DNA from: an uncultured Candidatus Saccharibacteria bacterium
Lineage (GTDB): Bacteria > Patescibacteriota > Minisyncoccia > SW-4-49-11
Direction: 5' to 3'
Assembly (NCBI GenBank): GCA_964585065.1
Contig: CAZPCB010000001.1
Span: forward strand, 162,866 to 226,865
Length of the DNA: 64,000 nt
Part shown: piece after piece, positions 1 through 64,000 of the stretch
Position numbering within the stretch: the first letter of the stretch is position 1
How the letters are laid out: each line of letters starts with the position of its first letter
Program-made: the position numbers and the translations under genes
The notes under the pieces: model-generated
Told to the model about the DNA's origin: nothing
The model's database searches: none
The model's input: only the letters and a program-made list of their open reading frames with translations

Positions 1-65
1 CACAAGGACATTTTTGTTCTCGAACACAAGATTATCTAAAAGAAGATAATCCTGTGCTCCAGAAT

Positions 66-129
66 TGTTGTAAATTTAGGTAAAGCAACACTACATAACC
101 TTGAGTATCAATCAAAAGTTAAAAAGATG

Positions 130-133
<4 letters not shown>
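66..133 (-). promoter_or_regulatory. 23S precursor processing stem, 3' trailer half (pairs with 3120-3189)
   Basis: Plus 69-83 (gtaaatttaggtaaa) and 121-133 (aaaaagatgagtt) are exact reverse complements of 3175-3189 and 3120-3132. This is the classic RNase III-type stem enclosing the mature rRNA. Confidence 0.7.
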
Positions 134-3119
<2,986 letters not shown>

Positions 3120-3125
<6 letters not shown>

Positions 3126-3189
3126 TCTTTTTAAATTCTGATTTATACTTTTGGTGAAAGTAGTAAAATTGCATTTACCTAAATTTACT
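3120..3189 (-). promoter_or_regulatory. 23S precursor processing stem, 5' leader half
   Basis: Complementary to 69-83 and 121-133 (15 and 13 nt exact). Confidence 0.7.
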
Positions 3190-3311
3190 TGTGAATGAAC
3201 CCTCTTATAGAAACAGATGATAATATCTCAAAGGTTGAACTTTAAGAGGTCATCTCTGTCGCCATATTGCTCCGTAGGTGAGCTGAGTGTGAAGTTGCGA
3301 GTACGATATTT

Positions 3312-3340
3312 ATAATACACGAAATCTGAAGAGGTGTCAA
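3312..3340 (-). promoter_or_regulatory. Sigma70-type promoter for the 23S rRNA gene
   Basis: On minus strand: TTGACA (plus 3335-3340), 17-nt spacer, TATTAT (plus 3312-3317). It lies ~180 nt upstream of the mature 23S 5' end. Confidence 0.6.
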
Positions 3341-3450
3341 GGGTTTTAGGAGAGAGATTGTATATTTAGGATGAGGAGGGATTTTGATTACAGAATAAAG
3401 ACATAAAAGGCCAATATCCAGATAAAAAATTATATAGTATGTAGAATAAA

Positions 3451-3479
3451 AAGAAAAAACCCACCGACGAATCGGTGGG
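3451..3479 (-). terminator. Rho-independent terminator downstream of CDS 3500-4111
   Basis: Hairpin cccaccga-cgaa-tcggtggg (3460-3479) followed on the minus strand by a T-tract (rc of aagaaaaaa 3451-3459). Confidence 0.75.
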
Positions 3480-3499
3480 TTATAAAGGGACTGATTGAC

Positions 3500-4111
3500 T
3501 CAGCTGGTCTTGATGCCCTCAATGGCTTTGATCAGGATCTGGACTTGAGGCCAAATATTGACCTGAAACCATCTCATCCACTGATCAAAGTTCCTCAACA
3601 GCTTTTTTGACTCCGAGTCTAGAGTCGTCACCTGAGGTTGAGGAGCGGGCGGCAGGACCACCGGCGGGAGAGCGGGAGAAGATTGCTCTTGTCCTCGATT
3701 CCCACCAATGGTGATCATCTGGTCGATACCCAGGTCACCAGCAGAAATGGGAGAGTTGTCTCCGATACCGCTGGGCATGGGGTCGAACCCCATAACTCGA
3801 TATTGACCAGAGCGGACACCCTGTGAGGATACCACCCAGGTTGAGGAGAGAAAGTTCTCCTTGAAACCTGGAAGCTTCAAGGGCTGAGGGCGACCATCAT
3901 CCTGAATGAACAGGAAAATCTTGTTCGCGATGGGGCAAGTATTGCCCTGCTCCACACGAACCCGAATGGTGTTATCCACGACATTGTCGCTGATTGACAC
4001 CGACGGAATGCACTCCTGCTGACTCATCAACGAATCTTCTGCCAGAACAGGCATCCCGAGAAGAGATGTTCCGATCATGGTGGAAGCGAGAAGTGTCTTG
4101 AGAACGGACAT
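3500..4111 (-). CDS. Secreted hypothetical protein (signal peptide MSVLKTLLASTMIGTSLLGMPVLA). Coding sequence is ~50% GC versus ~30% in flanks.
   Basis: Long ORF. Start chosen at the internal Met that begins a signal-peptide-like segment (the ORF track allows 4177). Pro/Gln-rich linker. No recognisable domain. Confidence 0.55.
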   Translation of the reverse strand: MSVLKTLLASTMIGTSLLGMPVLAEDSLMSQQECIPSVSISDNVVDNTIRVRVEQGNTCPIANKIFLFIQDDGRPQPLKLPGFKENFLSSTWVVSSQGVRSGQYRVMGFDPMPSGIGDNSPISAGDLGIDQMITIGGNRGQEQSSPALPPVVLPPAPQPQVTTLDSESKKLLRNFDQWMRWFQVNIWPQVQILIKAIEGIKTS

Positions 4112-4194
4112 TGTGAAAGGTTCACATACGATATATATATACCATAAAATAGCAAAAATGTCAATAGTTATAGGCATTTATTCAAAACTGTTAT

Positions 4195-5937
4195 GTGACA
4201 CTCTATCCTATGATTTGTCTAAATATATGTTATACTGATACTAATTATATGATATATATTATGGTGCTCCAATTATTTAAAAAAATTCATCCTATTTGTT
4301 ATTTTGTCTTATTTGCTAGTATAATATTTCACTATAAAATTGGTATACAAAATATATGGCCTGGCAATGTCGACTGGTTATTACAAGCATCTGATTGGCC
4401 TCAGCATTATTTGGGTTGGGAATTTTTTAGGAGAACTCCTTGGCATTTTCCTCTTGGAGATTTTCAAAATGTATTATATCCGGCTAATACAAATATTGGA
4501 TTTACTGATAGTATTCCCCTTCTGGCTATATCATTAAAGATATTTACTGGTATATTACCGAATATTTTTCAATATATTGGATTATGGATATTTATTAATA
4601 TTGTATTGCAAGGGTATTTTGCTTATCTTATTTTTAAAAAATTACAGTTCTCAACTATCTCTGCAATTGTGGGAGGTTTATTGCTTCAATTTACTCCGGC
4701 TCTTATTGCTCGTGTCAATCACCCTGCTCTTACCGCGCATTGGCTTATTTTGTTTGTTATATACAATTATATTATTTTTAATAATACCAAAAAAGATATT
4801 TATTTGAATTTCGCTCCTATTATTTTAAGTAGTCTGATACATCCCTATTTAGCTATTATAGTTATTCCTCTTAGTATTGCAAATTTACTGAGATTCAAAT
4901 CTCTCAAGACACAAGTCATCGCAATACCTATCGCTATAATAACACCCATATTGCTATGGTATTGTATTGGATACTTTGTAGATTATTCTATTGGAGATTC
5001 TCAGAGTTTAGGATATTATTCAGCAAGTTTACAAACATTCTTTAATCCGCTATATGCTATTTGGGATCATCATTTAAGAGATGCTTCTTTGTGGCTTGAT
5101 CCAAGAAATCAAAGATATATGCTCCAATATGAAGGTTTTGCATATCTTGGAGTTGGTATATTAATAGGAGGATTTATTGCGATAGTATTTATATTAAAAA
5201 GATTAATCAGTAATTATAAAAAGATAATACCTTTTATTAAAAAGACTATTCTATCTGGTATTCATAATAGAACTATTATTTTTTGGTTAGGTATTATCGT
5301 CATCTCATTATATGCAATTCTATATCGAGATATTGTCACAATGTATTTAGAACCTTATGCCCGACTTCCATTTATTCGTATATTTTTAGATAAAGCTGGG
5401 GTTATTCGTGCTAATGGGCGATTTATCTGGCCATTAATGTATATTGTCATTATTGGAATTATATATTTGATTAATAAAATATTCTCGAAAAAAGCTTTGT
5501 ATATATTGATTATATTATTAGGTATTCAAATGATTGACTTATCTCCTCTATTAAAACTTCAGCTATTCAAAGAAAAGGAAATTGTATCGGTAAAATCAGA
5601 GTCAAGTATATTTTGGCAAAATACTATTAAAGAATATAAAGGCGTATATATGTATCCCGGTGGTCAAAGAAGCTATAAAAGTCTTGATGATTATATTATA
5701 TTTACATTCTGGGCTGCCCAGAATAATATTCCTATTAATGCAGGCTATTTATCCCGATATGATTTACCTATAGTGCAAAAGTTTAATGTAGAAATTGAAG
5801 AAAACATATTAAATAATAAACTTGATCCAAATATCTTGTATATTACAACAAAAGATCATAAAAATTTATTTCAAACTGCCAGTAAAAATACCAACAGGGT
5901 ATTATCTGAATCTGATGATTATTATATCATTAAATAA
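4195..5937 (+). CDS. Large polytopic integral membrane protein (>=12 predicted TM segments), possible GT-C-type glycosyltransferase
   Basis: 580-aa ORF, highly hydrophobic with W/Y-rich loops (WPQHYLGWEFFRRTPWHFPLG). No specific family recognised. Confidence 0.5.
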   Translation: MTLYPMICLNICYTDTNYMIYIMVLQLFKKIHPICYFVLFASIIFHYKIGIQNIWPGNVDWLLQASDWPQHYLGWEFFRRTPWHFPLGDFQNVLYPANTNIGFTDSIPLLAISLKIFTGILPNIFQYIGLWIFINIVLQGYFAYLIFKKLQFSTISAIVGGLLLQFTPALIARVNHPALTAHWLILFVIYNYIIFNNTKKDIYLNFAPIILSSLIHPYLAIIVIPLSIANLLRFKSLKTQVIAIPIAIITPILLWYCIGYFVDYSIGDSQSLGYYSASLQTFFNPLYAIWDHHLRDASLWLDPRNQRYMLQYEGFAYLGVGILIGGFIAIVFILKRLISNYKKIIPFIKKTILSGIHNRTIIFWLGIIVISLYAILYRDIVTMYLEPYARLPFIRIFLDKAGVIRANGRFIWPLMYIVIIGIIYLINKIFSKKALYILIILLGIQMIDLSPLLKLQLFKEKEIVSVKSESSIFWQNTIKEYKGVYMYPGGQRSYKSLDDYIIFTFWAAQNNIPINAGYLSRYDLPIVQKFNVEIEENILNNKLDPNILYITTKDHKNLFQTASKNTNRVLSESDDYYIIK

Positions 5938-5983
5938 TCTATTAAAATATGATATACTTAACATAGCAAAACTAATTATATAT

Positions 5984-6328
5984 ATGGGATTTATCATATC
6001 AATTATAGGAAATAGTATTGGACTCTATATTGCAAGTAATATAGTACCTGGTTTTGATATTACTGGTACTCCACCTTGGTATTATTTCCTTATTGTGGGA
6101 ATTATATTTACCATTATATTCTCTATTATATTACCTATTGTAAAAGCTATTACCTTTCCTATTATTATATTGACTCTTGGGCTATTTTCTTTTATGCTCA
6201 ATTTACTTGCTTTTTATGCTCTTGACTACTTGTTGGATGAGCTAAAATTTACTACTTTCTTGTCTATTGTATTGACCTCTTTGGTAATTAGTAGTATAAA
6301 TATGATATCTAATACCTTTTTACGATAA
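5984..6328 (+). CDS. Small 4-TM membrane protein, DUF360/YvlD-like (phage-holin-4_2 superfamily-like)
   Basis: MGFIISIIGNSIGLYIASNIVPGFDITG... Start moved to the internal Met to remove overlap with the upstream gene. Confidence 0.45.
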   Translation: MGFIISIIGNSIGLYIASNIVPGFDITGTPPWYYFLIVGIIFTIIFSIILPIVKAITFPIIILTLGLFSFMLNLLAFYALDYLLDELKFTTFLSIVLTSLVISSINMISNTFLR

Positions 6329-6332
6329 TATT

Positions 6333-6548
6333 ATGAACACTTATATTTCTATTGCTCTTATTGTTTTATCTGTACTTCTTGTAGCTTCTGTCTTATTACA
6401 ACAAATTGGAAATGGTTTGTCTTCTACCTTTGGAGGAGCTGGTGGTTCTTATCAGACGCGACGAGGTTTTGAGAAAATTCTGTTCCGAGCTACTATTGTA
6501 TTCGGTATACTTATTATGATTGGAAGTATTGCCTATATTCTCGTCTAA
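6333..6548 (+). CDS. secG: Preprotein translocase subunit SecG
   Basis: 71 aa. LLQQ..G.GLSSTFGGAGGS....RG..K.L...T..F SecG signature with two TM segments. Confidence 0.75.
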   Translation: MNTYISIALIVLSVLLVASVLLQQIGNGLSSTFGGAGGSYQTRRGFEKILFRATIVFGILIMIGSIAYILV

Positions 6549-6568
6549 TTAGAGATTTATATTTTTGT

Positions 6569-8314
6569 ATGGATATTATTAAAAAAATTCCCAAACCGAT
6601 TATACCGCGTAATTTTAAGAAAATTACCCTTCCTAAATCCCCTATCAAAATTCCACGGCCAAATATTGATATGCCCAAATTACCACCAAGCCTACAGAAA
6701 AATGTATTCTTGCTATTTATTATTAGTTTTATTGTTATTGTTGTAATTGGTAGCCTGATTTATCGAGGGCTTACCAAAGAAATTGCGACAACAGGAGGTA
6801 CTATTAAAGAAGGTATTATTGGACAACCTCAATATATTAATCCAGTATTATCATTCTCTAATGATGTCAATAAGCCTGATCGTGTTTTAGAATATCTGAT
6901 TTATCCAAGTTTATTCCGTCTTGATAAAAATGGAAGTTTATCTAATGAATTGGTTGAGAGCTATACTGTAGGAGATAATGGCAAAGAATATATATTCAAG
7001 ATAAAATCAGGTATTAACTGGGATGATAATACTCCTCTTACTATTGATGATATTATATTTACCCTGCAAACTATACAAAATCCAGCCTATAATAGTCCTC
7101 TTAATTCTGCTCTCAAGGGAGTTACTATTACGCGAGTTGATGATGCTACGCTTAAATTAAATCTTAATTCGAGCTACTCTCCATTTTTATCTAATCTTAC
7201 TTTTGGAATATTACCAAAACATATTTGGCAAAATCTTGAGCCAAGTGCTTTTCTCTTAGCTGAAGCTAATCTCAAACCTATTGGAGCTGGTAAATTTAAA
7301 TATAAATCTATTCAGAAGAATAAGGATGGGAATATTGTATCCCTTACTATTGAGAGAAATCCTAATTATTTTGGAGAAAAACCTAATATAGAGAATTTTA
7401 CTTTAGTATTCTATTCCAAAGAAGATGATATGGTTCAAGATTTTAAACAAAATAATCTTCAAGCTATTACTCAGCTCAAAGCCCCCCTATCTGACTCTTC
7501 TCGTTTTCAGCTAAATGCTATGAATATCCCTCAATCATTTGGTATTATCTTTAATATCAAAGATCCTCTCTTAGAGAATAAAGAAATTCGCCAAGCTATA
7601 TCCAATGCAGTTAATAGAGAACCTATTATTAATAATGTATTACAAAATCAGGCCACTCTTATCAATGGGCCATTAACTCCATTTAATCAATATTATGTAG
7701 CGACAGAAACAGCCTTTGATATAGAGAAAGCCAAGAAAACTCTCGATGATGCTAATTGGAAAGATATAGATGGAGATGGCGTGCGAGAAAAAGATAATAA
7801 AAAAGCTGAATTTACTATTCTAGTTGCTAATGGAAATAAAGTTGAAGAAGTGACCAATACACTACAGGCTCAGATTCGAGAAATTGGAATACAAATGAAT
7901 ATTGAATTAATATCATTTGCTGATTTATCTAGTAATCAAATTCGTAATCGATCCTATCAAGCTTTATTCCTCGGGCTAGGACTTAATATATATCCAGACC
8001 CGTATATTTATTGGCATTCTTCTCAAATAACCAATCCAGGACTTAATTTATCTCAATATACTAATATAAATAATGATGGATATTTGGAAACTGCTCGCAC
8101 CAATATTGATACCAATGTAATTGCCTCTAGCCTACAACAATTCCAGCAACAAATTGCAACTGATGTCCCTGCGATATTTGTATATTCACCAAAATATCTG
8201 TATTATACCAATCCTATTATCAAGAATATTACTGTCTCAATTGGGAATTCTTCAGTAGACCGCTATGCTTCTATATCTGAATGGTATGTCAAGACAAAGC
8301 GAGTACTCAAATAA
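6569..8314 (+). CDS. ABC transporter substrate-binding protein, family 5 (peptide/nickel type), membrane-anchored. No cognate permease or ATPase adjacent.
   Basis: 581 aa. N-terminal TM anchor, then an SBP_bac_5-like fold (KPNIENFTLVFYSKEDDMVQDF..., typical length and periodicity). Confidence 0.6.
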   Translation: MDIIKKIPKPIIPRNFKKITLPKSPIKIPRPNIDMPKLPPSLQKNVFLLFIISFIVIVVIGSLIYRGLTKEIATTGGTIKEGIIGQPQYINPVLSFSNDVNKPDRVLEYLIYPSLFRLDKNGSLSNELVESYTVGDNGKEYIFKIKSGINWDDNTPLTIDDIIFTLQTIQNPAYNSPLNSALKGVTITRVDDATLKLNLNSSYSPFLSNLTFGILPKHIWQNLEPSAFLLAEANLKPIGAGKFKYKSIQKNKDGNIVSLTIERNPNYFGEKPNIENFTLVFYSKEDDMVQDFKQNNLQAITQLKAPLSDSSRFQLNAMNIPQSFGIIFNIKDPLLENKEIRQAISNAVNREPIINNVLQNQATLINGPLTPFNQYYVATETAFDIEKAKKTLDDANWKDIDGDGVREKDNKKAEFTILVANGNKVEEVTNTLQAQIREIGIQMNIELISFADLSSNQIRNRSYQALFLGLGLNIYPDPYIYWHSSQITNPGLNLSQYTNINNDGYLETARTNIDTNVIASSLQQFQQQIATDVPAIFVYSPKYLYYTNPIIKNITVSIGNSSVDRYASISEWYVKTKRVLK

Positions 8315-8319
8315 GCTAT

Positions 8320-9012
8320 ATGGGCTATTTTATATTTGATAATGAGGAACAAAGTCTTATACAAGATGAAATTCATCATATCACCAATGTATTACGCCTC
8401 AAGCCCAATGAAATAATACAGGCTACTGATGGTAAGGGTACTCTTTATACTCTCAAAATAAGCTCTCTAAAGCCATTTCAAACAGAAATCATTGAATCCT
8501 TCTCATCTGAGAGGACAAAGCACTCTATTCGGGTAATTGTAAGTATTATCAAAATCCCCTTATTAGAATTGATTATACAAAAATTAACTGAGATAGGAGT
8601 TGATGAAATTATTATTACCAAAACAGATTATGCCCAAATTAACCTGAAGGATATTAAGCCTAAACAAAATCGTTGGAATACGATTATAAGTACTGCCTGC
8701 AAACAATCTGAGCAAGTATATTTCCCTACTCTTACTATACAAGAATTAAACCAAATTATGTATACACCAAATAGTCTCAATCTCATTGGGGATACTCAAT
8801 ATAATAAACCTATACCTATTCATAGTATTGATATTGAAAATCATTCTGATATCAATTTACTAATAGGTCCTGAGGGTGGATTTTCTCAAAAAGAATATGC
8901 TGAATTAGTATCTCAATATTCTTATATTGCAGTATCATTCAACCACAATATATTGCGAGCTGAGACAGCTGCTATTGTAGGGGCTGGTATACTCAAAAGT
9001 TTAAGCCTCTAA
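8320..9012 (+). CDS. rsmE: 16S rRNA (uracil1498-N3)-methyltransferase RsmE
   Basis: C-terminal LLIGPEGGFSQKE...NHNILRAETAAIVGAGIL motif. Start set at internal MGYFIFD to avoid overlap with the upstream gene. Confidence 0.75.
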   Translation: MGYFIFDNEEQSLIQDEIHHITNVLRLKPNEIIQATDGKGTLYTLKISSLKPFQTEIIESFSSERTKHSIRVIVSIIKIPLLELIIQKLTEIGVDEIIITKTDYAQINLKDIKPKQNRWNTIISTACKQSEQVYFPTLTIQELNQIMYTPNSLNLIGDTQYNKPIPIHSIDIENHSDINLLIGPEGGFSQKEYAELVSQYSYIAVSFNHNILRAETAAIVGAGILKSLSL

Positions 9013-10299
9013 TTCTGTTTCGGCAGTTTCTATCAAATCAACTTCTACCTTTCCAATTTCATAGGTATCCACATTTTTGAGTTTACGCTCAATTGCCCGA
9101 GCTCGGGTTGCTCCTGCATCAATTTGATTAGATGCTTCTTGTAATTTTTTCTGTGTTCTCTCTAATATTTCTCCAAATCGTCCAAATTCAGTTTTTACCT
9201 CAGATAAAGTTTGCCATATTTCACTCGATTGCTGTTCTATAGCAAGGGTTCTGAATCCCATTTGAAGACTATTAAGTATTGCGGTAATTGTAGTAGGTCC
9301 TGTAATCATAACTCGATATTCTCGCTGTATTGACTCTACTAATCCTGGGATTTTCAGTAATTGGGCATATAATCCTTCAATTGGAATAAACAAAATAGCA
9401 AAATCTGTAGTATAAGGAGGATCAATATATTTAGTTTGTATTTTCTTCCCTTCATCTTTGAGTCTCTTCTCAATAGCCTTATTAGCAGCATCAATAGCTG
9501 GTCTATCATTGGCATCTTCGGCCTCAATTAATCTCTGATAATCCTCTATAGGGAATTTGGCATCAATTGGTAGCCAAATATGATTGAGATTCTTATCTTT
9601 ACCAGGTAATTTGATAGCATATTCAACTACATCTTTTGAGTCTTTTTTAGTTGCAACATTAGCCTGATATTGCTCTTTGGTGAGAATTTGCTCTAAGAGA
9701 TTACCAAGTTGAACTTCACCCCAAGTTCCACGAGTTTTAACATTAGATAATACTTTTTTGAGATCCCCAACTCCCACAGCTAAATTTTGCATTTCCCCAA
9801 GCCCCTTATGTACTTGCTCTAATCGCTCACTTACTGATTGGAATGATTGAGCTAATCGCTTCTCGAGAGTAGATTGTAATTTTTCATCTACTGTCTCTCG
9901 CATTTTCTCAAGTTTTTGATTATTGTCTTTTTGTAATTCAGTTAATCTCTTCTCTACCGTTTCTCGAATACTATCTAATTTAGTTTCATTTTGTTTAGTG
10001 AGAGAAACCAATTGCTGAGAAAATATTTCTAATTGGCTTTTTTGCATAATAGATGACTCATGAATTCTTTTGAGTAAAGAATTCCCAAAGGTATTGAGAT
10101 TATTCCCAAGCTCTATTCTCCCCTCTTGGGCTAATTCACGAGAGTCTTTACGGGATAATTGTATATCATCCTTGAGGATTTTTTCTGTACGAGCTAGAAT
10201 ATTAGCAAAATCTCCTCCTACATTACTTTTACGAGTCAATAATATTACAATAATCACTATTTGTAATACAATAATAATACCTGCTTCAATATATACCAT
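9001..10299 (-). CDS. rmuC: DNA recombination protein RmuC
   Basis: N-terminal TM, long coiled coil, C-terminal RmuC core (DFAILFIPIEGLYAQLL...VMITGPTTITAILNSLQMGFRTLAIEQ). Confidence 0.8.
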   Translation of the reverse strand: MVYIEAGIIIVLQIVIIVILLTRKSNVGGDFANILARTEKILKDDIQLSRKDSRELAQEGRIELGNNLNTFGNSLLKRIHESSIMQKSQLEIFSQQLVSLTKQNETKLDSIRETVEKRLTELQKDNNQKLEKMRETVDEKLQSTLEKRLAQSFQSVSERLEQVHKGLGEMQNLAVGVGDLKKVLSNVKTRGTWGEVQLGNLLEQILTKEQYQANVATKKDSKDVVEYAIKLPGKDKNLNHIWLPIDAKFPIEDYQRLIEAEDANDRPAIDAANKAIEKRLKDEGKKIQTKYIDPPYTTDFAILFIPIEGLYAQLLKIPGLVESIQREYRVMITGPTTITAILNSLQMGFRTLAIEQQSSEIWQTLSEVKTEFGRFGEILERTQKKLQEASNQIDAGATRARAIERKLKNVDTYEIGKVEVDLIETAETELEA

Positions 10300-10300
10300 A

Positions 10301-11323
10301 TTAGTCTTCTAATTCTTTAATAAAAATTGACAAGACAGATACTACGGGCACTGCAATAAGAGCCCCAAGAGCTCCTGCTAGAGAGGTTCCAAGTAAAATT
10401 ACAATCATCACAATAAGAGGATGAATTCCTGTCACTTTTCTCATAATAAGTGGTGTCATAAAATTTCCATCTATTTGCTGAATTACCAAATAAAATAATC
10501 CTACAATAACTGCAAATTGAAAGCCATTAGCTAGAGCTAATATAATGGCAGGTACTGATGATAAAATTGGACCTATAATAGGAATAAGATTGAATACTGC
10601 AGCAATTACTGCTAATAATAATGGGAATGGCACTCCTAATAATAATAGGACTGGATAGGTGACACTGGCTAATATAAGAGAAATTAGACATTGTCCTAAT
10701 AACCAAGATCCAACCTTTGTACGAGCTAATTCAATATTAGTAACAACTTTTTTATGTTGTTTTTTGGGGAATAAAAATTGTATGAGCTCATTCAAATTCT
10801 GTGGTCGAATTGCCATATAAAAAGTTGTAATAGCAAAAAATCCAATATATAAAAAGGTATTAAGAATATTCTTGGTAGTAAAGAATACTCCAGTCACAAT
10901 ATTCCAAGTAATTTCTCCTATATTGGCAGTACCCCCCGTATTAAAAAATTGAGTAATATTAAAATCACTAATATTCAAAACACTCCCAATAGTCGTATTT
11001 AATTGATCAAATAATTCAGGAGATTTATCAACAAGACCTCTTAATTCACTACTAATAGTTGGGATAATAAGCTCTATTAAAAGTGCTATAATAGCTGCTA
11101 ATACTGATATCACAAAAATTACACCCAACGTATAAGGAATACGTAATACTTCATTCAATTTTCTTGCCCCTAATATAATACCTGATGAGATAATAAAAGC
11201 TAAAAAAGTAAGTACAATAACATTCCTCAGCATAAATACCAGCCATAATCCTCCAAGAACCAATAGGACTTGGAAAAGAGAATACAGATTAATATTTACA
11301 CTATAATTATTATTTGATTTCAT
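10301..11323 (-). CDS. AI-2E family transporter (PerM/YdiK-like permease)
   Basis: 340 aa, 8 TM. Architecture and Gly/Pro-rich C-terminal helices typical of the AI-2E family. Confidence 0.6.
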   Translation of the reverse strand: MKSNNNYSVNINLYSLFQVLLVLGGLWLVFMLRNVIVLTFLAFIISSGIILGARKLNEVLRIPYTLGVIFVISVLAAIIALLIELIIPTISSELRGLVDKSPELFDQLNTTIGSVLNISDFNITQFFNTGGTANIGEITWNIVTGVFFTTKNILNTFLYIGFFAITTFYMAIRPQNLNELIQFLFPKKQHKKVVTNIELARTKVGSWLLGQCLISLILASVTYPVLLLLGVPFPLLLAVIAAVFNLIPIIGPILSSVPAIILALANGFQFAVIVGLFYLVIQQIDGNFMTPLIMRKVTGIHPLIVMIVILLGTSLAGALGALIAVPVVSVLSIFIKELED

Positions 11324-11338
11324 ATATTCTAGTATACC

Positions 11339-12235
11339 TTATTTTTGACAAAATTGACAGAATACCGTTGTCCGAGTATTAATAATAGTCTTTTGTAATA
11401 TATTGCCACATATCTGACAGGGCTTACCAGATTTACCATATACTTTATGCTCTCGTGCATATGTACCACGAGAACCATCTGCCATAATATAATTAGCTAC
11501 CGAAGAACCTCCCATTGAGACCGCAACTGGGATAACATCTTGTATGGCATCATACAGTTTTTTTACTTCTTTTTTGCTTAAATTTGAAGCAAGGCGACTT
11601 GGTAATATACCAGCTCGAAAACATACTTCATCAGCATATATATTCCCAAGTCCTGTCACAATAGATTGCCCCAGTAATATTGATTTAAGCTTAGATTTGC
11701 GAGTATGAATATGCTGATAGAAATATTCAAAGGTAAATGCCTCATCTAATGGATCTATTCCTATCTCATCAAAATGCCCTGATTTATGTATACTCTGCTC
11801 ATCTGGATATAATAATATATACCCAAACATTCTAATATCATTATAGTATAAAATCCCCTTATTTAACTCGAATATAATATGACTATGTTGATTGGGAAGT
11901 TTTGTCTCTGAGAGTTCAATGGGGTGCCCCCCTAGAGCTTTATTCTCTCCTTTTTCTTGATATACTAATTGACCTGTCATCTTTAAGTGTACCAATAATA
12001 CTTGCCCACTATCAAGATGTATGAGCAAATTCTTGGCGATACGAGTAATATTTATAATTGTCTTTCCCTTTAATTCTTTTTCAAATTCTTCTTTTTTGTG
12101 AGGAAGTGACTGTCTGACTGTACCTGAACTACTCACTAATTTAGGCTTATGTACCGTTGCTGACTCAATAGTTTGCCCTATTATATATGGCTTCAAGCTC
12201 ACTCTTAAACTTTCTACTTCGGGAAGCTCGGGCAT
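11339..12235 (-). CDS. mutM: Formamidopyrimidine-DNA glycosylase (Fpg/MutM)
   Basis: N-terminal MPELPEVE, H2TH region, C-terminal zinc finger CQICG...CQFCQK. Confidence 0.85.
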   Translation of the reverse strand: MPELPEVESLRVSLKPYIIGQTIESATVHKPKLVSSSGTVRQSLPHKKEEFEKELKGKTIINITRIAKNLLIHLDSGQVLLVHLKMTGQLVYQEKGENKALGGHPIELSETKLPNQHSHIIFELNKGILYYNDIRMFGYILLYPDEQSIHKSGHFDEIGIDPLDEAFTFEYFYQHIHTRKSKLKSILLGQSIVTGLGNIYADEVCFRAGILPSRLASNLSKKEVKKLYDAIQDVIPVAVSMGGSSVANYIMADGSRGTYAREHKVYGKSGKPCQICGNILQKTIINTRTTVFCQFCQK

Positions 12236-12241
12236 AAAAAA

Positions 12242-12964
12242 TTATTTCTTTTTATACTCTAGGGTTTTACGTAAATCATCAACAAAAGTAGTGCTGATAT
12301 CTAGGCTATCATATAAAGTTGAATAGGCTTTTTCATTGGGTACTAATAAATGTTTTAATTTACGCTGACTTTGTAAATACTGAACTAGAGTATAAAAATC
12401 TCCATCTCCACTCACAATAACCGCTTGATCATATTGATTAATTTGAGTAAGCGCATATAATACCATCTCGACATCTACATTGCCCTTTATCTCACCTTGT
12501 TTATTGGCAATAGTTGGTTTGAATACGAGATGATATCCAAAATCTTGTAAAGCTGAATATAATTGCTGATTAGTATTCACCATACCAATAAACATATAGG
12601 CCTTTTTTACCCCAAATTCTTTATCAAGATAATTACGAAATTCTTTATAGTCAAGACTCCAGCCTTGATTTTGAATTGATTTATTCAAATTCTGCCCATC
12701 AATAAAAGCAAAGTTTGGTCTTTTTTGAAAAGTCCTGGGTTGAGTTGATGCCTTTTGTGGCTTTAATCCCTTTTGCTGCTCTATTTTAGGCTTAGGGGCA
12801 TGATAAGAATGTGTCGGCTTTGTCTCTACCTTAGGAGGGGCTGATACTGTTTGCTCTTGTGTTGATATAGCAGGTTTTGAATCAGGGATATCATTCACTA
12901 ATTCATCAGCACTACTAAAGAACCCTCTTTTATGTTTGAAGGTTGGCTTATATTTTTTTGTCAT
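12242..12964 (-). CDS. NYN (LabA-like) domain protein with low-complexity Lys/Pro-rich N-terminus
   Basis: FAFIDGQNL ... VIVSGDGDFYTLVQYL NYN/LabA hallmarks. Confidence 0.65.
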   Translation of the reverse strand: MTKKYKPTFKHKRGFFSSADELVNDIPDSKPAISTQEQTVSAPPKVETKPTHSYHAPKPKIEQQKGLKPQKASTQPRTFQKRPNFAFIDGQNLNKSIQNQGWSLDYKEFRNYLDKEFGVKKAYMFIGMVNTNQQLYSALQDFGYHLVFKPTIANKQGEIKGNVDVEMVLYALTQINQYDQAVIVSGDGDFYTLVQYLQSQRKLKHLLVPNEKAYSTLYDSLDISTTFVDDLRKTLEYKKK

Positions 12965-13059
12965 AATATAATATTAAAATAATAACAATTTTGAGTAAGT
13001 ATATAATAAAAATATATCAAATAACCAATAATATACTCTACTCCGTACTTGAGTATAGC

Positions 13060-23129: not shown

Positions 23130-24023
23130 TTAAGCTTTTTCAATAATACGGAGTTTTGCAGAACGAGATCTTGGATTCGCGCCTATTTCCTCATCTGTTG
23201 GAGTAATAGGCTTTTTGGTGAGAATATTCACCCAACCCTGTTCTCGCCATTCACGAAATGTTTGTTTTACAATTCTATCCTCCCCAGAATGAAAAGATAC
23301 AATAGCTAGTCTCCCTGCTGAATTTAATAAGGGAAGAGAAGATGAAAGTAGAGACCTAAGCGCCCCAATCTCATCATTTACTTCCATTCTCAAAGCCTGA
23401 AATACTCGAGTAGCAGGATGAATAGATTTTTTGGCAAATTTCTTTGGTACAATAGATACAATAATATCAGCTAATTCTTGAGTAGTTTCAATTCTTTTTA
23501 TTTTACGAGACTCTACAATAACACGTGCAATACGCCCTGAAAATGGTTCATCTCCAAGATTTTTGAATAACTCTGTAAGCTCATCCTGAGTATATGTATT
23601 TACGATATCCTCTGCAGTTAAATCTTGAGATTCAATATCAAATCGCATATCAAGAGGAGCATTTTCTCTAAAACTAAATCCTCGAGAACTATCATCTAAT
23701 TCCATTGATGAGAGACCCAAATCGGCTACAATACCATCAACTGCCACTATATTAATTTCTCCTAATATTCGCTCTATATACCGAAAATTACTATGCTTTA
23801 AGATAATTCTATCTCCATATTCAGCCAAGCTTTCCTCAGCAATAGCAAGAGCACTACTGTCAGCATCCAAACCAATAACTTTACCTGTAGCAAGCGTATC
23901 TGCAATAGCTCGTGTATATCCACCTAGCCCCACTGTGGCATCAACATATATACCATTATCTCGAATAGCAAGAGCCTCGATAGCTTCATTTTTTAAAACT
24001 GGAATATGACTAAATTCTGACAT
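23130..24023 (-). CDS. rsmH: 16S rRNA (cytosine1402-N4)-methyltransferase RsmH (MraW)
   Basis: HIPVLKNEAIEAL...GIYVDATVGLGGYT SAM-binding motif. Confidence 0.9.
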   Translation of the reverse strand: MSEFSHIPVLKNEAIEALAIRDNGIYVDATVGLGGYTRAIADTLATGKVIGLDADSSALAIAEESLAEYGDRIILKHSNFRYIERILGEINIVAVDGIVADLGLSSMELDDSSRGFSFRENAPLDMRFDIESQDLTAEDIVNTYTQDELTELFKNLGDEPFSGRIARVIVESRKIKRIETTQELADIIVSIVPKKFAKKSIHPATRVFQALRMEVNDEIGALRSLLSSSLPLLNSAGRLAIVSFHSGEDRIVKQTFREWREQGWVNILTKKPITPTDEEIGANPRSRSAKLRIIEKA

Positions 24024-24025
24024 AT

Positions 24026-24457
24026 TTATACTCCTAAATCTGCTAATTGTTCTGCAATTTCTCCAGATTCTGCCTCAGTACGCTCTTTATAAGCTTTCCA
24101 CGATACCTCATCCCAAATTTCAAGCCTATCATATAATCCAGTTACAATAACTTTTTTCCCTAATTTAGCATAATCACGAAGATAATCAGGTAATACTACT
24201 CTGCCCTGTTTATCCAGAGAAACATCCATGGCTCCCGCTAACATTAATCGACTAAAAGCTCTATTATTGGTGCTACTAATTGGAAGTTTACTAAGTTTTG
24301 TAGCCAATTCTTTCCAAGATTCATAGGTATATACCCAAAGACAATTATCTAATCCCTTAGTCACAACAAGACCAGCCTTCAAGTCTTCTTGAAATTTCTT
24401 TGGGATGGCTAGCCTTCCCTTATCATCAATATTGTGGCTGTATTCTCCTATGAACAT
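24026..24457 (-). CDS. mraZ: Transcriptional regulator MraZ
   Basis: MFIGEYSHNIDDKGRLAIPKKF with duplicated SpoVT/AbrB-like halves. Confidence 0.85.
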   Translation of the reverse strand: MFIGEYSHNIDDKGRLAIPKKFQEDLKAGLVVTKGLDNCLWVYTYESWKELATKLSKLPISSTNNRAFSRLMLAGAMDVSLDKQGRVVLPDYLRDYAKLGKKVIVTGLYDRLEIWDEVSWKAYKERTEAESGEIAEQLADLGV

Positions 24458-24588
24458 ATATTCACCATTTATTTCCACTTTTTACCACTTTCTACCATTA
24501 TATAGGTATTTTCTCCCCCCGTCAATAAAAACTTATCCACAATAGACAAAATAAAACAGGCATGCCAATACGACATACCCTGTTTGTA

Positions 24589-24867
24589 CTAAAGATAAAT
24601 TGTGCTACCTTTTATCTTACCAGCCTCATATATACCCCATTCACATATATCCTCATATTGTACCTGAGCTTTAAAAGCTTTAATTATATCTGTTGTAGTT
24701 GGGTACTTAGATATTAATAAACCTCTTACCTCAAGTTTTAGACTTAATATTTGCTTTTGTAATATTGAAAAATCTTCTTTGTTCCATCTCTCTTGCAATG
24801 GAATTGTCGGGGCTAAAGAAGGCTTCGCAAGAACTTCTCTTTGTTCATTGACTTTTCCCGTATACAT
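24589..24867 (-). CDS. Hypothetical protein (92 aa)
   Basis: ORF only. No recognisable motif. Confidence 0.3.
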   Translation of the reverse strand: MYTGKVNEQREVLAKPSLAPTIPLQERWNKEDFSILQKQILSLKLEVRGLLISKYPTTTDIIKAFKAQVQYEDICEWGIYEAGKIKGSTIYL

Positions 24868-24925
24868 AAAAGTTTGCGAGGAACAAGCTCACTATACACA
24901 GTCTACAGTTTTTTGTCAACTAACA

Positions 24926-27121
24926 CTATTTCTTAGCACTCGCTTTTTTCTTAGGTGCCGACTTCTTCACAGTACTAGATTTCTTTTTACTTTTTGCAAT
25001 ATAATTACCTACTTGTTTCTTGGCTCCCTCTATATATTTACAATCTGGATATCTGTTACAAGCTTTGAATGGCCCTCGCTTTCCTTTTTTGAATACCATA
25101 TCCCCCACACCACATTCTGGACATTTTTCTCCTGTTTTATGCTCAATTTTTTTAATTGTTTTACAAGTGGGATAATTAGAACATCCCAAAAATGGTCCAA
25201 ATCTTCCAGATTTAACTTCCATTATTCCATCTACACAATTAAGGCATTTTTCTCCTCCAAAATCTGCTTGTAATTGTTTTTCTTCATCACTTTGCTCAGT
25301 ATATTTACATTCAGGATAATTAGTACAAGCTATGAATTTACCAAATTTACTTCGCTTTATTTCAAGCTGACTTCCACATTCAGGACAAGGTCTATCTTCA
25401 ATAATATCACGATGCCGCTCTACACTTTTTTCCTTATCTTTCAAATTGGTAGCAAATGGTATATAAAAATCTGCCATTGTTTTTTGATAACTATCTTTAC
25501 CTATTGCAATTTCATCAAATTGCTCTTCTACTTTAGCGGTAAAATCAATATCTACAATTTGTGGGAAATGCTGTACCAACATATCGGTTACTACTTTCCC
25601 AATATCAGTTGGAGCAAATCGTCTATCATCATTTTTAATAACATATCCCCGAGTCTGAATAGTAGATATAATTGAAGCATAGGTAGATGGCCGTCCAATT
25701 GCATTTGTCTCGAGTGCTTTTACCAAACTACTTTCACTATAACGAGCTGGGGGTTGAGTAAAATGCTGTTCTCCTCTAATATCCTGAGTTGTCAGAGTCT
25801 CACCTTGATTAATATGAGGAAGCAATACATCTTCTGACTTAATATCATATACTCGCATAAATCCATCAAAGACCAAAGATTTTCCTGTAGCGGTAAATGT
25901 ATAATTCTCCGATTCAGTATCGGTAATTGCTACATTCATAGTATCAAATAAAGCTGGTTTCATTTGACTGGCCATAAAACGCCCCCAAATAAGACTATAT
26001 AATTTGTATTGCTTATCATCGAGATACGGTTTAACATCTTCCGGTGTAAGACTTGGGTCTGTCGGACGAATAGCCTCATGAGCTTCTTGCGCATTTTTAG
26101 CCTTTGTTTTAAATTGTCTCACCTGATAATATTTCTCTCCAAATTGTTGAGTGATTTGAGTTTTTGCAGCTGCAATTGCCTGACCAGATAAATTGGTAGA
26201 ATCAGTTCTCATATAGGTAATAAGTCCAGTTTGTCCTTTTGCCCCCAGAGATACACCTTCATATAATTGCTGAGCTACCATCATAGTTTGCTTAGCAGAA
26301 AAATATAATCTTCTTGCCCCATCTTGCTGTAGGGATGAAGTAATAAAAGGAGGATATGGATTTCGAGATACAGATTTATTCTCTATTGATTTTACCTTAT
26401 AGGATAATGATTGCAGCCCCGCCACCAAATTTTGTGATTCACTTTCTGTCTTATAAGCAAATTTATCTAGGCGTTTTCCTCCAATATGTGTAAGATTGGC
26501 AGGAATATCAAGAGAAGTATCATTACTCAAAAAAACTCCCTCAATAGACCAATATTCTTGGGCCTGAAAGGCTTCAATTTCTCTCTCCCTATCTACTATT
26601 AAGCGAAGAGCCACAGATTGCACTCGCCCAGCAGATAAGCCTCGCTGTACTTTTTGCCATAAAAACGGGGATAATTTATATCCAACCAAACGATCCAAAG
26701 CTCGCCTGGCTTGCTGAGCATCAACCAAATTAATATCAATATGGCGAGGATTTGCTAAGGCTTTTTGAATAGCAGATTCCGTAATTTCATGAAATACCAT
26801 TCTTTTAGCAGTTTCAGGTTTTAATTTCAAAATATGTGCCAAATGCCAAGATATAGCTTCTCCCTCTCGGTCTTCATCAGTTGCAAGTATTACCTCCCCG
26901 CTCATTTTAGCTAATTTTTTGAGCTCGGTTACTGTCTTCTTTGCTTTAGCTGGAATTTCATAGGTAATATCAAAATTCTCATCAGGATCAACCCCAATTT
27001 TAGATTTTGGCAAATCACGAATATGCCCCATAGAAGAAATAACCGTATAATCTCTTCCCAGAAATTTACCAATTGTTTTTGCCTTTGTGGGAGACTCTAC
27101 AATAATCAGAGCTTTGGACAT
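24926..27121 (-). CDS. topA: DNA topoisomerase I with three C-terminal C4 zinc fingers and Lys-rich tail
   Basis: MSKALIIVESPTKAKTIGKFLG Toprim start, catalytic-core length, zf-C4_Topoisom repeats (CPECGS...C..YPECKY). Confidence 0.95.
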   Translation of the reverse strand: MSKALIIVESPTKAKTIGKFLGRDYTVISSMGHIRDLPKSKIGVDPDENFDITYEIPAKAKKTVTELKKLAKMSGEVILATDEDREGEAISWHLAHILKLKPETAKRMVFHEITESAIQKALANPRHIDINLVDAQQARRALDRLVGYKLSPFLWQKVQRGLSAGRVQSVALRLIVDREREIEAFQAQEYWSIEGVFLSNDTSLDIPANLTHIGGKRLDKFAYKTESESQNLVAGLQSLSYKVKSIENKSVSRNPYPPFITSSLQQDGARRLYFSAKQTMMVAQQLYEGVSLGAKGQTGLITYMRTDSTNLSGQAIAAAKTQITQQFGEKYYQVRQFKTKAKNAQEAHEAIRPTDPSLTPEDVKPYLDDKQYKLYSLIWGRFMASQMKPALFDTMNVAITDTESENYTFTATGKSLVFDGFMRVYDIKSEDVLLPHINQGETLTTQDIRGEQHFTQPPARYSESSLVKALETNAIGRPSTYASIISTIQTRGYVIKNDDRRFAPTDIGKVVTDMLVQHFPQIVDIDFTAKVEEQFDEIAIGKDSYQKTMADFYIPFATNLKDKEKSVERHRDIIEDRPCPECGSQLEIKRSKFGKFIACTNYPECKYTEQSDEEKQLQADFGGEKCLNCVDGIMEVKSGRFGPFLGCSNYPTCKTIKKIEHKTGEKCPECGVGDMVFKKGKRGPFKACNRYPDCKYIEGAKKQVGNYIAKSKKKSSTVKKSAPKKKASAKK

Positions 27122-27175
27122 ATAGTATATATTTAATTCTCTAGTAGTCTATATTGGATTATCTATTTCGTCAAA

Positions 27176-28297
27176 TTATGACTTTAATATACTATACATT
27201 TGCCTACTAGTATTATTCCAATCAAAATCAAGACTACGCTTGAGTCCAAGCTCTTTATAATATGTATGTATTGTATTATCTGTAAGTAAAGTATGCATGA
27301 TATCAGCTAATTCTAATACATCATAAGGGGAGGTTTTATAGGCCGCATCAAGGACAATTTCAGGAAAAGCTGAATTATTAGCTACAATTGTCGGAGTACC
27401 AGAAGCCATAGCCTCTAAAGGAGGGAAGCCAAAACCTTCATATAAAGATGGATATACAAAAATTTGTGCCAAATGATATACAATTGCTTTATCTTCAACT
27501 TCTACAAAACCTATTCTCAATATTCTATCTCGATAGGGAGATTTGTCTATAATAGTATGTATTTGATGGTATAACCAACCGTTTACCCCTGCTATTACCA
27601 GACATATATCTTTATCTTTAGTTGCTAACTTCTCAAAAGCTTGTATTAATAATTGTATATTTTTCCTAGGCTCAATAGTCCCTAAATATAATATATAGCG
27701 TTCAGGTAATTGATAGCGTTGTTTTACTCTTTGTATGGCATCTTGCTGTATGGCTTTGCGAAATAATGGATCAATACCTGAATAAATAACCTGAATTTTT
27801 TCTGGATTTACTTGATACATATCTATTAAATCTCTTTTAGTAGACTCAGATACTGCAATGATGGCATTTGCTCTTTTGAGAAGTTTATCTATACCAATAT
27901 ATTGATGCCATAATCGCATACGTCGAGAGAATACTTCGGGTAAAATACGAAAAGCAATATCATGTACGGTTAATATCAATTCAGTTTCTGGACTTATTGA
28001 TGTAATATTCCAATTGGGCATCCAAATTTTTTTAGGACTTCTCGTGAATAGACTATCTATATAGGGCTGTGAGGCTAATTTTAATGATATATTCAACATT
28101 TTATTGGGGTAAGGCACCCAATTATCCTTAATTCCCTCTATACCAGGATTTTGCTTTAATCCTGTAGACAAAGTTTCTAAATGTAAATCTGAATATTGAC
28201 TAAGAGCTTGAGTGATATGCTGTGTATATTCTCCGACCCCTCCTTTAAAACCATCTCTAATCCCTCGGGCGTCTATGCCAATATTCATTTTTTCCAA
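27176..28297 (-). CDS. Glycosyltransferase family 4 (GT-B)
   Basis: EGFGFPPLEAMASGTPTIVANNSAFPEIV EX7E-type motif. Confidence 0.75.
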   Translation of the reverse strand: MEKMNIGIDARGIRDGFKGGVGEYTQHITQALSQYSDLHLETLSTGLKQNPGIEGIKDNWVPYPNKMLNISLKLASQPYIDSLFTRSPKKIWMPNWNITSISPETELILTVHDIAFRILPEVFSRRMRLWHQYIGIDKLLKRANAIIAVSESTKRDLIDMYQVNPEKIQVIYSGIDPLFRKAIQQDAIQRVKQRYQLPERYILYLGTIEPRKNIQLLIQAFEKLATKDKDICLVIAGVNGWLYHQIHTIIDKSPYRDRILRIGFVEVEDKAIVYHLAQIFVYPSLYEGFGFPPLEAMASGTPTIVANNSAFPEIVLDAAYKTSPYDVLELADIMHTLLTDNTIHTYYKELGLKRSLDFDWNNTSRQMYSILKS

Positions 28298-28878
28298 TAA
28301 TATTCTTTGATAGCAGCTATACTAACACCTAATGCAAAGGCAAGAACAAGACCTCCTAGAGCAAAGAAAATAGGATTATATTCTTTTTGTCGTATAACAG
28401 GATCTCCTACACGAATAGTATAGTCTTGAATATCACGAGTTTCAATATATGAACCAATACTACTATTAATAGCTTCAGTTAAACTCCCACCTAATGCAGA
28501 ATCTTTAACACCAAATCGAATTTCTACAAGATTTGCTGAAATTTGTTCTGGAGTAAATACACGGCGAAAATCTTTTACTGACAATTGATCTAAATCAGAT
28601 TTATCTGCATTTTTCAATACATCTTCTACAAAACTTGGGGTTACAAACCAACTTTCTACGCTTTTAGCAAATAATTCTGTTGCCTGTATGGCATAATATC
28701 CATCATATGTATAAAACTTATCTGTTGGTACAGCTTTTCTTTCTATATCAAGAGAAAGGGATACATCATATGATATTGGTAATAGTTTGGTAATGGCAAG
28801 ACCAATACTTGCACCAACAATAGTAATAATTGCCAGGAAAAGAGCGTATTTTTTGAAAAAGTTACGATATATACTCAT
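28285..28878 (-). CDS. Wzz/chain-length-determinant-like bitopic membrane protein (TM - periplasmic domain - TM)
   Basis: 197 aa. Topology and position between two GT4 genes. Confidence 0.4.
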   Translation of the reverse strand: MSIYRNFFKKYALFLAIITIVGASIGLAITKLLPISYDVSLSLDIERKAVPTDKFYTYDGYYAIQATELFAKSVESWFVTPSFVEDVLKNADKSDLDQLSVKDFRRVFTPEQISANLVEIRFGVKDSALGGSLTEAINSSIGSYIETRDIQDYTIRVGDPVIRQKEYNPIFFALGGLVLAFALGVSIAAIKEYYWKK

Positions 28879-28901
28879 ATCTCTATATTATTAATCATCT
28901 A

Positions 28902-29996
28902 TTACATAATATCATATTGCTCCAAAAAGGTATAGAACTGATGTTTGAAAGCATCCCGCGAAAATTGTTGAGCATGATTGTGAATAGCTAGCGAGTCAAA
29001 AGTCATTTTCTCAAATCGACTTACAGCCTCAGAAACAGATTCCGCAGTCTGTTCATCAAAAAAGACTCCCGTCTCCCCATCTTTTACCGTCTCCAGAGCA
29101 CCCCCACGACCATAAGCAATAACAGGTTTACCAGCTGCCATTGCCTCTACAGGAACTATACCAAAATCATCTTCTGAAGCAAATATAAAGGCTTTAGCTC
29201 CCTTGAATTGTTCTCGAGCTTCTTCATCATTCATACGACCTAAGAATACAATATTAGATTTCCCCTTCGCAATTGACTTTAATTTAGCCTCATCTGGACC
29301 TGAGCCTACAATATGTAAAGGCTTACCATTTTTAACAAAAGCTTCAATTACAATATCATAATGTTTATAGGGTAGAAATCTTCCCAACATCAAATAATAT
29401 TCCCCTTTTTGATCTGGATCAAAATCAATTTCAGTATTTACAGGAGGATATAATACGGTTGAATCAGCTCCATAATATTTTTTAATTCGGGCCGCAACAT
29501 TATGAGAATTGGCAATATAATAATCAACTCTATCTGAAGAAATTTTATCCCACATACGAATATAATTCATTGCAAAAGGTAAAAAAGGTCTTATTAAAGG
29601 AGAGTATTGAAATTCCTTAAAATATCTATGATAATCATCCCATGCATATCGCATAGGAGTATGACAATAACAAATATGTATAGCATCGGGTCTCGTAATC
29701 ACTCCTTTTGTATAGCTATTAGAAGAAGATATTACCACATCATAAGCACTCAAATCTAAATCCTCTACTGCTAATGGCATAAGAATAGGGAAAATTCTAT
29801 GATGCGTTTTTGCGAATGGTAAATTTTGTAGAAAAGAGGTTCTAATTGTCTTATCACTAAAAGCCCCATACAATTGACTAGAATCATGTATCAAGGTATA
29901 TATAGGAGCCTTAGGAAACATTTCACTCAAGACTTCTAATACTCTCTCGGCACCTCCATATTGAACCATATAATCATGAACCAATGCTACTCGCAT
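28902..29996 (-). CDS. Glycosyltransferase family 4 (GT-B)
   Basis: DDFGIVPVEAMAAGKPVIAYGRGGALETVKDGETGVFF. Confidence 0.75.
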   Translation of the reverse strand: MRVALVHDYMVQYGGAERVLEVLSEMFPKAPIYTLIHDSSQLYGAFSDKTIRTSFLQNLPFAKTHHRIFPILMPLAVEDLDLSAYDVVISSSNSYTKGVITRPDAIHICYCHTPMRYAWDDYHRYFKEFQYSPLIRPFLPFAMNYIRMWDKISSDRVDYYIANSHNVAARIKKYYGADSTVLYPPVNTEIDFDPDQKGEYYLMLGRFLPYKHYDIVIEAFVKNGKPLHIVGSGPDEAKLKSIAKGKSNIVFLGRMNDEEAREQFKGAKAFIFASEDDFGIVPVEAMAAGKPVIAYGRGGALETVKDGETGVFFDEQTAESVSEAVSRFEKMTFDSLAIHNHAQQFSRDAFKHQFYTFLEQYDIM

Positions 29997-30051
29997 AATA
30001 TATTCTCTCTTAATTTCTATATAGTATGCCGTTTTTTAAGTCTTTCGTCAA

Positions 30052-30798
30052 TTACACCCCAATTAAAGTTCCAATCACAAAAGCAATACTAGCTGATAGA
30101 CTTCCCACTAGCAATGTTTCACCCAAAGCTCGAGTTAATCCATATCCTACAACTTTCCATCTTAATAATCCTAGCAATATCAAAGCAACTATTACCCCTG
30201 AAACAGATATTACAAAGGCCTGTGTAGCGTCCCAAGACCCAGATACGAAAGGAATAAGTGGAATAAAACCAAAGAATAAGAATGCAAATATGGTAGCAAT
30301 AGCAGAAAAAATTGGATTAGTATCACCAGGATTTGGAATATCATGATATTCTTGCATTACCCATTCAATACCAAATTCTGGATTTTTATGAAATAATTTT
30401 ACAATTTCCTGAGCATCTTTGGTAGTAAATCCCTTTTCTTCTAATTTTTCCTGTATACGATTCCCAAATGATTCAGTATTAGACTCCAAATGTTTTAATT
30501 CTTCCTCATAAGTTGTATTATATAAATCCTCTTGTGATCTAAGCGACATATAGTCCCCAAGTCCCATAGACATAGCATCAGAGAATAAATTAGCTAATCC
30601 AAATAATACTACTGTCCCAATAGTAAGCCCCACAATATTAGATCCAGATACATTAGCCCCCGTAAAGCCTGCTACTACCGCAAAAGTAGTAACAATTCCA
30701 TCACTACCACCATATACTATTTCTCGTAAATAATGTTGAGCAATATATCCCCTTGCTTTTTTGCGAGATTTTTTCCAACGTTTCCAAATTCCACCCAT
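30052..30798 (-). CDS. VIT1/CCC1 family iron/manganese transporter
   Basis: IVYGGSDGIVTTFAVVAGFTGA motif followed by 5 TM segments. Confidence 0.7.
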   Translation of the reverse strand: MGGIWKRWKKSRKKARGYIAQHYLREIVYGGSDGIVTTFAVVAGFTGANVSGSNIVGLTIGTVVLFGLANLFSDAMSMGLGDYMSLRSQEDLYNTTYEEELKHLESNTESFGNRIQEKLEEKGFTTKDAQEIVKLFHKNPEFGIEWVMQEYHDIPNPGDTNPIFSAIATIFAFLFFGFIPLIPFVSGSWDATQAFVISVSGVIVALILLGLLRWKVVGYGLTRALGETLLVGSLSASIAFVIGTLIGV

Positions 30799-30882
30799 AT
30801 TTTTATATTATAGCTTTATTTGAGTATAACATATAAGTTATATATACAAAATACTAAATATATGCTATAATATATCTCATTA

Positions 30883-30969
30883 GGAAGTGTGGCTGAGCGG
30901 TTGAAGGCGGCAGTCTTGAAAACTGTTGTAGGTTTACCCCTACCAGAGGTTCGAATCCTCTCACTTCCG
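30883..30969 (+). tRNA. tRNA-Ser (anticodon TGA), type II with long variable arm
   Basis: GGAAGTG acceptor, anticodon loop CTTGAAA, variable hairpin GTAGG..CCTAC, T-arm AGAGG-TTCGAAT-CCTCT. No CCA encoded. Confidence 0.9.
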
Positions 30970-31157
30970 CATATATTTTTATCTTTTGGTATTTATGCCA
31001 AAAGATAAAAATAATATTTGAAGAAGTGACAGAGAGCAATAGCATTGCTCTCGTGAGGATGAGAAAGTCGGAGCCCGGTGTGAGTTTGTGCTATGCACAA
31101 GGCGAACACGGCGAGACGGGGTCGCGAGAATTTTCCGTCAGGAAAATTACTTGTGAC

Positions 31158-31176
31158 CGAATCCTCTCACTTCCGC
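31158..31176 (+). repeat. 19-bp exact direct repeat of the tRNA-Ser(TGA) 3' end (att-like)
   Basis: cgaatcctctcacttccgc is identical at 30952-30970 and 31158-31176. The intervening 187 bp is GC-richer and contains hairpins (30977-31010; 31031-31052). Confidence 0.7.
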
Positions 31177-31210
31177 TAAAATTCTATATATTAGAATACA
31201 TAATATCTAT

Positions 31211-31624
31211 ATGTCAAAAAAGTTATTTCATGGCTCTTGCCACTGTGCTCGAATAAAGTATGATCTGTATTTAGACGTAAACCATCATACCAATAAATGT
31301 AATTGTACATTTTGTCAAAAAAATTCTTTTTGGTCTGCCAAAGTGCCTATATCAGATTTTGTATTACATAAAAATCAAGAGACCAAGAAAGTATATACAA
31401 ACGGTATAGAGTATGGATATTTTGTATTTTGCGACCATTGTGGTTGTATGTTATTTGGCTACTCGCCTAAATCAGATTGGGGGGAAGAATGCTACTCGAT
31501 CAGAATCCATACGATTGATGATATTTCAATTGAAGAAATGAATACCATGCCGATCAAATATTACGACGGAAAGTCTGATACGTGGGCAGAAATTACCGAT
31601 CTAGAAATTATTAAAACATTATGA
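31211..31624 (+). CDS. GFA (glutathione-dependent formaldehyde-activating / CENP-V-like) family zinc protein
   Basis: HGSCHC..........C.C..C.K....DHCGC Cys pattern. Confidence 0.55.
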   Translation: MSKKLFHGSCHCARIKYDLYLDVNHHTNKCNCTFCQKNSFWSAKVPISDFVLHKNQETKKVYTNGIEYGYFVFCDHCGCMLFGYSPKSDWGEECYSIRIHTIDDISIEEMNTMPIKYYDGKSDTWAEITDLEIIKTL

Positions 31625-31888
31625 AAAATAATCAAACTTAGGGGACATAAAAGACTATATTATATTTATACTACTTATGAATAAAAAATACCATTCTCTT
31701 GAATCCATGTTGGAGCTTATTGAAGAGCCAAATCGTTTCGCTTGTATGTCATATATAAAATGAGTATAATAGAAAAGTAGATAACTTAATAAATTTACTC
31801 TGGCCTTATATATCCTGGTATTTGCTGAAATATATATTTTGCCTTTCAGCCAATACATTTTAAACTATTTTAGGAGATATTATTTGGT

Positions 31889-32467
31889 ATGAATCAATAC
31901 AATAGAAGCAAAAAAGGCAAACTACTTTCTTTTGGGAGTGAACATCTTGTTTACTCCTATGATGTTGATAAAGTAATTAAATTTTCACTTATCCATTTTT
32001 TTTACGGCAAAAAGAAAGGGCTTCAGTGGGCTCATAAAGAGCTTGAAATAAGTAAAAAATATTTTGGTGAATTTCTTTTAAATACTGAAATTGTTATTTC
32101 ACAAAATAAGCGCTATTTTGCACAACTTCAACCAAAAATTACCGAACATCATCTGACGACAAAAGATCTCGATAATAAAATTTTATATCAGCAATTCCTA
32201 AAAATTGTTGATTGCTATCACCAGATGTGTAAAGATGGACAACCTGAGATTGATTTAATAGGTCAAAAAGGTATTTTCCAAAAATGTATGAGTAATATAT
32301 TTGTTTTAAATAATAATCAGCTAGTCATCATGGATGCGACATTATTTAATACCAGATGTCCTATTATTCTCAAGCCAATAATTACTTTTCTTCGCTATCT
32401 GGTCTTGCCAATACAAAATCGCAGAATAAATCAATTCCTGACTCAAAAAGGTAATAAAATAAGCTAA
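31889..32467 (+). CDS. Hypothetical protein, possibly small kinase-like fold (YrbL/Kdo-kinase-like)
   Basis: Gly-rich loop plus lysine (SFGSEHLVYSYDVDKVIKF) and a later N....D segment (NIFVLNNNQLVIMDATLF). Weak. Confidence 0.3.
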   Translation: MNQYNRSKKGKLLSFGSEHLVYSYDVDKVIKFSLIHFFYGKKKGLQWAHKELEISKKYFGEFLLNTEIVISQNKRYFAQLQPKITEHHLTTKDLDNKILYQQFLKIVDCYHQMCKDGQPEIDLIGQKGIFQKCMSNIFVLNNNQLVIMDATLFNTRCPIILKPIITFLRYLVLPIQNRRINQFLTQKGNKIS

Positions 32468-32481
32468 AGAAAAACCTATAT

Positions 32482-33684
32482 ATGAAAAAACCTCTTAATC
32501 TTATTATTATATCGCATGCCTATGTCTATTCTGCCTATAGAGCTAAGATTGAAGCTTTATCAGAATATCATGATCTTAATATTACTCTCATAACTCCAGA
32601 ATTTGGATTAGAAGGTGGTGGTCAAAAAGTATATGCAGAGCAATATGAGGGCAAGCAATATCACCATATTATATTATCGGGATATTTTACGGGAAAATTA
32701 AACTTTTTTGTATTCAAAAATCTGAAATCAACTCTACAATCCCTCAACCCAGATATTATTCTTTTAGAGGAAGAATATTGGACTCAAATTTCAGCTCAGG
32801 TCACCTATATTACAAAAAAATTCTTCCCTCACACCAAATTAATATTACTTTCTTGTGAAAATATGTGTCATATTTGGGAAAAAGAGGGTAAAACTGCCTA
32901 TCAAAAATTTCGCTATACATCCTTTCATTTCATTGAAAAATATGTTATTTCAAAACTAGATGGACTTATATTTCAACTTCCTGGTGTATGGCAAGATTTT
33001 GAAAATCGCATTGATAAACTAGGCTTCAAAGGAAAACGAGGTATACTCCCTCAACTGGGAGTGGACTATAATCGATTTGCAACAATTTCACCTAAATTAC
33101 CAGAGATAAGAGCAGAATTAGGGCTCAATGATAATACCTTCATATATGGCTATATAGGGAGAATTATACCAGAAAAAGGTATTGAAGATATGATAAGAGC
33201 CTTTGAGAATTGGGATAAAGATAATACTAAACTTATTATTATTGGAAATGGTGATACTGAATATGTAGCTAAAATAAAACAACTGGTACAGACATTAAAA
33301 CTTGATGATATTGTCATATTCAAAAATGCTATTCCTTTTGAGGATATTCCTGCTTATTTTCAATTATTCAATATTTCTTTATTACTCTCACATACCACTC
33401 CTATTTGGAAAGAGCAATTTGGACGCGTATTAGTAGAGTCTATGGCAGCTGGTACTCCCGTCATAGGCTCAGATAGTGGAGCTATTCCCCTCGTTATTGG
33501 AGATACGGGTTATATTGTCACCGAACAAAATATTAAAGCTATTAGACAAGCTTTAATCGAAGCATTTGAAAATAAAAAGAAATACAATACTTTATCTCAA
33601 TTAGCACAAGTAAGGGCAAAAACTGAATTTTCTTATGAAGCCATTGCTCGCAAAACCTATGCCTTTTTACAGGAAATACTATAG
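32482..33684 (+). CDS. Glycosyltransferase family 4 (GT-B)
   Basis: GYIGRIIPEKGIEDMI...VESMAAGTPVIGSDSGAIPLVIGDTGYIV. Confidence 0.75.
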   Translation: MKKPLNLIIISHAYVYSAYRAKIEALSEYHDLNITLITPEFGLEGGGQKVYAEQYEGKQYHHIILSGYFTGKLNFFVFKNLKSTLQSLNPDIILLEEEYWTQISAQVTYITKKFFPHTKLILLSCENMCHIWEKEGKTAYQKFRYTSFHFIEKYVISKLDGLIFQLPGVWQDFENRIDKLGFKGKRGILPQLGVDYNRFATISPKLPEIRAELGLNDNTFIYGYIGRIIPEKGIEDMIRAFENWDKDNTKLIIIGNGDTEYVAKIKQLVQTLKLDDIVIFKNAIPFEDIPAYFQLFNISLLLSHTTPIWKEQFGRVLVESMAAGTPVIGSDSGAIPLVIGDTGYIVTEQNIKAIRQALIEAFENKKKYNTLSQLAQVRAKTEFSYEAIARKTYAFLQEIL

Positions 33685-34239
33685 CGAAGATCCTGCTTTA
33701 TATAAAATCTTTTTATCTTTATAAATAGCCCTTAGAGAAGCTTTCCCTTGTGAGTCTAATTCAATACGAGCTACTGATCCTGCAAGCTTATTTGCCACAA
33801 ATTCACCTTCTTCTATGCCATATTTTACTGTATATGTTGTGGGTTCACCTAATCCTGGATTCCCTTTTTTAATACTCATTACCTTTCCCTGTATGATTAG
33901 GTCTTTACCATCTCCAAGATACTCTTTATTTGCTTGTAATACTCCATTTATTTTACCTCCATATTGAGTCAATGTAATATATACAATATCATCAACATTT
34001 ATATTATTCGTATTTACCTGATATGCTTCTGACATATAGCTATACCCACCCCCTGAAAATGCATATTCTTGAATAGTATTAATATCAAAATACAATGCAT
34101 CTTTTTGAGCTTCGGTATTAATAATAGGTATATATATAACTTTTTTTTGATCTCTTTTTTGAGTATAAAAATAACCAAATAACCCTAATATAATTATTAA
34201 TTGTAATATCAATATTAATACTATTGTTTTGAATTTCAT
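33679..34239 (-). CDS. Membrane-anchored beta-rich protein (possible GDYXXLXY-family member)
   Basis: N-terminal TM then ~150-aa hydrophilic domain. Third gene of a three-gene membrane cluster. Confidence 0.35.
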   Translation of the reverse strand: MKFKTIVLILILQLIIILGLFGYFYTQKRDQKKVIYIPIINTEAQKDALYFDINTIQEYAFSGGGYSYMSEAYQVNTNNINVDDIVYITLTQYGGKINGVLQANKEYLGDGKDLIIQGKVMSIKKGNPGLGEPTTYTVKYGIEEGEFVANKLAGSVARIELDSQGKASLRAIYKDKKILYKAGSSL

Positions 34240-34242
34240 ATA

Positions 34243-35331
34243 CTAATTATCTATACTAGCTAATATATTGCGTCTGACTCTTTCAAGAAAATATCCTGTA
34301 ATCAAGAATATTATTCCTAAACCTAAGAAAAATATACTTCTATCAAGCTCTGTTTTTTCTACCCAATCAAAATATCTTACTAAAATAAATCCAAATAATG
34401 CTAATATACTAAGATTTAATCTCCATACTTCTTTTAATTTATAGGCACTATATAGTAGCCATAATACTCCGATGAGAAAGATAATATTAAATGAAATAAT
34501 ATGAGGGAATAATTCTCTATTCTTATTAGCTAAAGTATTAATATCATAAACATATGGTTGATTAGGATCATATAATACTGGGACTATTGGTAACAATACG
34601 AGTAATAAAGATCCAGTAAGACCAATCAAAATTCCAATACATTGATACCAATGAGATTTAATTTTTTTCCAAGCACTAATACCGCTAATACCAAATATAC
34701 CTATTACCCCTAATAATATACTAAGTGTTTTAGTATTATTCCAAATAGAAGTATTAGTATTACTCGTAATAGTCTCCCAAATATCCCTAGAGCTAAATGC
34801 CCCCAATACAAAACTAAGTATACCTAATCCCAAAACAGCAATTAAAGTAAGTACCGTATAGTATCGTTTACTTCTTAATTTATCAAAAAAAGTGAATGCT
34901 ATAGTATATAAACTTGCAAATAGTAAAAATGCAACAATAAAAGATAAGACTTTATCTACTCCATTCTGAGAAGATATTTGATAACTTCCAATTATTATAC
35001 CTAAGAGAAATTCCCCTATTCCGACAGCAAATACAAGAGGGCTATGTTTTCGATACCCTATAATAGTAGTTACAATCCCCCCTACTGCAGCAAAATTATA
35101 CCAACCTATAGGTAATTTTAATACTTGACTTATAGCATAAATACCCGTAAGCCCCAATACAAGAGATATACCAAGAAATAATTGCCTTAATAAATCATTC
35201 CATGAAACAGCAATAGTAAATGTAGCTTCCTCAAATGATCTTTGTAGGCTAATTAAGCGCACTAGTATAACAATAATTCCGATAATAAATATAAATACGA
35301 TGAGTGGGATTAATATACTAAATACTTCCAT
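34243..35331 (-). CDS. Polytopic membrane protein (~10 TM; possible DUF4401-like)
   Basis: 362 aa, hydrophobic throughout. Confidence 0.4.
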   Translation of the reverse strand: MEVFSILIPLIVFIFIIGIIVILVRLISLQRSFEEATFTIAVSWNDLLRQLFLGISLVLGLTGIYAISQVLKLPIGWYNFAAVGGIVTTIIGYRKHSPLVFAVGIGEFLLGIIIGSYQISSQNGVDKVLSFIVAFLLFASLYTIAFTFFDKLRSKRYYTVLTLIAVLGLGILSFVLGAFSSRDIWETITSNTNTSIWNNTKTLSILLGVIGIFGISGISAWKKIKSHWYQCIGILIGLTGSLLLVLLPIVPVLYDPNQPYVYDINTLANKNRELFPHIISFNIIFLIGVLWLLYSAYKLKEVWRLNLSILALFGFILVRYFDWVEKTELDRSIFFLGLGIIFLITGYFLERVRRNILASIDN

Positions 35332-35336
35332 ACTAT

Positions 35337-36011
35337 TTAATCAAATGAATATTGAGAAAAATCATCTTGTTTTAATTTTTTTGATATATACCAATATAAT
35401 TTAATAGAAATGACAAGAGCTAATACTGCATACACTATATATTCTCTACGATACCAATCATAATTAGTAAAAAAATCTGGAATTCCTAATACAGAAATAA
35501 TCCCTAATAAAGTATATCCCCAAGATAATACTCGAGACTGTAACCAATATACTGCCATAAATACCCCCATACCCCATATCAAAAAACTTATTTGCCAGGC
35601 AATATCAATATTCACAATTTCTCCTATCAAAAACACCCCCGCACCAAAAATTAACTGAGCTAATATAATAAGACCATTGTATACGCGTATAAGCTTTGCT
35701 TTAGTTGCAAAATAAGCTCCTAAATATGATAGAGCCAATCCCATACTAATAATAGAAACTTTCCCAATATCCTCAAATATACTCCAATTGGAAGCAATAA
35801 AACTGATTGCTGCAAGTCCTATAGATATAGCTCCAAATAATATAATTACTGTAATTCCTTGAGATTGTATATCAAAGTGAGGCTTTTCAATATCTTTGAG
35901 TGCCTGCTGTATTTCTTTAACGGTAATATTTTTTTGTAATAGTTCAAGATAAATCTCCTCGGTATTTGCCCGCTTGTCTACAAGTGCTTTGACTTGTTGA
36001 TGAATGGTCAT
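35337..36011 (-). CDS. Membrane protein with ~55-aa cytoplasmic N-terminus and 5-6 TM (possible DUF2157-like)
   Basis: 224-aa ORF. Gap of only 5 nt to the downstream gene. Confidence 0.4.
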   Translation of the reverse strand: MTIHQQVKALVDKRANTEEIYLELLQKNITVKEIQQALKDIEKPHFDIQSQGITVIILFGAISIGLAAISFIASNWSIFEDIGKVSIISMGLALSYLGAYFATKAKLIRVYNGLIILAQLIFGAGVFLIGEIVNIDIAWQISFLIWGMGVFMAVYWLQSRVLSWGYTLLGIISVLGIPDFFTNYDWYRREYIVYAVLALVISIKLYWYISKKLKQDDFSQYSFD

Positions 36012-36012
36012 A

Positions 36013-36174
36013 TTATTTCTTTATAATATTGTCAAGAGGAATTTTAATTGCATTTGATCGTTCTGGAATCATTTCTGTTTCTGGTTTTTGGCTAATTGAA
36101 ACAGTTTCTGTTTGATGTGAACCAATATCCTCTATAGATATTTTAGTTATTGTTTCTGTATCTTGAGAACTCAT
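36013..36174 (-). CDS. Small acidic Glu/Thr-rich protein (53 aa), possibly co-transcribed leader gene
   Basis: ORF not in the supplied track (<60 aa): MSSQDTETITKISIEDIGSHQTETVSISQKPETEMIPERSNAIKIPLDNIIKK, ending 2 nt before the start codon of the next gene. Confidence 0.25.
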   Translation of the reverse strand: MSSQDTETITKISIEDIGSHQTETVSISQKPETEMIPERSNAIKIPLDNIIKK

Positions 36175-36253
36175 ATGTAATATCTATTTAAAGTTATGTA
36201 TAGTATAACATACTATATTTTATTCGTCAAAATCTATTTTTATTATAAATTAG

Positions 36254-36326
36254 TCGGGAAGACAGGACTCGAACCTGCAGCCCCCTGGTCCCAAACCAGG
36301 TGCGCTAGCCATTGCGCCACTTCCCG
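36254..36326 (-). tRNA. tRNA-Pro (anticodon TGG)
   Basis: rc: CGGGAAGTGGCGCAATGGCTAGCGCACCTGGTTTGGGACCAGGGGGCTGCAGGTTCGAGTCCTGTCTTCCCGA. Clean cloverleaf. Confidence 0.9.
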
Positions 36327-36437
36327 TATATAACCATATTATTCTATCAATAATCCTCAGTATAGTCAACTAATATAGTTGAATACTAAGAATAAGTATG
36401 ATATCCTGTATCTGCATTCAGCACATTCAAGTATCTC

Positions 36438-36881
36438 ATGAACCTCAAGACCCTCCAGTCTCCACCATTAATAATTGATAGGGTAACTGCTCTCAATCAA
36501 CCACATATATTGACCATTGAAGATTTAGGGAATTTATTATATGATCTCTATTCCTCTACAAACAATATTCTACAAGAATATACTATACATCTTGATCCAC
36601 TTTGCAATATTGTAATTAGACATAGACATCTAGAGAATCCTATTATCATATATTTTCCTGAGGCTTTGATGTGGTCAATTCAGACTATGTCACCTCTTCG
36701 TCAATACGAAGATACCGTCAATATATTGAATCAATGCTTTGGCGAAAATAGTGAATTAAGGCAACATTTTCCAGCGCTACCATCAACAGATCAATTCGTA
36801 GAGTTGGGAATAGAAGCATATCAAAACTATTGGCTTACGCCATGGGACTTATCACATAATATACCCAATACAATCCCTTAA
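36438..36881 (+). CDS. Hypothetical protein (147 aa)
   Basis: ORF only. Confidence 0.35.
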   Translation: MNLKTLQSPPLIIDRVTALNQPHILTIEDLGNLLYDLYSSTNNILQEYTIHLDPLCNIVIRHRHLENPIIIYFPEALMWSIQTMSPLRQYEDTVNILNQCFGENSELRQHFPALPSTDQFVELGIEAYQNYWLTPWDLSHNIPNTIP

Positions 36882-36898
36882 TTTAAGGGATTTTTTCT

Positions 36899-38290
36899 TT
36901 ATTTCTTTTGAAGCCCAAGCCCTAATTCTAAAAGCTGATCAATTTGAATTGAATTTGGAGCTTGCATCATGGGGTCTCTCCCATCTCCTGTTTTAGGAAA
37001 AGCAATAACTTCACGGATGCTTGATTCATTCTGTAATACTGTCAATAATCTATCTAATCCCCAAGCAATTCCTCCATGTGGTGGTGTACCAGAAGCAAGG
37101 GCTGTCAATATATGACCAAAAGCTTGCTCCACTATTTCCCCCTCATATCCTAAAATTTCTAATACAATTCTCAAAGCTTCTGGATTATGATTACGAATAC
37201 TTCCTCCTCCTATTTCAAACCCATTCAGAGCAATATCATATTGTGTTGATATAATATCTCCAATATTTTTTTTCTCTAATAATTGCTCTCTATATTCTGG
37301 TTTAGGTGCTGAAAAGGGATTATGCGAAAAAGTCCAATGTCCTTGTTCTGTTTTCTCAAATTGTGGAAAATCTACAATCCAACAAAATGCTAATATATTT
37401 GGGTCTTCTGGATTTTCTCGTATATCTGGTCTGTCATTCCCATATTTTTCCATTGCCTCAGCATAACTAATACGTGGAAATGGTATGGTCTGAATCTTTT
37501 TTTCTGGATATAAACTTGTAACTAATTCAATCAAAAGTCTTTCATTTAAGGCAATAACATCTTCGGCCTCTACAAAACTCATTTCTAAATCTAATTGAGT
37601 AAATTCAGGTTGTCTATCTTTACGTGTATCTTCATCTCGAAAACATCGAGCAATTTGAAAATATTTTTCTATGCCACTCGCCATTAATAATTGCTTATAT
37701 TGTTGTGGTGATTGAGGAAGTGCATAAAAATTCCCAGGCTGATGCCGAGATGGAACTACAAAATCACGAGCCCCTTCTGGAGTAGATTTTGTCAAAATAG
37801 GAGTTTCAATTTCAAGAAATCCCTCCTTATCAAGGAAATTACGGATATATTGTGTAACTTTATGCCTATTAGCAAGATTTGCATACATTGATGGACGACG
37901 TAAATCAAGATAGCGATATTGCAATCTCAACTCTTCACTAATTTCATTCTTATCTTGATCTAGGGGGAATATAGGGGTAATAGCAGTATTTAATACTTCT
38001 ATACTCAAAGCTTCAATTTCAACGGTACCAGTTGCTAAATCTGTATTAATAAGTCTTTCTGGGCGAGCTTTCACAAGTCCACGAATACGAATAACCCATT
38101 CTGGTCGAATTTCTGTCATCAGGGACTGTGATGCTTCATCTAAACTCGCAGGGACTAATACTACTTGAACTTTTGCCGTGCGGTCTCTAAGGTCAATAAA
38201 TGAAATTTTCCCATGATCCCGCTTGGTATCAATCCATCCCGAAATAGTAATTTCTTCTCCAATATGATTAATGGTATCTAGAATGCTCAT
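36899..38290 (-). CDS. aspS: Aspartate--tRNA ligase, bacterial-type sequence but lacking the GAD insertion domain (463 aa)
   Basis: OB-fold N-terminus. FQIARCFRDEDTRKDRQPEFTQLDLEMSF, PFPRISYAEAMEKYGNDRPDIR directly followed by WIVDFPQFE...HNPFSAP. GGGSIRNHNPE, GGIAWGLDRL motif 3. Confidence 0.85.
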   Translation of the reverse strand: MSILDTINHIGEEITISGWIDTKRDHGKISFIDLRDRTAKVQVVLVPASLDEASQSLMTEIRPEWVIRIRGLVKARPERLINTDLATGTVEIEALSIEVLNTAITPIFPLDQDKNEISEELRLQYRYLDLRRPSMYANLANRHKVTQYIRNFLDKEGFLEIETPILTKSTPEGARDFVVPSRHQPGNFYALPQSPQQYKQLLMASGIEKYFQIARCFRDEDTRKDRQPEFTQLDLEMSFVEAEDVIALNERLLIELVTSLYPEKKIQTIPFPRISYAEAMEKYGNDRPDIRENPEDPNILAFCWIVDFPQFEKTEQGHWTFSHNPFSAPKPEYREQLLEKKNIGDIISTQYDIALNGFEIGGGSIRNHNPEALRIVLEILGYEGEIVEQAFGHILTALASGTPPHGGIAWGLDRLLTVLQNESSIREVIAFPKTGDGRDPMMQAPNSIQIDQLLELGLGLQKK

Positions 38291-38348
38291 GATTTATATA
38301 CTTATATTAACTTTTATTATAGCATTAAAAGCTCATTTTGAGAAATAA

Positions 38349-39101
38349 TTATTGATTTACTATAAATCTCACTTTACCAAATTCGGTTTTGGTAAAATTA
38401 TCTTCAATAATTAATACATATTCTCCATTTTGTATATTGCGTCCATTAATATCTACAAAATTCCAATCAAATTCCCCTGTATTAATACGATTTTGAGCTA
38501 ATACAAAACGCTCATTATCACTTTCAAGATATATATTTACAAAAAATATATCAGGAGTAAAGCTCCAAGAAATACTATTATTCTCTTGATTAAAAATTTG
38601 TTTTTCCACTGGACTCGTAATAGTAAGATTTTGTTTTTCACGAATCAGAGCAAATATAGGAGATTGTCCTATATTTTGACTATTTTGTACTAATATAATT
38701 TGATATTGACCTGGCTCATAAGCTTTACTATTTATCTCAATAAAACCCCTATTAAACTTTTGCTGTCCTAAAGAATATTCTTTAAGCTGTGGCTTATCTG
38801 ACAGAGAAGAATCAAGAGATACCAAAAAAACTTCAATTGGCTCTAAATAAACTTGACTTAATTCTAATTTGATTATATCCCCAATTATAATATTCTGATA
38901 TTGCCTAGGGCTATTCACCGTTACTAATTCTTTAGGAGAAATAGTATTATCTTGATTAGATAGAGGATTCTGTGTATCGGATTTACTATTATAATCAACA
39001 AAAATACGAGCTCCTATTATTAATAAAAGAAATAAAACAATACCTATACTATATAGTTTATTATTTTTTATCCAATTGATAAATTGATTCCAAAATATCA
39101 T
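38349..39101 (-). CDS. Membrane-anchored secreted hypothetical protein
   Basis: N-terminal TM. Asn/Gln-rich. Overlaps plsC end by 41 nt, so true start uncertain. Confidence 0.4.
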   Translation of the reverse strand: MIFWNQFINWIKNNKLYSIGIVLFLLLIIGARIFVDYNSKSDTQNPLSNQDNTISPKELVTVNSPRQYQNIIIGDIIKLELSQVYLEPIEVFLVSLDSSLSDKPQLKEYSLGQQKFNRGFIEINSKAYEPGQYQIILVQNSQNIGQSPIFALIREKQNLTITSPVEKQIFNQENNSISWSFTPDIFFVNIYLESDNERFVLAQNRINTGEFDWNFVDINGRNIQNGEYVLIIEDNFTKTEFGKVRFIVNQ

Positions 39102-39681
39102 CTGCTACTTTTTGTAATTCATCTTCTGACTTTATTGTATCATATGATGTGATTTTTCCAACATTAAATGTCATTGTATAAAATGGCAAGCCTCTCCACC
39201 TTTGATGGTAATTAATATACATAGGTAATATTGAAGCTTGTGATTTCCATAACAAATACGCAACTCCTCTTTTTGCTTCTCCCCTACCATTTACTGTTTT
39301 TTGCATTTTCCCTTCAGGAAATATAGTTACAATTCCATCATCATTCAAAACGTCTACCATAGGGTCAACAACCTGTAAGCCTTGCCCGCTAACAACTGGA
39401 AAACATCGCATTTGACGTAAATACCAGCCAACAATTGGCTTAGTAAAAAAAACTGCACCTGTAATAATCCTCATATGAACTATTCGGTTACGGTTCATCC
39501 GAGCTAAATAGTACCAAATCCATATACCATCAATACGACCTCTATGATTAGATGCAATAATAAGGGGGCCCCGAATATCTTTGAGATGTTCAAGCCCCTG
39601 AATATCTTTCGTACTTACAAACAAACGTATAATCGTATGGAATATCCAGAAGGTAATCCAGTACAATACATTATGTACCAT
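39061..39681 (-). CDS. plsC: 1-acyl-sn-glycerol-3-phosphate acyltransferase family (PlsC-like)
   Basis: H....D motif IIASNHRGRIDG and FPEG motif (VTIFPEGKM). Confidence 0.7.
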   Translation of the reverse strand: MVHNVLYWITFWIFHTIIRLFVSTKDIQGLEHLKDIRGPLIIASNHRGRIDGIWIWYYLARMNRNRIVHMRIITGAVFFTKPIVGWYLRQMRCFPVVSGQGLQVVDPMVDVLNDDGIVTIFPEGKMQKTVNGRGEAKRGVAYLLWKSQASILPMYINYHQRWRGLPFYTMTFNVGKITSYDTIKSEDELQKVADDILESIYQLDKK

Positions 39682-39749
39682 AACAAAAAGATTAATTATA
39701 TTCCAACTATAATATAACTAATCTTTTTTGTCAATTATGGACAACTGAT

Positions 39750-40082
39750 TTATTTAGCTTTCTTAGTGACTTTAGATTGAGTCTCAGCAACTTCATTCCA
39801 TTTTTCTTGTAAAGTAGTCTTCAATGTCTCAATTTGTTCTTGGGTAATAGGATCTAATTTTTGATATTCATTGACAACTGCATCAACAATTTGATCATAT
39901 TTTGATTGACTCATATCCTCCAAGTCATTAATTCTTTTTGCAATATCTTTGCTCGTAGCTCTATATGCTTTTTTTAAATCTTGTCTTGTTTGCTTTCCTG
40001 ATTTAGGAGCAAATAATACACCAAGAGCTCCTCCAATTGCAAGTCCAGTTATAATTCCTTTAAATAAATTTTTATTACTCAT
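39750..40082 (-). CDS. YtxH domain protein
   Basis: GLAIGGALGVLFAPKSGKQTRQDLKK. Confidence 0.6.
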   Translation of the reverse strand: MSNKNLFKGIITGLAIGGALGVLFAPKSGKQTRQDLKKAYRATSKDIAKRINDLEDMSQSKYDQIVDAVVNEYQKLDPITQEQIETLKTTLQEKWNEVAETQSKVTKKAK

Positions 40083-40099
40083 ATTAGTAGTGTTATTAA

Positions 40100-40447
40100 T
40101 TATATAATACGTCTTTTCTTCTTTGGTACAACTTTACTCAAGGCATCCCCTAAATCATCAGTCTCATCTAAGTCCTGAGATTTAGGTGAACCTTTCCAAG
40201 AAGATACAATTTCTGAAATATTACCAATAACTGAGGTAATACCAGAAATTGAAGTAAGATTAGATTTTAATTCAGTTGCAGTATCTACTGCTACATCACC
40301 TAAATGTAAGGCTTTATCAATAAGTTTATGGATAGCATCAACACTCTTTTTGAGATCGATAACCATCATTAATAAGACCAATAGCAATAACCCTATTTCT
40401 ATCAAAATAATTGCATATAGACTCAAAATAACTTGATCTGTAATCAT
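40100..40447 (-). CDS. DUF948-like small membrane protein (YtxG-like), paired with YtxH
   Basis: Single N-terminal TM followed by coiled-coil. Gene order as in the Bacillus ytxG-ytxH pair. Confidence 0.45.
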   Translation of the reverse strand: MITDQVILSLYAIILIEIGLLLLVLLMMVIDLKKSVDAIHKLIDKALHLGDVAVDTATELKSNLTSISGITSVIGNISEIVSSWKGSPKSQDLDETDDLGDALSKVVPKKKRRII

Positions 40448-40582
40448 AATTTTTTATTTTATACTATATACATATATTAGCATATTACATAATATTGTCA
40501 ATTAACATTCTGAATATACATATACCTCTCCATATGCTATAATTATTATAGTCACAAAAATAGATCTCAAATACGAATTCCC

Positions 40583-41320
40583 ATGATTAAATCTCTATTC
40601 ACAAAGAAAAATATCATCATATCTAGTATTATCCTTGTATTGGGTTTGGGAATAACCTATATCATATTAAAGCCCGAATCTAAACCCCAGCTCACACCTA
40701 TAGATGAGGGACTTACTCCTATTCGAATTATCCAAATTAAAGATGGTAAAGAGCAAGAAATTAATTTCACAGAGTCAGGTGCTGATATTATTGCAAGCGC
40801 TCTTATTTCAGCCAATCCTTTTGATGAACAAGTTAAACAAGATGTGCAAAATCTGGGTATTGACCGTATAGATTTACCTCTACTTCCAGAAGACCAAATA
40901 AAAGTTATCCCCAATCCAGAAAATCCACAGGCAGCAATTGAAAAATATTTAAAAGAGGTATATACTGTATTCAAGGATAATACTATCCAGCCCAATATCA
41001 GCCAGCTTTCTGAAGAAGCTTTGGATGGAAAAACACAAAACATTCAATCTCTACTTCGTACTAATGCTGACTTATATCGTTCATTATTTGAGATAGAAGT
41101 ACCCCAGGATGCATTAAAGCTTCATAAAGGGTATATTCGTATCGCACAAATACAAAATAGCTTTTTATTGGGACTATTAAATGCAAGCTCTGATCCATTA
41201 AGACTTGATATTAATAGTAAAATCACAGTAACATTATTACAGAAAATTGATGTTCCCATAAAAGATGAGCTGCAAAGTATCAGAAAAAAATATAATATCA
41301 TATACCAAAAACAATCATAA
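40583..41320 (+). CDS. Membrane-anchored periplasmic protein. First gene of a 5-gene envelope operon.
   Basis: N-terminal TM. Stop 1 nt before the next start. Confidence 0.5.
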   Translation: MIKSLFTKKNIIISSIILVLGLGITYIILKPESKPQLTPIDEGLTPIRIIQIKDGKEQEINFTESGADIIASALISANPFDEQVKQDVQNLGIDRIDLPLLPEDQIKVIPNPENPQAAIEKYLKEVYTVFKDNTIQPNISQLSEEALDGKTQNIQSLLRTNADLYRSLFEIEVPQDALKLHKGYIRIAQIQNSFLLGLLNASSDPLRLDINSKITVTLLQKIDVPIKDELQSIRKKYNIIYQKQS

Positions 41321-41321
41321 T

Positions 41322-43031
41322 ATGTCATCTCTCTTTTCTCAGAAAATGATATCGATACTCGGAATCTTTTTATTCGGATTTCTCTTTATATCACCACATA
41401 TTACCTATGCTGACAATTTGTATGGGCAGTCTTGTGGTACAACAAAATGTAGCGGAGCTGAAGTATGCCAAAAACAATATAGAGGAGTATTACCTATTGG
41501 TTCACAAAATGATGGTAATGCTACCTATACTTGTGTAAAACCCCAGAATTTAGAAGCTCCAGACAGCCCTTATAAAGGAGTACAGACAGCTTGCGGTGGG
41601 GTATTTCAAAAAGCATTTGGACTTGATTTAGGATCACTTACTGGTTCAGTATTAACAAATACCCTTCAGGCTGGATTAGGACAAATAAAAAACAGTTTGG
41701 GTCTAAATGGAAATGCAGTTGGTTTTGACTCAAGAGGAGCACAGGCTTTAAACTTTAATAATGTTGGATTAAACTGGAGTATTGATCCTACCAATCTTAT
41801 TAATACCGATGCTTCTTATTTTAAAGATTTTGTCCCAAAATGTGATAGTGCCTATAATAATATAAAAGGAGTTATTAATACCAATTTCCTGGTAGCTCCA
41901 CTACCTGTTGATATATTCAATCCCCTCCCCCTTCCAGTTAATGTTACCTCTCCCACTCCACTTCCAGTAATAGTAGTGGATGATTTAGCCCTCTATCAGC
42001 AAAAAGAATTAATTGATGCCCCTCTAGCCGCTCAACAAAAAGCAAAGACAATAGCGACCGTAAGCGATACTCTGAGATCACAAATTAGTAATGATAGTTT
42101 AATTCCAGATAATTATTTTGCTCTCAAAAGCTTAGGTTGGGAATTTGGAGCCCTATCCAAAGATACTGGAGTAGTATCTAAAGAAGCTATAGATAAATAT
42201 GGATCTTATCAGAATTTCTCATTAGATAAGAATAAGGATATAGAACAGTATTTTAAAGATTTACAAGATCAAAAAAGTCAATTGCCTGATGAGAATTTCA
42301 CACAAAACTGTGGTAATGTAAAAACAGAAGATGCAGGAGAAGTAAGTTTTGAATGTGCGCTCCTCGCCTTACAGCCTAATAATAATGCAAATGATATTGC
42401 CTTTAATATAGCACAAGTAGCTGCAGAAAAATCACAAAATGCCACCGAACTCCTTGATCAAGAAGTTCGTGATGGAAGTGGATATTTTGCAAAGACAGCA
42501 GATGGAGATAAGAACCCATTCACCAAAACTATTCAGACCCCAGGATCAAACATAGAATCTCTTACCAATAAAGTATTAGAGTCTACTGTGGATCAAGCTA
42601 TTACTGCATCTGGAGACAATTGTTTTGAGGCAATTCCTAATAATATACTTGAGGGGTCACTCAAACCCGTACTGACTCAAGGATTATTTGGAGTTAATAA
42701 TACTCTAGCATCAGTACAAAAAAATGTAACCTCTAATCCTGTTAACTCATTACAGAATCCTAGTGGTTTTGCTAATCAATTAACTTCTGGATTACAAGGT
42801 GCTATACCTGACCCTAATAAATTCTTCAAGTCTCTACAAAATTCATTATTACAAAATGTAACCAATGGATTATCTTGTGAGCTTAATAAGCAAGTTTCAG
42901 GGCTACTCAATGGAGCTCTCGGGAATATTAATATCCCAGGTATTGGTAATGTAAGTGGGGCATTAACGAATCAAGCCACAGGGGCTATAAATGGAGCTCT
43001 CAATAATGCTGTTAATGGCCTAATCCCATAA
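41322..43031 (+). CDS. Secreted 569-aa protein with 4-Cys N-terminal module and Gly/Asn/Leu-rich C-terminus
   Basis: Signal peptide MSSLFSQKMISILGIFLFGFLFISPHITYA. CGTTKCSGAEVC...TYTC. Repeated G..NGAL-like C-terminal motifs. Confidence 0.55.
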   Translation: MSSLFSQKMISILGIFLFGFLFISPHITYADNLYGQSCGTTKCSGAEVCQKQYRGVLPIGSQNDGNATYTCVKPQNLEAPDSPYKGVQTACGGVFQKAFGLDLGSLTGSVLTNTLQAGLGQIKNSLGLNGNAVGFDSRGAQALNFNNVGLNWSIDPTNLINTDASYFKDFVPKCDSAYNNIKGVINTNFLVAPLPVDIFNPLPLPVNVTSPTPLPVIVVDDLALYQQKELIDAPLAAQQKAKTIATVSDTLRSQISNDSLIPDNYFALKSLGWEFGALSKDTGVVSKEAIDKYGSYQNFSLDKNKDIEQYFKDLQDQKSQLPDENFTQNCGNVKTEDAGEVSFECALLALQPNNNANDIAFNIAQVAAEKSQNATELLDQEVRDGSGYFAKTADGDKNPFTKTIQTPGSNIESLTNKVLESTVDQAITASGDNCFEAIPNNILEGSLKPVLTQGLFGVNNTLASVQKNVTSNPVNSLQNPSGFANQLTSGLQGAIPDPNKFFKSLQNSLLQNVTNGLSCELNKQVSGLLNGALGNINIPGIGNVSGALTNQATGAINGALNNAVNGLIP

Positions 43032-43032
43032 T

Positions 43033-45180
43033 ATGAAAATCAAAACAAAACATATACAATATATAGCTCCTATATGTATTATAGCTATGTTCTTTTTACC
43101 TTCTATAACTCATGCACAAGCCTGGAATCCTTTTGGATGGGTAGGGGGTCTTATTGGTGATACAGCAACAGCTGCTTTGGGAGAAGTTTTAGCCTTCTTC
43201 AAATCAGCCTTAAGTACTATTCTTAAAGATACTGTGACGCCTCTACTCAATGCTGTAATGTCTTATCAAAACTTTTTTACTGATGGTGTCAATGCGGGTT
43301 GGAAAGCTACCAGAGACTTTGCTAATTTATTCTTTGCTCTCATATTACTCTTTATTGCTATAGCAACCGTACTCAATACGGGAGCATTAAATAATTATAC
43401 TGCTAAAAATATGCTACCAAAATTCATATTTGCGGCTTTATTTATCAATTTTAGTAAAGCTATTGTAGGATTCTTGATAGATATTAGTCAAATTATTATG
43501 ATATCTCTCTATAATACGTTTGGCCCAACTCTCACAGATTCAATTGGGAATGCATCAAAAATTGCTGAGGCTGCAACTGAAGCAGATAAAATAGGGGCTG
43601 CTATTATTAACCTCCTTACTATTATTCTTATCGTTATCCTTATTTTTGTATTCCTCTGGACTGCTGTGATATTGGTGGTAAGAATAATAACATTATGGTT
43701 TGTCATTATGACATCTCCATTAGCCTTTGTCTCTTCTATGATACCTGGACTATCTTCATTCTATAGTGATTGGAAAAAAAAGCTTCAAGAGGCTCTTGTC
43801 ACTGGCCCTACTTTAATGTTCCTATTATATCTTGCAGTAACTGTTATGAATGCTGGAGTTAATCCTAATGAAGCTACTGGTGGAAATTTACTTAATAATG
43901 GGAATATATTAAATTATGTCTTAGTAATTGGACTGGTAATTATTGCTAATATAGAAGCTCAGAAAGCTGGCCAACAAGGCCCTGCCATTCTATCCAAAGC
44001 CGTTGGAGTTGTAGGTACTGTTGCTACGCTTGGTATAGGCGGATATATTGGTGCTGGAGGAGCTAATACAGGACAAGCACTCCGAACTACTGGTGCTCTA
44101 GCTCAAGGAGGTGTTAAAAATGTAGATAAACTTGCAGGTGGGCTCACTAATACAGCTGGAGTTGTAGGTGGAGTAACTGGAATTGGGGCATTAAAAAATG
44201 CCAATCAAGCGTATGAAAGTGCCAAGAAAGATTTGAAAGAAAAACAAAAAACAGGGGTTGGGTTCGTAGGAAGATTTCAAGGTTTTTCAACAGAGGGTAA
44301 GAAAGAACAGTTAGAAGATTTTGAAAAACAAAAAGCAATTCGTTTGTTTAATGAAGGTAAGTTAGAAGAAAAAGGAAATGAACGCTATCAAAAAATGGCT
44401 GCAACTTTACAAGCTGCTACTGCCACAGGAGTAAAAGATGAATTTAATATTGAAAAACTAGGTCAAGATATGAAGAAAGCTCTTGATGATGGAGATAAAT
44501 TTACTGCAATGGCATTATCAACTAGGATATCCGAGCTAAAAGGATGGAGTCAAATATTTAAAGAAGATGGTCAGTTTAGTAAATACGCTAAAGAAAATAA
44601 ATCAGAAGCTGAACAATTAGATGCATTTATCAATGATAATTTTGAGCAAAAAGATAGTGCTGGAAACCTTATACGAGGTGATGATGGTAAAGTTATGGGT
44701 ACTAAAATAACAAATAGCTTTAGAAGTCGTCAGGCTAATATATTAAATGATAAAGGTGCGGGAAATTTTGCTGCTGGATTAGCAGAACGAGATGTACAAA
44801 ATCCAAATTACTCCCCTGCAACAAAAGCTGCTAAAGCTGGAATAATAGGAGCTGGAGCAGCTTATGCAAAAAATAGTGCGGTGTTCAATGTTAGAGATAC
44901 AGACGCAAATGATAACCCAGCATTTACTAATGGAGAACAAGCATTTAAATTCAATATTAAACCAATTCTAGCAAGTATTGAGGGTGAATCACTATCTATA
45001 CTAAGAAAATCGGAAAGTTGGAATCAATTTGGAAAAGATAGAAAAACAATCAAGGAAGGATTAGAGGCGGAATTAAAGAATCCCTCAAGAGATAAATCTC
45101 TTGATTCAAAAATTACAGCTGCATTACAGGGTCTAGATTTATCATCAGGAGGATCTCGAGTTACTGTTAATAACACATAG
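43033..45180 (+). CDS. 715-aa polytopic membrane protein: signal peptide, ~7 TM, Gly-rich segment, charged coiled-coil C-terminal domain. Possibly VirB6/TrbL-like.
   Basis: Topology inferred from hydrophobicity. Gly/Ala-rich segment AGQQGPAILSKAVGVVGTVATLGIGGYIGAGGANTG. Start 2 nt after the previous stop. Confidence 0.5.
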   Translation: MKIKTKHIQYIAPICIIAMFFLPSITHAQAWNPFGWVGGLIGDTATAALGEVLAFFKSALSTILKDTVTPLLNAVMSYQNFFTDGVNAGWKATRDFANLFFALILLFIAIATVLNTGALNNYTAKNMLPKFIFAALFINFSKAIVGFLIDISQIIMISLYNTFGPTLTDSIGNASKIAEAATEADKIGAAIINLLTIILIVILIFVFLWTAVILVVRIITLWFVIMTSPLAFVSSMIPGLSSFYSDWKKKLQEALVTGPTLMFLLYLAVTVMNAGVNPNEATGGNLLNNGNILNYVLVIGLVIIANIEAQKAGQQGPAILSKAVGVVGTVATLGIGGYIGAGGANTGQALRTTGALAQGGVKNVDKLAGGLTNTAGVVGGVTGIGALKNANQAYESAKKDLKEKQKTGVGFVGRFQGFSTEGKKEQLEDFEKQKAIRLFNEGKLEEKGNERYQKMAATLQAATATGVKDEFNIEKLGQDMKKALDDGDKFTAMALSTRISELKGWSQIFKEDGQFSKYAKENKSEAEQLDAFINDNFEQKDSAGNLIRGDDGKVMGTKITNSFRSRQANILNDKGAGNFAAGLAERDVQNPNYSPATKAAKAGIIGAGAAYAKNSAVFNVRDTDANDNPAFTNGEQAFKFNIKPILASIEGESLSILRKSESWNQFGKDRKTIKEGLEAELKNPSRDKSLDSKITAALQGLDLSSGGSRVTVNNT

Positions 45181-45186
45181 TTCACT

Positions 45187-46059
45187 ATGACACTCGCAGA
45201 TATCAAAAGTGAAGCTCATTCTCTCATTACCACAGATAATGTGCCAGTATCTCTTGAATTTGCGGAGAAATTAGAGAAATCTCTAATAGCGAATAATATT
45301 AAGGACTCTAATGCTGAGGCTTATCGCGAATTATCTAAGATTATATTCCAACTTTATGTAACGGCTATTCCTAATATATCGACTGAATTATTCCATAAAA
45401 TTATTTCTCTTAATATTATAGAGGCTTTGAGTCCTCTATGGCCTTCTGAGCGTGATTTTGCCGCCCGAATTGAGAGTAGATATTCGATTTATCCTGTGGA
45501 GCTCATCAAGGAAGAAATGCGAAAGGATTTACTCCCGCTTCTCAAACAAAATAATCAATTAATCGGTACCGTAGTATTACGCCTATCTCAAGAGCATCCT
45601 CAAGCAAAACCAAGTATTAGTAATTGGCTTGAATATTATGATAGAGTAACTGGTCTGGGGTCAGCTAACAGCTTTGAGCGTTCTCGTTTTATTAGTGGCG
45701 ACCCCATTGTACAAACCTTAAATCCTGAGGAAAAAGAGTCTCTGAGGAAAGTAGTTCAATTCTACGATTATCTTCAAACTGATGAGACAGTCCTCTATCA
45801 GGATATTTATAATACTGCTCCTCAATCAACTCTCAATACAATAACTCCTAATATTGACCCTAAGCCAATACAGACTACTCCCCTCCCCACACCTAAACCA
45901 GTTACTACGGTGAAAACTCCTGTCTCTACTCCCAATAATATTCCCCAAAATACAATTCCCCGAGCTCCAATACCTCGCCGTACTTCTGCTCCTGTAGTAT
46001 TGACAGCTAAACCAACTCCTATCCCTCAAAATCTTGTTAATCTCAAAAAACCAGAATAA
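45187..46059 (+). CDS. Soluble protein with Pro/Thr-rich C-terminal tail
   Basis: No TM. PKPIQTTPLPTPKPVTTVKTPVSTPNNIPQNTIPRAPIP. Confidence 0.5.
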   Translation: MTLADIKSEAHSLITTDNVPVSLEFAEKLEKSLIANNIKDSNAEAYRELSKIIFQLYVTAIPNISTELFHKIISLNIIEALSPLWPSERDFAARIESRYSIYPVELIKEEMRKDLLPLLKQNNQLIGTVVLRLSQEHPQAKPSISNWLEYYDRVTGLGSANSFERSRFISGDPIVQTLNPEEKESLRKVVQFYDYLQTDETVLYQDIYNTAPQSTLNTITPNIDPKPIQTTPLPTPKPVTTVKTPVSTPNNIPQNTIPRAPIPRRTSAPVVLTAKPTPIPQNLVNLKKPE

Positions 46060-46061
46060 CT

Positions 46062-46505
46062 ATGCAACAATATAATATTCCACAATTTATTGATTCTGAA
46101 GATAAAATTATTGGTCCTCTGACTATAAGGCAATTTGCATTCTTGGCAATTGGTGTGGTAATTGGAGGATTTTTATGGTATTTTAAACCTAATATTGGTG
46201 TTTTTATTATTAGCATACTTCCTGTTGCTGTAGCTACTTTTGCTTTTGCTTTTATCAAAATTAATGGCCAAAACTTTGATATATTTATTGTAAATGTGAT
46301 AGTATATATTCTGAAGCCAACTTTATTCCTTTGGTCTCGAGACATAGATACAACCCAATCAGTTATTAAAGTGTCTATTGAAAAGCGTAAAGCTTCATTT
46401 AGGCGAGAGACTCATGATTATAATCAATCTCGTGTAGAAGAAGTTGCCTGGACTCTAGATAGTTATGGTGAGAAAACCGTAATACCAGATATTGCAGCAG
46501 AATAG
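46062..46505 (+). CDS. Small 2-TM protein resembling the PrgI family (VirB3-like)
   Basis: N-terminal YNIPQFIDSEDKIIGPLTIRQFAFLAIG followed by two TM helices. Recalled similarity to PrgI-family N-termini, not verified. Confidence 0.4.
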   Translation: MQQYNIPQFIDSEDKIIGPLTIRQFAFLAIGVVIGGFLWYFKPNIGVFIISILPVAVATFAFAFIKINGQNFDIFIVNVIVYILKPTLFLWSRDIDTTQSVIKVSIEKRKASFRRETHDYNQSRVEEVAWTLDSYGEKTVIPDIAAE

Positions 46506-46757
46506 CTATTTTGTATTATTGGTATCTTTTATAGTTTCAGTATTAGCTTTATTATTTTCTTCTACACTATTTTTTATCTCCTCAGCTTGATTTTTTGTCT
46601 CATTCGCACTTGGTATTTCTGGTACTTTTATATCGGGTTTTGTAAAAGACAAGTCTGAAAAATTAAGAATCATAGACCAAATAAATATACCTATTATCAT
46701 AATACTTCCTATTACAAATAATATTATTAATTGTTTTTTCTTTTTATCGCTGTCCAT
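46506..46757 (-). CDS. Small bitopic membrane protein with Lys/Glu/Asn-rich tail
   Basis: ORF, one TM. Confidence 0.35.
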   Translation of the reverse strand: MDSDKKKKQLIILFVIGSIMIIGIFIWSMILNFSDLSFTKPDIKVPEIPSANETKNQAEEIKNSVEENNKANTETIKDTNNTK

Positions 46758-46768
46758 TAATCCCCCTC

Positions 46769-47968
46769 TTAATCTTTGTTTATAAGTCTACTATGTCTTG
46801 ACATTACTAGAATAATTAATCCCGCCAAACCTAATACTGCCAATCCCATATATCTATCATTACGCAGAAATCCAAATTTAGATGCACTTTGTATATTTGC
46901 ATCAAGTGGTATCCTATCTTTATTAATAGTAAAAGATTTAGTCGCATTAGCATCTCCATTAATATCCTTTACTACTATATCTATTTTATAAGCCTTATTG
47001 GGATCAATATCAAGAGAAAGAGAATTACCACTGCCATCCTGTACTTCATCATTAACTCTATAGGTATAAGATAATTTTGCATTTTGCCTAATATTATCTA
47101 CATCACTTGATATTAATAGTTGAATCGCTTCATCAATTTTCAAATCATCAGTATAATCAATAGGAGTATTATTCTTATTATTGACGAGCGAGACCCGAAT
47201 TGCAGGCTGTTTAATCGCAATAGTATTTATTCCATAATACCTGGTATATCCTGTTATTCTATCTCTTGCAATAGCTTGTATGAGATAACTTTTATCATAT
47301 CCTTTATTCTCCGTAAAGGTAATTTTATTATTATTTTGCTCTACTGTATTACCATCAATTTTCCATTCAATTGCATATTGTGATATGGGTAACTCTGTCG
47401 CAACAGAAATGGTATCCCCTTTTGCAGGATTCAAAGGTCTATAGTCGAGGGAGATTTTATCAAAAATATCTAAATTAATACTTCCCGTTTTAATAACTCC
47501 ATTAGCATTGACTGCAACTTCAATTTGATAAGTACCTGATTCTGTAAATGTATAAAAGAATCCCGTTTTATCAATTCCATTTGCTTCAAATACTACTTTT
47601 TCTCCCTTTTTAATTCTCCAATTATATTGAGCTCCATCAAATACAAACCCTTTATCTATATGATAATTAATAGTTGCAAAATCAACTTGTTGTTTGGTAA
47701 AAAGATATTTATTTTTTACTACAAGTTTAATCTCCCCTGTTGATGATTTCTCGGTATAATAACTATCTGCAAAACTTTGCTTAATATAATTATCAATAAG
47801 AGTATTAGCCTCATCTTGAGTTTTTGGGTCATTATTGGAAAGAGTGGATTGGGGAATAATACTTGAATCAGTATTGGTAGTACTAGTATCCTGTGCCAAT
47901 ACTACTGATGAGCTCAGTAGTATTGAACCTATCAGTAATCCCGCTATTATATATTGTGAATATTTCAT
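46769..47968 (-). CDS. Secreted surface protein with beta-sandwich-like repeats and C-terminal TM anchor plus basic tail
   Basis: Signal peptide. C-terminal GLAVLGLAGLIILVMSRHSRLINKD. No LPXTG. Confidence 0.5.
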   Translation of the reverse strand: MKYSQYIIAGLLIGSILLSSSVVLAQDTSTTNTDSSIIPQSTLSNNDPKTQDEANTLIDNYIKQSFADSYYTEKSSTGEIKLVVKNKYLFTKQQVDFATINYHIDKGFVFDGAQYNWRIKKGEKVVFEANGIDKTGFFYTFTESGTYQIEVAVNANGVIKTGSINLDIFDKISLDYRPLNPAKGDTISVATELPISQYAIEWKIDGNTVEQNNNKITFTENKGYDKSYLIQAIARDRITGYTRYYGINTIAIKQPAIRVSLVNNKNNTPIDYTDDLKIDEAIQLLISSDVDNIRQNAKLSYTYRVNDEVQDGSGNSLSLDIDPNKAYKIDIVVKDINGDANATKSFTINKDRIPLDANIQSASKFGFLRNDRYMGLAVLGLAGLIILVMSRHSRLINKD

Positions 47969-48021
47969 TGATATTAATTAAATCTTTATTTAGTATATCA
48001 TATTGCGATGAATAATGGGAA

Positions 48022-48666
48022 TTATCTTTTTACTCCTACTGGTTGAGGCTGCTGGCGACGATTCAATCCACGCATATTACTCACAACTTCTGATACACTG
48101 AGAGATTGCCTCCATTTATTAATTGAATCTTCAAATTTCTCATTATCTTCTTTGATTTGTTTTGCTCTTGCTCGATGAGCTTTTATATGAAGCCAAGCTT
48201 TAATAGTCCAGGTTGGGGATAAATCTCCAATCCATGGAATAGCCTCTATAACTCCAGCTATTATAAGCCCTACTGTTTTTTTCCAACCAAATTCCATAAT
48301 ATATTCCCCTGTCTTATCTAGCATATACTTACTAGCCTCTTGAGTTTTACGAGCTAAAGCTTGTTGAATTTTACTTTGTGCTGGACTGGTATTACGGGAA
48401 TTACGAGATAAGCGCATTAATTGTCTAATGGTATTGACTTGATACAATTTTAGATTAGTATTATAGATAGTAAGATAGCTATAATATATGGCACAAAAGG
48501 CAATATCCGTCATAATAGCTATCGCATCTACTACAAAAGATCCCACAATACTAATTACTTGAATAGCTGGAATTAAATCTATTACAAATAGAATTAATCC
48601 AAAAAAGTCCCACATTATGGCAAATCCGAGATTGATATATAACCACATTCCATTTAATGGCTTCAT
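48022..48666 (-). CDS. Hypothetical membrane protein (214 aa)
   Basis: 3-4 TM N-terminal half, basic C-terminus. Confidence 0.4.
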   Translation of the reverse strand: MKPLNGMWLYINLGFAIMWDFFGLILFVIDLIPAIQVISIVGSFVVDAIAIMTDIAFCAIYYSYLTIYNTNLKLYQVNTIRQLMRLSRNSRNTSPAQSKIQQALARKTQEASKYMLDKTGEYIMEFGWKKTVGLIIAGVIEAIPWIGDLSPTWTIKAWLHIKAHRARAKQIKEDNEKFEDSINKWRQSLSVSEVVSNMRGLNRRQQPQPVGVKR

Positions 48667-48760
48667 TTTTTAATTTCTTATATAGTATAAGTATATCATA
48701 TTTATTGGCATATTGTGAGAGATTTTGTTATAATACTAGTATATACATAATACCGATATA

Positions 48761-49972
48761 ATGAGTACTATATTAGAATTAATTGAAAAAGAAAAGCTCC
48801 GACAAGCTCAAACTATACGCCTAATTGCCTCCGAGAATTATGTCTCTCAGGATATATTAACAGCTCTTGGATCTAGTCTAACTAACAAATATAGTGAGGG
48901 TTATCCCTATCACAGATATTATGAAGGGCAAGAATATATCGATGAAATTGAAACTTTAGCAATTGAATCAGCAAAAAAACTATTTGGAGCTGAGTTTGCT
49001 AATGTGCAGGCTTACTCAGGAAGTCCCGCTAATTTGGCAGTATATTTTGCTTTACTTGAGCCACATGATACTATTTTAGGGCTTTCACTCCCAGCTGGAG
49101 GACATCTTACTCATGGACATAAAGTTAGCATATCAGGAAAATGGCTAACCTCTATTAGTTATGGTCTCACACCTGAAGGGTATATTAATTATGAAGAAAT
49201 AGAACACCTGGCTGAGGCACATAAACCTAAACTTATCATCTCAGGGCATTCTGCCTATACAAGACAAATTGATTTCAAGCGTATTGGAGATATTGCAAAA
49301 TCAGTTGGGGCTTATCATTTAGCCGATATTTCTCATATATCTGGACTTGTTGCAACAGGAGTACATCCACATCCATTTCCTCATGCTGATATTATCACTA
49401 CCACCACTCATAAAGTATTAAGAGGCCCCAGAGGAGCTCTTATACTCACCAATAATCCCGAACTTGCGACAAAAATTGACAAAGCTGTATTCCCAGGATT
49501 ACAAGGTGGCCCTCATAATAATAATATAGCGGGTATTGCTATTGCCTTAGAAGAAGCTTTAGCACCAGAATATACTCAATATTGTGAGCAAGTTATCGCT
49601 AATGCAAAGGCTCTTGGCGAGGCTCTAAAGAAAAAAGGATTTACGCTCGTGTCTGGAGGAACAGAAAATCATCTTTTATTAGTTGATCTTAGAAATAAAA
49701 ATATTGATGGAGATACTTTGTCTAAAGCTCTCAACTCAGTATATATAGAGACAAATAAGAATAGCATACCTTTTGATACCGCCTCACCTTTTAAACCAAA
49801 TGGAATTCGTCTCGGAACTCCTGCTATCACTACACTTGGACTCAAAGAGACAGATATGAAGACTATTGCTGACTTTATCAATCAAGTAGTTGAAGCTATT
49901 GACAATACAGAGACTTTAGCGCATATTAAAGAGCAAGTTATTGCATTTATCACTCAATTTAAACAATATTAA
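48761..49972 (+). CDS. glyA: Serine hydroxymethyltransferase
   Basis: YSGSPANLAVYFALLEPHDTILGLSLPAGGHLTHG, PLP-lysine region TTTTHKVLRGPRG. Confidence 0.95.
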   Translation: MSTILELIEKEKLRQAQTIRLIASENYVSQDILTALGSSLTNKYSEGYPYHRYYEGQEYIDEIETLAIESAKKLFGAEFANVQAYSGSPANLAVYFALLEPHDTILGLSLPAGGHLTHGHKVSISGKWLTSISYGLTPEGYINYEEIEHLAEAHKPKLIISGHSAYTRQIDFKRIGDIAKSVGAYHLADISHISGLVATGVHPHPFPHADIITTTTHKVLRGPRGALILTNNPELATKIDKAVFPGLQGGPHNNNIAGIAIALEEALAPEYTQYCEQVIANAKALGEALKKKGFTLVSGGTENHLLLVDLRNKNIDGDTLSKALNSVYIETNKNSIPFDTASPFKPNGIRLGTPAITTLGLKETDMKTIADFINQVVEAIDNTETLAHIKEQVIAFITQFKQY

Positions 49973-49975
49973 TCA

Positions 49976-50821
49976 ATGATTTCCCTTATAGCTCAACCTA
50001 TTATTGATACTATTATCCCCAAAATACCCGAAGGATTACATTTGGCAGTGATTTTGGTTGGGGATGATATTGCCTCCCAGATTTATGTAGACAAAAAATC
50101 CAAAGCTCTCGAACAAACAGGGGGAAAATTACATTTATTCAAATATGAACCCAATATATCCCAAGAAGAATTAATAGCTGAAATACAAAATCTTAATAGA
50201 GACAATAGCATTGATGGAATTATTATACAATTACCTCTTCCCCCATTTATTGAAGAACAAGTTGTATTAAATAGTATACACAAGAGCAAAGATGCTGATG
50301 GTCTCACGGATTTTTGGCTAGGTAAATTATTCCAAAGTCGTATTAGTGCAACTCTGTCCCCTATTATTCCTGCCACTCCTCGTGGAATTATTCTTTTATT
50401 TGAGCATTATGATATTTCGTTAATTGGTAAAACCGTACTTATCCTTAATGATAGCGTACTGGTCGGGAAGCCACTGGCAACTTTACTCCCAGCTTATGGA
50501 GCAACTCCTATATTAGCGCATCGCGAAACCCATAATTTGGAGGAATTAATACTATTATCTGACATTATCATCTCAGCTACGGGAAACCCAGATATACTCA
50601 AAGATATACAATTTAGAGAAAATCAAGTATTAATTGATGTCGGTATTGCAAGAGACGAGAATAACCATATAAGAGGAGATATATATCATAAAGATTTTGT
50701 ATTTGAAGGAGCAATAACTCCTGTACCAGGAGGAATAGGCCCTCTCACTGTTTGGGCACTTATACACAATTTAGCTATTTTGAAAGACTTAAAAGAGCAG
50801 CATATTCAAAACACTTTATAA
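49976..50821 (+). CDS. folD: Bifunctional methylene-THF dehydrogenase/cyclohydrolase
   Basis: ISATGNPDIL, PVPGGIGPLTVWALIHN. Confidence 0.9.
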   Translation: MISLIAQPIIDTIIPKIPEGLHLAVILVGDDIASQIYVDKKSKALEQTGGKLHLFKYEPNISQEELIAEIQNLNRDNSIDGIIIQLPLPPFIEEQVVLNSIHKSKDADGLTDFWLGKLFQSRISATLSPIIPATPRGIILLFEHYDISLIGKTVLILNDSVLVGKPLATLLPAYGATPILAHRETHNLEELILLSDIIISATGNPDILKDIQFRENQVLIDVGIARDENNHIRGDIYHKDFVFEGAITPVPGGIGPLTVWALIHNLAILKDLKEQHIQNTL

Positions 50822-50824
50822 CAC

Positions 50825-50845
50825 AAAAGCCCCTTATGGGGCTTT
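50825..50845. terminator. GC hairpin between folD and tRNA-Ile (bidirectional terminator candidate)
   Basis: aaaagcccc-ttat-ggggcttt. Confidence 0.6.
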
Positions 50846-50848
50846 ATT

Positions 50849-50925
50849 TGGTGCGCATGCCATGACTTGAACATGGGACCTCTACATTATCAGTGTAGCG
50901 CTCTAACCAGCTGAGCTACACGCGC
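50849..50925 (-). tRNA. tRNA-Ile (anticodon GAT), CCA encoded
   Basis: rc: GCGCGTGTAGCTCAGCTGGTTAGAGCGCTACACTGATAATGTAGAGGTCCCATGTTCAAGTCATGGCATGCGCACCA. Confidence 0.9.
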
Positions 50926-50989
50926 ATTTAATTATAATTATATCATAAACCCAACCTTTTTGCAAGATATTGTATGAGATGAGGAGATT

Positions 50990-51120
50990 GTAGATAAGTT
51001 ATGCTTTCGTAGCGGAGGCTTTATCCCTCCATTTTTTCGTAGGGCTTTTGTCCCTCCTATTAGCTCTTGCAAAAGAGATATTAGGAGGGACTTAAAGGCT
51101 CTCCCAAGGGAGGACAATTT
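50990..51120. promoter_or_regulatory. Cluster of three hairpins (tandem terminator or structured element) downstream of the amidase gene
   Basis: cggaggctttatccctcc; gtccctcctattagctcttgcaaaagagatattaggagggac (about 18 bp near-perfect stem); gctctcccaagggag. First two share the prefix ttcgtag. Confidence 0.4.
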
Positions 51121-51156
51121 ATCTATTTTGTCTATGATGTTTCTCACCTTATTCTT

Positions 51157-52758
51157 CTATAACATACTGTCACTAATAGGAATTCCTATCGGCACACTAT
51201 CAAGTCCCTCCGGAGATACAACAATAATATTATTCCATTTATACCCTAATCCTTCAAATACTCCTGGAGAGGTCACATAGCGTTTCTTACCCTCAGACAT
51301 GATATAAACTTCCCCTCTGCCCGAGGCTCTCAGAATCACTCCGTCACGAAAATATACAGCCGGTCCCTGCTGATAAGAATTCCATTCAGCCCCTGATACA
51401 TATACTAAATCCTTATAATTATATTGAGTATTGAATATTTCGGGACTTGGTATGGGGCGCCTTTTCCCCGCTTCCAAAACCTCTATTCCTGTTGGATTAT
51501 CTCGATTAACCAATAATGTTCCATCTGGATAGGGGCGAGATTGCATAATAGGTCCAATTGGATGAGATATAGCAAGAGTCCCATCAGCAATAATAGTAAT
51601 ATTATTCCACTTATAGCCTAAGGCCTCAAAAGTAACGGGGGATGGAATATGTCTTCTTTGCTGATTACTAATTACATATACATCAGGGTTATTCTTTTCT
51701 CTTACCAACATTCCTTCCCTAAATGTAAGAGCTGAAGCTAAAGGATAAGAATCCCACTCGGCACGTGTGACATCTAATACATCTTTCCAATTAAAACGAG
51801 AATTAAAAACATCAGGATTTACGAGAGGCCTAATACTCCCATTCTCGAGATAACCAACCCCCGTATCTGTTCTTAACAATGAACCATTGGGAAAGGTTCT
51901 AATATCCGTAGTATCTGGGAATAAGGCTAATTCAGTTGCATTAATACTAATCACATTTTTCCCTCCAATATTACCCGTAGGAGTTTTTATCCCATTTTGA
52001 ATAGTATAAAGACGACCATTATCATCTCGATACAGCGAATTATCATAATATTGATTCCACTCTTGAGCTCGATTCCGAAGCCAGCTCATATCTACCATAT
52101 TAGTATCTCCATTTCCAGCTTCTACAGCTCCATGATCAGTAAGTCGAAAGCCAGTATAATTAGAACTATATGCCTTAGTATAAAAATTCCAAATAGGTTC
52201 AGTCACATAATCAGTTGGGGCAATACTATTAGTTGAACTAAGCCATCCAGATAATTTAGCTAAAGATTGTTTCATAGCTTCTGGTACTGTTGCATAGCCA
52301 CTTCCATAGCGACCAATCAAAGAAACTCCTATACTTTGATAATTAAAGTTATCTCCCGTACGATTTACATAAAGATGAGCTCCTCTTACTCCATTTTGCC
52401 CCATTCTCCCCTGATAAATACTCCCATCGCGAGCAATTAGATAATTATACCCTATATCCCCCCAACCATTATTACGGGCATGTGTAGTGAATATTGAACG
52501 AATTATTTGTCTCGGGTCAAGAGAGTCACTATTAAAGTCAGCTAAAGCCGTATCATGTAATAATATTCTCTTTATCTGAAAAGTATTATTAGAATTTGGT
52601 GGCCAAGCATTGAGAGTATAGGTATTATCATCTGTCATTGCCCAAGTATTACGAGATTGTATATTGGGGGTATTCGCAAAAGTGGGTAGTGGGAATATTA
52701 AGGCTATTCCAAAAAAAATCACCCATAATATTGATCGCAAATATAATATCCCCCTCAT
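51157..52758 (-). CDS. Secreted N-acetylmuramoyl-L-alanine amidase (Amidase_2/PGRP fold) with four C-terminal ~55-aa repeats
   Basis: Signal peptide. LLHDTA...GWGDIGYNYLIARDGSIYQGR. Repeats of the same family as in the S8 protease. Confidence 0.75.
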   Translation of the reverse strand: MRGILYLRSILWVIFFGIALIFPLPTFANTPNIQSRNTWAMTDDNTYTLNAWPPNSNNTFQIKRILLHDTALADFNSDSLDPRQIIRSIFTTHARNNGWGDIGYNYLIARDGSIYQGRMGQNGVRGAHLYVNRTGDNFNYQSIGVSLIGRYGSGYATVPEAMKQSLAKLSGWLSSTNSIAPTDYVTEPIWNFYTKAYSSNYTGFRLTDHGAVEAGNGDTNMVDMSWLRNRAQEWNQYYDNSLYRDDNGRLYTIQNGIKTPTGNIGGKNVISINATELALFPDTTDIRTFPNGSLLRTDTGVGYLENGSIRPLVNPDVFNSRFNWKDVLDVTRAEWDSYPLASALTFREGMLVREKNNPDVYVISNQQRRHIPSPVTFEALGYKWNNITIIADGTLAISHPIGPIMQSRPYPDGTLLVNRDNPTGIEVLEAGKRRPIPSPEIFNTQYNYKDLVYVSGAEWNSYQQGPAVYFRDGVILRASGRGEVYIMSEGKKRYVTSPGVFEGLGYKWNNIIVVSPEGLDSVPIGIPISDSML

Positions 52759-52760
52759 AA

Positions 52761-54704
52761 TTAAGGCAAAGGTCCTACTGGAATTGACTGATCAATCATA
52801 AATCCATACTGCAATGTATCATTTGTAACTACCCCAAGAGCTAACATTGCCTCTGGAGAAAGTCCAGATACACGATTCGTAAATATAGCCGGTCCTGATT
52901 CCATAATTGTAGCTACCAATTTTTTTCCATTGGCGGGATTTGTCACCAAAACCTTACGGCCTCTATGCCAATTTTTAGCGGTATTATTAAAATCTGTACT
53001 ACGAGTACGTCCTCTCCATTGATCAGTAGCATATTCATAAACCTCTTGTACTGTACTTCCTGAATTATGAGATTTAGGAGAAGCTGCTATAGATGGACTA
53101 TCTACACCTCGCTGAGATACAATTAGACTATTTCCATCTTTACCACTATATGCAATAATTTCTCCATTTATAATAATCCAACCCGTATTAGGATAATCTG
53201 ACACATTAGCAAGAGGTATTCTATTGGCAGAAGTATCTATATTTTGAGTAAGCGTACTCGTAGCCTCATACCATCTTACATAATTCCAACGCATAGTAAT
53301 ATAATATTTTTCTTCTTCTACTGAGAATGGAGCATAACTAGAATTGAGACTTCCTCCTGGACATGATAAAGCAAATGCCCCCCCACTTTTCAATAATCCA
53401 TTTTGGGCTGAAAGTGGCGTAGAGGCTCTTCCATAATGATCACCACTTGTTTCATTACAATCGCGGGCAAGATGCTGTTCACGAGCTGTTCTACCACTTG
53501 TAGCTGGGATAGCATATCCGTCTAAACTAGCGGCTTGAATATCTGAGAGAGCAGATCCCATAGCATTAGAATTAAATTCATCTTCAGATACTGCTGTTAC
53601 ATTAGCCCAATTATATCCCCGGGCGGCAAATATTTCGGGACTTGGGATACCTCGTTTCAATTCTCCTTCAATTACATATACCCCTCCGCCAAAAGATATT
53701 AAAGCACCATTTCTAAATCCAACTCTTCCTGCCTTTGTATATTGATTTATAACACTATCTGGTAATCTCAGTACGGAATCCCAACTATATCCTTGACTTG
53801 CAAAAATTTTAGGACTAGGAATATATTGTAAGCTCCCATCATTAGCTACGCGATATATAGGCCCAGCAGTACCGATGAGAGATCCTTCTACATATCGTTT
53901 TACTGTATTAAAGGCTCCAGATTCAGGAATAATAGATAATTCAAAATCTGTAGCTCGCTTTACTTGTCCCCAATTAAGTCCATAGCTCTCAAAAACTGCA
54001 GGAGAAGTAATAGGCTGCCGCACATTATTCTGCATCATAAATACTCCTGTAGCACTAGATATTAATAACCCATCGGGATAAAATTCATTAGCTCCTTGGG
54101 GATATGTATTCAGATATGCCTCTGAGACATCAATCAGAGATTCCCAACGATATCTTGCTTGAAATATAAGAGGACTAGGAATATATCTTCTCTGCCCATT
54201 TTTAATCACATACACTTCCCCTCCTGGTCTTACCAATAAACTTCCATTGGGATGTTTGGAAGCTGTAGTTAAGCCAGGTCCCTGAGGCTGAGGAGCAAGT
54301 TCCGCATCACTTACTGCAATTACATTAGACCATTTATACCCCTTTTGAAGAAAAGTACTCGGAGAATCAATAGGCAATCTCTGCCCATCAGAAATGACAT
54401 ATACCGAACCTCCGTTAGATAATAATGATCCATCTCTATATGTCATTTGTGGACCATTGGGCAATGCATCAATTTCCGTCTGAGTAGTAACTACCAAATC
54501 ATCCCATCTAAATTGAGACCGAAGCATATTAGGAGACTCAATAGGGCGCTTTTGTCCATTATCTATATAATAAACTTTGGGGTTATTAGTAGATTTTAAT
54601 AATATTCCATTAGGAAAGCTTGGGCTACTCGCATAACTCATTACTGGGAATACCCATATCACACATAAACTCAATACTAGACTATATGTTAATTTTTTAT
54701 TCAT
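52761..54704 (-). CDS. Secreted protein: ~6 N-terminal copies of the same repeat, a Cys-containing middle, and a C-terminal RlpA-like double-psi beta-barrel domain
   Basis: Signal peptide. KVLVTNPANGKKLVATIMESGPAIFTNRVSGLSPEAMLALGV resembles RlpA/3D-domain DPBB. Confidence 0.6.
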   Translation of the reverse strand: MNKKLTYSLVLSLCVIWVFPVMSYASSPSFPNGILLKSTNNPKVYYIDNGQKRPIESPNMLRSQFRWDDLVVTTQTEIDALPNGPQMTYRDGSLLSNGGSVYVISDGQRLPIDSPSTFLQKGYKWSNVIAVSDAELAPQPQGPGLTTASKHPNGSLLVRPGGEVYVIKNGQRRYIPSPLIFQARYRWESLIDVSEAYLNTYPQGANEFYPDGLLISSATGVFMMQNNVRQPITSPAVFESYGLNWGQVKRATDFELSIIPESGAFNTVKRYVEGSLIGTAGPIYRVANDGSLQYIPSPKIFASQGYSWDSVLRLPDSVINQYTKAGRVGFRNGALISFGGGVYVIEGELKRGIPSPEIFAARGYNWANVTAVSEDEFNSNAMGSALSDIQAASLDGYAIPATSGRTAREQHLARDCNETSGDHYGRASTPLSAQNGLLKSGGAFALSCPGGSLNSSYAPFSVEEEKYYITMRWNYVRWYEATSTLTQNIDTSANRIPLANVSDYPNTGWIIINGEIIAYSGKDGNSLIVSQRGVDSPSIAASPKSHNSGSTVQEVYEYATDQWRGRTRSTDFNNTAKNWHRGRKVLVTNPANGKKLVATIMESGPAIFTNRVSGLSPEAMLALGVVTNDTLQYGFMIDQSIPVGPLP

Positions 54705-54737
54705 ATTTTAATATAATATTATATATTTATATAATAT

Positions 54738-54770
54738 AGTATATCATAAAATTATATATTTTGATATACT
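54738..54770. promoter_or_regulatory. 9-bp inverted repeat AGTATATCA-N15-TGATATACT in divergent promoter region (operator-like)
   Basis: Exact palindromic arms at 54738-54746 and 54762-54770 between the divergently transcribed RlpA-like and nitroreductase genes. Confidence 0.4.
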
Positions 54771-54801
54771 ACAACTGCAATCAAATAATCATAAAACCAT
54801 A

Positions 54802-55422
54802 ATGAAATCTATATTAGAAGCCCTCAATTGGCGCTATGCCACAGACAAATTCCTAGATACTCCTATCCCAGAGGATATATTACATACCATTATAGAGGCA
54901 GCTCGTCTCGCCCCTTCATCTATGAATTTTCAACCATGGAAATATATCTCTATACAATCTCCAGAAATTCGTAATCAAATATTCGAAGCTGGAGGGAAAC
55001 AAGAAGCCATCAATGCTCCTACCCTACTAGTACTCACCATACCCAATATTCTCACTGCGGAAAACGTAAATAATGTTGTTCTGGCTGCTGCTAAAGCTCG
55101 GAATGCCGATCCAGCTACTCTTGATGGATATCGTAATATGCTACAAGGCTTTATAGATACAACTGAACCTAATAAATTCTTTGATTGGAGTCGTAGACAA
55201 GCCTATATTTCACTCGGGATGCTATTACTTGCTGCCGCTCAACTCGAAGTGGATGCCGCTCCTATGGAAGGTTTTGATGCCACGAAAGTAACCGAGATAT
55301 TAGGGCTCAAAGATTATACCGCCGTCACCCTGATTGGACTTGGCTACCGCAGCCCAGAAGATGATCATCAAAGCTGGCCAAAAGTCCGATTTGATATAGA
55401 GGAAATTTTAGAGGTGAGATAG
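54802..55422 (+). CDS. Nitroreductase family protein
   Basis: RLAPSSMNFQPWKYISIQ ... typical ~200-aa nitroreductase. Confidence 0.8.
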   Translation: MKSILEALNWRYATDKFLDTPIPEDILHTIIEAARLAPSSMNFQPWKYISIQSPEIRNQIFEAGGKQEAINAPTLLVLTIPNILTAENVNNVVLAAAKARNADPATLDGYRNMLQGFIDTTEPNKFFDWSRRQAYISLGMLLLAAAQLEVDAAPMEGFDATKVTEILGLKDYTAVTLIGLGYRSPEDDHQSWPKVRFDIEEILEVR

Positions 55423-55430
55423 AACCTAAA

Positions 55431-55480
55431 AAAGAAAGAGCTTGATAAGCTCTTTCTTTTGTTTATTTTGGCTGTGTTTT
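55431..55480 (+). terminator. Rho-independent terminator of the nitroreductase gene
   Basis: aaagaaagagctt-gata-agctctttcttt followed by tgtttatttt. Confidence 0.75.
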
Positions 55481-55656
55481 TTGGACGAAGTTCGAACTTT
55501 TTTTGAGCAAAAACCCCAATAAGGAAGCGGGCAGGCAAAAATTTCTTCCCCCCAAACCCCTTCCTTTGTTCCCGCCTGCTTGGGCTTCGCCCCCAAAACT
55601 TTTCGGCGGACGGAATTTGAGGCTGTGCCAATTTCATTGGCGCGCCGCCTAAAATT

Positions 55657-58600
55657 TTAAACTTGTTTCGTGCCTCGACAGTATGGAAATTTTGAACAAC
55701 CATAAAATTTTCCATATCTGCCTTTGCGCAAAATCATTTTTGATCCGCACTTAGGACAGGTCTTATCACTCGAAACTGCAGGGCTATCTTTAATATTATC
55801 ACTCACAGACTTTTCAACCAAGGTATAGCCCTTGCAATGACAGCAAAATCGTCCGTATCCAGTAATTAAGTCTGGGTCTCTAAAATCTTTGTATTCCCTT
55901 ATTTCTTTACATTTCGGGCATTCTTTCATCTCGCCATTTTGCAAACCCTCAATCGTTTCGTGAATGTGACTAATTACATTATTTTTTACAACACCATTTT
56001 TAATCAAGTTGCCGATTCTTTCATTAAGATTTGAAATCGGATCGTTGCCAATGTTGAATTTGTTTATTCGCAAAAATTTATATCCATAGCTTTCCAATAC
56101 TTTTTGTCTATAAACATCTCCGTCGGTGTAATAATCTTGGTAATTAAATTCGTTTACCTCATCAACATCTTTGAAGTGTTCCCTAAATCCGTCATATTCA
56201 ATTATGACTTTGTGTTCTTGGTGGGTCTCATCCTTGAAGACTAACAAAAAATCAACTTTATAATTCGGGTGGTTATATGTTTTATCAAACTGTTTCAAAT
56301 ATTTACCAAGCTCAAATTGTGGAATAAATTCTATATTGTCTTTATTTTTCTTCCAGAAGTCAGTTTGATAAAACCAGTTCATAACCTCTGGTTCCATTTT
56401 TGACTTCTCATCAGCTTCGCTAATGCTTCGTTCTTTTTTCGCTTCGTTCAAAATAAAAGAGTAATGCCTTATTGCCTCACCAATTGAGCCGTTGTATTTA
56501 TCAATCGGCTTACTTAAAACAAAGTTCATCGTTTCTTTGGCACGACTAAAGCCAACATTTAATCTCTGGGCTTTTATTTTTCCGTCTTCTTCAATATCAA
56601 CATCGTTCAAATCTTTAATGAAAACACCCCACAAATGATCATCTTCTTCTGTTGCAACCATTGAATAATATATAATATCCCTTTCTTCACCTTGGCAGGT
56701 GTCGAAAGTCATAATTTTTAATTTTAACTTGTCGTAAAAATAATCCTTTTCTGGAATTTTGCTTATTAACTCGACAAGCAATTTTTGCTGATTGGTGTGG
56801 GGTGTAATAATTCCAACACTTTGATTGCTATCAATTTCTTTTAATTTTTTCAGTTCGGAAATTATAAATTCAACTTCAAGCGTGTTGGTATTTTGTGCTA
56901 ATTCTTTTTTCCCGTCATGCTTAACAAAAGAAAACTTAATAACGTCGTCAATAGCTTTCCCTCTAATTTTCATCACTTGTAAGCTGTCTCGATAAAAATA
57001 TTTGTTAGAGTAGGAAATAATCTCTTTATACCCTCTAAAATGTTTTAGCAGTTGAGCGTTATAATTTGTTATAAATTCAAAAAACTCAAGAATAGAAGTT
57101 TTGATATTAAACTTCCCGAGTTTTACGAGGTTTATTCCTTCGCTTGAAACATTTTTAACAAAACAATCCCTGAGATTATTTAAATATTCTCTGTTTGTAT
57201 CGGTGCGAGCTTGAGCAGTTTTTACATTACTAAATTGTTTTTTGTCTCCAAGAATCAAAATCTTTTTTGCACGCAACAAAGCAGGAAATGCTTGGGCAAT
57301 GCTAACCTGCGAAGCCTCATCAATAATCACAAGGTCAAAAATCTCTGGCTCAAGCGGTATGTATTCCGCATAATCTCTTATTCCTGCCAATATACAAGGG
57401 AATGCTTCTTTAAGCTTCAAAAATTCATCTTTCGGGAATCTTTGTTTTGTTCGGATTATATCTCTTAGCGCTTTTGCAGTCGCTTTATTGTTTTGATAAA
57501 AATCAATCAATCGTCCGTCCAAAAGAAAAGTCATTTGAGCGGTAACAAGTGCCTCAATATTTTTCTTTTGACCAGCATAATTAAGTGTGGGAATACTATT
57601 AAAATCTTTCTCAACTTTCTGCTTCAAATTTATAAACCTGATCAATGTGTCAAAGTCGAGATCTGAAATTTTTACTAATTCATTTGAGCAAAAAGTTTTA
57701 AAAGAACCCAAATCAATTTTAAGTTTTTTTATTGTATTCGGGTATTTTGGCAAATTTGTATTTAAGAATTTTAAATCATCGCCAATTTGCATTAGGTTGT
57801 TTAATACACCTAAAAGCGAATCGTCATTTATTGTCTGATGAATAAATCTTAAATAATCAAAATTGATCTGATATTTTTCGTCCAATTTTGCCTTTAGTTC
57901 TTCGGCAAATTGATAAATTCCTAAAACTATTTTCAAATCCTCTAAATTTTTATGCGCTTCAATTTCCGAAGTTATGCTAAAAGATTTTTTAAATTCCTTG
58001 TCTAAATTTTCAATTTTTTCTTTTTTAAACGCATAGCCGAAAAGCCAATTTTTCTCTTTTTCGTAATTGCTTATAAAATCTCTTAATTTTTCTAACGAGG
58101 GCTCGTCAAAATTATCGAATGTTGACAATAGCACCAAATTATTGGTGTAAACTTCTTTAATTTTAGCAACAGAAGAAGAAAGGATATTTAATAACCACAA
58201 ATATTTTTGAAAGTTGGATATGTCTTTGAAGTCATTGATTGAAAAATTGAGCAATTCGAAAAGTTTTGCTTCTTTTTCTTTCTCGTCCTGATCAATAATA
58301 AGTTTATCTTTTAGCGACAAAAATATTTTTTTAAACTCTTCAAGCTCAATCGCTGATTCCGTTTGATTTAGAACCTCTTCAATTTCAACGGGGAAACCCT
58401 TATTTACATAATAGGATTCCAAGTCAAATAACTCGTGAATTTCTTTTAAATCAATTTCCTCATAAGCCAATATTTCGGCTTGTAAATCTTCCTTAAGTGT
58501 ATTGCCTGATTTTTCAATATTGCTCTCAAGTGTTCCATAATCTTTTTTAACGGCTCGATAATGCGTTTTAATATTTTCTACAGCTGTGGTTGCTAAGATT

Positions 58601-60237
58601 TGGCTGTATGTGCTTCCTGTTTTTCCGAGTCTCAAAATTGGATTTTGAAAATTTTTATCGAGGCGAACTTTATTCATTGTCTCGGTAATTTTTTCTTCTA
58701 CTACATCAAGGGCTTCTTTTTTATCTGACAAAACTAAAACTGATTGATTTTTCAGAATAGAATCAAAAACAATTGCGGTTATTGTATGACTTTTACCTGT
58801 TCCTGGGGGTCCCTCAACAGTTATGTATTTACAATCGTCTTTTCTAATCGCAGATAAAATTTGAAGTTGTTCGCTATTTAGCGGAATTGGACTATTGAAA
58901 ACTAAACGATCGCTTGTTTCAGTATCGTCCCATGATTCTTCAACGCTTGGATTAAAGGGCTGAGGATTTTTATGAATAAAATCCTCAATCAATTTATTGA
59001 AAGCTTCCCCCAAAACACTGTCGCCCGCCATGAGCAATTTTAATATTTCTTCGTAATCATTGACTAACGCCTCGTCTGATTTATCAAATAAAGCCAAGTA
59101 GCAATTATTTGAAGCTCTGACAAGAAGACTTTTTGCAATTTGTTGCTCGGAATTGTTTATATCTATGCTTTTATCAAGTTCAAACAAATTTGTTATTTCA
59201 CTCAATATTTCGCTGACCACATCTCTAAAATCGTTTTGATGTTGGGCTAAATAGATTATTCTTTCCGATATTATTTTTAAATTTCTCTTTTTACCTTTTT
59301 CTTGATTATATTCTTGAGTTATATACTCAAGAGCTTTTTTGTTTATATACACCTGCGAATCAAACTCAATTGTCAAAACTTCGTTTTGTTTTTCAATCCC
59401 AAATGGAATGTAAAAAATTGGGAATTTGGCATTATTGAAAGTTATATCGCAAAAATATAAATAAAATTCTTGTTTATCTAAAATGGTTCTGTTTCTCTCC
59501 ATTTCATATATTTCTGCGAACAAATCTCCGACTTGAAAACTTTCAAAGAATGAATGAATATTTAATTTGATGTCGGCAAGCTCAAAAACATCTTTCAATT
59601 GTTTTGAAATATCAACTTTTTCTTTTGCTAGCAAAAGTTTTACAACTTCAGAAATTTTGTTTTCCAGAGAGGAAGATAAAACTGCGGTTAGTTCTTCCTC
59701 CATTAAATAAATATTGTTTTCGTCACCAAGGTTTAAATTCTCTAAAGGTTTTTCAATATTGCTTACAAACGGCAAAACTAAATCTGTTTTTAGAATTTTG
59801 GCGGCAGCTTCAAGGGAAGTATTTAACGCTTGATCATATTCTTTTTTGTATAGAGTGGCTGATTTTTCTATTTCCTCGGCGATTTGTTCAAGGATTTTGG
59901 TAATTTGTTTGCTAGTTATTTTTTCCGTCTGCAATTTAACTAAATCCAATAAATTTTTGGGAATATTTGTCCTATAAACCCCTTTTGAAATTGTATTGAG
60001 AGTATTTTTATCAAATGCGTGGTCTATCGCTTTATTTACGAGATTATTAAAAGAAGGATATTTATTGAGATTTAATCCGACAAGCAAATTATTACTGCTC
60101 CTAAATTGAATAATTCTTTTTGGATTTTTTCTTTTATGGAAATCTGTTTCCAAGAAATCCATAAAATATTTGGCAACTTCTTTTATAAATACCAAACCAT
60201 TTTTATCTTCGATTTTAATATTTTCTTTAGTTGCCAT
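55657..60237 (-). CDS. 1526-aa multidomain protein: ~450-aa N-terminal region (DUF4011-like), Upf1/Dna2-like SF1 helicase, DUF559/Vsr-like PD-(D/E)XK endonuclease, zinc ribbon and topoisomerase-type C4 zinc finger
   Basis: Walker A VEGPPGTGKSHTITAIV. Motif II LVIIDEASQV...LILGDKKQ. Motif V/VI MTFDTCQGEERDIIYYS...NVGFSRAK. DUF559-like VDFLLVF...KVIIEYDGFREHF...LESYGYKFLRI. C-terminal CPKCGSKMILRKGRYGKFYGCSKFPYCRGT. Confidence 0.85.
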   Translation of the reverse strand: MATKENIKIEDKNGLVFIKEVAKYFMDFLETDFHKRKNPKRIIQFRSSNNLLVGLNLNKYPSFNNLVNKAIDHAFDKNTLNTISKGVYRTNIPKNLLDLVKLQTEKITSKQITKILEQIAEEIEKSATLYKKEYDQALNTSLEAAAKILKTDLVLPFVSNIEKPLENLNLGDENNIYLMEEELTAVLSSSLENKISEVVKLLLAKEKVDISKQLKDVFELADIKLNIHSFFESFQVGDLFAEIYEMERNRTILDKQEFYLYFCDITFNNAKFPIFYIPFGIEKQNEVLTIEFDSQVYINKKALEYITQEYNQEKGKKRNLKIISERIIYLAQHQNDFRDVVSEILSEITNLFELDKSIDINNSEQQIAKSLLVRASNNCYLALFDKSDEALVNDYEEILKLLMAGDSVLGEAFNKLIEDFIHKNPQPFNPSVEESWDDTETSDRLVFNSPIPLNSEQLQILSAIRKDDCKYITVEGPPGTGKSHTITAIVFDSILKNQSVLVLSDKKEALDVVEEKITETMNKVRLDKNFQNPILRLGKTGSTYSQILATTAVENIKTHYRAVKKDYGTLESNIEKSGNTLKEDLQAEILAYEEIDLKEIHELFDLESYYVNKGFPVEIEEVLNQTESAIELEEFKKIFLSLKDKLIIDQDEKEKEAKLFELLNFSINDFKDISNFQKYLWLLNILSSSVAKIKEVYTNNLVLLSTFDNFDEPSLEKLRDFISNYEKEKNWLFGYAFKKEKIENLDKEFKKSFSITSEIEAHKNLEDLKIVLGIYQFAEELKAKLDEKYQINFDYLRFIHQTINDDSLLGVLNNLMQIGDDLKFLNTNLPKYPNTIKKLKIDLGSFKTFCSNELVKISDLDFDTLIRFINLKQKVEKDFNSIPTLNYAGQKKNIEALVTAQMTFLLDGRLIDFYQNNKATAKALRDIIRTKQRFPKDEFLKLKEAFPCILAGIRDYAEYIPLEPEIFDLVIIDEASQVSIAQAFPALLRAKKILILGDKKQFSNVKTAQARTDTNREYLNNLRDCFVKNVSSEGINLVKLGKFNIKTSILEFFEFITNYNAQLLKHFRGYKEIISYSNKYFYRDSLQVMKIRGKAIDDVIKFSFVKHDGKKELAQNTNTLEVEFIISELKKLKEIDSNQSVGIITPHTNQQKLLVELISKIPEKDYFYDKLKLKIMTFDTCQGEERDIIYYSMVATEEDDHLWGVFIKDLNDVDIEEDGKIKAQRLNVGFSRAKETMNFVLSKPIDKYNGSIGEAIRHYSFILNEAKKERSISEADEKSKMEPEVMNWFYQTDFWKKNKDNIEFIPQFELGKYLKQFDKTYNHPNYKVDFLLVFKDETHQEHKVIIEYDGFREHFKDVDEVNEFNYQDYYTDGDVYRQKVLESYGYKFLRINKFNIGNDPISNLNERIGNLIKNGVVKNNVISHIHETIEGLQNGEMKECPKCKEIREYKDFRDPDLITGYGRFCCHCKGYTLVEKSVSDNIKDSPAVSSDKTCPKCGSKMILRKGRYGKFYGCSKFPYCRGTKQV

Positions 60238-60241
60238 ATTT

Positions 60242-60445
60242 CTACTTAATTAAATCATCAACACCAACTTCAAGCGCCTTGGCGATCTTAGTTAGTGTTT
60301 CAATAGTTGGGTTTGTATTTACTCCGTTTTCAACCTTAACAATGGTGTTAAGCGACAAATCGGCGAGGCGAGCAATCTTTTCGAGAGATAGCCCCTTTTT
60401 AGCCCGCAGTTTCTTTAAGTTTTCAGTAATTTTATTATTTGACAT
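60242..60445 (-). CDS. XRE-family helix-turn-helix transcriptional regulator (67 aa)
   Basis: LKKLRAKKGLSLEKIARLADLSLNTIVKVENG Cro/C1-type HTH. Stop 4 nt before the helicase start codon. Confidence 0.8.
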   Translation of the reverse strand: MSNNKITENLKKLRAKKGLSLEKIARLADLSLNTIVKVENGVNTNPTIETLTKIAKALEVGVDDLIK

Positions 60446-60583
60446 ATCTTTCGTAATTGTATAACATTATAGTATATAGAATATAATATAAAAGTTTTTT
60501 TGTTGATACTATAATGATAACGAATTTAATCAATTTTGTAAATGGATACTTAGGGAGTTCCTTAGCGTTGCCCGCGAATGGTT

Positions 60584-60610
60584 TGGCGGAGAGAAAGGGA
60601 TTACGAACCC
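60584..60610 (-). repeat. 26/27-nt direct repeat of the tRNA-Ser(GCT) 3' end (att-like), 150 bp downstream of the tRNA
   Basis: tggcggagagaaagggatt(a)cgaaccc at 60584-60610 versus 60761-60786. Intervening DNA carries hairpins ttgaaacc-gagt-ggtttcaa, gcaaat-ccc-atttgc, cgggaaac-ggga-gtttcccg and a T-arm-like palindrome ggattcgaatcc. Confidence 0.7.
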
Positions 60611-60760
60611 ATCGCAAATGGGATTTGCTCCTTGAAACCACTCGGTTTCAATACATCCTCCACGGGAAACTCCCGTTTCCCGACCCCTTCCCTGGATTCG
60701 AATCCCTTTTTACTAACTCCCAGAAATTAAAAACAGGGATATTATCCCTATTCTTAATTT

Positions 60761-60851
60761 TGGCGGAGAGAAAGGGATTCGAACCCTTGATAAGTTTTAC
60801 CCTATGCCACGTTAGCAGTGTGGTGCTTTCGACCAGCTCAGCCATCTCTCC
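60761..60851 (-). tRNA. tRNA-Ser (anticodon GCT), type II, CCA encoded
   Basis: rc: GGAGAGATGGCTGAGCTGGTCGAAAGCACCACACTGCTAACGTGGCATAGGGTAAAACTTATCAAGGGTTCGAATCCCTTTCTCTCCGCCA. Confidence 0.85.
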
Positions 60852-60988
60852 AGAATTAAATTAACTATTATAGTTTACCTAAATTTTGACAATTTTGCAA
60901 CTTATCGCATATACAAAGCTTTATCTCTAATCTAATATTAACCCTATTTCTCATGCTATAATAAAATAAATAGATAAAATAAAAAGTT

Positions 60989-61837
60989 GTGAATATATTT
61001 AAAGGAAGGAAAATAGTAATAGCGACAGCCCATAATAAAGAAGAGGTCATAGCCCCTCTACTTGAAGAAGCTTTGGGTGTGGAAGTTATTATCCCTAAGA
61101 ATTTTAATTCAGATAAATTTGGGACTTTTACCAGAGAGATAAAGAGAGCTGGAGATCAGCTAGAAGCTGCAAGAGCAAAAGTCTATGCCGCTATGGAGCA
61201 AGAAGGAGTAGATTTAGGAATAGCAAGCGAAGGGAGTTTTGGCTCAGATCCATCAACCCCATTCATACAATCTAATCTTGAATTAATATTATTTGTAGAT
61301 AAAAAGAATAAGTATGAAATTAAGGGACATTATAGAACTTCAAAAACAAATATGTCCGGAGTATATATCTCAAACATACAAGAAGCTTTAGACTTTGCCA
61401 AAAAAATTGGATTTCCTCAACATGGTATTATCGTGAGAAAAAGTGACAAAAATCATACTAAAATTACAAAAGATATTCATACTGAAGCTGATTTAAAAGA
61501 AAAAGTAACTCAATTACTTTCATCCCCTTTTACCAAAAAAGTTTTTCTCGAAACTGATATGCGAGCTCACAAGAATCCTACCCGTATGCAGGCCATTGAA
61601 CTTGCAACCAAAGATTTAATCAAAAATATTACATCTCGCTGTCCTCACTGCTCTGCATCTGGATTTGCTGTGATAAATTATGAAAAGGGACTACGCTGTG
61701 CACATTGTAAATTCCCTACAGATATCCCCCTTTATGATATATATCAATGTAATATATGTGGATATAAAGAAAAGGAATTAATTACCAAATATGGTGATTT
61801 TGCCAATCCTCAATATTGTGACATTTGTAATCCCTAA
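60989..61837 (+). CDS. Hypothetical protein with C-terminal double zinc ribbon
   Basis: 282 aa. CPHCSASG...CAHCKF and CNICGYKE...CDICNP. Confidence 0.45.
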   Translation: MNIFKGRKIVIATAHNKEEVIAPLLEEALGVEVIIPKNFNSDKFGTFTREIKRAGDQLEAARAKVYAAMEQEGVDLGIASEGSFGSDPSTPFIQSNLELILFVDKKNKYEIKGHYRTSKTNMSGVYISNIQEALDFAKKIGFPQHGIIVRKSDKNHTKITKDIHTEADLKEKVTQLLSSPFTKKVFLETDMRAHKNPTRMQAIELATKDLIKNITSRCPHCSASGFAVINYEKGLRCAHCKFPTDIPLYDIYQCNICGYKEKELITKYGDFANPQYCDICNP

Positions 61838-61947
61838 GTGAGAATGATAATTTACATTACAAAACAAATACAATACCACTATCCCCTATACTGATAAGAC
61901 AAGAGATTCTATTCATCGGTGTCATACACAGCTATACCATCATCATG

Positions 61948-64000: not shown

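Follow-up and report, generated by a model that had tools for sequence, protein, structure and literature searches.

Some 206 bp downstream of its own 3′ end, on the same strand, a tRNA-Ser(UGA) gene in the 64-kb stretch of DNA analyzed here (the window) is followed by an exact copy of its last 19 nucleotides, and the question is what the DNA between the two copies represents. An earlier note on this DNA, made from the letters alone, offered either the attL/attR footprint of an integrated island that had been deleted almost entirely, or a tRNA-derived miniature element or small RNA. The comparisons set out below lead to rejection of the integration scar and uphold the small-RNA reading: the segment holds a module, here called E1, that belongs to a new structured RNA family with an architecture like that of the RtT repeats of Escherichia coli, and this family is widespread in the CPR.

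The locus and its repeat

The tRNA gene named in the earlier note is called by ARAGORN and by Rfam alike (Table 1). The promoter-like site ahead of it is, on its match to the consensus, likely to be the promoter of a tRNA-E1 transcription unit, and the ATGCTATAATATA motif also precedes the tRNA in relatives. The 19-mer CGAATCCTCTCACTTCCGC is present at 30952 and at 31158, each time on the + strand, and at no other place in the window; the probability of a 19-nt repeat arising 206 bp apart by chance is negligible. Its first copy runs from C56 of the T-loop through the 3′ strand of the T-stem and the 3′ strand of the acceptor to the discriminator G and one more base.

Table 1. Positions of the features at the two tRNA-Ser loci, numbered along the window
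Feature	Position	Strand	Basis	Remarks
Promoter-like site TATACA, 17 nt, TG-TATAAT	30843-30871	+	Consensus scan, 10/12 matches	
tRNA-Ser(UGA)	30883-30970	+	ARAGORN; Rfam tRNA model, 57.3 bits	No encoded CCA
Repeat copy 1	30952-30970	+	Exact 19-mer	
AT-rich 14-bp spacer hairpin, tRNA to E1	30976-31011	+	Sequence and fold	
E1 module, ~155 nt	31022-31176	+		
Acceptor-like helix, 5′ strand AGAAGUGA	31022-31029	+	Minimum-free-energy fold	Partner UCACUUC(C) in repeat copy 2
P0, 9-bp hairpin GAGAGCAAU-AGC-AUUGCUCUC	31032-31052	+		At the D-arm position of a tRNA
P1, 5′ arm GAGGAU	31055-31060	+		Complement of AUCCUC (copied T-loop and T-stem 3′ strand)
Conserved core, ~97 nt	31061-31157	+	27-sequence alignment A1, RNAalifold, pair counts, model R1 (129 bits)	
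Repeat copy 2	31158-31176	+		3′ strand of P1 and of acceptor-like helix; first 19 nt of second tandem unit
E2, trailing structured RNA	60584-60720	−		Arm AAAGGGAUUCGAA, GC-rich core, 3′ end GGGUUCGUAAUCCCUUUCUCUCCGCCA
Terminator-like hairpin AGGGAU-AAU-AUCCCU and U run	60730-60754	−	Inferred from sequence, called by no scan	Between tRNA-Ser(GCU) and E2
tRNA-Ser(GCU)	60761-60851	−	ARAGORN; Rfam, 56.1 bits	CCA encoded

E1 begins 52 nt, and its core 96 nt, past the end of the tRNA on the same strand. The spacer before it holds the AT hairpin that had been described earlier, with a stem of 14 bp rather than the 13 bp given then; 30976-30989 pairs with 30998-31011, and no U-tract follows. In three related loci (L023, L031, and L033) this spacer is exchanged for unrelated sequence that nevertheless forms a hairpin. 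A promoter of E1's own within the spacer was considered and rejected, as the 9/12 site found there in the window is weak and not conserved, the spacers of these three loci being unrelated.

The GC-rich character claimed for the insert is borne out, with up to 57% GC in 100-nt windows across 31012-31190 against 34.5% for the window as a whole, and so is the perfect GC hairpin GAGAGCAAT-AGC-ATTGCTCTC, which is P0 of Table 1. The segment from 31018 to 31179 has a predicted folding energy of −69.7 kcal/mol (z = −6.3), which none of 200 shuffled sequences equals. In the minimum-free-energy fold of E1, GAAGUGA pairs with UCACUUC and GAGGAU with AUCCUC, so that the 5′ end of the insert does pair with the copied acceptor 3′ strand, as had been proposed. 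The core enclosed by these arms consists of a GAGAAA junction, P2 (GUC/GAC), a GGAG/CGAG internal loop, P3 (GUGU/ACAC), and the hairpins P4 and P5, the latter long and with a GUCA loop.

This structure answers to no Rfam family. Rfam 15, applied to the whole window at gathering score and to both loci at E ≤ 10, returns only tRNAs and noise, the latter including microRNA-type hits on the AT hairpin. A tRNA or tmRNA is rejected for both structured segments: ARAGORN finds four tRNAs and no tmRNA, and Rfam gives no tRNA-clan hit on 31022-31176 or 60584-60720. A protein-coding frame over E1 (31026-31256) is likewise discarded, as indels of a single base and compensatory substitutions in pairs separate the homologues from one another. 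Hammerhead and hairpin ribozymes, the P4 helix of RNase P, SRP RNA, a K-turn, and the guide RNAs of TnpB/IscB were compared by eye and set aside, with no support from Rfam; the segment at the 3′ end of E1 that would be the guide in the last of these is predicted to be paired, and a compensatory change is seen there in L034 and L060.

E1 nonetheless has the skeleton of a tRNA. Its acceptor 5′ strand is unlike that of the tRNA at position 1 only, a hairpin stands at the D-arm position, GAGG and CCUC pair as a T-stem would, and the 3′ end is identical, all of which could be read as the remains of a tandem duplication of the tRNA gene, decaying as a functionless pseudogene. The ~97-nt core, however, has no counterpart in a tRNA, it is conserved with compensatory changes behind different tRNAs and across CPR classes, and neither the tRNA model nor ARAGORN scores E1 at all, which leaves a pseudogene extremely improbable. 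With tmRNA, the tRNA-like structures at viral 3′ ends, and mascRNA, E1 shares an acceptor-like helix stacked on a T-stem-like helix and a tRNA-type 3′ terminus. It differs from them in having no equivalent of the anticodon arm and no tag frame, in carrying a large domain at the T-loop position, and in occurring in multiple copies, each matched to the neighboring tRNA.

Copies of the core behind other tRNA genes

The earlier note had recommended a search for other copies of the insert. Within the window covariance model R1 matches E1 alone, at 129 bits; in metagenome contigs there are many copies, and they lie behind tRNAs of several species. A scan of such contigs with a 22-nt core pattern gave 28 loci, two of them chance hits in high-GC coding DNA. 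The ~97-nt core was found behind Ser-UGA, Ser-GCU, Ser-CGA, Arg-UCG, Leu-UAA, Leu-CAA, Gln-CUG, and Gly-UCC tRNAs and behind one tRNA cut by a contig end. Altogether at least ten tRNA species in Paceibacteria are trailed by the core, with diverged copies in Saccharibacteria and Campbellbacteria. Every copy with readable upstream sequence is preceded by a tRNA on the same strand, the core starting 43-98 nt past the tRNA end, and wherever the junction can be located in related loci the repeat starts at T-loop C56, 19 nt before the end of the tRNA.

What varies among these copies is the part that matches the tRNA. The junction that follows the core is made of the partner tRNA's own 3′ part (GUGAC/CGAAUCC, GUGAC/CAAGUCC, and so on, the stroke marking the boundary), and the 5′ arm varies with the partner (GAGGAU, GAGGGAU, CAGGGC, GGGACUUG, GGGGUUCG). 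In L037 the 3′ end of the copy is unlike the neighboring tRNA. Many copies also carry 5-9 nt complementary to the acceptor 3′ strand upstream of P0, and hairpins resembling P0 ((A)GCAAUAG...CUAUUGCU) stand at the same place behind other tRNAs, for example in L051, L062, and L066.

Contigs that encode an identical GFA-family protein downstream of the locus belong to Paceibacteria (Patescibacteria/CPR) bins and carry the same tRNA-plus-insert arrangement, with paired substitutions in the hairpins of the insert (UUGUGC/GCACAA vs. UUGCAC/GUGCAA, and AAUUUUCC/GGAAAAUU vs. AAUUUACC/GGUAAAUU). When one genome per species was scanned with the 19-mer, the double arrangement appeared in seven species of the Paceibacteria group and, with a copy ending in CACTTCTGC, in L034. 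Three species (L018, L025, and L042) have no module behind the identical tRNA, and the empty L018 and L025 share a downstream gene with the occupied L031.

More distant members were recognized by R1 in Saccharibacteria (L017, 43 bits, behind tRNA-Glu(UUC); L037, 28 bits, behind tRNA-Ser(CGA)), in Campbellbacteria (L027, 33 bits, behind tRNA-Glu(UUC)), and in Paceibacterota, where L020 has one copy behind tRNA-Glu(UUC) and one behind tRNA-Ser(CGA) (41 and 24 bits, respectively). The genes for these two tRNAs are paired in divergent orientation, and the pair is itself conserved across these CPR classes. The consensus retained at this depth is G[U/G]CGGAG ... CGAG[A/C]CG[G/A]GG[U/A]C, followed by a hairpin, GACC, and the tRNA 3′ part. 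Scans of IMG/VR with the 19-mer and with the cores of E1 and E2 gave nothing but one ordinary phage tRNA-Ser, and none of the matches was to the E1 core.

The alignment A1 comprises 27 sequences with a mean column identity of 85%, the apparent conservation of the core being inflated by the fixed 22-nt pattern through which all metagenome copies were retrieved. The consensus structure derived with RNAalifold contains P1, made of the arm and the tRNA part, and then the elements of the core named above, P2 through P5 with the internal loop and the GUCA loop. Standard pairs occupy 97.3% of the pair cells, as opposed to only 34-49% when the register is slid. Double, compensatory changes are found in 11 of the 38 pairs (60 cells), a number reached in none of 500 shuffles, which average 6.8 pairs and 19.5 cells. 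P1, the helix that includes tRNA sequence, has such changes in three of its five pairs; P2 and P3 are without informative variation, partly because the sequences came from the fixed pattern. Judged by these substitutions, the interior of E1 is under selection for RNA structure.

Tandem units in place of attachment sites

An attL/attR pair left by a tyrosine-integrase island that has lost nearly all of its length, in the manner of a CIME remnant, is suggested by the direct repeat, which begins in the T-loop of the tRNA and runs to its 3′ end. This part of the tRNA gene is a classical sublocation for integrases. Occupied and empty sites both exist, and in L054 another element, with inverted ends of ~70 bp, is inserted precisely at the tRNA-like terminus. 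As with elements integrated at tRNA genes, the segment past the intact tRNA has the tRNA 3′ part directly repeated at its two sides and is polymorphic in occupancy.

The repeat, however, changes with the partner tRNA (Ser, Arg, Leu, Gln, and Gly, and Glu in the diverged copies) and the interior stays constant; since the same core is bounded in each case by the sequence of its own tRNA, there is no att site borne by an element. The right boundary is just as inconsistent with integration, as the exact repeat extends over 10-94 bp among relatives, and over 157 bp at lower identity. It can run on through the spacer, the arms, and part of a second core, in units of 153-207 bp, and the number of copies ranges from 1.09 to 1.99. 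A variable right end with partial second units describes a tandem array with an arbitrary end rather than a pair of att sites. The array reaches 1.99 copies in L050, 1.71 in L049, and 1.63 in L043, and the window is its minimal state, with 1.09 copies by the exact repeat (1.13 when extended), the second unit consisting only of its first 19 nt.

The interior, moreover, is a structured RNA with covariation, only chance reading frames overlap the 187-bp interval between the repeats, no integrase or other coding remnant or recombination gene is present, and the core was not found in IMG/VR. An integration footprint is thus contradicted on several counts, and we attach almost no probability to it. 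The earlier note had set against its own reading a 19-mer repeated throughout the genome, or an arrangement conserved in relatives without length polymorphism, and both are partly true: the arrangement is kept in relatives, yet it is polymorphic there in presence and in copy number. The practical consequence is that partial copies of tRNA 3′ ends past tRNA genes need not mark integrated islands.

We would describe the locus as positions 1-55 of the tRNA followed by n units, each composed of the tRNA from position 56 to its end, the spacer, the 5′ arms, and the core, with the phase set by C56. Unequal recombination and gene conversion among paralogous copies would then expand, shrink, delete, and homogenize the array. 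The cores do not cluster by tRNA partner; those of L032 (Ser-UGA) and L052 (Ser-GCU) are 1 nt apart, and the core in the window lies nearer to those behind Leu tRNAs than to its Ser-UGA counterparts in L001 and L002, even though the flanking protein at both of these loci is identical to that of the window. On one contig the Leu-CAA and Leu-UAA copies carry the same core with different arms, and in L002 two P5 variants are joined in a mosaic with one broken pair. The absence of clustering, the near identity of L032 and L052, and the mosaic together point to exchange between copies, for which gene conversion among paralogous cores and re-insertion would each account.

Re-insertion is what would be expected of a selfish, non-autonomous mobile element that arrives at the T-loop of tRNA genes by insertion or by copying, duplicates the 3′ end of its target, and hitch-hikes on strong tRNA promoters, its RNA structure serving propagation through, for example, an RNA or circular intermediate. 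Such an element would account for one core behind at least ten tRNA species with the same C56 junction, for clustering of cores that is independent of the tRNA partner, for orthologous sites with and without the module, and for tandem concatemers of which the last unit is partial. Both flanks are specific to the target; in L051, 9 nt are complementary to the acceptor strand of Leu-CAA, beside a core identical to that of the Leu-UAA copy on the same contig.

Gene conversion limited to the homologous cores, however, accounts for identical cores with different arms, and several observations fit poorly with transposition. The duplication of 10-94 bp is unlike that of a transposase with a fixed stagger, and the terminal "inverted repeats" are unlike from site to site, consisting of target-tRNA sequence; on the same two grounds the module lacks the marks of a MITE or other DNA transposon. 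No transposase, integrase, or reverse transcriptase is linked to the module in the loci inspected, which were some of the loci and were read without a systematic protein search. Copies on the same contig can be diverged paralogues with compensatory changes (L056 vs. L062), and the tRNA-Glu/tRNA-Ser(CGA) pair is kept together with its trailing copies across CPR classes, which suggests old, vertically kept copies. On balance we regard a mobile element as unlikely.

Comparison with the RtT repeats of E. coli

Of known systems, the RtT repeats of E. coli tyrT come closest to E1; they have been known since about 1980 and have been a functional curiosity ever since. The 178-bp tyrT repeat was reportedly described around 1978-1981, and rtT RNA is said to have been described in 1991 as a processing product possibly affecting the stringent response. 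A 2024 preprint repeats the point about the stringent response (10.1101/2024.07.17.603846). A literature search returned no relevant prior description of such modules in CPR and no relevant recent work on RtT.

Read directly on NC_000913, a 2-kb stretch of K-12 covering tyrT-tyrV contains four RtT units (rttR; RF00391), three of them after tyrV, spaced by 178 bp, and one between tyrT and tyrV. Each unit opens with an arm GGGGAAGGAU complementary to tRNA-Tyr AUCCUUCCCC; GAGAAG, a GC-rich core, and GAGUA follow, and AAUCCUUCCCCCACCACCA comes last. This is the layout of E1. Both lie in the trailer or spacer of a tRNA on the strand of the tRNA, both end in a copy of the tRNA 3′ end that begins in the T-loop (AAUCCUUCCCCCACCACCA in RtT, 19 of 19 nt in E1), and in both a 5′ arm complementary to this tRNA-derived part closes a helix around a GC-rich core (consensus GgGaaGGAU/AUCCuuCcC in RtT). 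They share the junction of the arm with GAUGAGAA, which reads GGAUGAGAAG in RtT and GGAUGAGAAAG in E1, as well as the motifs GGAUGAGAA and GCGAGA followed by a hairpin, and both are repeated in tandem, with a copy number that is not an integer.

The cores, in contrast, are unlike in sequence and in fold. RtT flanks only tRNA-Tyr in the 2-kb stretch examined, whereas the CPR family accompanies at least ten tRNA species, its arms being matched to each of them; in tyrT the repeat begins at A58, in the E1 family at C56. The E. coli unit overlaps a small annotated reading frame (tpr), whereas the single-base indels among copies of E1 argue against a coding frame. The Rfam RtT model scores the E. 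coli units at 133-138 bits and gives no hit on E1, either at its gathering score of 45 bits across the window or at E ≤ 10 across 30850-31250. In the reverse direction the best hits of R1 on the four RtT units are in register and weak (4.0-7.4 bits, E 0.23-2.2). Because E1 falls short of the score of the RtT model, it is filed as working like RtT and not as a member of RtT. From sequence, E1 has an RtT-like architecture, and its homology to RtT is unproven.

The recurrence of this design in CPR suggests that the design itself, in which a duplicate of the tRNA 3′ end and an antisense arm matching it clamp a trailer RNA, is selected. The CPR version occurs in many copies behind many tRNA species, is conserved across classes, and is supported by covariation, thereby offering a far larger comparative set for RNAs of this kind.

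A probable small RNA carried in the tRNA trailer

We think it probable that E1 is a member of a family of structured small-RNA modules, built like E. coli RtT, that lie in the tRNA-gene trailers of Patescibacteria (CPR). The module would be transcribed from the tRNA promoter on the same strand, and its 5′ arms AGAAGUGA and GAGGAU would pair with the duplicated tRNA 3′ part in a 13-bp helix resembling the acceptor/T-stem stack of a tRNA. Hairpin P0 would take the place of the D-arm, and the helix would clamp the ~97-nt core in the place of the T-loop. Because the terminus of E1 imitates an acceptor/T-stem stack, the enzymes of tRNA maturation (RNase P, 3′ trimming, and CCA addition) may also free a stable RNA of ~155 nt. 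In the modeled folds the duplicated 3′ part would furthermore act as an alternative partner for the 5′ arm, sparing the 3′ half of the real tRNA from invasion. Co-transcription, processing, and a stable product are what we infer for E1; the function of RtT is itself unsettled, so that the analogy lends no mechanism.

Two features sit less comfortably with such a pathway. In L020, L049, and L065 a hairpin with a U run, resembling an intrinsic terminator, separates the tRNA from the module, and expression there would need read-through or a separate promoter; such hairpins in several relatives are a difficulty for simple co-transcription. The first acceptor-like pair of E1 is an A1-C72 mismatch, which is not ideal for RNase P; in L034 and L060, with CACUUCU at the 3′ end, an A-U pair takes its place.

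The same pairings allow for a cis-acting folding switch on the tRNA precursor, in which an "anti-tRNA" arm would pair either with the real 3′ half, blocking maturation, or with the decoy, permitting it, and the core would sense a protein or ligand and so tune the supply of that tRNA. The arm is complementary to positions 56-72 of the partner tRNA in every copy, and a switch would explain why the helix is kept as tRNA sequence and not as just any helix, which is otherwise unexplained. In the predicted fold of the tRNA and E1 cut before the repeat, the arm invades the tRNA and disrupts its acceptor and T arms; with the repeat included, the predicted topology is swapped, the two possible topologies being built of identical pairs. 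The basis for this is purely thermodynamic prediction, however, and the folding and processing of tRNA are fast. The close relatives L018, L025, and L042 manage without the module, the 3′ end of the L037 copy differs from the adjacent tRNA, and no ligand-like pocket or known aptamer was matched by Rfam at either locus (E ≤ 10). A switch of this kind appears to us quite improbable.

Only slightly less doubtful, and offered as speculation, is the idea that the modules are programmable partners of single tRNAs, each with an antisense arm against the 3′ half of its own tRNA, a decoy copy that masks the arm, and a core acting as sensor or effector. Were it true, a cell or a selfish RNA could control or exploit a single tRNA species, and the arms might be re-templated from each new target tRNA as the core moves. 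If the likeness to RtT in addition reflected common descent or convergence, there would be a widespread and undescribed layer of tRNA-linked RNA in Proteobacteria and CPR.

The second tRNA-Ser locus

The same architecture had been claimed for the other tRNA-Ser of the window, and this holds for the layout but not for the core. The 3′ end of E2, GGGUUCGUAAUCCCUUUCUCUCCGCCA, is a near-copy of the T arm, the acceptor strand, and the CCA of tRNA-Ser(GCU), the 19-mer TGGCGGAGAGAAAGGGATT occurring at 60584 and 60761, and the body in front of it is GC-rich and structured (fold z = −3.9). Two E1 covariance models run with filters off give it 11-13 bits (E about 0.2-1), on which grounds membership of E2 in the E1 family is rejected and its core is taken as a different RNA. 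Look-ups of exact proteins around E2 returned matches from the same sample only.

E2 would then be the design of E1 with a core of a different family, for which the structural support, from four sequences, is thin. With E1, and E2 as a second, new families of structured RNA are added to genomes whose non-coding content has barely been charted. The E2 core reads GGGGUYGGGAAACGGNAGUUUCCCGUGGAGG ... AGGAGCAAAUCCCAUUUGCGA and has relatives in L018, L049, and L066, the last of which trails a tRNA-Asp and ends in the tRNA-Asp sequence UCCCCGCCA.

Trailing elements at a conserved tRNA gene pair

The divergently oriented genes for tRNA-Glu(UUC) and tRNA-Ser(CGA) form a pair that has been kept from Saccharibacteria to Paceibacteria, and in each of the five loci (L017 and L037 from Saccharibacteria, L027 from Campbellbacteria, L020 from Paceibacterota, and L021) a structured element lies behind at least one of the two tRNAs. 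Both tRNAs carry such an element in L020, L021, and L037.

Variation and insertion at E1

E1, the structured RNA module trailing tRNA-Ser(UGA), was also found in the Logan short-read contigs (L003-L009) that encode a GFA-family protein identical to the one downstream of E1 in the window. All are broken inside the E1 hairpins, which is probably an effect of the inverted repeats on assembly, and at least three variants of hairpin P5 occur among these strains.

In the related locus L054, two E1 copies stand in tandem on the minus strand with a 1.6-kb element between them, which has terminal inverted repeats of about 70 bp and, read by eye, a gene of the HTH family. The insertion point falls precisely behind CACTTCCGC, the tRNA-like end of the first copy; other mobile DNA may therefore use this end as a target. 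In L031, a solo fragment made of GTGAC, the final 5 nt of the core, and the 19-mer copied from the tRNA lies 786 bp beyond E1. A tRNA-type promoter motif comes immediately before it; the fragment looks like what would be left of a second tRNA-E1 unit after loss of the whole stretch from tRNA position 1 up to the core's end.

The VIT1-GFA intergenic region of L001 exceeds those of the window and of L002 by 281 bp. The added DNA is upstream of the tRNA-Ser(UGA) promoter and includes small palindromes (ccccctttggaggggg, cctcctccaaaggaggac) that form a GC-rich block. Similar palindromes flank the cores of the E2 type, the second family of trailing RNA, in L018 and L049.

GC-rich stretches and a weak match in the window

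Positions of the features
Sequence	Feature	Position	Strand
Window	Weak E1-model match	15-115	minus
Window	23S rRNA gene	123-3128	minus
Window	Terminator hairpin	near 3459-3484	
Window	First GC-rich stretch	3549-4128	
Window	Helicase-like ORF, 1526 aa	ends at 55657	
Window	Second GC-rich stretch	55480-55690	
L001	Stretch in the VIT1-GFA intergenic region	2390-2560	
L031	Stretch with the solo fragment	3204-3240	minus

Both E1 covariance models gave a weak match (12.7-14.5 bits, E 0.06-0.5), probably by chance, immediately beyond the 3' end of the 23S rRNA gene. The gene adjoins a stretch of about 60% GC, against 34.5% for the whole window, that looks horizontally acquired; reading by eye, we noted here a minus-strand ORF whose start resembles a signal peptide, together with a GC-rich terminator hairpin. 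The second GC-rich stretch, mainly just 3' of the helicase-like ORF, is apparently non-coding, and its motifs of C and G runs resemble the inverted ends of the L054 element.

What the first reader, a model, noticed from the sequence alone, without database searches (positions are those of the whole stretch)
40583..46505. Translationally coupled five-gene envelope operon with VirB6-like and PrgI/VirB3-like components but no ATPase: T4SS-like or novel cell-surface apparatus
Five + strand genes are separated by only 1-6 nt. They encode a TM-anchored periplasmic protein, a 569-aa secreted protein with a 4-Cys N-terminal module and Gly/Asn-rich tail, and a 715-aa protein with signal peptide, ~7 TM, Gly/Ala-rich segment and a large charged coiled-coil C-terminal domain (architecture reminiscent of extended VirB6/TrbL/TcpH proteins). 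The last two are a Pro-rich soluble protein and a 147-aa 2-TM protein whose N-terminus (IPQFIDSEDKIIGPLTIRQF) resembles PrgI-family (VirB3-like) proteins. No VirB4/VirD4 ATPase is in or near the operon. Three further envelope or secreted genes are encoded convergently just downstream (46506-48666). In small-genome epibiotic bacteria such systems are suspected of mediating host contact.
Basis: partly seen in the sequence, partly recalled or inferred. Interest (0 to 1): 0.7.

Follow-up and report, generated by a model that had tools for sequence, protein, structure and literature searches.

The report
Split T4SS membrane module, swappable VirB6 tail
This five-gene operon of a freshwater Paceibacteria (CPR) genome is the membrane half of the already described Patescibacteria type IV secretion system, encoded apart from its ATPase, and the C-terminal domain of its VirB6-like protein is swapped between strains like a cassette, which may mark a specificity determinant for host contact.

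Summary

The triad g3-g4-g5 has the order VirB6-X-VirB3 seen in other Patescibacteria loci, where TrsD and VirB4 follow directly. In this clade the locus stops after PrgI, in about 20 distinct related loci, and sits between housekeeping genes. No VirB4, TrsD, VirD4 or pilin gene is in the 64-kb window. I could not test whether the ATPase lies elsewhere in the genome.

The unexpected result concerns gene 3. Its transmembrane core is conserved, but its C-terminal ~300 residues form at least 27 allelic types that recombine at a Gly-rich linker. Of 48 protein pairs with cores at least 95% identical, 36 have tails under 50% identical. Nearly identical tails also sit on cores only 42-76% identical. 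A Gly-rich segment of gene 2 is a second variable region.

Verdict: a new variant of a known system, the Patescibacteria T4SS described in 2023 and 2025.

The parts
40515..40543 (+). Promoter-like site (TATACA-17-TATAAT with an extended TG) 40 nt upstream of g1, in the divergent intergenic region shared with the 115-aa minus-strand gene
   Evidence: Consensus scan, 10 of 12 matches. Such matches are only slightly more frequent than in shuffled sequence, so this is a weak indication.
40583..41320 (+). g1: 245-aa bitopic membrane protein with an N-terminal TM at aa 9-31 and a largely helical extracytoplasmic domain. It is clade-specific and its role is unknown.
   Evidence: Hydropathy. Conserved upstream of g2-g5 in all clade loci (alignment A3). 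No Pfam, NCBIfam or PDB-sequence hit. No similarity to the pCF10 VirB8-like proteins PrgL and PrgD.
41322..43031 (+). g2: 569-aa secreted protein. It has a signal peptide (…ITYA|DN), an invariant 4-Cys N-terminal module, a strain-variable Gly-rich region, a near-invariant Pro-rich motif, a helical core and a Gly/Asn-rich tail.
   Evidence: Alignment A5 of 40 homologs. The AlphaFold model is poor overall (pLDDT 52.8), with only aa ~260-420 confident, and Foldseek against PDB finds nothing. No Pfam or NCBIfam hit.
41559..41846 (+). g2 variable region (aa ~80-175): a second hypervariable segment of the operon
   Evidence: Window vs L001: 36% aa identity here against 90% for the rest of g2. DNA identity falls to 37-56% between flanks of 91-100%. 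dS is 1.66 against 0.38 in the rest of g2.
41895..42044 (+). g2 near-invariant motif APLPVDIFNPLPLPVNVTSPTPLPVVVVDDLALYQQKELIDAPLAAQQKA (aa 192-241)
   Evidence: Almost every column is invariant or at least 90% conserved across 40 homologs that are only 31-88% identical overall.
43033..45180 (+). g3: 715-aa extended VirB6-like protein
43282..43974 (+). g3 conserved transmembrane core (aa ~84-314), predicted as five long helices at 84-114, 124-181, 186-234, 238-275 and 291-314
   Evidence: AlphaFold pLDDT mostly 65-83. 62 invariant columns among 34 homologs, nearly all in this stretch.
43978..44289 (+). g3 Gly/Ala-rich linker (aa 316-419). It contains a conserved Gly-zipper-like segment (aa 318-343) followed by a disordered Gly-rich stretch. 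The recombination breakpoints fall here.
   Evidence: pLDDT below 50. Sliding identity of informative pairs switches between aa ~345 and ~440. The DNA match to L009 is lost from window position 44076.
44290..45177 (+). g3 C-terminal cassette (aa 420-715): a well-folded, mostly helical domain. It is one homologous fold with at least 27 allelic types that are exchanged between lineages.
   Evidence: pLDDT 82-94. Shuffling statistics. The types are homologous to each other: 168 of 253 representative pairs have blastp E below 1e-5. dS between types is 1.79 against 0.24-0.45 in the flanks. No specific PDB fold match.
45187..46059 (+). g4: 290-aa soluble protein. It has a conserved N-terminal helical domain of ~205 aa, a variable Pro-rich linker and a conserved C-terminal peptide SAPIVLTAKPTPIPKNLVNLKKPE. 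It is a short member of the uncharacterised 'X' family found between VirB6 and VirB3 in Patescibacteria T4SS loci.
   Evidence: Alignment A4. 244 cluster representatives at E of 1e-3 or better, none of the 10 sampled with a Pfam domain. A family N-domain profile hits the X proteins of L019 and L018 at E 2.7e-40 and 4.4e-35.
46062..46505 (+). g5: 147-aa PrgI-family (VirB3-like) membrane protein with hydrophobic segments spanning aa ~16-92 and a cytoplasmic tail
   Evidence: PF12666: 43.9 bits, E 3.5e-11, cut-off 27, aa 6-85. The N-terminal motif and the tail motif SR(V/L)..(V/L)A...D..G are shared with the VirB4-adjacent PrgI of L019 and L020. dN/dS 0.06-0.08.
46506..48666 (-). Three convergent envelope genes syntenic with the operon across the clade: an 83-aa bitopic protein (46506-46757), a 399-aa protein with a signal peptide, weak PKD/Ig-like signals and a C-terminal TM anchor (46769-47968), and a 214-aa polytopic protein (48022-48666). 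A functional link to the T4SS module is not shown.
   Evidence: Hydropathy. Sub-threshold PKD hits. Synteny in L001-L017, with similarly placed convergent genes in L025 and L027. No homologs detected in the loci that carry TrsD-VirB4, L019 and L020.

Best explanation
The operon encodes the cytoplasmic-membrane and stalk-base part of the lineage's Patescibacteria-type (MPF-FATA-related) type IV secretion system.

Proposed roles, by analogy with the solved R388 machine:
- The extended VirB6 (g3) oligomerises in the membrane as the platform of the channel.
- The PrgI/VirB3 protein (g5) contacts the VirB6 transmembrane helices and tethers the TrsD/VirB4 ATPase.
- The conserved cytoplasmic X protein (g4) acts as an accessory or adaptor.
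- A clade-specific bitopic protein (g1) and a secreted protein (g2) form the extracytoplasmic part.

In this Paceibacteria clade the locus was cut after virB3 and fixed between housekeeping genes. The TrsD-VirB4 motor is therefore most likely encoded elsewhere in the genome, making this a split T4SS.

The C-terminal domain of VirB6 is a polymorphic module. Anciently diverged alleles of one fold are swapped between strains and lineages by homologous recombination at the Gly-rich linker. I infer that this domain sets a specificity that is under balancing or frequency-dependent selection. The closest precedent is the VirB6 homolog TraG, whose variable region defines entry-exclusion groups. Here the selective agent would be a host-side or competitor-side factor that recognises or blocks the machine.

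Shown: homology of g3, g4 and g5; synteny; the truncation; the recombination pattern.
Inferred: the assembly roles, the existence of a distant VirB4, and the function of the cassette.
For: Identity of the genes:
- g5 is PrgI above the Pfam cut-off.
- g4 belongs to the family occupying the VirB6-VirB3 interval in other Patescibacteria loci.

Locus organisation elsewhere:
- L019, L020 and L026 read VirB6-like, X, PrgI, TrsD/TraC-like, VirB4.
- Table S3 of PMC12102498 lists VirB6 at gene n, VirB3 at n+2, TrsD at n+3 and VirB4 at n+4 in two genomes.

The truncated locus in this clade:
- About 20 distinct loci (L001-L017, L023, L025, L027; two pairs are the same contig) end after PrgI, where the contig reaches that far, and lie between acyltransferase/YtxH and SHMT/FolD, down to 32% g3 identity.

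Signs of function:
- dN/dS is 0.06-0.20 for g1, g3 (within one cassette type), g4 and g5.
- PrgI is among the best conserved genes of the neighbourhood (72% mean identity against 67% for FolD).
- PrgI keeps a cytoplasmic tail motif also present in VirB4-adjacent PrgI. This argues that its partner still exists.

Background from the literature:
- VirB4 was found in 2,417 of 3,035 Patescibacteria assemblies, and only 880 of 1,649 VirB3 homologs lie near virB4 (PMC12102498).
- In R388 the VirB6 and VirB3 TM segments contact each other, and VirB3 binds VirB4 (PMC9259494).

The cassette. Precedent for VirB6 as the specificity target of exclusion: PMC11493245.
Against: - No VirB4, TrsD, VirD4, relaxase or VirB2-like pilin is in the 64-kb window or within 10 kb of the module in any clade locus. 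I could not search the rest of any genome of the clade. The VirB4 homolog search listed only the best 120 of 8,000 hits, none on the clade's long contigs.
- In the part of Table S3 that I read, the PrgI-type VirB3 entries carrying a PF12666 hit were next to VirB4. The uncoupled layout is therefore not the common one.
- Pfam family membership of g3 is below threshold in my own scans.
- g1 and g2 have no detectable relation to any T4SS component.
- The side of the membrane on which the cassette sits is unresolved. A five-helix model plus the positive-inside rule puts it in the cytoplasm; a marginal Gly-zipper segment could put it outside.
- No gene of the locus co-varies with the cassette type, so no partner is identified.
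Confidence: 0.6

Rival explanations
1. ATPase-less, repurposed module. The clade lost TrsD-VirB4, and the VirB6/X/VirB3 proteins together with g1 and g2 now work without a dedicated T4SS motor. They could act as a passive channel, a membrane-contact or adhesion complex, or be driven by another machine such as the type IV pilus system.
For: The locus ends after PrgI in every clade member examined, while the nearest outgroup keeps TrsD-VirB4. Nothing ATPase-like is in the 64-kb window. About 20% of Patescibacteria assemblies had no VirB4 hit. The clade gained the specific genes g1 and g2, and three convergent envelope genes are syntenic with the operon.
Against: VirB4 is the one universal T4SS component (PMC12102498), and VirB3 is known as its membrane anchor. 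The cytoplasmic tail motif of PrgI is conserved between VirB4-adjacent and VirB4-distant copies, and g5 is under strong purifying selection. This is hard to explain if the partner is gone. Absence was tested only locally.
Confidence: 0.2
2. The g3 C-terminal cassette is a surface-exposed host-recognition or adhesion domain. The Gly-zipper segment spans the membrane, the domain lies outside, and its variation tracks host surface receptors or escapes phage or antibody-like recognition. This rivals only the cassette part of the best explanation.
For: The hypervariability and inter-lineage exchange resemble those of surface proteins. The secreted g2 is independently hypervariable. The Gly-zipper segment aa 318-343 is almost invariant and marginally hydrophobic.
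Against: By my hand calculation on the Hessa scale, the Gly-zipper segment has an unfavourable insertion energy of about +3.5 kcal/mol. AlphaFold gives it low confidence. The five-helix model with the C-terminus inside fits the positive-inside rule better (7 K/R in inside loops against 2 in outside loops; my own count from the sequence and hydropathy segments). It also matches the published VirB6 and TraG/Eex topologies.
Confidence: 0.25
3. The operon is an envelope gene cluster unrelated to type IV secretion, and the VirB6 and PrgI resemblances come from the composition of hydrophobic helices.
For: The g3 Pfam and NCBIfam hits are below threshold. Helical membrane proteins give many spurious structural matches. 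g1 and g2 have no known relatives.
Confidence: 0.03
4. The block is a remnant of a conjugative element (ICE or plasmid), or a decaying pseudo-operon.
For: The Patescibacteria T4SS is thought to derive from monoderm conjugation systems (PMC12102498). The ATPase, coupling protein and relaxase are missing here.
Against: The chromosomal position is fixed between AspRS/acyltransferase/YtxH and SHMT/FolD across the clade, down to SHMT identities of 62%. G+C is similar to the surroundings. No integrase or relaxase was found. The ORFs are intact in all loci and dN/dS is low.
Confidence: 0.02

Closest known systems
Patescibacteria T4SS (Wang et al. 2023, PMC10633639; Quinonero-Coronel et al. 2025, PMC12102498)
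   Same: Chromosomal and MPF-FATA-related. It has VirB6-like and PrgI-type VirB3 components in the order VirB6-X-VirB3, and no relaxase or coupling protein at the locus. It occurs in class Paceibacteria. The system is presumed to serve the epibiotic lifestyle and is essential in Southlakia epibionticum.
   Different: Here the locus stops after VirB3. TrsD, VirB4 and the VirB2-like pilins are not adjacent and are not within 64 kb. Two clade-specific genes (g1, g2) precede VirB6. I found no published description of the VirB6 C-terminal domain as a recombining polymorphic cassette, though the literature search was limited.
Extended VirB6 proteins (F and SXT/R391 TraG, Rickettsiales RvhB6, clostridial TcpH)
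   Same: A polytopic VirB6 core plus a large hydrophilic C-terminal domain (review PMC12857230). In TraG a variable region sets exclusion-group specificity through the recipient's TraS or Eex (PMC11493245). Rickettsiales T4SS genes are scattered in several islands (PMC12102498).
   Different: There is no sequence similarity in the C-terminal domain. No adjacent exclusion gene co-varies with the cassette. The extent of the allelic series (at least 27 types) and its exchange across lineages with 42-76% core identity are, to my knowledge, not reported for these proteins. TcpH topology and the Rickettsiales details are from my own knowledge and were not tested.
Enterococcus pCF10 PrgH-PrgI-PrgJ (monoderm conjugation T4SS)
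   Same: The VirB6-like gene is followed by PrgI. There is weak profile similarity of g3 to PrgH (E 2.9e-4) and of g5 to PrgI (E 0.002).
   Different: pCF10 has PrgJ/VirB4 immediately after PrgI, plus a hydrolase, VirB8-like proteins, a coupling protein and a relaxase. There is no X gene, and PrgH is a short (266 aa) VirB6 without a C-terminal domain.
Polymorphic C-terminal cassette systems (CdiA-CT, Rhs and other polymorphic toxins; antigenically variable pilins)
   Same: A conserved N-terminal part, a sharp boundary, variable C-termini exchanged horizontally, and ancient alleles.
   Different: All cassette types here are versions of one fold rather than unrelated toxin domains. There is no adjacent immunity-like gene that co-varies and no silent cassettes in the window. 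This comparison rests on my own knowledge of those systems.

Membership tests
Type IV secretion system (any class) | A VirB4-family ATPase, the only universal T4SS component | tested here: inconclusive
   Absent from the 64-kb window and from within 10 kb of the module in all clade loci.
Patescibacteria T4SS locus (PMC12102498) | Gene order VirB6 - X - VirB3(PrgI) with homologous proteins | tested here: met
   g3-g4-g5 match the triad of L018, L019, L020 and L026 and the n / n+2 spacing in Table S3.
Patescibacteria T4SS locus (PMC12102498) | TrsD-like protein and VirB4 directly downstream of VirB3; VirB2-like pilin gene(s) nearby | tested here: not met
   PrgI is followed by a convergent 83-aa gene. 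There is no TrsD or VirB4 by tblastn. No small pilin-like ORF was found; the only small two-TM intergenic ORF is SecG.
PrgI family, PF12666 (VirB3-like) | Score above the Pfam gathering threshold over most of the profile | tested here: met
   43.9 bits against a cut-off of 27, E 3.5e-11, profile positions 2-85 of 91. The same call was made on the orthologs in 10 loci.
VirB6/TrbL (PF04610, PF19590) | Pfam match above the gathering threshold | tested here: not met
   My own hmmscan gives no TrbL hit on g3. It gives only 11-14 bits (cut-off 25.9) for PF04610 on two homologs (P0002, P0042). A precomputed PF19590 TrbL_3 hit (E of 1e-5 or better by the tool's legend) is recorded for about 44 of 102 homologs, but I could not reproduce it.
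VirB6/TrbL (PF04610, PF19590) | VirB6 fold: a bundle of about five long membrane helices, as in TrwI of R388 | tested here: met
Extended VirB6 | Polytopic core plus a large hydrophilic C-terminal domain | tested here: met
   Core at aa ~84-314, linker at 316-419, folded hydrophilic domain at 420-704. Definition taken from PMC12857230.
VirB8-like proteins (PrgL, PrgD, TcpC, TraM), candidate g1 | Bitopic protein with an NTF2-like extracytoplasmic domain and sequence or profile similarity | tested here: not met
   The bitopic architecture is present. hhalign to pCF10 PrgL and PrgD gives probability 0.1-0.3%, and there is no PDB sequence hit.
Conjugative element (ICE or plasmid) | Relaxase, coupling protein, integrase or replication genes, and variable insertion context | tested here: not met
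   None of these is in the window. The housekeeping flanks are fixed across the clade.
Polymorphic toxin / immunity systems | Unrelated C-terminal toxin folds, each followed by a co-varying immunity gene | tested here: not met
   The cassette types are homologous to each other. g4 stays 95% identical where the cassette is 29% identical. The genes sampled in more than 20 locus pairs show no appreciable residual correlation with cassette identity (|r| of 0.32 or less); only sparsely sampled flank genes score higher.
Entry-exclusion pair (TraG/Eex, TraG/TraS) | The variable region of the VirB6 homolog determines specificity towards a cognate exclusion protein, usually encoded next to it | not testable with these tools
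   The variable region is present, and no adjacent co-varying gene was found. Specificity itself needs experiments. The precedent is cited from PMC11493245.

The most novel reading that the evidence does not exclude
The C-terminal cassette of the VirB6-like protein is a horizontally traded specificity key of the epibiont's T4SS. Each allele would fit, or escape, a host-side or rival-side factor, so that strains with identical machines differ in which partners they can exploit. In addition, the VirB6/X/VirB3 module in this clade may operate physically and genetically uncoupled from VirB4, possibly with no dedicated ATPase at all.
Probability: 0.25. Interest if true: 0.8.

Novelty: new variant of a known kind. 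Interest (0 to 1): 0.6.

Why it matters
The T4SS is one of the few machines shown to be essential for the epibiotic growth of a cultivated patescibacterium. What it transports and how partner specificity arises are unknown, and reviews state that the role of the extra domains of extended VirB6 proteins is not known.

An allelic series of one folded domain, exchanged between lineages at a defined linker while the channel core stays constant, points to that domain as a specificity determinant. It gives a concrete handle for follow-up work. Cassette types can be tracked in lake time-series metagenomes, correlated with hosts, and swapped experimentally.

The fixed separation of VirB6/VirB3 from VirB4 in a whole clade also shows that surveys centred on virB4 neighbourhoods miss part of the system.

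Tried and rejected
1. Looking for the clade's VirB4. I searched the protein collection with a VirB4 profile from L019 and L020, hoping to recognise hits by the lengths of the clade's long contigs (425,073; 252,952; 132,404 bp and others). All 8,000 candidates scored, only 120 were listed, and none matched. The question stays open. Accession look-ups in the supplement of PMC12102498 found none of the clade's genomes.

2. Structure of g1 and g4. Alignments made from fetched loci are not accepted by the prediction tool. Sequence profiles of g1 and g4 found nothing in the PDB.

3. Structure of g2. The model was too poor (pLDDT 52.8) for a meaningful fold search, and the search returned nothing. 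The idea that g2's helical core resembles VirB5 is therefore unsupported.

4. g2 as a short version of the giant surface proteins (2,800-3,300 aa) that precede VirB6 in other Patescibacteria loci. The g2 profile does not hit them. Rejected.

5. g1 as a VirB8-like protein. No profile similarity to PrgL or PrgD.

6. Programmed antigenic variation from silent cassettes. No extra copies of g3-tail or g2-head sequences exist in the window.

7. Toxin-immunity logic. No neighbouring gene co-varies with the cassette.

8. Rapid in-place positive selection. dN/dS is 0.20 within a cassette type, and dS is saturated between types, which indicates old alleles moved by recombination.

9. Reproducing the Pfam TrbL_3 annotation. 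My own scans failed to do so.

10. The metagenome scan was not used. With at most 80 loci returned, it could not link a VirB4 to this genome.

Full report
**1. What is in the sequence**

The gaps between them are 1, 1, 6 and 2 nt. The g5 stop codon touches the stop codon of a convergent 83-aa gene. None of the short spacers contains an obvious Shine-Dalgarno sequence, so translational coupling is a reasonable inference that I did not test.

- Hydropathy and alignments confirm the described architectures.
- A promoter-like site lies 40 nt upstream of g1, and no + strand terminator-like site lies inside the operon.
- The identical g3 protein with the same neighbours occurs in an independent public assembly.
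- The window comes from a low-G+C (about 33%) genome assigned to Candidatus Paceibacteria (Parcubacteria, Patescibacteria/CPR) from freshwater metagenomes.

**2. Which genes are recognisable**

g5 matches Pfam PrgI (PF12666) at 43.9 bits against a cut-off of 27.

g3 gives no Pfam hit of its own. The sequence-level support is weak:
- a sub-threshold NCBIfam hit to the CD3337/EF1877 mobilome membrane protein family;
- sub-threshold PF04610 TrbL hits on two homologs;
- a precomputed PF19590 TrbL_3 annotation on about 44 of 102 homologs, which I could not reproduce;
- a weak profile match to pCF10 PrgH (E 2.9e-4).

g4 has no Pfam, NCBIfam or PDB relative. Its N-terminal domain nevertheless defines a family of at least 244 cluster representatives. 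The 10 members I sampled have no Pfam domain either.

g1 and g2 have no detectable relatives outside the clade. g1 is not similar to the VirB8-like proteins of pCF10.

**3. Genomic context decides the identity**

In more distant relatives the g3 homolog is followed by a protein 'X', then PrgI, then a TrsD/TraC-like protein of about 230 aa, then a VirB4 ATPase with P-loop_TraG, AAA_10 and DUF87 domains. This holds for L019 (a Patescibacteria group bacterium), L020 (Buchananbacteria) and L026, the closest outgroup by g3 similarity.

The published survey of Patescibacteria T4SS lists the same spacing, with VirB6 at gene n, VirB3 at n+2, TrsD at n+3 and VirB4 at n+4 (Table S3 of PMC12102498). A profile of the g4 family's N-terminal domain hits the X proteins of L019 and L018 at E 2.7e-40 and 4.4e-35.

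So g3-g4-g5 correspond to the VirB6-X-VirB3 triad of a known system.

**4. The clade-specific truncation**

About 20 distinct loci carry a g3 homolog of 32% identity or more (L001-L017, L023, L025, L027; L001/L006 and L002/L009 are the same contigs). In these, the order is g1-g2-g3-g4-g5. Where the contig reaches that far, the operon ends after PrgI and meets the convergent envelope genes. The block lies between AspRS/acyltransferase/YtxH and SHMT/FolD.

- tblastn with TrsD-like and VirB4 proteins finds nothing in the window or in any of the clade loci searched (L001-L017, L023). The gene tables of L025 and L027 show no such gene either.
- Pfam scans of the other window genes show only housekeeping and envelope functions.
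- The block is therefore a stable chromosomal feature of a family- or order-level clade. It is not a mobile element and not a decaying remnant.
- dN/dS is 0.06-0.20 for the conserved parts.
- PrgI is better conserved than FolD.
- PrgI keeps a cytoplasmic tail motif that it shares with the VirB4-adjacent PrgI of L019 and L020.

I take this as indirect evidence that a TrsD/VirB4 partner is still encoded somewhere else. VirB4 occurs in about 80% of Patescibacteria assemblies, and nearly half of VirB3 homologs are not near virB4. I could not verify it directly. The one search that might have shown it was capped.

**5. The unexpected feature: a recombining cassette in VirB6**

A blastn comparison with a closely related genome (L002/L009) showed a hole exactly over the 3' half of g3 (window 44076-45177). 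The flanks there are 86-92% identical at the DNA level.

Sliding-window identity shows how sharp this is:
- 100% identity at the end of g2;
- a drop at the first codons of g3;
- unalignable sequence over the C-terminal domain;
- 87-99% again from the start of g4.

Among four strains whose housekeeping proteins are 90-98% identical, the g3 tail is 93, 29, 42, 28, 42 and 35% identical in the six pairwise comparisons.

Across 79 full-length homologs:
- 48 pairs have membrane cores at least 95% identical, and 36 of them have tails under 50% identical;
- 46 pairs have tails at least 90% identical, and 26 of them have cores under 80% identical;
- single-linkage clustering at 70% gives 27 tail types against 4 core clusters;
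- 12 of 16 groups with cores at least 97% identical carry two to four tail types;
- three tail types are spread over cores only 42-53% identical.

The switches fall in the disordered Gly-rich linker, between about aa 345 and 440.

The tail types are versions of one fold: 168 of 253 representative pairs have blastp E below 1e-5, and the window's type is modelled with pLDDT 82-94. Between types dS is saturated (1.79 against 0.24-0.45 in the flanks), and within a type dN/dS is 0.20. These are old alleles moved by homologous recombination, not fast local divergence.

There are no silent copies in the window. No neighbouring gene co-varies with the tail type.

A second, independent variable segment is the Gly-rich region of the secreted g2. 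It is 36% identical between the window and L001, where the rest of g2 is 90% identical. The Pro-rich linker of g4 and the nearby acyltransferase gene are also mosaic.

**6. How it most likely works**

By analogy with the R388 structure, VirB6 forms the pentameric base of the stalk. Its TM helices contact VirB3, and VirB3 binds VirB4 (PMC9259494). On that basis I propose the following:
- g3 and g5 form the membrane platform of the machine;
- g4 is a cytoplasmic accessory conserved throughout Patescibacteria T4SS loci;
- g1 and g2 are the clade's extracytoplasmic additions;
- the motor is supplied from another locus.

All of this is inference from homology.

For the cassette, the best precedent is entry exclusion. 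The VirB6 homolog TraG is the target of the recipient's TraS or Eex, the interacting regions are cytoplasmic, and variable residues define exclusion groups. SGI1 even evades exclusion by replacing TraG with a distant VirB6 homolog (PMC11493245). A host-side or rival-side factor acting on the VirB6 tail would give frequency-dependent selection, and that could maintain many old alleles and reward their exchange.

The topology is unresolved. The five-helix AlphaFold model and the positive-inside rule put the tail in the cytoplasm. The conserved but only marginally hydrophobic Gly-zipper segment (aa 318-343) could put it outside, in which case a host-recognition role is the simpler reading.

**7. 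Comparison with what is known, and novelty**

The Patescibacteria T4SS is published (PMC10633639, PMC12102498, review PMC12857230), so the operon as such is not a new kind of system. Three things differ:
- the fixed separation of VirB6/X/VirB3 from TrsD/VirB4/VirB2 in a whole clade;
- the clade-specific genes g1 and g2;
- the cassette-like polymorphism of the extended VirB6 tail.

I found no description of the third point in the papers I could search. The review states that the role of the extra domains of extended VirB6 proteins is unknown.

I rate this a new variant of a known kind, with interest 0.6.

Noticed in passing
window 39061-39681 (-): The acyltransferase gene (PF01553) just upstream of the operon is also mosaic between close strains. 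It is 62-78% identical at the protein level where neighbouring genes are 93-97% identical, with sharp DNA identity steps (for example 100% at 39665 falling to 67-68% at 39140-39440 against L009).
   Followed up: partly
window 45740-45890 (+), g4 Pro-rich linker: The Pro-rich linker of g4 drops to 57-62% DNA identity against L001 while its flanks are above 90%. It is followed by a strictly conserved C-terminal peptide, SAPIVLTAKPTPIPKNLVNLKKPE, which could be a docking motif.
   Followed up: partly
window 123-3128 (-): A complete 23S rRNA gene (45% G+C against about 33% elsewhere) has no 16S or 5S rRNA gene detected anywhere in the 64-kb window. The rRNA genes therefore appear unlinked.
   Followed up: no
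window 14853-16724 (-) and 17718-19529 (-): A 623-aa protein has an N-terminal prepilin-type methylation motif (a large pseudopilin or pilin-like protein). It lies close to a 603-aa subtilase, with a GAPDH gene between them.
   Followed up: no
window 55657-60237 (-): A 1526-aa protein combines SF1 helicase domains (AAA_11, AAA_12, AAA_30), a weak REase_MTES_1575 nuclease hit and a C-terminal topoisomerase-type zinc ribbon. The architecture looks defence- or repair-like and is unrelated to the T4SS.
   Followed up: no
window 51157-54704 (-): A 533-aa Amidase_2 (peptidoglycan amidase) protein with a long C-terminal region is followed by a 647-aa protein without any Pfam hit. Both are syntenic with the operon region in most clade loci. 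A cell-wall hydrolase near a T4SS module could stand in for VirB1, but no link was tested.
   Followed up: no
L018 315-8708, L019 254-8677, L026 1-9986: In T4SS loci of other Patescibacteria that carry TrsD-VirB4, a giant secreted protein of 2,800-3,300 aa sits upstream of the VirB6-like gene. It is directly adjacent in L026 and separated by one opposite-strand gene in L018 and L019. The g2 profile does not match it.
   Followed up: partly
L019 14702-15127: A PD-(D/E)XK nuclease (PDDEXK_3) gene is inserted between the X gene and PrgI in one T4SS locus of another patescibacterium.
   Followed up: no
window 38349-39101 / 39061-39681 (-): The 250-aa gene and the acyltransferase gene overlap by 41 nt. 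The 250-aa protein is a signal- or TM-anchored protein without any family assignment, and it is missing or replaced in several relatives.
   Followed up: no
window 48022-48666 (-), d214: The 214-aa polytopic membrane protein of the convergent trio is more variable between close strains (75-93%) than its neighbours. In relatives it ranges from 178 to 415 aa.
   Followed up: no

Follow-up and report, generated by a model that had tools for sequence, protein, structure and literature searches.

What do two adjacent genes that carry the same tandem repeat, one for a predicted amidase and the other for a protein ending in a barrel domain, do to peptidoglycan, and is the wall they act on the cell's own or that of a host? 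The pair lies in a 64,000-nucleotide stretch of DNA, here called the window. Patescibacteria account for a large share of bacterial diversity and, to our knowledge, the way in which they build, split and possibly breach walls is barely known. We consider it reasonably likely that the pair encodes two secreted, wall-anchored proteins that act on peptidoglycan, the amidase before the barrel, and that it forms a conserved unit of Paceibacteria (Parcubacteria, candidate phyla radiation).

Gene organization and predicted secretion

A sequence-only reading of the window had proposed two consecutive minus-strand genes 2 nt apart, both with signal peptides. Both ORFs were found at exactly those positions. 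ORF B (647 aa; 52761..54704, minus strand) comprises a signal peptide, six repeats and a double-psi beta-barrel (DPBB)-like domain with an inserted module; its TAA stop is separated by 2 nt from the ATG of ORF A (533 aa; 51157..52758, minus strand), which comprises a signal peptide, an Amidase_2 domain and 4.5 repeats. The signal-peptide calls were made by hydropathy calculation only, and by this measure the proposed signal peptides are plausible in both proteins. The signal-peptide-like N-termini span aa 1-25 of B (MNKKLTYSLVLSLCVIWVFPVMSYA/SSP; 54630..54704, minus strand) and aa 1-28 of A (ending FPLPTFA/NTP; 52675..52758, minus strand). Each is charged at its start and has a hydrophobic stretch of at least 12 residues and an Ala-X-Ala-like site (PTFA/NTP in A and MSYA/SSP in B), and the same calculation gave no further transmembrane-like segments in A or B.

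A consensus scan, in itself weak evidence, placed a promoter-like site (54718..54747, minus strand) in the AT-rich gap, of 97 nt, upstream of B and found no terminator-like site between B and A. B and A are a conserved two-gene unit, probably read as a single transcript. The genes around the pair are those for SHMT, FolD, a nitroreductase and a helicase; none is a secretion-system, pilus or other contact-dependent gene.

The amidase

ORF A matches Pfam Amidase_2 (PF01510) over aa 61-184 (E 3.2e-12; 47.3 bits, cut-off 26), and among PDB entries it matches PGRPs (E down to 2.8e-10) and T7 lysozyme (E 8e-5). The catalytic domain, of the T7 lysozyme/PGRP/AmpD type, occupies aa ~61-220 (52099..52578, minus strand) and includes the candidate zinc and catalytic residues H68, Y104, H209 and D218. 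In alignments, H68 and H209 fall in columns that are invariant with T7 lysozyme (VHCSAT, RAHHEV) and AmpD (VHNIS, TGHCD), and Y104, within GYNYLI, is in register with the T7 motif GYHFII. We take the corresponding zinc ligands to be H17/H122 in T7 lysozyme and H34/H154 in AmpD, and the T7 catalytic residue to be Tyr46. The third zinc ligand is Cys in T7 lysozyme and PGRPs and Asp in AmpD. Near this position A has an AmpD-like Asp, D218, in a GNxD motif that is conserved in candidate phyla radiation homologues. D218 sits 9 residues past H209, and the equivalent spacing is 8 in T7 lysozyme and 10 in AmpD, so the third-ligand alignment is offset by one column.

With the family HMM match and the two His and the Tyr retained, the proposed assignment of A as an N-acetylmuramoyl-L-alanine amidase is sound at the family level. 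A differs from the T7 lysozyme/PGRP/AmpD group in a ~20-residue extension after the barrel-facing His, in its 4.5 added C-terminal repeats, and in having Asn/Gly where T7 lysozyme and AmpD have a Lys.

The tandem repeat and its carriers

The sequence-only reading counted four repeats in A and about six in B, in good agreement with our repeat HMM. In A this HMM identified a half copy (aa 237-260) and four full copies (aa 289-525), and in B six copies (aa 30-386; per-copy E 2.5e-23 to 8.4e-29). In B, repeats 1 to 6 span aa 30-87, 89-145, 152-205, 209-262, 271-325 and 330-386 (53547..54617, minus strand). Repeats 1 to 4 of A span aa 289-344, 346-405, 410-468 and 470-525 (51184..51894, minus strand) and alternate between two subtypes, repeat 1 resembling 3 and repeat 2 resembling 4; the half copy (aa 237-260; 51979..52050, minus strand) matches HMM positions 1-25 (E 1.7e-8) and serves as a linker. 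The two proteins align with each other by BLASTP (E 2e-44). Identity between copies of the ~58-aa repeat is only 20-51%, which indicates that they are old and not recent duplicates.

None of 37 repeats had a Pfam match at E up to 1. The repeats of B match phrog_9616 (E 1e-34), through which the repeat is also found in actinophage proteins, and as sampled it is largely confined to Patescibacteria and some actinophage proteins. Elsewhere it is attached to SpoIID+amidase, S11 DD-carboxypeptidase, beta-lactamase-fold and SH3 proteins. The sole other carrier within the window is an S8 protease (ORF 17718-19529; Peptidase_S8 E 2.1e-34, full-protein repeat HMM E 1e-58) with four C-terminal copies (17727..18431, minus strand), the gene for which adjoins a Mur ligase gene (annotated murF-like) and a PBP transpeptidase gene. 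A toolkit uniting this protease with A and B had been suggested; the three do have the repeat in common, but the protease gene is not adjacent to the pair and lies 31 kb away.

The AlphaFold model of the A repeats (pLDDT 95, pTM 0.85) has a beta-beta-beta-alpha-beta-alpha arrangement in each of the four units. By Foldseek, the repeat model matches EccB, in ten chains (E 3e-6 to 5e-4). The EccB repeat unit has been described and likened to the wall-binding PlyCB (PMC4769845). PlyCB is the subunit through which PlyC, a streptococcal phage lysin, binds the wall. Like those of EccB and PlyCB, the repeats of A and B are tandem units of ~50-58 aa with a small beta-sheet and two helices, in proteins of the cell envelope. 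Global superposition on EccB is poor (TM about 0.2) since the repeats are arranged differently, and Pfam and PDB profile searches gave no sequence similarity to EccB (T7SS_ESX1_EccB). In EccB the repeats come with a membrane anchor and a central core domain; here they are appended to enzymes. Wall binding by EccB-type repeats is a hypothesis that has never been shown experimentally (PMC4769845). The fold link may lend independent, if indirect, support to the idea that EccB, through these repeats, would tether the type VII secretion apparatus to the wall.

In overall plan, A and B resemble the modular peptidoglycan hydrolases of Gram-positive bacteria and phage, with a signal peptide, a catalytic domain and tandem targeting repeats. 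In those enzymes the tandem wall-binding repeats are, for example, SH3b, LysM, CW_7 or SPOR, and one repeat is likewise reused on several enzymes within one genome; unlike theirs, the repeat family of A and B is missing from Pfam.

The barrel domain of ORF B

ORF B, its C-terminal domain included, has no Pfam (E up to 1) or NCBIfam match, and its orthologues at two loci (L002, L005) are 51-52% identical over the full length. Based on alignments and the structural model, the N-terminal part of the DPBB-like domain spans aa 387-481 (53262..53546, minus strand). This part contains a conserved LPATSGxTxxE motif (P400, G404, E409), a YYITMRWNY strand (R472, W473), and C416 and C448. These are the only two cysteines of mature B, and both fall in the middle region that had been described as Cys-containing. 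The C-terminal part of the domain (aa 573-647; 52764..52988, minus strand; KVLVTNPANGKKLVATIMESGPAIFTNRVSGLSPEAMLALG) includes N589, E602, G604-P605 and G614. Between the two parts, a module of ~90 aa is inserted into the barrel (aa 482-572; 52989..53261, minus strand), delimited by alignment and by PHROG and Foldseek matches. In alignments this insert occurs only in the Paceibacteria clade and is absent from compact family members. It matches phrog_11439, a tail fibre family (E 5.8e-6), as well as phrog_708 and phrog_4406, and its Foldseek matches include phage baseplate and tailspike chains.

The AlphaFold model of B has a pLDDT of 77.8 overall and of 94-97 in the C-terminal half. By Foldseek, the barrel best matches PDB entries from five families of DPBB protein (prob 0.99-1.00, E 4e-3 to 4e-2, ~60 columns), represented by PA4485, loosenin, kiwellin, the N domain of p97 and the designed mkDPBB. 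The match to PA4485 (4avr) has an E of 4.4e-3 and a target TM of 0.51. The fold match is limited to ~60 residues, at E about 4e-3, because the insert interrupts the barrel. A comparison of the family profile with the E. coli RlpA barrel (hhalign) gave a probability of 61% over 45 columns, with an unambiguous RVxxLSxxA register, and among 21 compact family members two match Pfam DPBB_1 (best E 9.3e-4) and one matches Barwin. The sequence-only reading had staked its interpretation on a DPBB fold in this domain. We found that fold, with moderate support given that the insert splits the barrel.

A glycine at the inferred catalytic position

RlpA, a septal lytic transglycosylase of P. aeruginosa (DPBB_1, PF03330), has the same fold as B and, in the second half of the domain, the same motif, VxVTNxxNGxxxxxxxx[DE]xGP...RVxxLSxxA. 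Both proteins are secreted, and in both the barrel is linked to a second module for targeting glycan, namely SPOR for RlpA and, probably, the repeats for B. Both are also partnered with an amidase: RlpA acts in tandem with amidases and requires the denuded glycan that they produce (PMC6895207). The partnership takes the form of an operon or a fusion for B, in contrast to septal co-localization for RlpA. B further differs from RlpA in having a conserved N-terminal extension with an invariant Glu, the ~90-aa insert, and neither of RlpA's SPOR domain and lipobox; Pfam gave no SPOR domain in B, and inspection revealed no canonical lipobox, the N-terminus reading LSLC.

The segment RVISLS of E. coli RlpA aligns with RVSGLS of B, which puts G614 at the candidate catalytic position. 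D168, the catalytic Asp of P. aeruginosa RlpA, was placed in the xDLS motif by inference from PMC9712689 and the E. coli sequence, and on this placement G614 of B would occupy its site. E. coli RlpA has a Ser in the catalytic Asp's place and is inactive (PMC9712689). We counted conservation over 161 family domains. The G614 position is Gly in 154 of 159 (97%), Asp in three and Ser in two. By comparison, an acidic residue is present at E409 in 132/132 domains and at E602 in 158/160, and R472 (159/160), N589 (154/158) and Q639 (151/157) are also kept.

Expansins and loosenins (EXLX1/YoaJ, PcaLOOL12), which loosen walls without lysis, share the DPBB fold with B, loosenin being among its top structural matches. 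They too are secreted and act on polysaccharide walls, and the LSPxA motif that follows the key position in B resembles their xxDLS motif (PMC9712689). They differ from B in having a CBM63-type second domain, and in targeting cellulose or chitin where the target of B is probably peptidoglycan. As we read the DLSP motif, EXLX1's key Asp, the (H)FD/DLS residue required for loosening, presumably corresponds to G614. With a Gly there, an expansin-type mechanism is not supported for B, and lytic activity cannot be deduced from RlpA either. Thus, the description of B as an RlpA-like lytic protein stands as to the fold but not as to lysis, given the Gly at the inferred Asp position and the lack of a DPBB_1 match, a SPOR domain and a canonical lipobox. 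An amidase-coupled barrel without the acid of RlpA offers a clean test of alternative glycan cutting by a DPBB versus binding only.

Linkage to amidases and spread of the family

In 13 loci (L002, L005-L010, L013, L018-L021 and L031), a DPBB-like gene immediately precedes an Amidase_2 gene; three of these loci (L009, L013 and L021) end at a contig edge. At the more distant L018-L020 and L031, no repeats are detectable in the upstream protein, and just one is seen in the amidase. In L029 and L024, Amidase_2 and the barrel are on one polypeptide, in L029 together with repeats. Six close-clade loci (L011, L012, L014-L017) have a B-type gene and no amidase in the fetched flanks.

The barrel family has ~975 cluster representatives, most of which belong to the candidate phyla radiation. 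Among 70 members fused to hydrolases, the partners include Peptidase_C39_2 (12), Amidase_2 (10), M23 (9), Phage_lysozyme2 (8) and NlpC/P60 (6), with Amidase_3, CHAP or Glucosaminidase in others. The family is common in Saccharibacteria, where identity to B is 27-35% and confined to the C-terminal part, and where the architectures differ. Domain content, conserved adjacency and hydrolase fusions support a role of the pair in peptidoglycan metabolism. Neither of the two wall-related modules, the barrel family and the targeting repeat, is in Pfam or NCBIfam, and describing them would improve the annotation of many candidate phyla radiation genomes.

Proposed function and alternative readings

In the reading that we favor, the tandem ~58-aa EccB/PlyCB-type repeats would hold A and B on the wall. 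A, as a zinc N-acetylmuramoyl-L-alanine amidase, would strip stem peptides off the glycan strands, and the glycan thus bared would then receive the DPBB of B, a divergent member of the RlpA/expansin superfamily. The order would parallel that at the Gram-negative septum, where RlpA follows the amidases. The Gly at the inferred catalytic position implies that the barrel either merely binds or loosens glycan or cuts it via a relocated acid, for which E409 of the N-terminal LPATSGxTxxE motif and E602 of ExGP are candidates. We lean slightly toward B being a non-canonical glycan-cleaving enzyme. The target is more likely the cell's own wall, in growth, turnover or daughter-cell separation. Genes of own-wall synthesis, for a Mur ligase and a PBP transpeptidase, are present in the window, and the repeat is also carried by enzymes typical of own-wall maintenance, which together make own-wall remodeling the simpler reading.

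We give limited weight to the alternative that B is a non-catalytic scaffold or activator, which would bind glycan through its repeats and an inactive barrel and position or switch on the amidase. Analogues exist: amidases are controlled by LytM factors that are themselves catalytically dead, the role of E. coli RlpA is only structural, and stand-alone DPBB proteins such as loosenin and kiwellin, two of the fold matches, are binders. Such a role would suit a family in which 97% of members have Gly in place of the canonical Asp, as well as the inactivity of E. coli RlpA with its Ser (PMC9712689). It would also suit the loci L018-L020 and L031, where a barrel-only protein precedes the amidase, and the combination of the barrel with hydrolases of every bond specificity, as expected of an accessory binding module. 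However, two acids kept in 99-100% of domains, together with a conserved Arg, Asn and Gln, resemble an active site more than a sugar-binding face, and a 647-aa secreted protein built of binding modules alone would be less economical.

Also unlikely, in our view, is that A and B serve episymbiotic or predatory Paceibacteria to breach a host wall, with the tail-fibre-like insert and the repeats recognizing the foreign wall. The organism makes its own peptidoglycan and has no known host, the repeat decorates enzymes typical of own-wall upkeep, and the pair is not accompanied by secretion-system, pilus or contact-dependent genes. What makes this reading worth considering is the homology of the insert to phage tail-fibre and baseplate segments, with Foldseek matches to tailspike and baseplate chains, and the presence of the repeat in actinophage proteins. 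In addition, the barrel family is often fused to Phage_lysozyme2, the "phage tail lysozyme," and is common among the Saccharibacteria, a group known for episymbionts, although their family members are distant from B (27-35%, C-terminal part only) and of other architectures. A passage of PMC12102498 cites peptidase and lysozyme homologues as essential for the epibiotic growth of a Saccharibacterium.

The phage homologues of the insert and repeats, the phage tail lysozyme fusions and the two conserved acids also suggest a bolder and quite improbable idea. The pair may be a phage-derived wall-piercing device co-opted by ultrasmall episymbionts, its barrel representing a new glycan-cleaving class with the acid moved to the Glu of the N-terminal extension. 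In such a device, the insert and the EccB-like repeats would recognize the host envelope and the amidase would strip the peptides.

Two adjacent, predicted secreted proteins share a divergent repeat

Two minus-strand ORFs lie next to each other in the window: B (52761-54704, 647 aa), with repeats ahead of a C-terminal barrel domain, and A (51157-52758, 533 aa), an amidase with a repeat tail. The coordinates that the sequence-only reading gave for the two genes are exact, as is the spacing that it reported, with 2 nt separating the B stop codon from the A start codon. At both N-termini, a short charged stretch leads into a hydrophobic core that is followed by an Ala-X-Ala-like site; hydropathy revealed no further membrane-like segments in A or B. 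The signal peptides proposed for both proteins are borne out by this hydropathy argument. B lacks a canonical lipobox, and we rejected an RlpA-like lipoprotein on this ground. The AT-rich gap upstream of B holds a promoter-like site and no terminator-like site was found between B and A, a combination that is loosely consistent with a single transcript.

An HMM grown from a single copy of the ~58-aa repeat detected six copies in B (aa 30-386; per-copy E-values of 1e-23 to 1e-29). In A it detected four complete copies (aa 289-525) and half of another (aa 237-260). A and B also match each other by BLASTP (E 2e-44), and the two results together confirm that the proteins carry the same module, as had been proposed. 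Identity among the copies is only 20-51% and two subtypes alternate (A1 is like A3, A2 like A4), both of which argue against recent tandem duplication. Judged from their sequences, the repeats of A and B are old, and the working unit is probably a repeat pair.

The four repeats of A were modeled with a pLDDT of 95 and a pTM of 0.85, and each unit folds as beta-beta-beta-alpha-beta-alpha. The only significant PDB structure matches of the repeat model were ten chains of EccB, a core protein of the type VII secretion machinery (E 3e-6 to 5e-4). The EccB repeats are ~55 aa long, comprise a four-stranded sheet and two helices, and are weakly similar to the wall-binding phage protein PlyCB; the structure paper suggested that they may bind peptidoglycan (PMC4769845). 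At the sequence level, Pfam and PDB profile searches linked the repeat neither to EccB nor to a Pfam family, and the 58-aa profile recovered only five short fragments from a set of 5.8 billion proteins, whose word index is not fine enough for a profile of this length. Repeat pairs (51184-51894 and 53547-54617, minus strand) match phrog_9616, a phage family of unknown function (E 1e-34), and by structure they match small uncharacterized proteins of Rhodococcus and Streptomyces phages (BFVD A0A1I9SA71 and A0A345MGB2; target TM 0.72-0.77). Thus, the repeat circulates in actinophages as a stand-alone protein of ~110 aa. We conclude that the repeat has a known fold but no annotation of its own, and by analogy with EccB we read it as a putative wall-targeting module.

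The sole other repeat carrier within the window is an S8 subtilase with four copies (17718-19529, minus strand). It had been grouped with A and B in one secreted toolkit; the shared repeat agrees with this, but the gene is 31 kb from the pair. The subtilase gene is directly downstream of genes for a Mur ligase (murF-like) and a PBP transpeptidase on the same strand (19740-21047 and 21061-22842), so this third repeat protein sits inside a wall-synthesis cluster. Elsewhere, the repeat follows SpoIID plus amidase, S11 DD-carboxypeptidase, beta-lactamase-fold and SH3 domains. In loci L018, L019, L020 and L031 of distant Parcubacteria and Moranbacteria, a third gene (~350 aa, one repeat) is located ~2 kb downstream of the amidase on the opposite strand.

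An amidase with an unusual tail

The identification of A as an N-acetylmuramoyl-L-alanine amidase is supported by a Pfam Amidase_2 match above the curated cut-off and by matches to solved PGRP and T7-lysozyme structures. In alignment with T7 lysozyme and E. coli AmpD, A retains H68 and H209, which we take to be zinc ligands, and Y104, presumably the catalytic tyrosine. D218, conserved among relatives, falls within one residue of the position occupied by Cys in T7 lysozyme and Asp in AmpD. Given the domain match, the three retained residues and the placement of D218, we expect A to be an active zinc amidase. The amidase of A is ordinary; the tail is unusual.

A divergent barrel domain in B

No Pfam or NCBIfam family was found for B, and PDB sequence searches with the full-length protein, a 72-aa piece from its C-terminus, and profiles of the barrel and of the repeat returned only chance matches (e.g., antibody chains and integrin), with PA4485 at E 0.79. 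An AlphaFold model of the C-terminal domain, built on 16 sequences, has an overall pLDDT of 77.8, rising to 94-97 over the final 70 residues. Its best PDB matches by Foldseek are double-psi beta-barrel (DPBB) proteins from five families: PA4485, the p97 N domain, fungal loosenin, kiwellin and a designed DPBB. For PA4485 (4avr), the E-value is 4.4e-3 and the target TM 0.51. Because the barrel is interrupted by an insert, the fold alignment spans only ~60 residues. The family profile matched the E. coli RlpA barrel with 61% probability over 45 columns, and the segment VLVTNPxNGKxxxAxxxExGPxxxTxRVSGLSPEA aligns with a 34-letter segment of E. coli RlpA. Among 21 relatives that lack the insert, two match Pfam DPBB_1 directly (best E 9.3e-4) and one matches Barwin. 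The assignment of the C-terminal domain as a predicted DPBB stands on this model and these alignments. No second copy of the barrel was found within the window.

The insert comprises ~90 aa (B aa 482-572; 52989-53261, minus strand) and is missing from the compact relatives. It matches phage tail-fiber, baseplate-wedge and virion-structural families (phrog_11439 at E 5.8e-6, phrog_708 and phrog_4406), and this homology to phage segments accounts for the presence of phage baseplate and tailspike chains in the Foldseek results for B. Among the relatives examined, the insert occurs only in a Paceibacteria-type clade.

The RlpA of P. aeruginosa uses Asp168, the E. coli protein is inactive because that Asp is a Ser, and an xxDLS motif is common to RlpA and expansins (PMC9712689). 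From this motif and the E. coli sequence, we infer that the Asp168 position corresponds to the Ser in RVISLS of E. coli RlpA. The aligned residue in B is G614, and 154 of 159 family domains have Gly here. The description of B as an RlpA-like lytic protein consequently holds for the fold but not for the lytic activity, which cannot be transferred from RlpA given a Gly at the inferred catalytic Asp position. Other positions are strongly conserved across the family. E409, in an N-terminal LPATSGxTxxE extension, is acidic in all 132 domains compared, and E602, in an ExGP motif, is acidic in 158 of 160; R472 (159/160), N589 (154/158), Q639 (151/157) and several aromatic residues are likewise retained. 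The set E409/E602/R472/N589/Q639 looks like a functional site, and an enzyme that cleaves glycan would require such a pair of carboxylates. The barrel belongs to a known superfamily but forms a divergent branch of it that is unannotated, altered at an active-site position and interrupted by an insert.

Distribution of the barrel family and its linkage to amidases

Searched with the family profile, a set of 1.84 billion cluster representatives yielded 975 family members at E ≤1e-3 and 450 at E ≤1e-10, whose clusters are named after the accompanying domain or as "hypothetical." Nearly all carriers among GTDB species genomes belong to the Patescibacteria (Paceibacteria/Parcubacteria, Saccharibacteria, Berkelbacteria, Moranbacteria), and a few to the Actinomycetota. 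The nearest relatives of B are from freshwater Paceibacteria MAGs (90-92% identity over the C-terminal query). In many of the 70 members scanned, the barrel is accompanied by a peptidoglycan hydrolase domain, including Peptidase_C39_2 (12), Amidase_2 (10), M23 (9), Phage_lysozyme2 (8) and NlpC/P60 (6), as well as Amidase_3, CHAP and Glucosaminidase.

The B-then-A order recurs in 13 loci with orthologs that are ~50% identical; a contig end truncates three of these loci. Four of the 13 are more distant, and in them a protein with the barrel only is followed by an amidase with one detectable repeat. A single 1256-aa chain from Berkelbacteria (L029:1009-4776, plus strand) combines Amidase_2, ~7 repeats and the DPBB-like domain, and a 1361-aa protein from an unclassified Patescibacteria MAG (L024:1566-5648, plus strand) combines Amidase_2 and the DPBB-like domain, with repeats undetected. 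Six loci of the close clade have a B-type gene without a nearby amidase; the barrel-amidase link is thus strong but not universal.

Distant members, mostly from Saccharibacteria MAGs (L044, L045, L046, L047, L049, L050, L053 and L054), show a recurring three-gene arrangement at around position 5000: an ORF of 1000-1500 aa, the barrel hydrolase and usually an ORF of ~290-460 aa. The barrels in these loci are fused to Phage_lysozyme2, M23, C39_2, Amidase_2 or GDSL domains. Pfam gave no match to those flanking ORFs that were scanned from L044, L047 and L050, and a flanking ORF in L053 has an M23 domain. We considered whether these relatives are type IV secretion hydrolases, and rejected this because the conserved upstream ORFs of ~1000 aa lack any Pfam match.

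Possible roles of the pair

RlpA requires peptide-stripped glycan and works in tandem with amidases (PMC6895207), and a hard-wired pairing of amidase and barrel fits this logic, since denuded glycan is what RlpA needs. In the model that we hold to be reasonably probable, A would strip peptides from the glycan strand and B would then act on the denuded strand. As to how B would act, the conserved acid pair makes us lean slightly toward a non-canonical cleavage of glycan. The competing possibility, that B is a non-catalytic scaffold or activator, which we hold to be less probable, has real support in the Gly substitution at the inferred Asp position.

We favor the cell's own wall as the target of the pair. 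The pair has housekeeping genes as neighbors, wall synthesis is encoded by the organism itself, and the repeat decorates enzymes of own-wall maintenance; for these reasons an attack on a host wall, which the phage-like parts of the pair might suggest, seems unlikely. The findings are of use to those who study peptidoglycan or bacteria of the candidate phyla radiation.

Other features of the window

A nitroreductase gene separates the B-A pair from the gene just upstream for a 1526-aa superfamily-1 helicase (AAA_11/AAA_12; 55657-60237, minus strand) with a C-terminal topoisomerase-type C4 zinc ribbon. Two further minus-strand genes encode proteins with no Pfam match: a 399-aa protein that begins with a signal-like segment and has a hydrophobic anchor at its C-terminus (46769-47968) and a 214-aa multi-pass membrane protein (48022-48666). 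A complete 23S rRNA gene (123-3128, minus strand) has a matched span ~80 nt longer than the Rfam model; no 16S rRNA gene adjoins it within the window, the next upstream feature being a protein ORF at 3500-4177. In a 623-aa protein (14853-16724, minus strand), an N-terminal methylation motif of the type IV pilin kind (N_methyl, E 1.7e-6) precedes a long repetitive region, "DGSSI(I/V)TG.F.GT..FG"; the protein is far larger than a normal pilin.

What the first reader, a model, noticed from the sequence alone, without database searches (positions are those of the whole stretch)
55657..60445. XRE regulator plus giant helicase-nuclease-zinc-finger fusion: candidate novel defence or DNA-processing cassette next to a tRNA att-like site
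A 67-aa Cro/C1-type HTH gene ends 4 nt before a 1526-aa ORF. That ORF combines a ~450-aa uncharacterised N-terminal region, a complete Upf1/Dna2-like SF1 helicase core (GPPGTGKS, DEASQ, QGEERD motifs), a DUF559/Vsr-like PD-(D/E)XK endonuclease (IIEYDG..H), and a C-terminal zinc ribbon plus a topoisomerase-I-type C4 zinc finger like those of the resident topA. The cassette lies between a GC-rich noncoding segment (55480-55656) and tRNA-Ser(GCT), which carries a downstream repeat of its own 3' end. Regulator plus nuclease-helicase, tRNA adjacency and compositional oddity are the hallmarks of horizontally acquired antiphage islands (cf. single-protein nuclease-helicase immunity such as Nhi). To my knowledge this domain order with a Topo-type zinc finger is not a described system.
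Basis: partly seen in the sequence, partly recalled or inferred. Interest (0 to 1): 0.8.

Follow-up and report, generated by a model that had tools for sequence, protein, structure and literature searches.

The report
Mobile helicase-nuclease cassette, recently inserted
A 5.1-kb two-gene unit (a small repressor plus a giant helicase-nuclease of an uncharacterised family) is a recent, precisely bounded insertion next to a tRNA-like sequence in a tiny-genome bacterium, and it travels in a widespread cassette vehicle that mostly carries restriction-type defence genes.

Summary
In detail: a 67-aa HTH gene (60242-60445, -) ends 4 nt before a 1526-aa ORF (55657-60237, -). The ORF has an Upf1-like SF1 helicase core, a Vsr/DUF559-fold nuclease (weak by sequence, confirmed by fold) and a Topo-I-type zinc ribbon. 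The expected DUF4011 is absent; the N-terminal 450 aa is a family-specific module with no fold match.

Main result: near-identical strains (98-99.6%) have an empty site. The cassette is a 5,109-bp insertion (55473-60581) flanked by TTTGGC, placed exactly after the CCA-AA end of a ~105-nt tRNA-like sequence, and it encodes no recombinase. A 92% relative carries an AlwI-type R-M system nearby in the same variable region.

Family members are 35-96% identical across many phyla. Their commonest neighbours are large serine recombinases.

The GC-rich segment is part of the element. It holds a conserved hairpin with covarying stem, found on more than 120 metagenome contigs. Inverted pairs of it bracket diverse cargo, often R-M genes, 229-598 nt upstream of serine-recombinase genes.

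Best reading: a self-regulated, horizontally mobile helicase-nuclease defence (or exclusion) cassette, mobilised in trans. Mobility is shown; defence is inferred. It is a new variant of a known kind.

The parts
55473..60581 (-). The whole inserted element (5,109 bp): promoter/operator, HTH gene, helicase-nuclease gene and the GC-rich terminal module.
   Evidence: L083, L084 and L081 (98-99.6% identical) and L087/L088 (92%) join window ~55472 directly to 60582. L082 is 100% identical and occupied.
55467..55472 (.). TTTGGC, one copy of the 6-bp direct repeat flanking the insert (GCCAAA in gene sense).
   Evidence: The base-level junction alignment shows a single copy in the empty sites.
60582..60587 (.). 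TTTGGC, the second copy of the 6-bp repeat. It is the CCA-AA end of the tRNA-like target.
60242..60445 (-). 67-aa Cro/C1-type HTH regulator, controller-protein-like.
   Evidence: Pfam HTH_3, 56.8 bits. PADLOC capH 1.7e-12 and R-M 'Control_protein' 8e-10. Homologues precede the helicase in only 7 of 74 loci.
60446..60581 (-). Element-borne promoter/operator region. The -35/-10-like site TTTACA-17-TATCAT lies at 60542..60514, overlapping an imperfect palindrome at 60455-60526 (repeated CATTATAGTAT motif).
   Evidence: 10/12 promoter match; inverted repeat I2. The region is conserved in L002, L003 and L005. Operator function is inferred.
58882..60237 (-). N-terminal module (aa 1-452), family-specific, fold unassigned.
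56518..58881 (-). Upf1/Dna2-like SF1 helicase core (aa 453-1240). Walker A is at 476-483 and DEASQ at 973-977, with a large, mostly helical insertion (~aa 540-960) between them. QGEERD is at 1182-1187.
   Evidence: Pfam AAA_11 and AAA_12. PDB profile hits to UPF1, IGHMBP2, Sen1 and DNA2. Motifs invariant.
56038..56340 (-). Vsr/DUF559-like PD-(D/E)XK nuclease domain (~aa 1300-1400; invariant D1329, E1347, D1349, H1354).
55834..55920 (-). CxxC...CxxC zinc ribbon (C1440, C1443, C1465, C1468, all invariant).
   Evidence: generic zinc-ribbon hits.
55663..55764 (-). Topoisomerase-I-type C4 zinc ribbon (aa 1492-1525).
   Evidence: Pfam Zn_ribbon_Top1, 47.5 bits, found in 26/26 members. PDB TopA 2.6e-08.
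55465..55656 (-). GC-rich terminal module of the element (49% GC). Its outer terminus ...GTTCGAACTTCGTCCAAAAAACACAGCCAAA is conserved in L001, L003 and L005.
   Evidence: In L003 the homologous 312-nt module occurs as perfect inverted repeats on both sides of the cassette.
55527..55575 (.). Conserved hairpin with a G-rich loop (GGAAGGGGTTTGGGGGGAA in gene sense).
   Evidence: More than 120 metagenome contigs carry it. Among 95 unique copies, four outer stem pairs switch G-C to A-U with at least 94% pairing. It lies 229-598 nt upstream of 24 serine-recombinase genes.
60582..60690 (-). tRNA-like structured sequence (~105 nt, ending CUCUCCGCCA). This is the insertion target.
   Evidence: Shares its 3' 27 nt with tRNA-Ser. 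Folds with a 10-bp acceptor-like stem and three arms, z -2.17. 98% conserved in the empty-site relative L087. Not called by ARAGORN or Rfam.
60761..60851 (-). tRNA-Ser(GCT), 177 bp from its partial copy. It lies outside the element.

Best explanation
The region 55473-60581 is a discrete, horizontally mobile gene cassette.

What it carries:
- its own promoter and palindromic operator;
- a controller-type HTH repressor;
- one giant effector protein;
- a GC-rich structured terminal module.

The effector joins four parts: a family-specific N-terminal module, an Upf1-like SF1 helicase with a large helical insertion, a Vsr-fold PD-(D/E)XK nuclease, and two C-terminal zinc ribbons, one of them the single-strand-binding type found in topoisomerase I.

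Most likely mechanism (inferred): this is a single-protein nucleic-acid immunity or exclusion system. The zinc ribbons and N-terminal module load the enzyme on single-stranded or structured nucleic acid of an invading phage or plasmid. The helicase translocates along it using ATP. The fused nuclease cuts it. The HTH represses the operon so that the nuclease is not over-expressed when the cassette enters a new cell, as controller proteins do for restriction enzymes.

Mobility: the cassette encodes no recombinase. It was inserted exactly 3' of a tRNA-like ...CCGCCA-AA end, with a 6-bp repeat. The most likely agent is a recombinase supplied in trans. The best candidate is the large serine recombinase family whose elements carry the same hairpin module and the same kind of cassettes. 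This would resemble recombinase-less pseudo-SCC elements moved by Ccr.

Shown: the insertion, its exact boundaries, the domain content, the horizontal spread and the association with the vehicle.
Inferred: defence function, substrate, repressor role and the identity of the mobilising enzyme.
For: Insertion:
- Empty sites exist in strains 98-99.6% identical, and an occupied 100% identical contig exists.

Foreign origin:
- DNA homology in all 80 loci stops at the cassette ends.
- GC3 is about 3 sd above host genes.
- Protein identity of 35-96% does not follow taxonomy, including on long contigs: Elusimicrobia 105 kb, Acidobacteriota 2.3 Mb, Methanoperedens, Gammaproteobacteria chromosome.

Mobile-element context:
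- large serine recombinase in 19 loci;
- tyrosine integrase in 6;
- ParB-methylase in 7;
- AAA_25 in 6.

Vehicle:
- Perfect 312-nt inverted repeats bracket HTH + helicase in L003.
- The hairpin module is on more than 120 metagenome contigs, and 21 inverted pairs bracket 1.4-5.9 kb of cargo.
- The stem covaries.
- The hairpin sits at a fixed position upstream of recombinase genes.

Defence by association:
- R-M genes are the commonest identifiable cargo of the vehicle.
- L087 holds an AlwI R-M pair in the adjacent variable region.
- The HTH matches R-M control proteins and capH.
- The helicase half matches PDC-S37, MkoA/C, Hhe and ProA.

Intact enzyme:
- All helicase and nuclease motifs are invariant.
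- The nuclease fold is confirmed.

Precedents: single helicase-nuclease defence proteins Nhi, Hna, HmaA and Hhe (PMC11232893), and the CnuH-Vsr fusion (PMC11090510).
Against: - No functional data exist.
- Scores against every curated defence family are far below the membership cut-offs: ProA 133 against 1500 bits, Hhe 82 against 2000. They also cover only the second helicase lobe.
- The vehicle carries plainly non-defence cargo too: GH5 cellulase, TrpRS, ABC permease. Carriage is therefore weak evidence of function.
- The HTH accompanies the helicase in only 7 of 74 loci.
- No recombinase is present in the 64-kb window.
- A 6-bp repeat is longer than the 2-bp crossover of serine recombinases.
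- The window copy has only one terminal module, and its left end sits inside what is a hairpin in L003 and L005. A non-canonical or illegitimate integration cannot be excluded.
- Some cross-phylum labels rest on short MAG contigs that could be mis-binned.
Confidence: 0.55

Rival explanations
1. The giant protein is the element's own mobility enzyme, making this a self-mobilising, homing-type or otherwise novel helicase-nuclease element. The nuclease would cut at tRNA-like 3' ends, and the helicase and zinc ribbons would process the ends for insertion.
For: - The insert encodes no recombinase yet is precisely bounded.
- In L031 and L020 the helicase gene alone is bracketed by direct repeats of a tRNA 3' end (29 and 21 nt), and in L007 by a 26-nt repeat.
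- A tRNA lies within 1 kb upstream on the same strand in the window and in L025, L031, L057, L064 and L069.
- Conservation across phyla is very high.
Against: - The ends are heterogeneous: inverted repeats in some loci, direct repeats in three, nothing detectable in most of 68 loci.
- The same hairpin vehicle carries many unrelated cargos that lack this protein.
- Recombinases are the commonest neighbours.
- No locus shows more than one copy.
- No known transposase or integrase chemistry uses this domain set.
- The Vsr fold is shared by many non-mobility nucleases.
Confidence: 0.12
2. The pair is an addiction (toxin-antitoxin-like) module that stabilises the mobile elements carrying it, rather than an anti-phage system. 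The nuclease-helicase would be the toxin and the HTH its transcriptional antidote.
For: - The HTH matches antitoxin and repressor families such as HipB-type, Y4mF and RstR.
- The two genes are tightly coupled, with a 4-nt gap.
- The pair is carried on integrative elements and on one plasmid.
Against: - The HTH is absent from about 90% of loci with the helicase, so the helicase is tolerated without it.
- A 67-aa HTH has no obvious toxin-neutralising domain.
- Near-identical strains have lost or never had the cassette without visible scars.
Confidence: 0.15
3. It is a housekeeping DNA repair or replication helicase-nuclease of the host (Dna2- or AddAB-like), and its location is incidental.
For: - The helicase core resembles Dna2, Upf1 and IGHMBP2.
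- Its GC content is close to that of the host.
- The Priestia plasmid copy lies beside DinB-like and YolD-like repair genes.
Against: - It is absent from strains 98-99.6% identical.
- The pattern scan confirmed only 141 matching stretches in 185,579 species genomes, a lower bound.
- There is no synteny anywhere.
- It is associated with mobile elements.
Confidence: 0.03

Closest known systems
CnuH of Type III-B CoCoNuT systems (PMC11090510)
   Same: Upf1-like SF1 helicase with a large helical insertion after Walker A, fused directly to a Vsr-like PD-(D/E)xK nuclease. Zinc ribbons are common in that family. It is a predicted nucleic-acid-targeting immunity protein.
   Different: CoCoNuTs are defined by McrB/McrC-like CnuB and CnuC partners and coiled-coil proteins, and none is adjacent here. 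The N-terminal module differs (wHTH/Sul7s-like there, a unique 450-aa module here). The Topo-type zinc ribbon is not described there. Direct sequence comparison could not be done because no CnuH sequence was available to the tools.
Hhe (DUF4011 helicase + Vsr endonuclease, single-gene anti-phage system)
   Same: A single very large protein: N-terminal extension, then an AAA_11/AAA_12 Upf1-like helicase, then a Vsr/DUF559-type nuclease. Found in defence contexts.
   Different: No DUF4011 match in any of 27 members. The NCBIfam Hhe score is 81.7 against a cut-off of 2000, and the PADLOC Hhe hit covers only aa 947-1240. This protein has extra zinc ribbons.
ProA, PDC-S37 and Mokosh MkoA/MkoC (PADLOC and NCBIfam models)
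   Same: These are the best-scoring defence models. They share the second RecA lobe of the helicase (aa ~945-1240).
   Different: The matches are partial: ProA 132.7 bits against a cut-off of 1500, PDC-S37 137.7 bits over 267 of 1550 profile positions. The effector and N-terminal domains differ.
Nhi, Hna and HmaA single-protein helicase-nuclease defences (PMC11232893)
   Same: The same logic: one polypeptide couples a helicase sensor or motor to a PD-(D/E)XK-type nuclease effector.
   Different: The helicase families differ (DUF2075 SF1 for Nhi; SF2 for Hna and HmaA), as do the domain order and size (610-1150 aa against 1526 aa). No sequence relationship was detected.
SCC / pseudo-SCC and Enterococcus cassette chromosome elements (serine-recombinase Ccr-mobilised cassettes; PMC6222049, PMC10581047)
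   Same: Cargo cassettes bounded by repeats and inserted at the 3' end of a conserved RNA-related gene. They are mobilised by large serine recombinases. Recombinase-less derivatives and tandem arrays exist.
   Different: The target here is a tRNA-like 3' end rather than rlmH. The boundary module is a 100-400-nt GC-rich structured repeat with a conserved hairpin. The host range is CPR and other uncultured lineages. No experimental link between the recombinase and the module exists.
Integron gene cassettes (attC hairpin + IntI)
   Same: The window unit has the topology of ORFs followed by one structured, hairpin-forming site at the 3' end, and it is inserted without its own recombinase. In L132, successive modules are each bounded by such repeats. 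Defence genes are frequent cargo.
   Different: The associated recombinase is a large serine recombinase, not an IntI tyrosine recombinase. The modules are longer than attC and lack the R/L box pattern. The pairs are inverted, not direct. No attI or Pc arrangement is present.
Restriction-modification controller (C) proteins
   Same: A small HTH_3 protein encoded immediately upstream of a nuclease gene, with a palindrome over its own promoter. It matches PADLOC 'Control_protein' at 8e-10.
   Different: No methyltransferase is present. C-box spacing and function were not tested.

Membership tests
Hhe | N-terminal DUF4011 domain | tested here: not met
   Pfam scan of 27 diverse N-terminal regions at E<=1 gave no DUF4011 hit. 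The N-terminal profile finds only 540 clusters, all of this family.
Hhe | Whole-protein score above the curated equivalog cut-off (NF042953, 2000 bits) | tested here: not met
   81.7 bits, covering aa 943-1239 only.
Hhe | Upf1-like AAA_11/AAA_12 helicase followed by a Vsr/DUF559 nuclease | tested here: met
Hhe | Protects against phage when expressed | not testable with these tools
   Needs an experiment.
ProA (NF058533) | Whole-protein score above 1500 bits | tested here: not met
   132.7 bits, covering aa 945-1238.
Mokosh (MkoA/MkoC) | MkoA-type helicase with a PLD-nuclease partner or fusion | tested here: not met
   There is only a partial helicase match. No PLD domain appears in Pfam. The neighbours are an HTH, a tRNA and a nitroreductase.
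PDC-S37 (PADLOC candidate) | Full-length match to the 1550-position profile | tested here: not met
   137.7 bits. The best stretch aligns aa 957-1240 to profile positions 928-1194 only.
CoCoNuT Type III-B | Upf1-like helicase with a large helical insertion after Walker A, fused to a Vsr-like nuclease | tested here: met
   Walker A at 476-483, DEASQ at 973-977, with an insertion between them. Vsr fold. The family description is from PMC11090510.
CoCoNuT Type III-B | Conserved association with McrB-like GTPase (CnuB) and McrC-like (CnuC) genes | tested here: not met
   The insert holds only the HTH and helicase genes. No McrBC-like cluster appears among recurrent neighbours in 80 loci.
CoCoNuT Type III-B | Sequence orthology to CnuH | not tested
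   No CnuH sequence was available to the tools.
Vsr/DUF559 PD-(D/E)XK nucleases | Vsr-like fold with conserved acidic and His catalytic residues | tested here: met
tRNA-integrating genomic island (integrase-borne) | Element bracketed by direct repeats, one of which is the 3' end of an intact tRNA | tested here: not met
   The insert is flanked only by TTTGGC. It abuts a tRNA-like partial copy, not the intact tRNA-Ser, which lies 177 bp away. The feature is met in L031 and L020.
tRNA-integrating genomic island (integrase-borne) | Element encodes its own integrase | tested here: not met
   tblastn with serine and tyrosine recombinases found no hit in the 64-kb window.
TIR-bounded transposon | Terminal inverted repeats at both ends of this copy | tested here: not met
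   The window has only the right-hand module. The left end stops at ~60577-60581. The feature is met in L003 (312 nt, 100%), L005 and L052, and probably in L002 and L037.
Integron cassette | attC site with R/L boxes and an IntI tyrosine recombinase | tested here: not met
   The associated recombinases are Resolvase + Recombinase + Zn_ribbon_recom. The module is 190-400 nt and the pairs are inverted.
R-M controller (C) protein | Small HTH upstream of the nuclease gene, with a palindromic operator at its promoter | tested here: inconclusive
   Profile match at 8e-10. A palindrome at 60455-60526 overlaps a 10/12 promoter match. Binding was not tested, and the HTH is present in only 7/74 loci.

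The most novel reading that the evidence does not exclude
The GC-rich hairpin module and the large serine recombinases that sit 229-598 nt from it may form a previously undescribed cassette-capture and exchange system of uncultured small-genome lineages. It would be integron-like in logic but serine-recombinase-based. It would move recombinase-less cassettes (R-M systems, this helicase-nuclease, even a tRNA synthetase) between genomes and into tRNA-like 3' ends. On this reading the window shows one such cassette caught just after insertion.
Probability: 0.25. Interest if true: 0.8.

Novelty: new variant of a known kind. Interest (0 to 1): 0.62.

Why it matters
Single-polypeptide helicase-nuclease immunity is a growing class. 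This family (540 clusters at 50% identity) falls below the membership cut-off of every curated defence model tested. It has a unique N-terminal module and a topoisomerase-type zinc ribbon, and it spreads between bacterial and archaeal phyla at up to 96% identity. That makes it a concrete, testable candidate for a new defence protein active in CPR and DPANN-type organisms, whose immunity is poorly known.

The occupied and empty alleles in near-identical strains give base-exact element boundaries, which is rare for uncultured lineages.

The associated hairpin module next to serine-recombinase genes may mark a general route by which these reduced genomes exchange accessory and defence genes.

Tried and rejected
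1. DUF4011 in the N-terminus: no hit in 27 members.
3. Known RNA in the GC-rich segment or the tRNA-like repeat: Rfam found nothing above chance. The folding energy of the window module is not exceptional, z -0.24 to -1.73.
4. tRNA-end repeat as one of two att sites bracketing the cassette: rejected. It lies between the tRNA and the cassette and is present in the empty sites.
5. A second inverted module upstream of the HTH in the window: absent.
6. Short direct repeats flanking the gene as a general rule: only 3 of 68 loci exceed shuffled controls.
7. Element termini as a true tRNA 3' mimic: GTTCGAA...CCA spans 29 nt against 24 nt in a tRNA, so this was judged unconvincing.
8. Recombinase in the window: none.
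9. Phage carriage: no real family member in 50,697 phage records, and no hairpin motif in viral contigs.
10. The exact protein is not on record in the assembly index.
12. Long inverted repeats that reach contig ends (L164 1,718 nt, L157 758 nt, L002 127 nt, L037 144 nt) are treated as possibly assembler-limited or as walk-through artefacts. They are not taken as true lengths.
Full report
**1. Observation**

The window is AT-rich (about 33% GC). It holds a bacterial 23S rRNA gene, topA and other core genes. Close relatives of its nitroreductase gene are labelled Parcubacteria or Patescibacteria in public records.

The reported ORFs exist as described:
- a 1526-aa ORF at 55657-60237 (-);
- a 67-aa ORF at 60242-60445 (-), 4 nt upstream;
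- tRNA-Ser(GCT) at 60761-60851 (-).

A 21-nt exact copy of the tRNA 3' end lies at 60582-60602.

Pfam supports the following:
- HTH_3 for the small protein;
- AAA_11 and AAA_12 (Upf1/Dna2-type SF1 helicase) for the large one;
- Zn_ribbon_Top1 above threshold at aa 1492-1525.

A PDB profile search hits UPF1, IGHMBP2, Sen1 and DNA2 over the helicase core only.

**2. Domains**

The Vsr-like PD-(D/E)XK assignment therefore stands. D1329, E1347, D1349 and H1354 are invariant.

*N-terminal 450 aa.* This region is not DUF4011.
- No Pfam family matches any of 27 members, and there is no PDB sequence hit.
- A profile search of 1.84 billion representatives finds 540 clusters. All are N-termini of 1400-1700-aa proteins or fragments of them.

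*Helicase layout.* Between Walker A (476-483) and DEASQ (973-977) lies a large insertion. This is the layout described for CnuH helicases of CoCoNuT systems, and in Type III-B the CnuH is fused to a Vsr-like nuclease (PMC11090510).

*Curated defence models.* All match only the second helicase lobe and fall far below their cut-offs:
- ProA, 133 of 1500 bits;
- Hhe, 82 of 2000 bits;
- PDC-S37 and MkoA/MkoC, partial matches.

**3. The cassette is a recent, precise insertion**

The flanking nitroreductase gene has 100%- and 95%-identical relatives on public contigs.
- L082 is 100% identical to window 51865-56478 and is occupied.
- L081, L083 and L084 are 98-99.6% identical, and L087/L088 are 92% identical. 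All of them join window ~55472 directly to 60582.

At base level:
- The empty site reads ...TTTATTTTGGCGGAGAG....
- The occupied site has TTTGGC at 55467-55472 and again at 60582-60587.
- These bound a 5,109-bp insert (55473-60581).

In gene sense, the element sits immediately after ...CUCUCCGCCA-AA. That is the end of a ~105-nt tRNA-like sequence which:
- shares its 3' 27 nt with tRNA-Ser;
- folds with a 10-bp acceptor-like stem and three arms (z -2.2);
- is 98% conserved in the empty-site relative.

The tRNA-end repeat is therefore the target, not an att partner bracketing the island.

The insert encodes no recombinase, and the whole window has none.

The region between nitroreductase and dCMP deaminase varies between relatives:
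- L087 holds an AlwI-type restriction enzyme plus methylase.
- L085 holds HSDR_N_2 and bPH/SHOCT genes.
- The window holds a DUF6671 gene.

**4. Spread**

Homologues are 63-96% identical over the full length in records labelled Moranbacteria, Daviesbacteria, WOR-1, Syntrophaceae, Zixibacteria, Elusimicrobia, Pedobacter, Aenigmarchaeota and others.

A scan of 185,579 species genomes confirmed 141 matching stretches, of which 80 loci were kept. They range down to 35% identity and include megabase contigs of Acidobacteriota and Gammaproteobacteria, and Methanoperedens. Some labels rest on short MAG contigs and may be mis-binned.

In every locus, DNA similarity to the window stops at the cassette.

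One member lies on a Priestia megaterium plasmid. There are none in phage records.

Composition differs mildly from the host.

**5. Context**

Recurrent neighbours within 6 kb:
- large serine recombinases in 19 loci, often abutting a tRNA;
- tyrosine integrases in 6;
- ParB-methylases in 7;
- AAA_25 replication proteins in 6.

Homologues of the HTH precede the helicase in only 7 of 74 loci.

The helicase gene alone is bracketed by direct repeats in three loci:
- by repeats of a tRNA 3' end in L031 (29 nt, two mismatches) and L020 (21 nt);
- by a 26-nt repeat in L007.

**6. The GC-rich segment is part of a vehicle**

*Inverted repeats around the cassette.*
- In L003, perfect 312-nt inverted repeats bracket exactly HTH + helicase inside a 74-kb contig.
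- L005 and L052 also have flanking inverted repeats. L002 and L037 end in inverted repeats of about assembler k-mer length.
- The window keeps only the right-hand module, 55465-55656, with a conserved outer terminus.

*The hairpin.*
- The module contains a hairpin with a conserved G-rich loop.
- Among 95 unique copies, four outer stem pairs lying outside the searched pattern switch G-C to A-U with at least 94% pairing.
- Contigs often end at the motif.

*Cargo.* Twenty-one inverted pairs bracket 1.4-5.9 kb of cargo. Only one of them carries this helicase. Identified cargo includes:
- N4/N6 and C5 methylases, with HNH or MamI nucleases alongside;
- a LexA-S24-methylase fusion;
- a GH5 cellulase;
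- a TrpRS;
- an ABC permease.

*Link to recombinases.* The hairpin lies 229-598 nt upstream of 24 serine-recombinase genes, always outside the pair.

**7. Interpretation**

*Shown:*
- a discrete mobile cassette with base-exact ends;
- an intact helicase-nuclease;
- wide horizontal spread;
- carriage in a repeat-bounded, recombinase-associated vehicle rich in R-M genes.

*Inferred:* the protein is a single-polypeptide immunity or exclusion effector.
- The zinc ribbons and N-terminal module would load it on foreign single-stranded or structured nucleic acid.
- The helicase would translocate.
- The Vsr-fold nuclease would cut.

The HTH matches R-M control proteins at 8e-10. It sits behind an element-borne promoter-like site that overlaps a palindrome, so it would restrain expression.

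Insertion was probably catalysed in trans. The 6-bp repeat and the single, truncated left end leave the mechanism open.

*Rivals:*
- Self-mobilising element: supported by the integrase-less tRNA-end inserts and the homing-endonuclease-like fold; weakened by the heterogeneous ends and the shared vehicle.
- Addiction module.
- Housekeeping enzyme: refuted by the empty sites.

**8. Verdict**

The protein family is a new variant of the helicase-nuclease defence class. It is closest in layout to Type III-B CnuH and to Hhe, but it meets the membership criteria of neither.

The vehicle is the least expected part and deserves its own study.

Noticed in passing
window 60582-60690 (-): A ~105-nt tRNA-like structured sequence ending CUCUCCGCCA. 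It has a 10-bp acceptor-like stem and three arms (z -2.17) and is 98% conserved in a 92%-identity relative. ARAGORN and Rfam do not call it. It could be a degraded tRNA-Ser duplicate, a relic att site or a small RNA.
   Followed up: partly
window 60852-61947; L087 10934-15400; L085 10622-16216: The stretch between tRNA-Ser/nitroreductase and dCMP deaminase is a second variable hotspot. The window has a DUF6671 gene (60989-61837). L087 has RE_AlwI + N6_N4 methylase. L085 has an epimerase, HSDR_N_2, bPH_3/SHOCT and other genes.
   Followed up: partly
L089-L208 (metagenome contigs); window 55527-55575: A GC-rich hairpin with loop GGA(A/G)GGGG..TGGGGGGA and a covarying stem occurs on more than 120 contigs. 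It often lies at contig ends, and it sits 229-598 nt upstream of large serine recombinase genes. It may be a recombination site or some other structured signal of a cassette system.
   Followed up: partly
L132 1-10140: Three successive modules are each bracketed by their own inverted repeats (11-125/1701-1815; 1812-2090/4340-4618; 6649-6801/8193-8348). Two serine-recombinase genes, 80% identical and in inverted orientation, lie at the ends.
   Followed up: no
L003 1378-2985, L004 5092-6693, L017 4228-5925, L021 4943-6574, L023 6380-8263: The 3' ends of large serine recombinase genes abut, or appear to run into, tRNA genes (Ser, Glu, Gln, Ser, Asn). This suggests tRNA-targeting serine integrases in these lineages.
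   Followed up: no
L031 9884-14647; L020 9320-14679; L007 2018-7184: The helicase gene alone, with no HTH and no integrase, is bracketed by direct repeats. In L031 a 29-nt repeat includes the last 12 nt of tRNA-Ala. In L020 a tRNA-like 3' end, AATCCCACCCCCGGAGC, occurs four times. In L007 there are several 24-26-nt repeats.
   Followed up: partly
L002 5113-6588; L101 2633-3160; L037 428-640: Lineage-specific additions occur inside the repeat-bounded unit: a 491-aa ORF with a weak PDDEXK_9 hit (L002), a 175-aa zinc-ribbon protein (L101), and an N-terminal zinc-ribbon extension of the helicase in place of an HTH gene (L037).
   Followed up: partly
L174 578-1552: A class I tRNA synthetase (W/Y type, TrpRS-like) is the sole cargo of a 1.4-kb inverted-repeat-bounded cassette. 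This would be a mobile copy of a housekeeping enzyme.
   Followed up: no
L184 453-3014: A MamI-type restriction endonuclease lies next to a fusion of the LexA DNA-binding domain, an S24 peptidase and an N6/N4 methylase, inside an inverted-repeat-bounded cassette. This may be an SOS-responsive R-M system.
   Followed up: no
window 41265-46505; L087 1-1869: Genes matching TrbL_3 and PrgI (type IV secretion or conjugation-like) lie about 10 kb from the cassette and are syntenic in the relative. This was not examined.
   Followed up: no
L003 1141-1213 and 11821-11893: A 73-nt direct repeat (84% identical, itself hairpin-forming) may mark the ends of a ~10.7-kb island. That island would contain tRNA-Ser(tga), the serine recombinase and the repeat-bounded helicase cassette.
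   Followed up: partly

Follow-up and report, generated by a model that had tools for sequence, protein, structure and literature searches.

Gene-less structured modules bounded by copies of the tRNA 3' end at two serine tRNA genes of a Candidatus Saccharibacteria genome

The tRNA-Ser(GCT) gene and the module next to it

The window, i.e. the whole stretch of 64,000 nucleotides (64 kb) that was analysed, has a G+C content of 34.5% and contains four tRNA genes. One of them, coding for tRNA-Ser(GCT), is followed by a displaced copy of its own 3' end. The segment running from the T loop to the CCA of this tRNA is the target or repeat segment, and is called X1; the displaced copy is called X2. A repeat search identified TTTGGCGGAGAGAAAGGGATT, 21 nt long and exact, at 60582-60602 and at 60759-60779, 177 nt from start to start; by arithmetic, a given 21-mer is expected to recur by chance within a few hundred bases with a frequency of about 1e-9. 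Read on the minus strand, the tRNA end GGGTTCG-AATCCCTTTCTCTCCGCCA (that is, GGGTTCGAATCCCTTTCTCTCCGCCA) recurs as GGGTTCGTAATCCCTTTCTCTCCGCCA. The original prediction, made from the letters alone, had described a repeat of 26 of 27 nt, CCA included, placed 150 nt downstream, and both the repeat search and the sequence bear it out: 26 of 27 positions match between the tRNA 3' end and the copy (60584-60610), with a single inserted T, and the gap between the end of the tRNA and the start of the copy measures exactly 150 nt. X2 features, in order, a T-arm-like GGGUUCGUAAUCCC with one extra U, the acceptor 3' strand and GCCAAA. A k-mer scan found no downstream copy of the 3' end at the tRNA-Pro and tRNA-Ile genes of the window. 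Coordinates of all features are given in Table 1; contigs and loci of other genomes are denoted by L numbers.

Table 1. Features at the two serine tRNA loci of the window
Feature	Positions	Strand	Evidence
tRNA-Ser(TGA)	30883-30970	+	ARAGORN, Rfam
75-nt imperfect palindrome, X' = GAAGAAGUGA	30958-31032	+	inverted repeats, fold, alignment
Type A core, three-way junction	31058-31169	+	covariance model R1, 80.7 bits, E 1e-19
Copy of the tRNA-Ser(TGA) 3' end, CGAATCCTCTCACTTCCGC, 19 nt, exact	31158-31176	+	direct repeat, k-mer scan
GCCAAA, second copy of the 6-bp bracketing repeat (first copy 60582-60587)	55467-55472	-	sequence compared with L023 and L146
Helicase cassette, 5,109 bp, inserted at the CCA end of X2	55473-60581	-	not in L146/L148/L149; in L147
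SF1 helicase, 1526 aa, Top1-type zinc ribbon	55657-60237	-	Pfam
XRE/C-protein-like regulator gene	60242-60445	-	Pfam
Type B module, whole, 179 nt	60582-60760	-	missing from the L023 empty site; alone in other contigs; no Rfam family
X2, displaced/duplicated tRNA 3' end	60582-60610	-	direct repeat and sequence
Core hairpin GCAAAU-CCC-AUUUGC	60614-60628	-	fold; conservation among type B copies
Core hairpin UUGAAACC-GAGU-GGUUUCAA	60632-60651	-	fold; conservation among type B copies
Core hairpin CGGGAAAC-GGGA-GUUUCCCG	60663-60682	-	fold; kept in all type B copies
X', mirror-image (inverted) copy covering the T arm and the first part of the acceptor 3' strand, AAAGGGAUUCGAAUCC	60694-60709	-	inverted repeat
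Module-borne terminator-like hairpin directly after the tRNA, AGGGAUAAUAUCCCU then GUUUUUAAUUU	60724-60760	-	inverted repeat, fold
tRNA-Ser(GCT), intact, CCA encoded	60761-60851	-	ARAGORN; Rfam tRNA, 56.1 bits

X2 and the 150 nt that separate it from the tRNA make up a 179-nt unit, called type B. ORFs in the unit are short, lie on both strands and overlap the tRNA or each other; none is a credible gene of its own. The 196-nt stretch that includes it folds at -79 kcal/mol (z = -6.2 versus shuffles). Strong folding of the spacer had been anticipated and is confirmed, with four hairpins in place of the three counted at first sight; the palindrome GGATTCGAATCC, also noted then, is found at 60694-60705. 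The first hairpin contains a terminator-like prediction at 60735-60749. Its position between the tRNA and the rest of the module is counted against the main explanation given in the last section.

X' forms a 94% inverted repeat with 60771-60786, and could pair either with the 3' part of the tRNA itself or with the downstream copy; in the minimum free energy fold its partner is 60594-60610. X' is also part of a larger palindrome (about 60694-60786, centred at 60742), in which the last bases of the tRNA and the first arm of the hairpin are mirrored by the second arm and X'. Pairing of X' with X2, as drawn in the fold, would close the core into a helix resembling the acceptor/T-arm minihelix of a tRNA, ending in CCA.

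Type B was compared in five full-length distinct copies and in a variant from L007. Copies are 94-99% identical, in hosts whose flanking nitroreductases are 79-100% identical, and at this level of identity they vary too little for covariation to prove the fold. All three core hairpins are also present in a related RNA-like region of L024 (6140-6350); a related RNA-like region of 200 nt, provided with its own terminator, stands alone in both L024 and L007.

Rfam scans of both window loci and of L024, run at gathering thresholds as well as by E-value, returned only sub-threshold matches at chance level, e.g. miRNA models on AT-rich hairpins. A recognised functional RNA, named in the original prediction as the outcome that would count against integration, was thus not encountered. 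Two resemblances to known ribozymes were dismissed: GAGAAAGUCGGAG resembles the P4 motif GAGGAAAGUCC of RNase P and GAUGAGAAAG the hammerhead core, but neither gives a match at E values up to 10, and the required helices are missing. The modules are absent from Rfam, and no description of them was found in the literature searched.

Occupancy of the site in relatives and the helicase cassette

Probing one genome per species with 27 nt of the tRNA gave 25 loci, several of which belong to Paceibacteria/Parcubacteria genomes with an identical tRNA. Further contigs were those encoding the nitroreductase of the window or close homologues. The tRNA-Ser(GCT) sequence is identical in L004, L007, L014, L020, L023 and L024.

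The site is empty in L023, where the tRNA is followed at once by CCAAAATTAAAAAAAAGAAAGAGCTTGTCGAAGCTCTTTC, the ancestral terminator, and by a nitroreductase gene homologous to window 54802-55422. L023 is 98% identical to window 60751-63739, a segment including DUF6671, deaminase and photolyase-related genes; on the far side of the site, identity drops to 84%. Relative to the empty site, the window carries 5.28 kb of extra DNA (55473-60760). Type B alone, followed directly by the ancestral terminator, was found in L146, L148, L149 and L152-L154, and the nitroreductases of the first three are 100% identical to that of the window. Type B precedes other flanks or genes in L024, L159/160 and L165/166, and is accompanied by the helicase cassette in the window and in L147. 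At least four different flanks are found downstream of the 179-nt unit. In relatives the ancestral flank comes directly after X2, and the flank beyond X2 in L146, L152, L004 and L007 is the one found in L023.

An unrelated module, called type A, resides at the same tRNA in L004, L014, L150/151, L155/156 and L157/158, and as a truncated remnant in L162-L164. Types A and B replace one another in hosts with nitroreductases 79-100% identical, and L155 features a chimeric hairpin, half type A and half type B. Swapping of the two types among relatives could take place by homologous recombination through the conserved flanking genes, a point weighed against the main explanation, for which the unequal identity of L023 on its two sides is cited. 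Several of the short assembled contigs stop at or within a module.

The partial duplicate at tRNA-Ser(GCT) is an insertion polymorphism, not a local duplication: the comparison of genomes proposed at the outset found near-identical strains which differ in the occupancy of the site. Repeated use of tRNA-Ser genes as integration targets, one of the two readings first offered, is supported, as the site may be empty or hold type B, type B plus cassette, or type A.

The cassette next to X2 contains the XRE regulator and helicase genes. The helicase shows a weak restriction-endonuclease-like match in Pfam, and among PADLOC candidate defence families its helicase region hits PDC-S37, MkoA/MkoC and Hhe. 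The X2 junction reads ...CTCTCCGCCAAA/ATAAAAAAAGAAAGAGC in L146 and ...CTCTCCGCCAAA/CCATTCGCGGG... in the window, where the far end of the cassette reads ...AACACAGCCAAA/ATAAACAAAAGAAAGAGC (slashes mark the junctions). Comparison of L146 with the window thus delimits a 5,109-bp segment which adjoins the CCA end of the copy and has the 6-bp repeat GCCAAA on either side; the ancestral terminator and the nitroreductase gene come after the second repeat.

Motifs at the left (60550-60581) and right (hairpin, about 55500-55600) ends of the cassette are shared with the island L122. The ends recurring around the different L122 cargo are the 37 nt after X2 and a far-end hairpin, GGCGGG...GGAAGGGGTT...CCCGCC; L122 itself lies between copies of a 13-nt repeat, which combines the tRNA terminus with flank. 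As both ends recur in L122, the helicase cassette belongs to a recurrent type of island inserting at tRNA-like 3' termini. Local alignments at the far end of the cassette found neither a third tRNA-end copy nor a type B-like module, only GCCAAAAT, and no long inverted repeats were found around the cassette. A helicase island abutting the copy had been predicted. The adjacency is real, XRE and helicase genes following directly after the copy, but the two are not parts of one island: the cassette is a separate, later insertion, independent of type B.

The type A family

The observation of two serine tRNAs with matching partial copies is confirmed, tRNA-Ser(TGA) being the other one; the two spacers belong to different families, with no homology detectable between them. 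The fold at the tRNA-Ser(TGA) locus has a z of -9.0. In the 75-nt palindrome, the last 13 nt of the tRNA and one arm of a hairpin are mirrored by the other arm and X', and a sigma-70-like promoter match (30986-31015) stops 6 nt before X'. The core that follows is made of AAAGUCGGAG ... CGAGAC (P2) and GGUCGCG ... UGUGACC (P3), then of the junction GAC/CGAAUCC. The block of identity with the tRNA starts at the GGG of the T stem in type B and at the CGAATCC of the T loop in type A, and runs in both to the tRNA 3' end. The type A covariance model recognises a single copy in the window and fails to pick up type B; homology of the two was ruled out at this level of detection. Types A and B are unrelated families, of at least two that share this design.

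Type A is an abundant RNA-like motif. The pattern GGGGTYGCG-N25-50-GTGACCGAATCC retrieved at least 120 metagenome loci; a handful of GC-rich matches, located inside genes, look like chance. The same pattern had no match in the viral contigs of IMG/VR, nor did blastn against phage and plasmid collections give any, and a viral or plasmid parent was rejected on these grounds. Among the matches listed, 79 loci are preceded, at no more than 400 nt, by a tRNA on the same strand (median distance 110 nt), and these tRNAs correspond to 17 isotypes and 26 anticodons; the module lies at most 160 nt from the tRNA in 69 of the 79. In 41 of the listed loci the tail after GAC/CGAATCC is the 3' end of that tRNA for 15-29 nt, and many listed tails are degenerate. 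A strong palindrome occupies the position of tRNA end, hairpin and X' in 68% of the 68 listed loci with a module at most about 170 nt away. Since type A follows at least 17 isotypes among the matches listed, the phenomenon is not specific to tRNA-Ser.

Type A elements start, after the tRNA, with a terminator-like hairpin and with X', the complement of the tRNA 3' part, which is sometimes split by a hairpin with a CAA...UUG stem. The core comprises AAAGNCGGAG, a variable hairpin, CGAGN'C, GGGGUCGCG, a second variable hairpin and YGUGAC; CGAAUCC and the tRNA 3' end close the element. The long-range N-N' pair is Watson-Crick in 82 of 84 sequences from the matches listed, and all four types of pair are used. 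In an alignment of 40 sequences, 14 of the 22 pairs drawn by RNAalifold show double compensatory changes. G.U pairs in the base helix of P3, which are set by the search pattern, are possible on the tRNA-sense strand only, and covariation is seen at adjacent positions which the pattern leaves free. The duplex of X' with its own X is more stable than those with mismatched partners (-11.65 versus -9.86 kcal/mol; p = 8e-4). A kissing interaction between the loop of hairpin B (CUGC) and AGCAG loops in P2 was considered and dropped, because inspection showed no consistent co-occurrence of the two.

Type A is an RNA of the tRNA-sense strand, folded as a three-way junction which covariation supports. 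Covariation, strand-specific G.U pairs and X'-X pairing lead us to view its core as closed by a helix which mimics the T stem and part of the acceptor. The other reading first offered, a family of tRNA-derived structured elements whose tail is a tRNA 3' end, is supported by the strong covariation and by the at least 120 metagenome copies. Integration at tRNA genes and membership in a structured family, presented at first as alternatives, hold together.

The search for an integrase, recommended along with the original prediction, was negative: phmmer with two seed proteins identified no XerD-like or large-serine-recombinase-like ORF in the 64-kb window. Pfam matches of the immediate neighbours are to an XRE regulator, a helicase and a DUF6671 protein. 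When the ORFs around type A were clustered all against all, no protein family travelling with it emerged, the largest cluster covering 6 of about 120 loci listed. Both the lack of a recombinase in the module and that of a protein family recurring beside type A are counted against the main explanation. Cargo is found inside type A brackets in some loci. L044 (5.4 kb) hosts a large serine recombinase and a Schlafen/AlbA_2 protein, and L038 a type III restriction-modification system with no recombinase. In L087 an N-terminally truncated recombinase ORF lies between tRNA-Ala and the module.

The large serine recombinase was evaluated as a general mobiliser and discarded: homologues are abundant, but none of the five groups looked up carries type A. 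In all five the 3' end of the recombinase gene overlaps a tRNA gene in antisense, with neither a type A module nor a second tRNA-end copy. Because these groups lack the module, the link to serine recombinases comes from L044 and L087 only, and is thin. In recombinase loci, the recombinase gene is flanked by perfect inverted repeats whose start lies 4-6 nt within the tRNA 3' end; they measure 150 nt in L044 and 209 nt in L172, and a second, nested pair encloses the cargo. Collapse of such repeats could have produced the hairpin and X' of the small modules.

Relationships to other systems which use structured nucleic acids were also examined. IS110 bridge RNAs and TnpB/IscB omega RNAs were rejected, as no neighbour protein recurs and the Pfam matches of the immediate neighbours are unrelated; a guide-RNA function is further disfavoured by the pairing of the would-be guide, X, with X'. 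An integron was rejected likewise: X' and X form a folded target-like duplex, but no tyrosine recombinase was found in the window, and a single tandem case (L031) was seen.

Origin and significance of the modules

We interpret the partial duplicate as the boundary repeat of a protein-less, structured 179-bp module inserted into the 3' part of tRNA-Ser(GCT), and assign to this explanation a probability of roughly 60%. Insertion would take place by recombination within the segment that extends from the T arm to the CCA, probably from the T loop to the 3' end. If the parallel with tRNA-integrating islands applies, the module would bring along a new tRNA 3' end plus an intrinsic terminator, so that the tRNA stays intact. 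The earlier 3' end would in that case be found 150 nt downstream, beside the ancestral flank, although either copy could be the original one. The inserted unit would consist of terminator hairpin, X', three-hairpin core and X2, in this order. Modules would be miniature non-autonomous integrative elements, moved by a putative enzyme acting in trans, and cassettes would accumulate in tandem beside the tRNA-end copy, as the defence-like XRE/helicase cassette at the CCA end of X2 may have done.

Among the features of a classical tRNA island, displaced fragment, empty site and identity block are present, and an internal integrase is absent. Lack of coding capacity and retention of both ends, as expected of a miniature non-autonomous element, are both observed; judged from sequence features, this reading fits, and a unit served in trans is the best-supported form of it. 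Autonomous partners are putative: the candidates are L044 and L087, inside type A brackets, the five other recombinase groups have no module, and type B has no candidate. Given that the module is devoid of a recombinase and that none was found in the window, both the enzyme behind its mobility and what the folded part does are inferred. Transcription of the module, and a role for it as a folded RNA, are likewise suggested rather than observed.

Modules might alternatively be decay remnants, in which attL and attR of a larger island became fused by deletion of the interior and of the recombinase, leaving inactive fossils. Versions with cargo in the same bracket (L044, L038) point this way, L087 looks like an intermediate, and collapse of the 150-209-nt inverted repeats would yield exactly a hairpin plus X'. 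Independent deletions should, however, leave ragged ends, and the cargo-less form is uniform (at most 160 nt from the tRNA in 69 of 79 of the matches listed) and far outnumbers the cargo-bearing one. Occupancy differs between near-identical strains, type A keeps compensatory changes, and conservation of type B exceeds that of neighbouring proteins; the last two observations indicate selection or recent spread rather than neutral decay. We consider decay unlikely.

A second alternative views the module as a tRNA-like small RNA beneficial to the host, processed through RNase P, 3' trimming and CCA, its mobility being due to homologous exchange only. It is favoured by the strong structural conservation with sense-strand G.U pairs, the closing helix ending in the NCCA of the tRNA itself, the sigma-70-like promoter match before X' at the type A locus, the 94-99% identity of type B over diverged hosts, the failure to find an associated protein gene, and the stand-alone 200-nt relative with a terminator in L024 and L007. 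A needed RNA should nevertheless not be so interchangeable: in very close relatives the site is empty (L023) or filled by a non-homologous module. The tail, moreover, copies whichever tRNA lies upstream (17 isotypes among the matches listed), which calls for a process of copying or integration, and many tails are degenerate. We deem this explanation improbable.

Spacer and copy might also be a tRNA-shaped gene of some kind, such as a tmRNA or a degenerate second tRNA-Ser, in keeping with the T-arm-like hairpin GGGUUCGUAAUCCC, the acceptor 3' strand and the CCA. ARAGORN finds no tRNA or tmRNA in 60582-60760, and Rfam at E values up to 10 places no tRNA, tmRNA, YrlA or tRNA-clan match on spacer or copy, the gene itself being the sole tRNA match; on reading the sequence, a 5' acceptor strand, a D arm and an anticodon arm cannot be drawn. 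We hold this explanation to be very improbable. Slippage copying the tRNA 3' end in place, next to ordinary foldable intergenic DNA, may create short direct repeats, and AT-rich intergenic DNA does form hairpins, but this is effectively refuted by the empty site, by contigs with the module alone, by the spread of the 179-nt unit in many genomes before at least four flanks, by the alternation with an unrelated unit of like design, found elsewhere behind 17 isotypes (among the matches listed), and by folds with z of -6.2 and -9.0.

Returning to the inserted-module explanation, the paired X' and X, either as RNA or as folded single-stranded DNA, would present the target tRNA end to an enzyme of the host or one acting in trans, and so specify where the unit, with any cassette attached to it, inserts; the module would be a self-contained integration device that can be retargeted. 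We regard this extension as speculative and improbable. If it were true, joint changes of X and X' would have let one core colonise 17 isotypes (among the matches listed), and the tRNA target would be chosen by a nucleic acid template, with a logic like that of attC sites and bridge RNAs in an element unrelated to either.

Signature and tandem pile-up of tRNA islands are known; miniature, cargo-less structured modules with an inverted target copy and a conserved core are new. As in tRNA islands, an intact tRNA is accompanied by a direct copy of its 3' fragment, identity extends from T loop or T arm to a few bases past the 3' end, empty and filled alleles exist, and elements may lie in tandem at one tRNA. 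Unlike them, the module measures 179 nt, has no integrase or cargo, and carries X' and a conserved folded core; moreover, one type A core family serves 17 isotypes among the matches listed. The T loop is reportedly among the sublocations of integration within tRNA genes distinguished by K. P. Williams in NAR in 2002. In the available part of the Islander report, islands integrated in tRNA and tmRNA genes are recognised by an intact tRNA plus a displaced 3' fragment (Islander, PMC4383910).

According to the available portion of their description, Prochlorococcus tycheposons are tRNA-linked islands of streamlined genomes, flanked by partial tRNAs and loaded with tyrosine or large serine recombinases and defence or niche cargo, in which successive integrations push older elements outward (bioRxiv 10.1101/2020.12.28.424599). 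Streamlined genomes, variable islands linked to tRNAs and tandem pile-up with partial tRNAs are common to tycheposons, as described there, and to the elements reported here. Tycheposons were found through integrases, and that portion does not mention a structured non-coding module; here the hosts are CPR bacteria, and most units have no genes. Direct repeats are mentioned 21 times in a paper on the ssrA-specific islands of Dehalococcoides (PMC3146451). Dehalococcoides islands of this kind are kilobases long, unlike the modules of about 180 nt described here. We know of no mini module or folded core in Dehalococcoides ssrA islands.

MITEs, and the CIMEs of streptococcal ICEs, code for no protein, keep both of their ends, presumably rely on an enzyme acting in trans, and are more numerous than autonomous forms. 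The modules share all these traits, but end with a target copy and its mirror image rather than with terminal inverted repeats, and any autonomous partner with the same ends is putative. In integron attC sites and in the attP of CTX phage, an imperfect inverted repeat folds one strand into a target-like duplex. X' and X may fold in the same way, and units between cassettes are possible, as in the L031 tandem; in contrast, no IntI- or Xer-type enzyme is seen nearby, the target direct repeats measure 20-29 nt, and the G.U covariation is typical of RNA. Viral tRNA-like structures set an acceptor/T-arm-like helix ending in NCCA on a body which is not a tRNA. The module features such a helix, ending in NCCA, on a non-tRNA body as well. 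Bacterial YrlA Y RNAs are also tRNA mimics, in the available text of their report (PMC4201824). Unlike tRNA mimics, to which it has no Rfam match, the module copies the neighbouring tRNA exactly and is linked to an insertion polymorphism.

Strain-level turnover at tRNA-Ser(GCT) is brought about by gene-less folded modules of about 180 nt which copy the tRNA 3' end. Defence-like cassettes adjoin the modules: a helicase in the window, a type III restriction-modification system and a Schlafen-type gene elsewhere. CPR bacteria (Patescibacteria) have tiny genomes with few recognisable mobile elements, and for this reason gene exchange among them is poorly understood. Even under a conservative reading, the modules are useful as markers of island boundaries. 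If the paired target copy does specify the site of insertion, it would represent a new principle of programmable site choice, and the modules would mark a major route for the exchange of gene cassettes in CPR bacteria.

The tRNA-Ser(GCT) interval and possible XRE-led islands

The entire interval around tRNA-Ser, between the nitroreductase and the photolyase-related (DPRP) genes, is a hypervariable hotspot, and gene content differs between close relatives (loci L150-L166). Some of these host an AlwI-type restriction-modification pair, some an Exo_endo_phos gene and an epimerase; further occupants are NUDIX, adh_short, DUF6671 or bPH/SHOCT genes. A truncated remnant of type A, the family of modules found behind tRNA-Ser(TGA) in the window, is still in its usual position beside the nitroreductase side in L162. 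There, tRNA-Ser(GCT) lies about 800 nt from the remnant and faces the other way, as would be expected had this locus undergone an inversion.

Both non-coding ends of the XRE/helicase cassette of the window recur in an island of L122 carrying different cargo, and parts of the right-end motif are also found in L131, L032 and L172. This suggests that XRE-led islands form a family whose termini are conserved and whose members lack a recombinase of their own.

The window hosts a 23S rRNA gene. Neither a 16S nor a 5S gene was called by Rfam across the whole window, and a single tRNA-Ile(GAT) resides 48 kb from the 23S gene; the rRNA genes thus appear to be unlinked.

Coordinates of features in the window and in related loci (L-numbers)
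Feature	Locus	Coordinates	Strand
23S rRNA gene, at window start	window	123-3128	-
XRE/helicase cassette ends	window	60550-60581 and about 55500-55600	
Matching island ends	L122	486-524 and 4930-5010	
Truncated type A remnant	L162	8390-8560	
tRNA-Ser(GCT)	L162	9292-9382	
Serine recombinase gene	L167	7001-8614	
tRNA-Tyr	L167	8512-8594	opposite to recombinase
Inverted repeats around recombinase gene	L044	4068-4217 / 5674-5823	
Inverted repeats around recombinase gene	L172	6750-6958 / 8328-8536	
Second inverted-repeat pair	L044	546-792 / 3825-4073	
Second inverted-repeat pair	L172	4656-4832 / 6595-6771	
RNA-like region, ~200 nt	L024	6140-6350	+
RNA-like region, ~200 nt	L007	5256-5466	-
Two type A modules	L031	2985-4100	
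Type A-like unit, three copies on one contig	L015	44-128, 4052-4136, 4219-4303	

Large serine recombinases overlapping tRNA genes

The large serine recombinase family counts 2472 homologues at E<1e-30. In all cases examined (L167-L182, L044, L087, L065) the 3' coding end overlaps a tRNA gene of opposite orientation, so the protein's C-terminus is read antisense to the tRNA; the tail of the L087 protein includes GFEP, read from the T loop. The overlapped tRNAs are Tyr, Lys, Pro, Ala, Ser, and one Ser-like.

In L044 and L172 the recombinase gene is enclosed by perfect inverted repeats of 150-209 nt, one arm of which falls within its 3' coding region, and neighbouring genes are enclosed by a second, nested pair. 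These repeats could be an inversion system or the outcome of a palindrome-building process.

Elements akin to the type B and type A modules

The RNA-like region of L024 and L007 is 98.5% identical in the two species, whose genes are ~80% identical. It shares the three core hairpins with the type B module found behind tRNA-Ser(GCT) in the window (83% over 89 nt) and has its own terminator; unlike type B, it has no tRNA end. The region matches no Rfam family and is absent from the window.

L031 carries a pair of identical type A modules at a distance of 842 nt, with an ORF of ~190 aa between them and the same 30-nt flank after each, in a layout resembling a cassette array. Shorter, divergent type A-like units, scoring 16-21 bits with the covariance model, reside behind tRNA-Ser(GCT) in low-GC 'Actinomycetota' MAGs (L015, L016, L022, L001); the L015 repeat runs >35 nt past the tRNA end.

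The apical parts of type A helices P2 and P3 feature many GCGAAGC, GAGCGAAGCGA and CGAGCG motifs (as in L028, L047, L096), which can form tandem G.A pairs. As DNA, GCGAAGC also makes an exceptionally stable mini-hairpin, and this could hint at a single-stranded DNA form.
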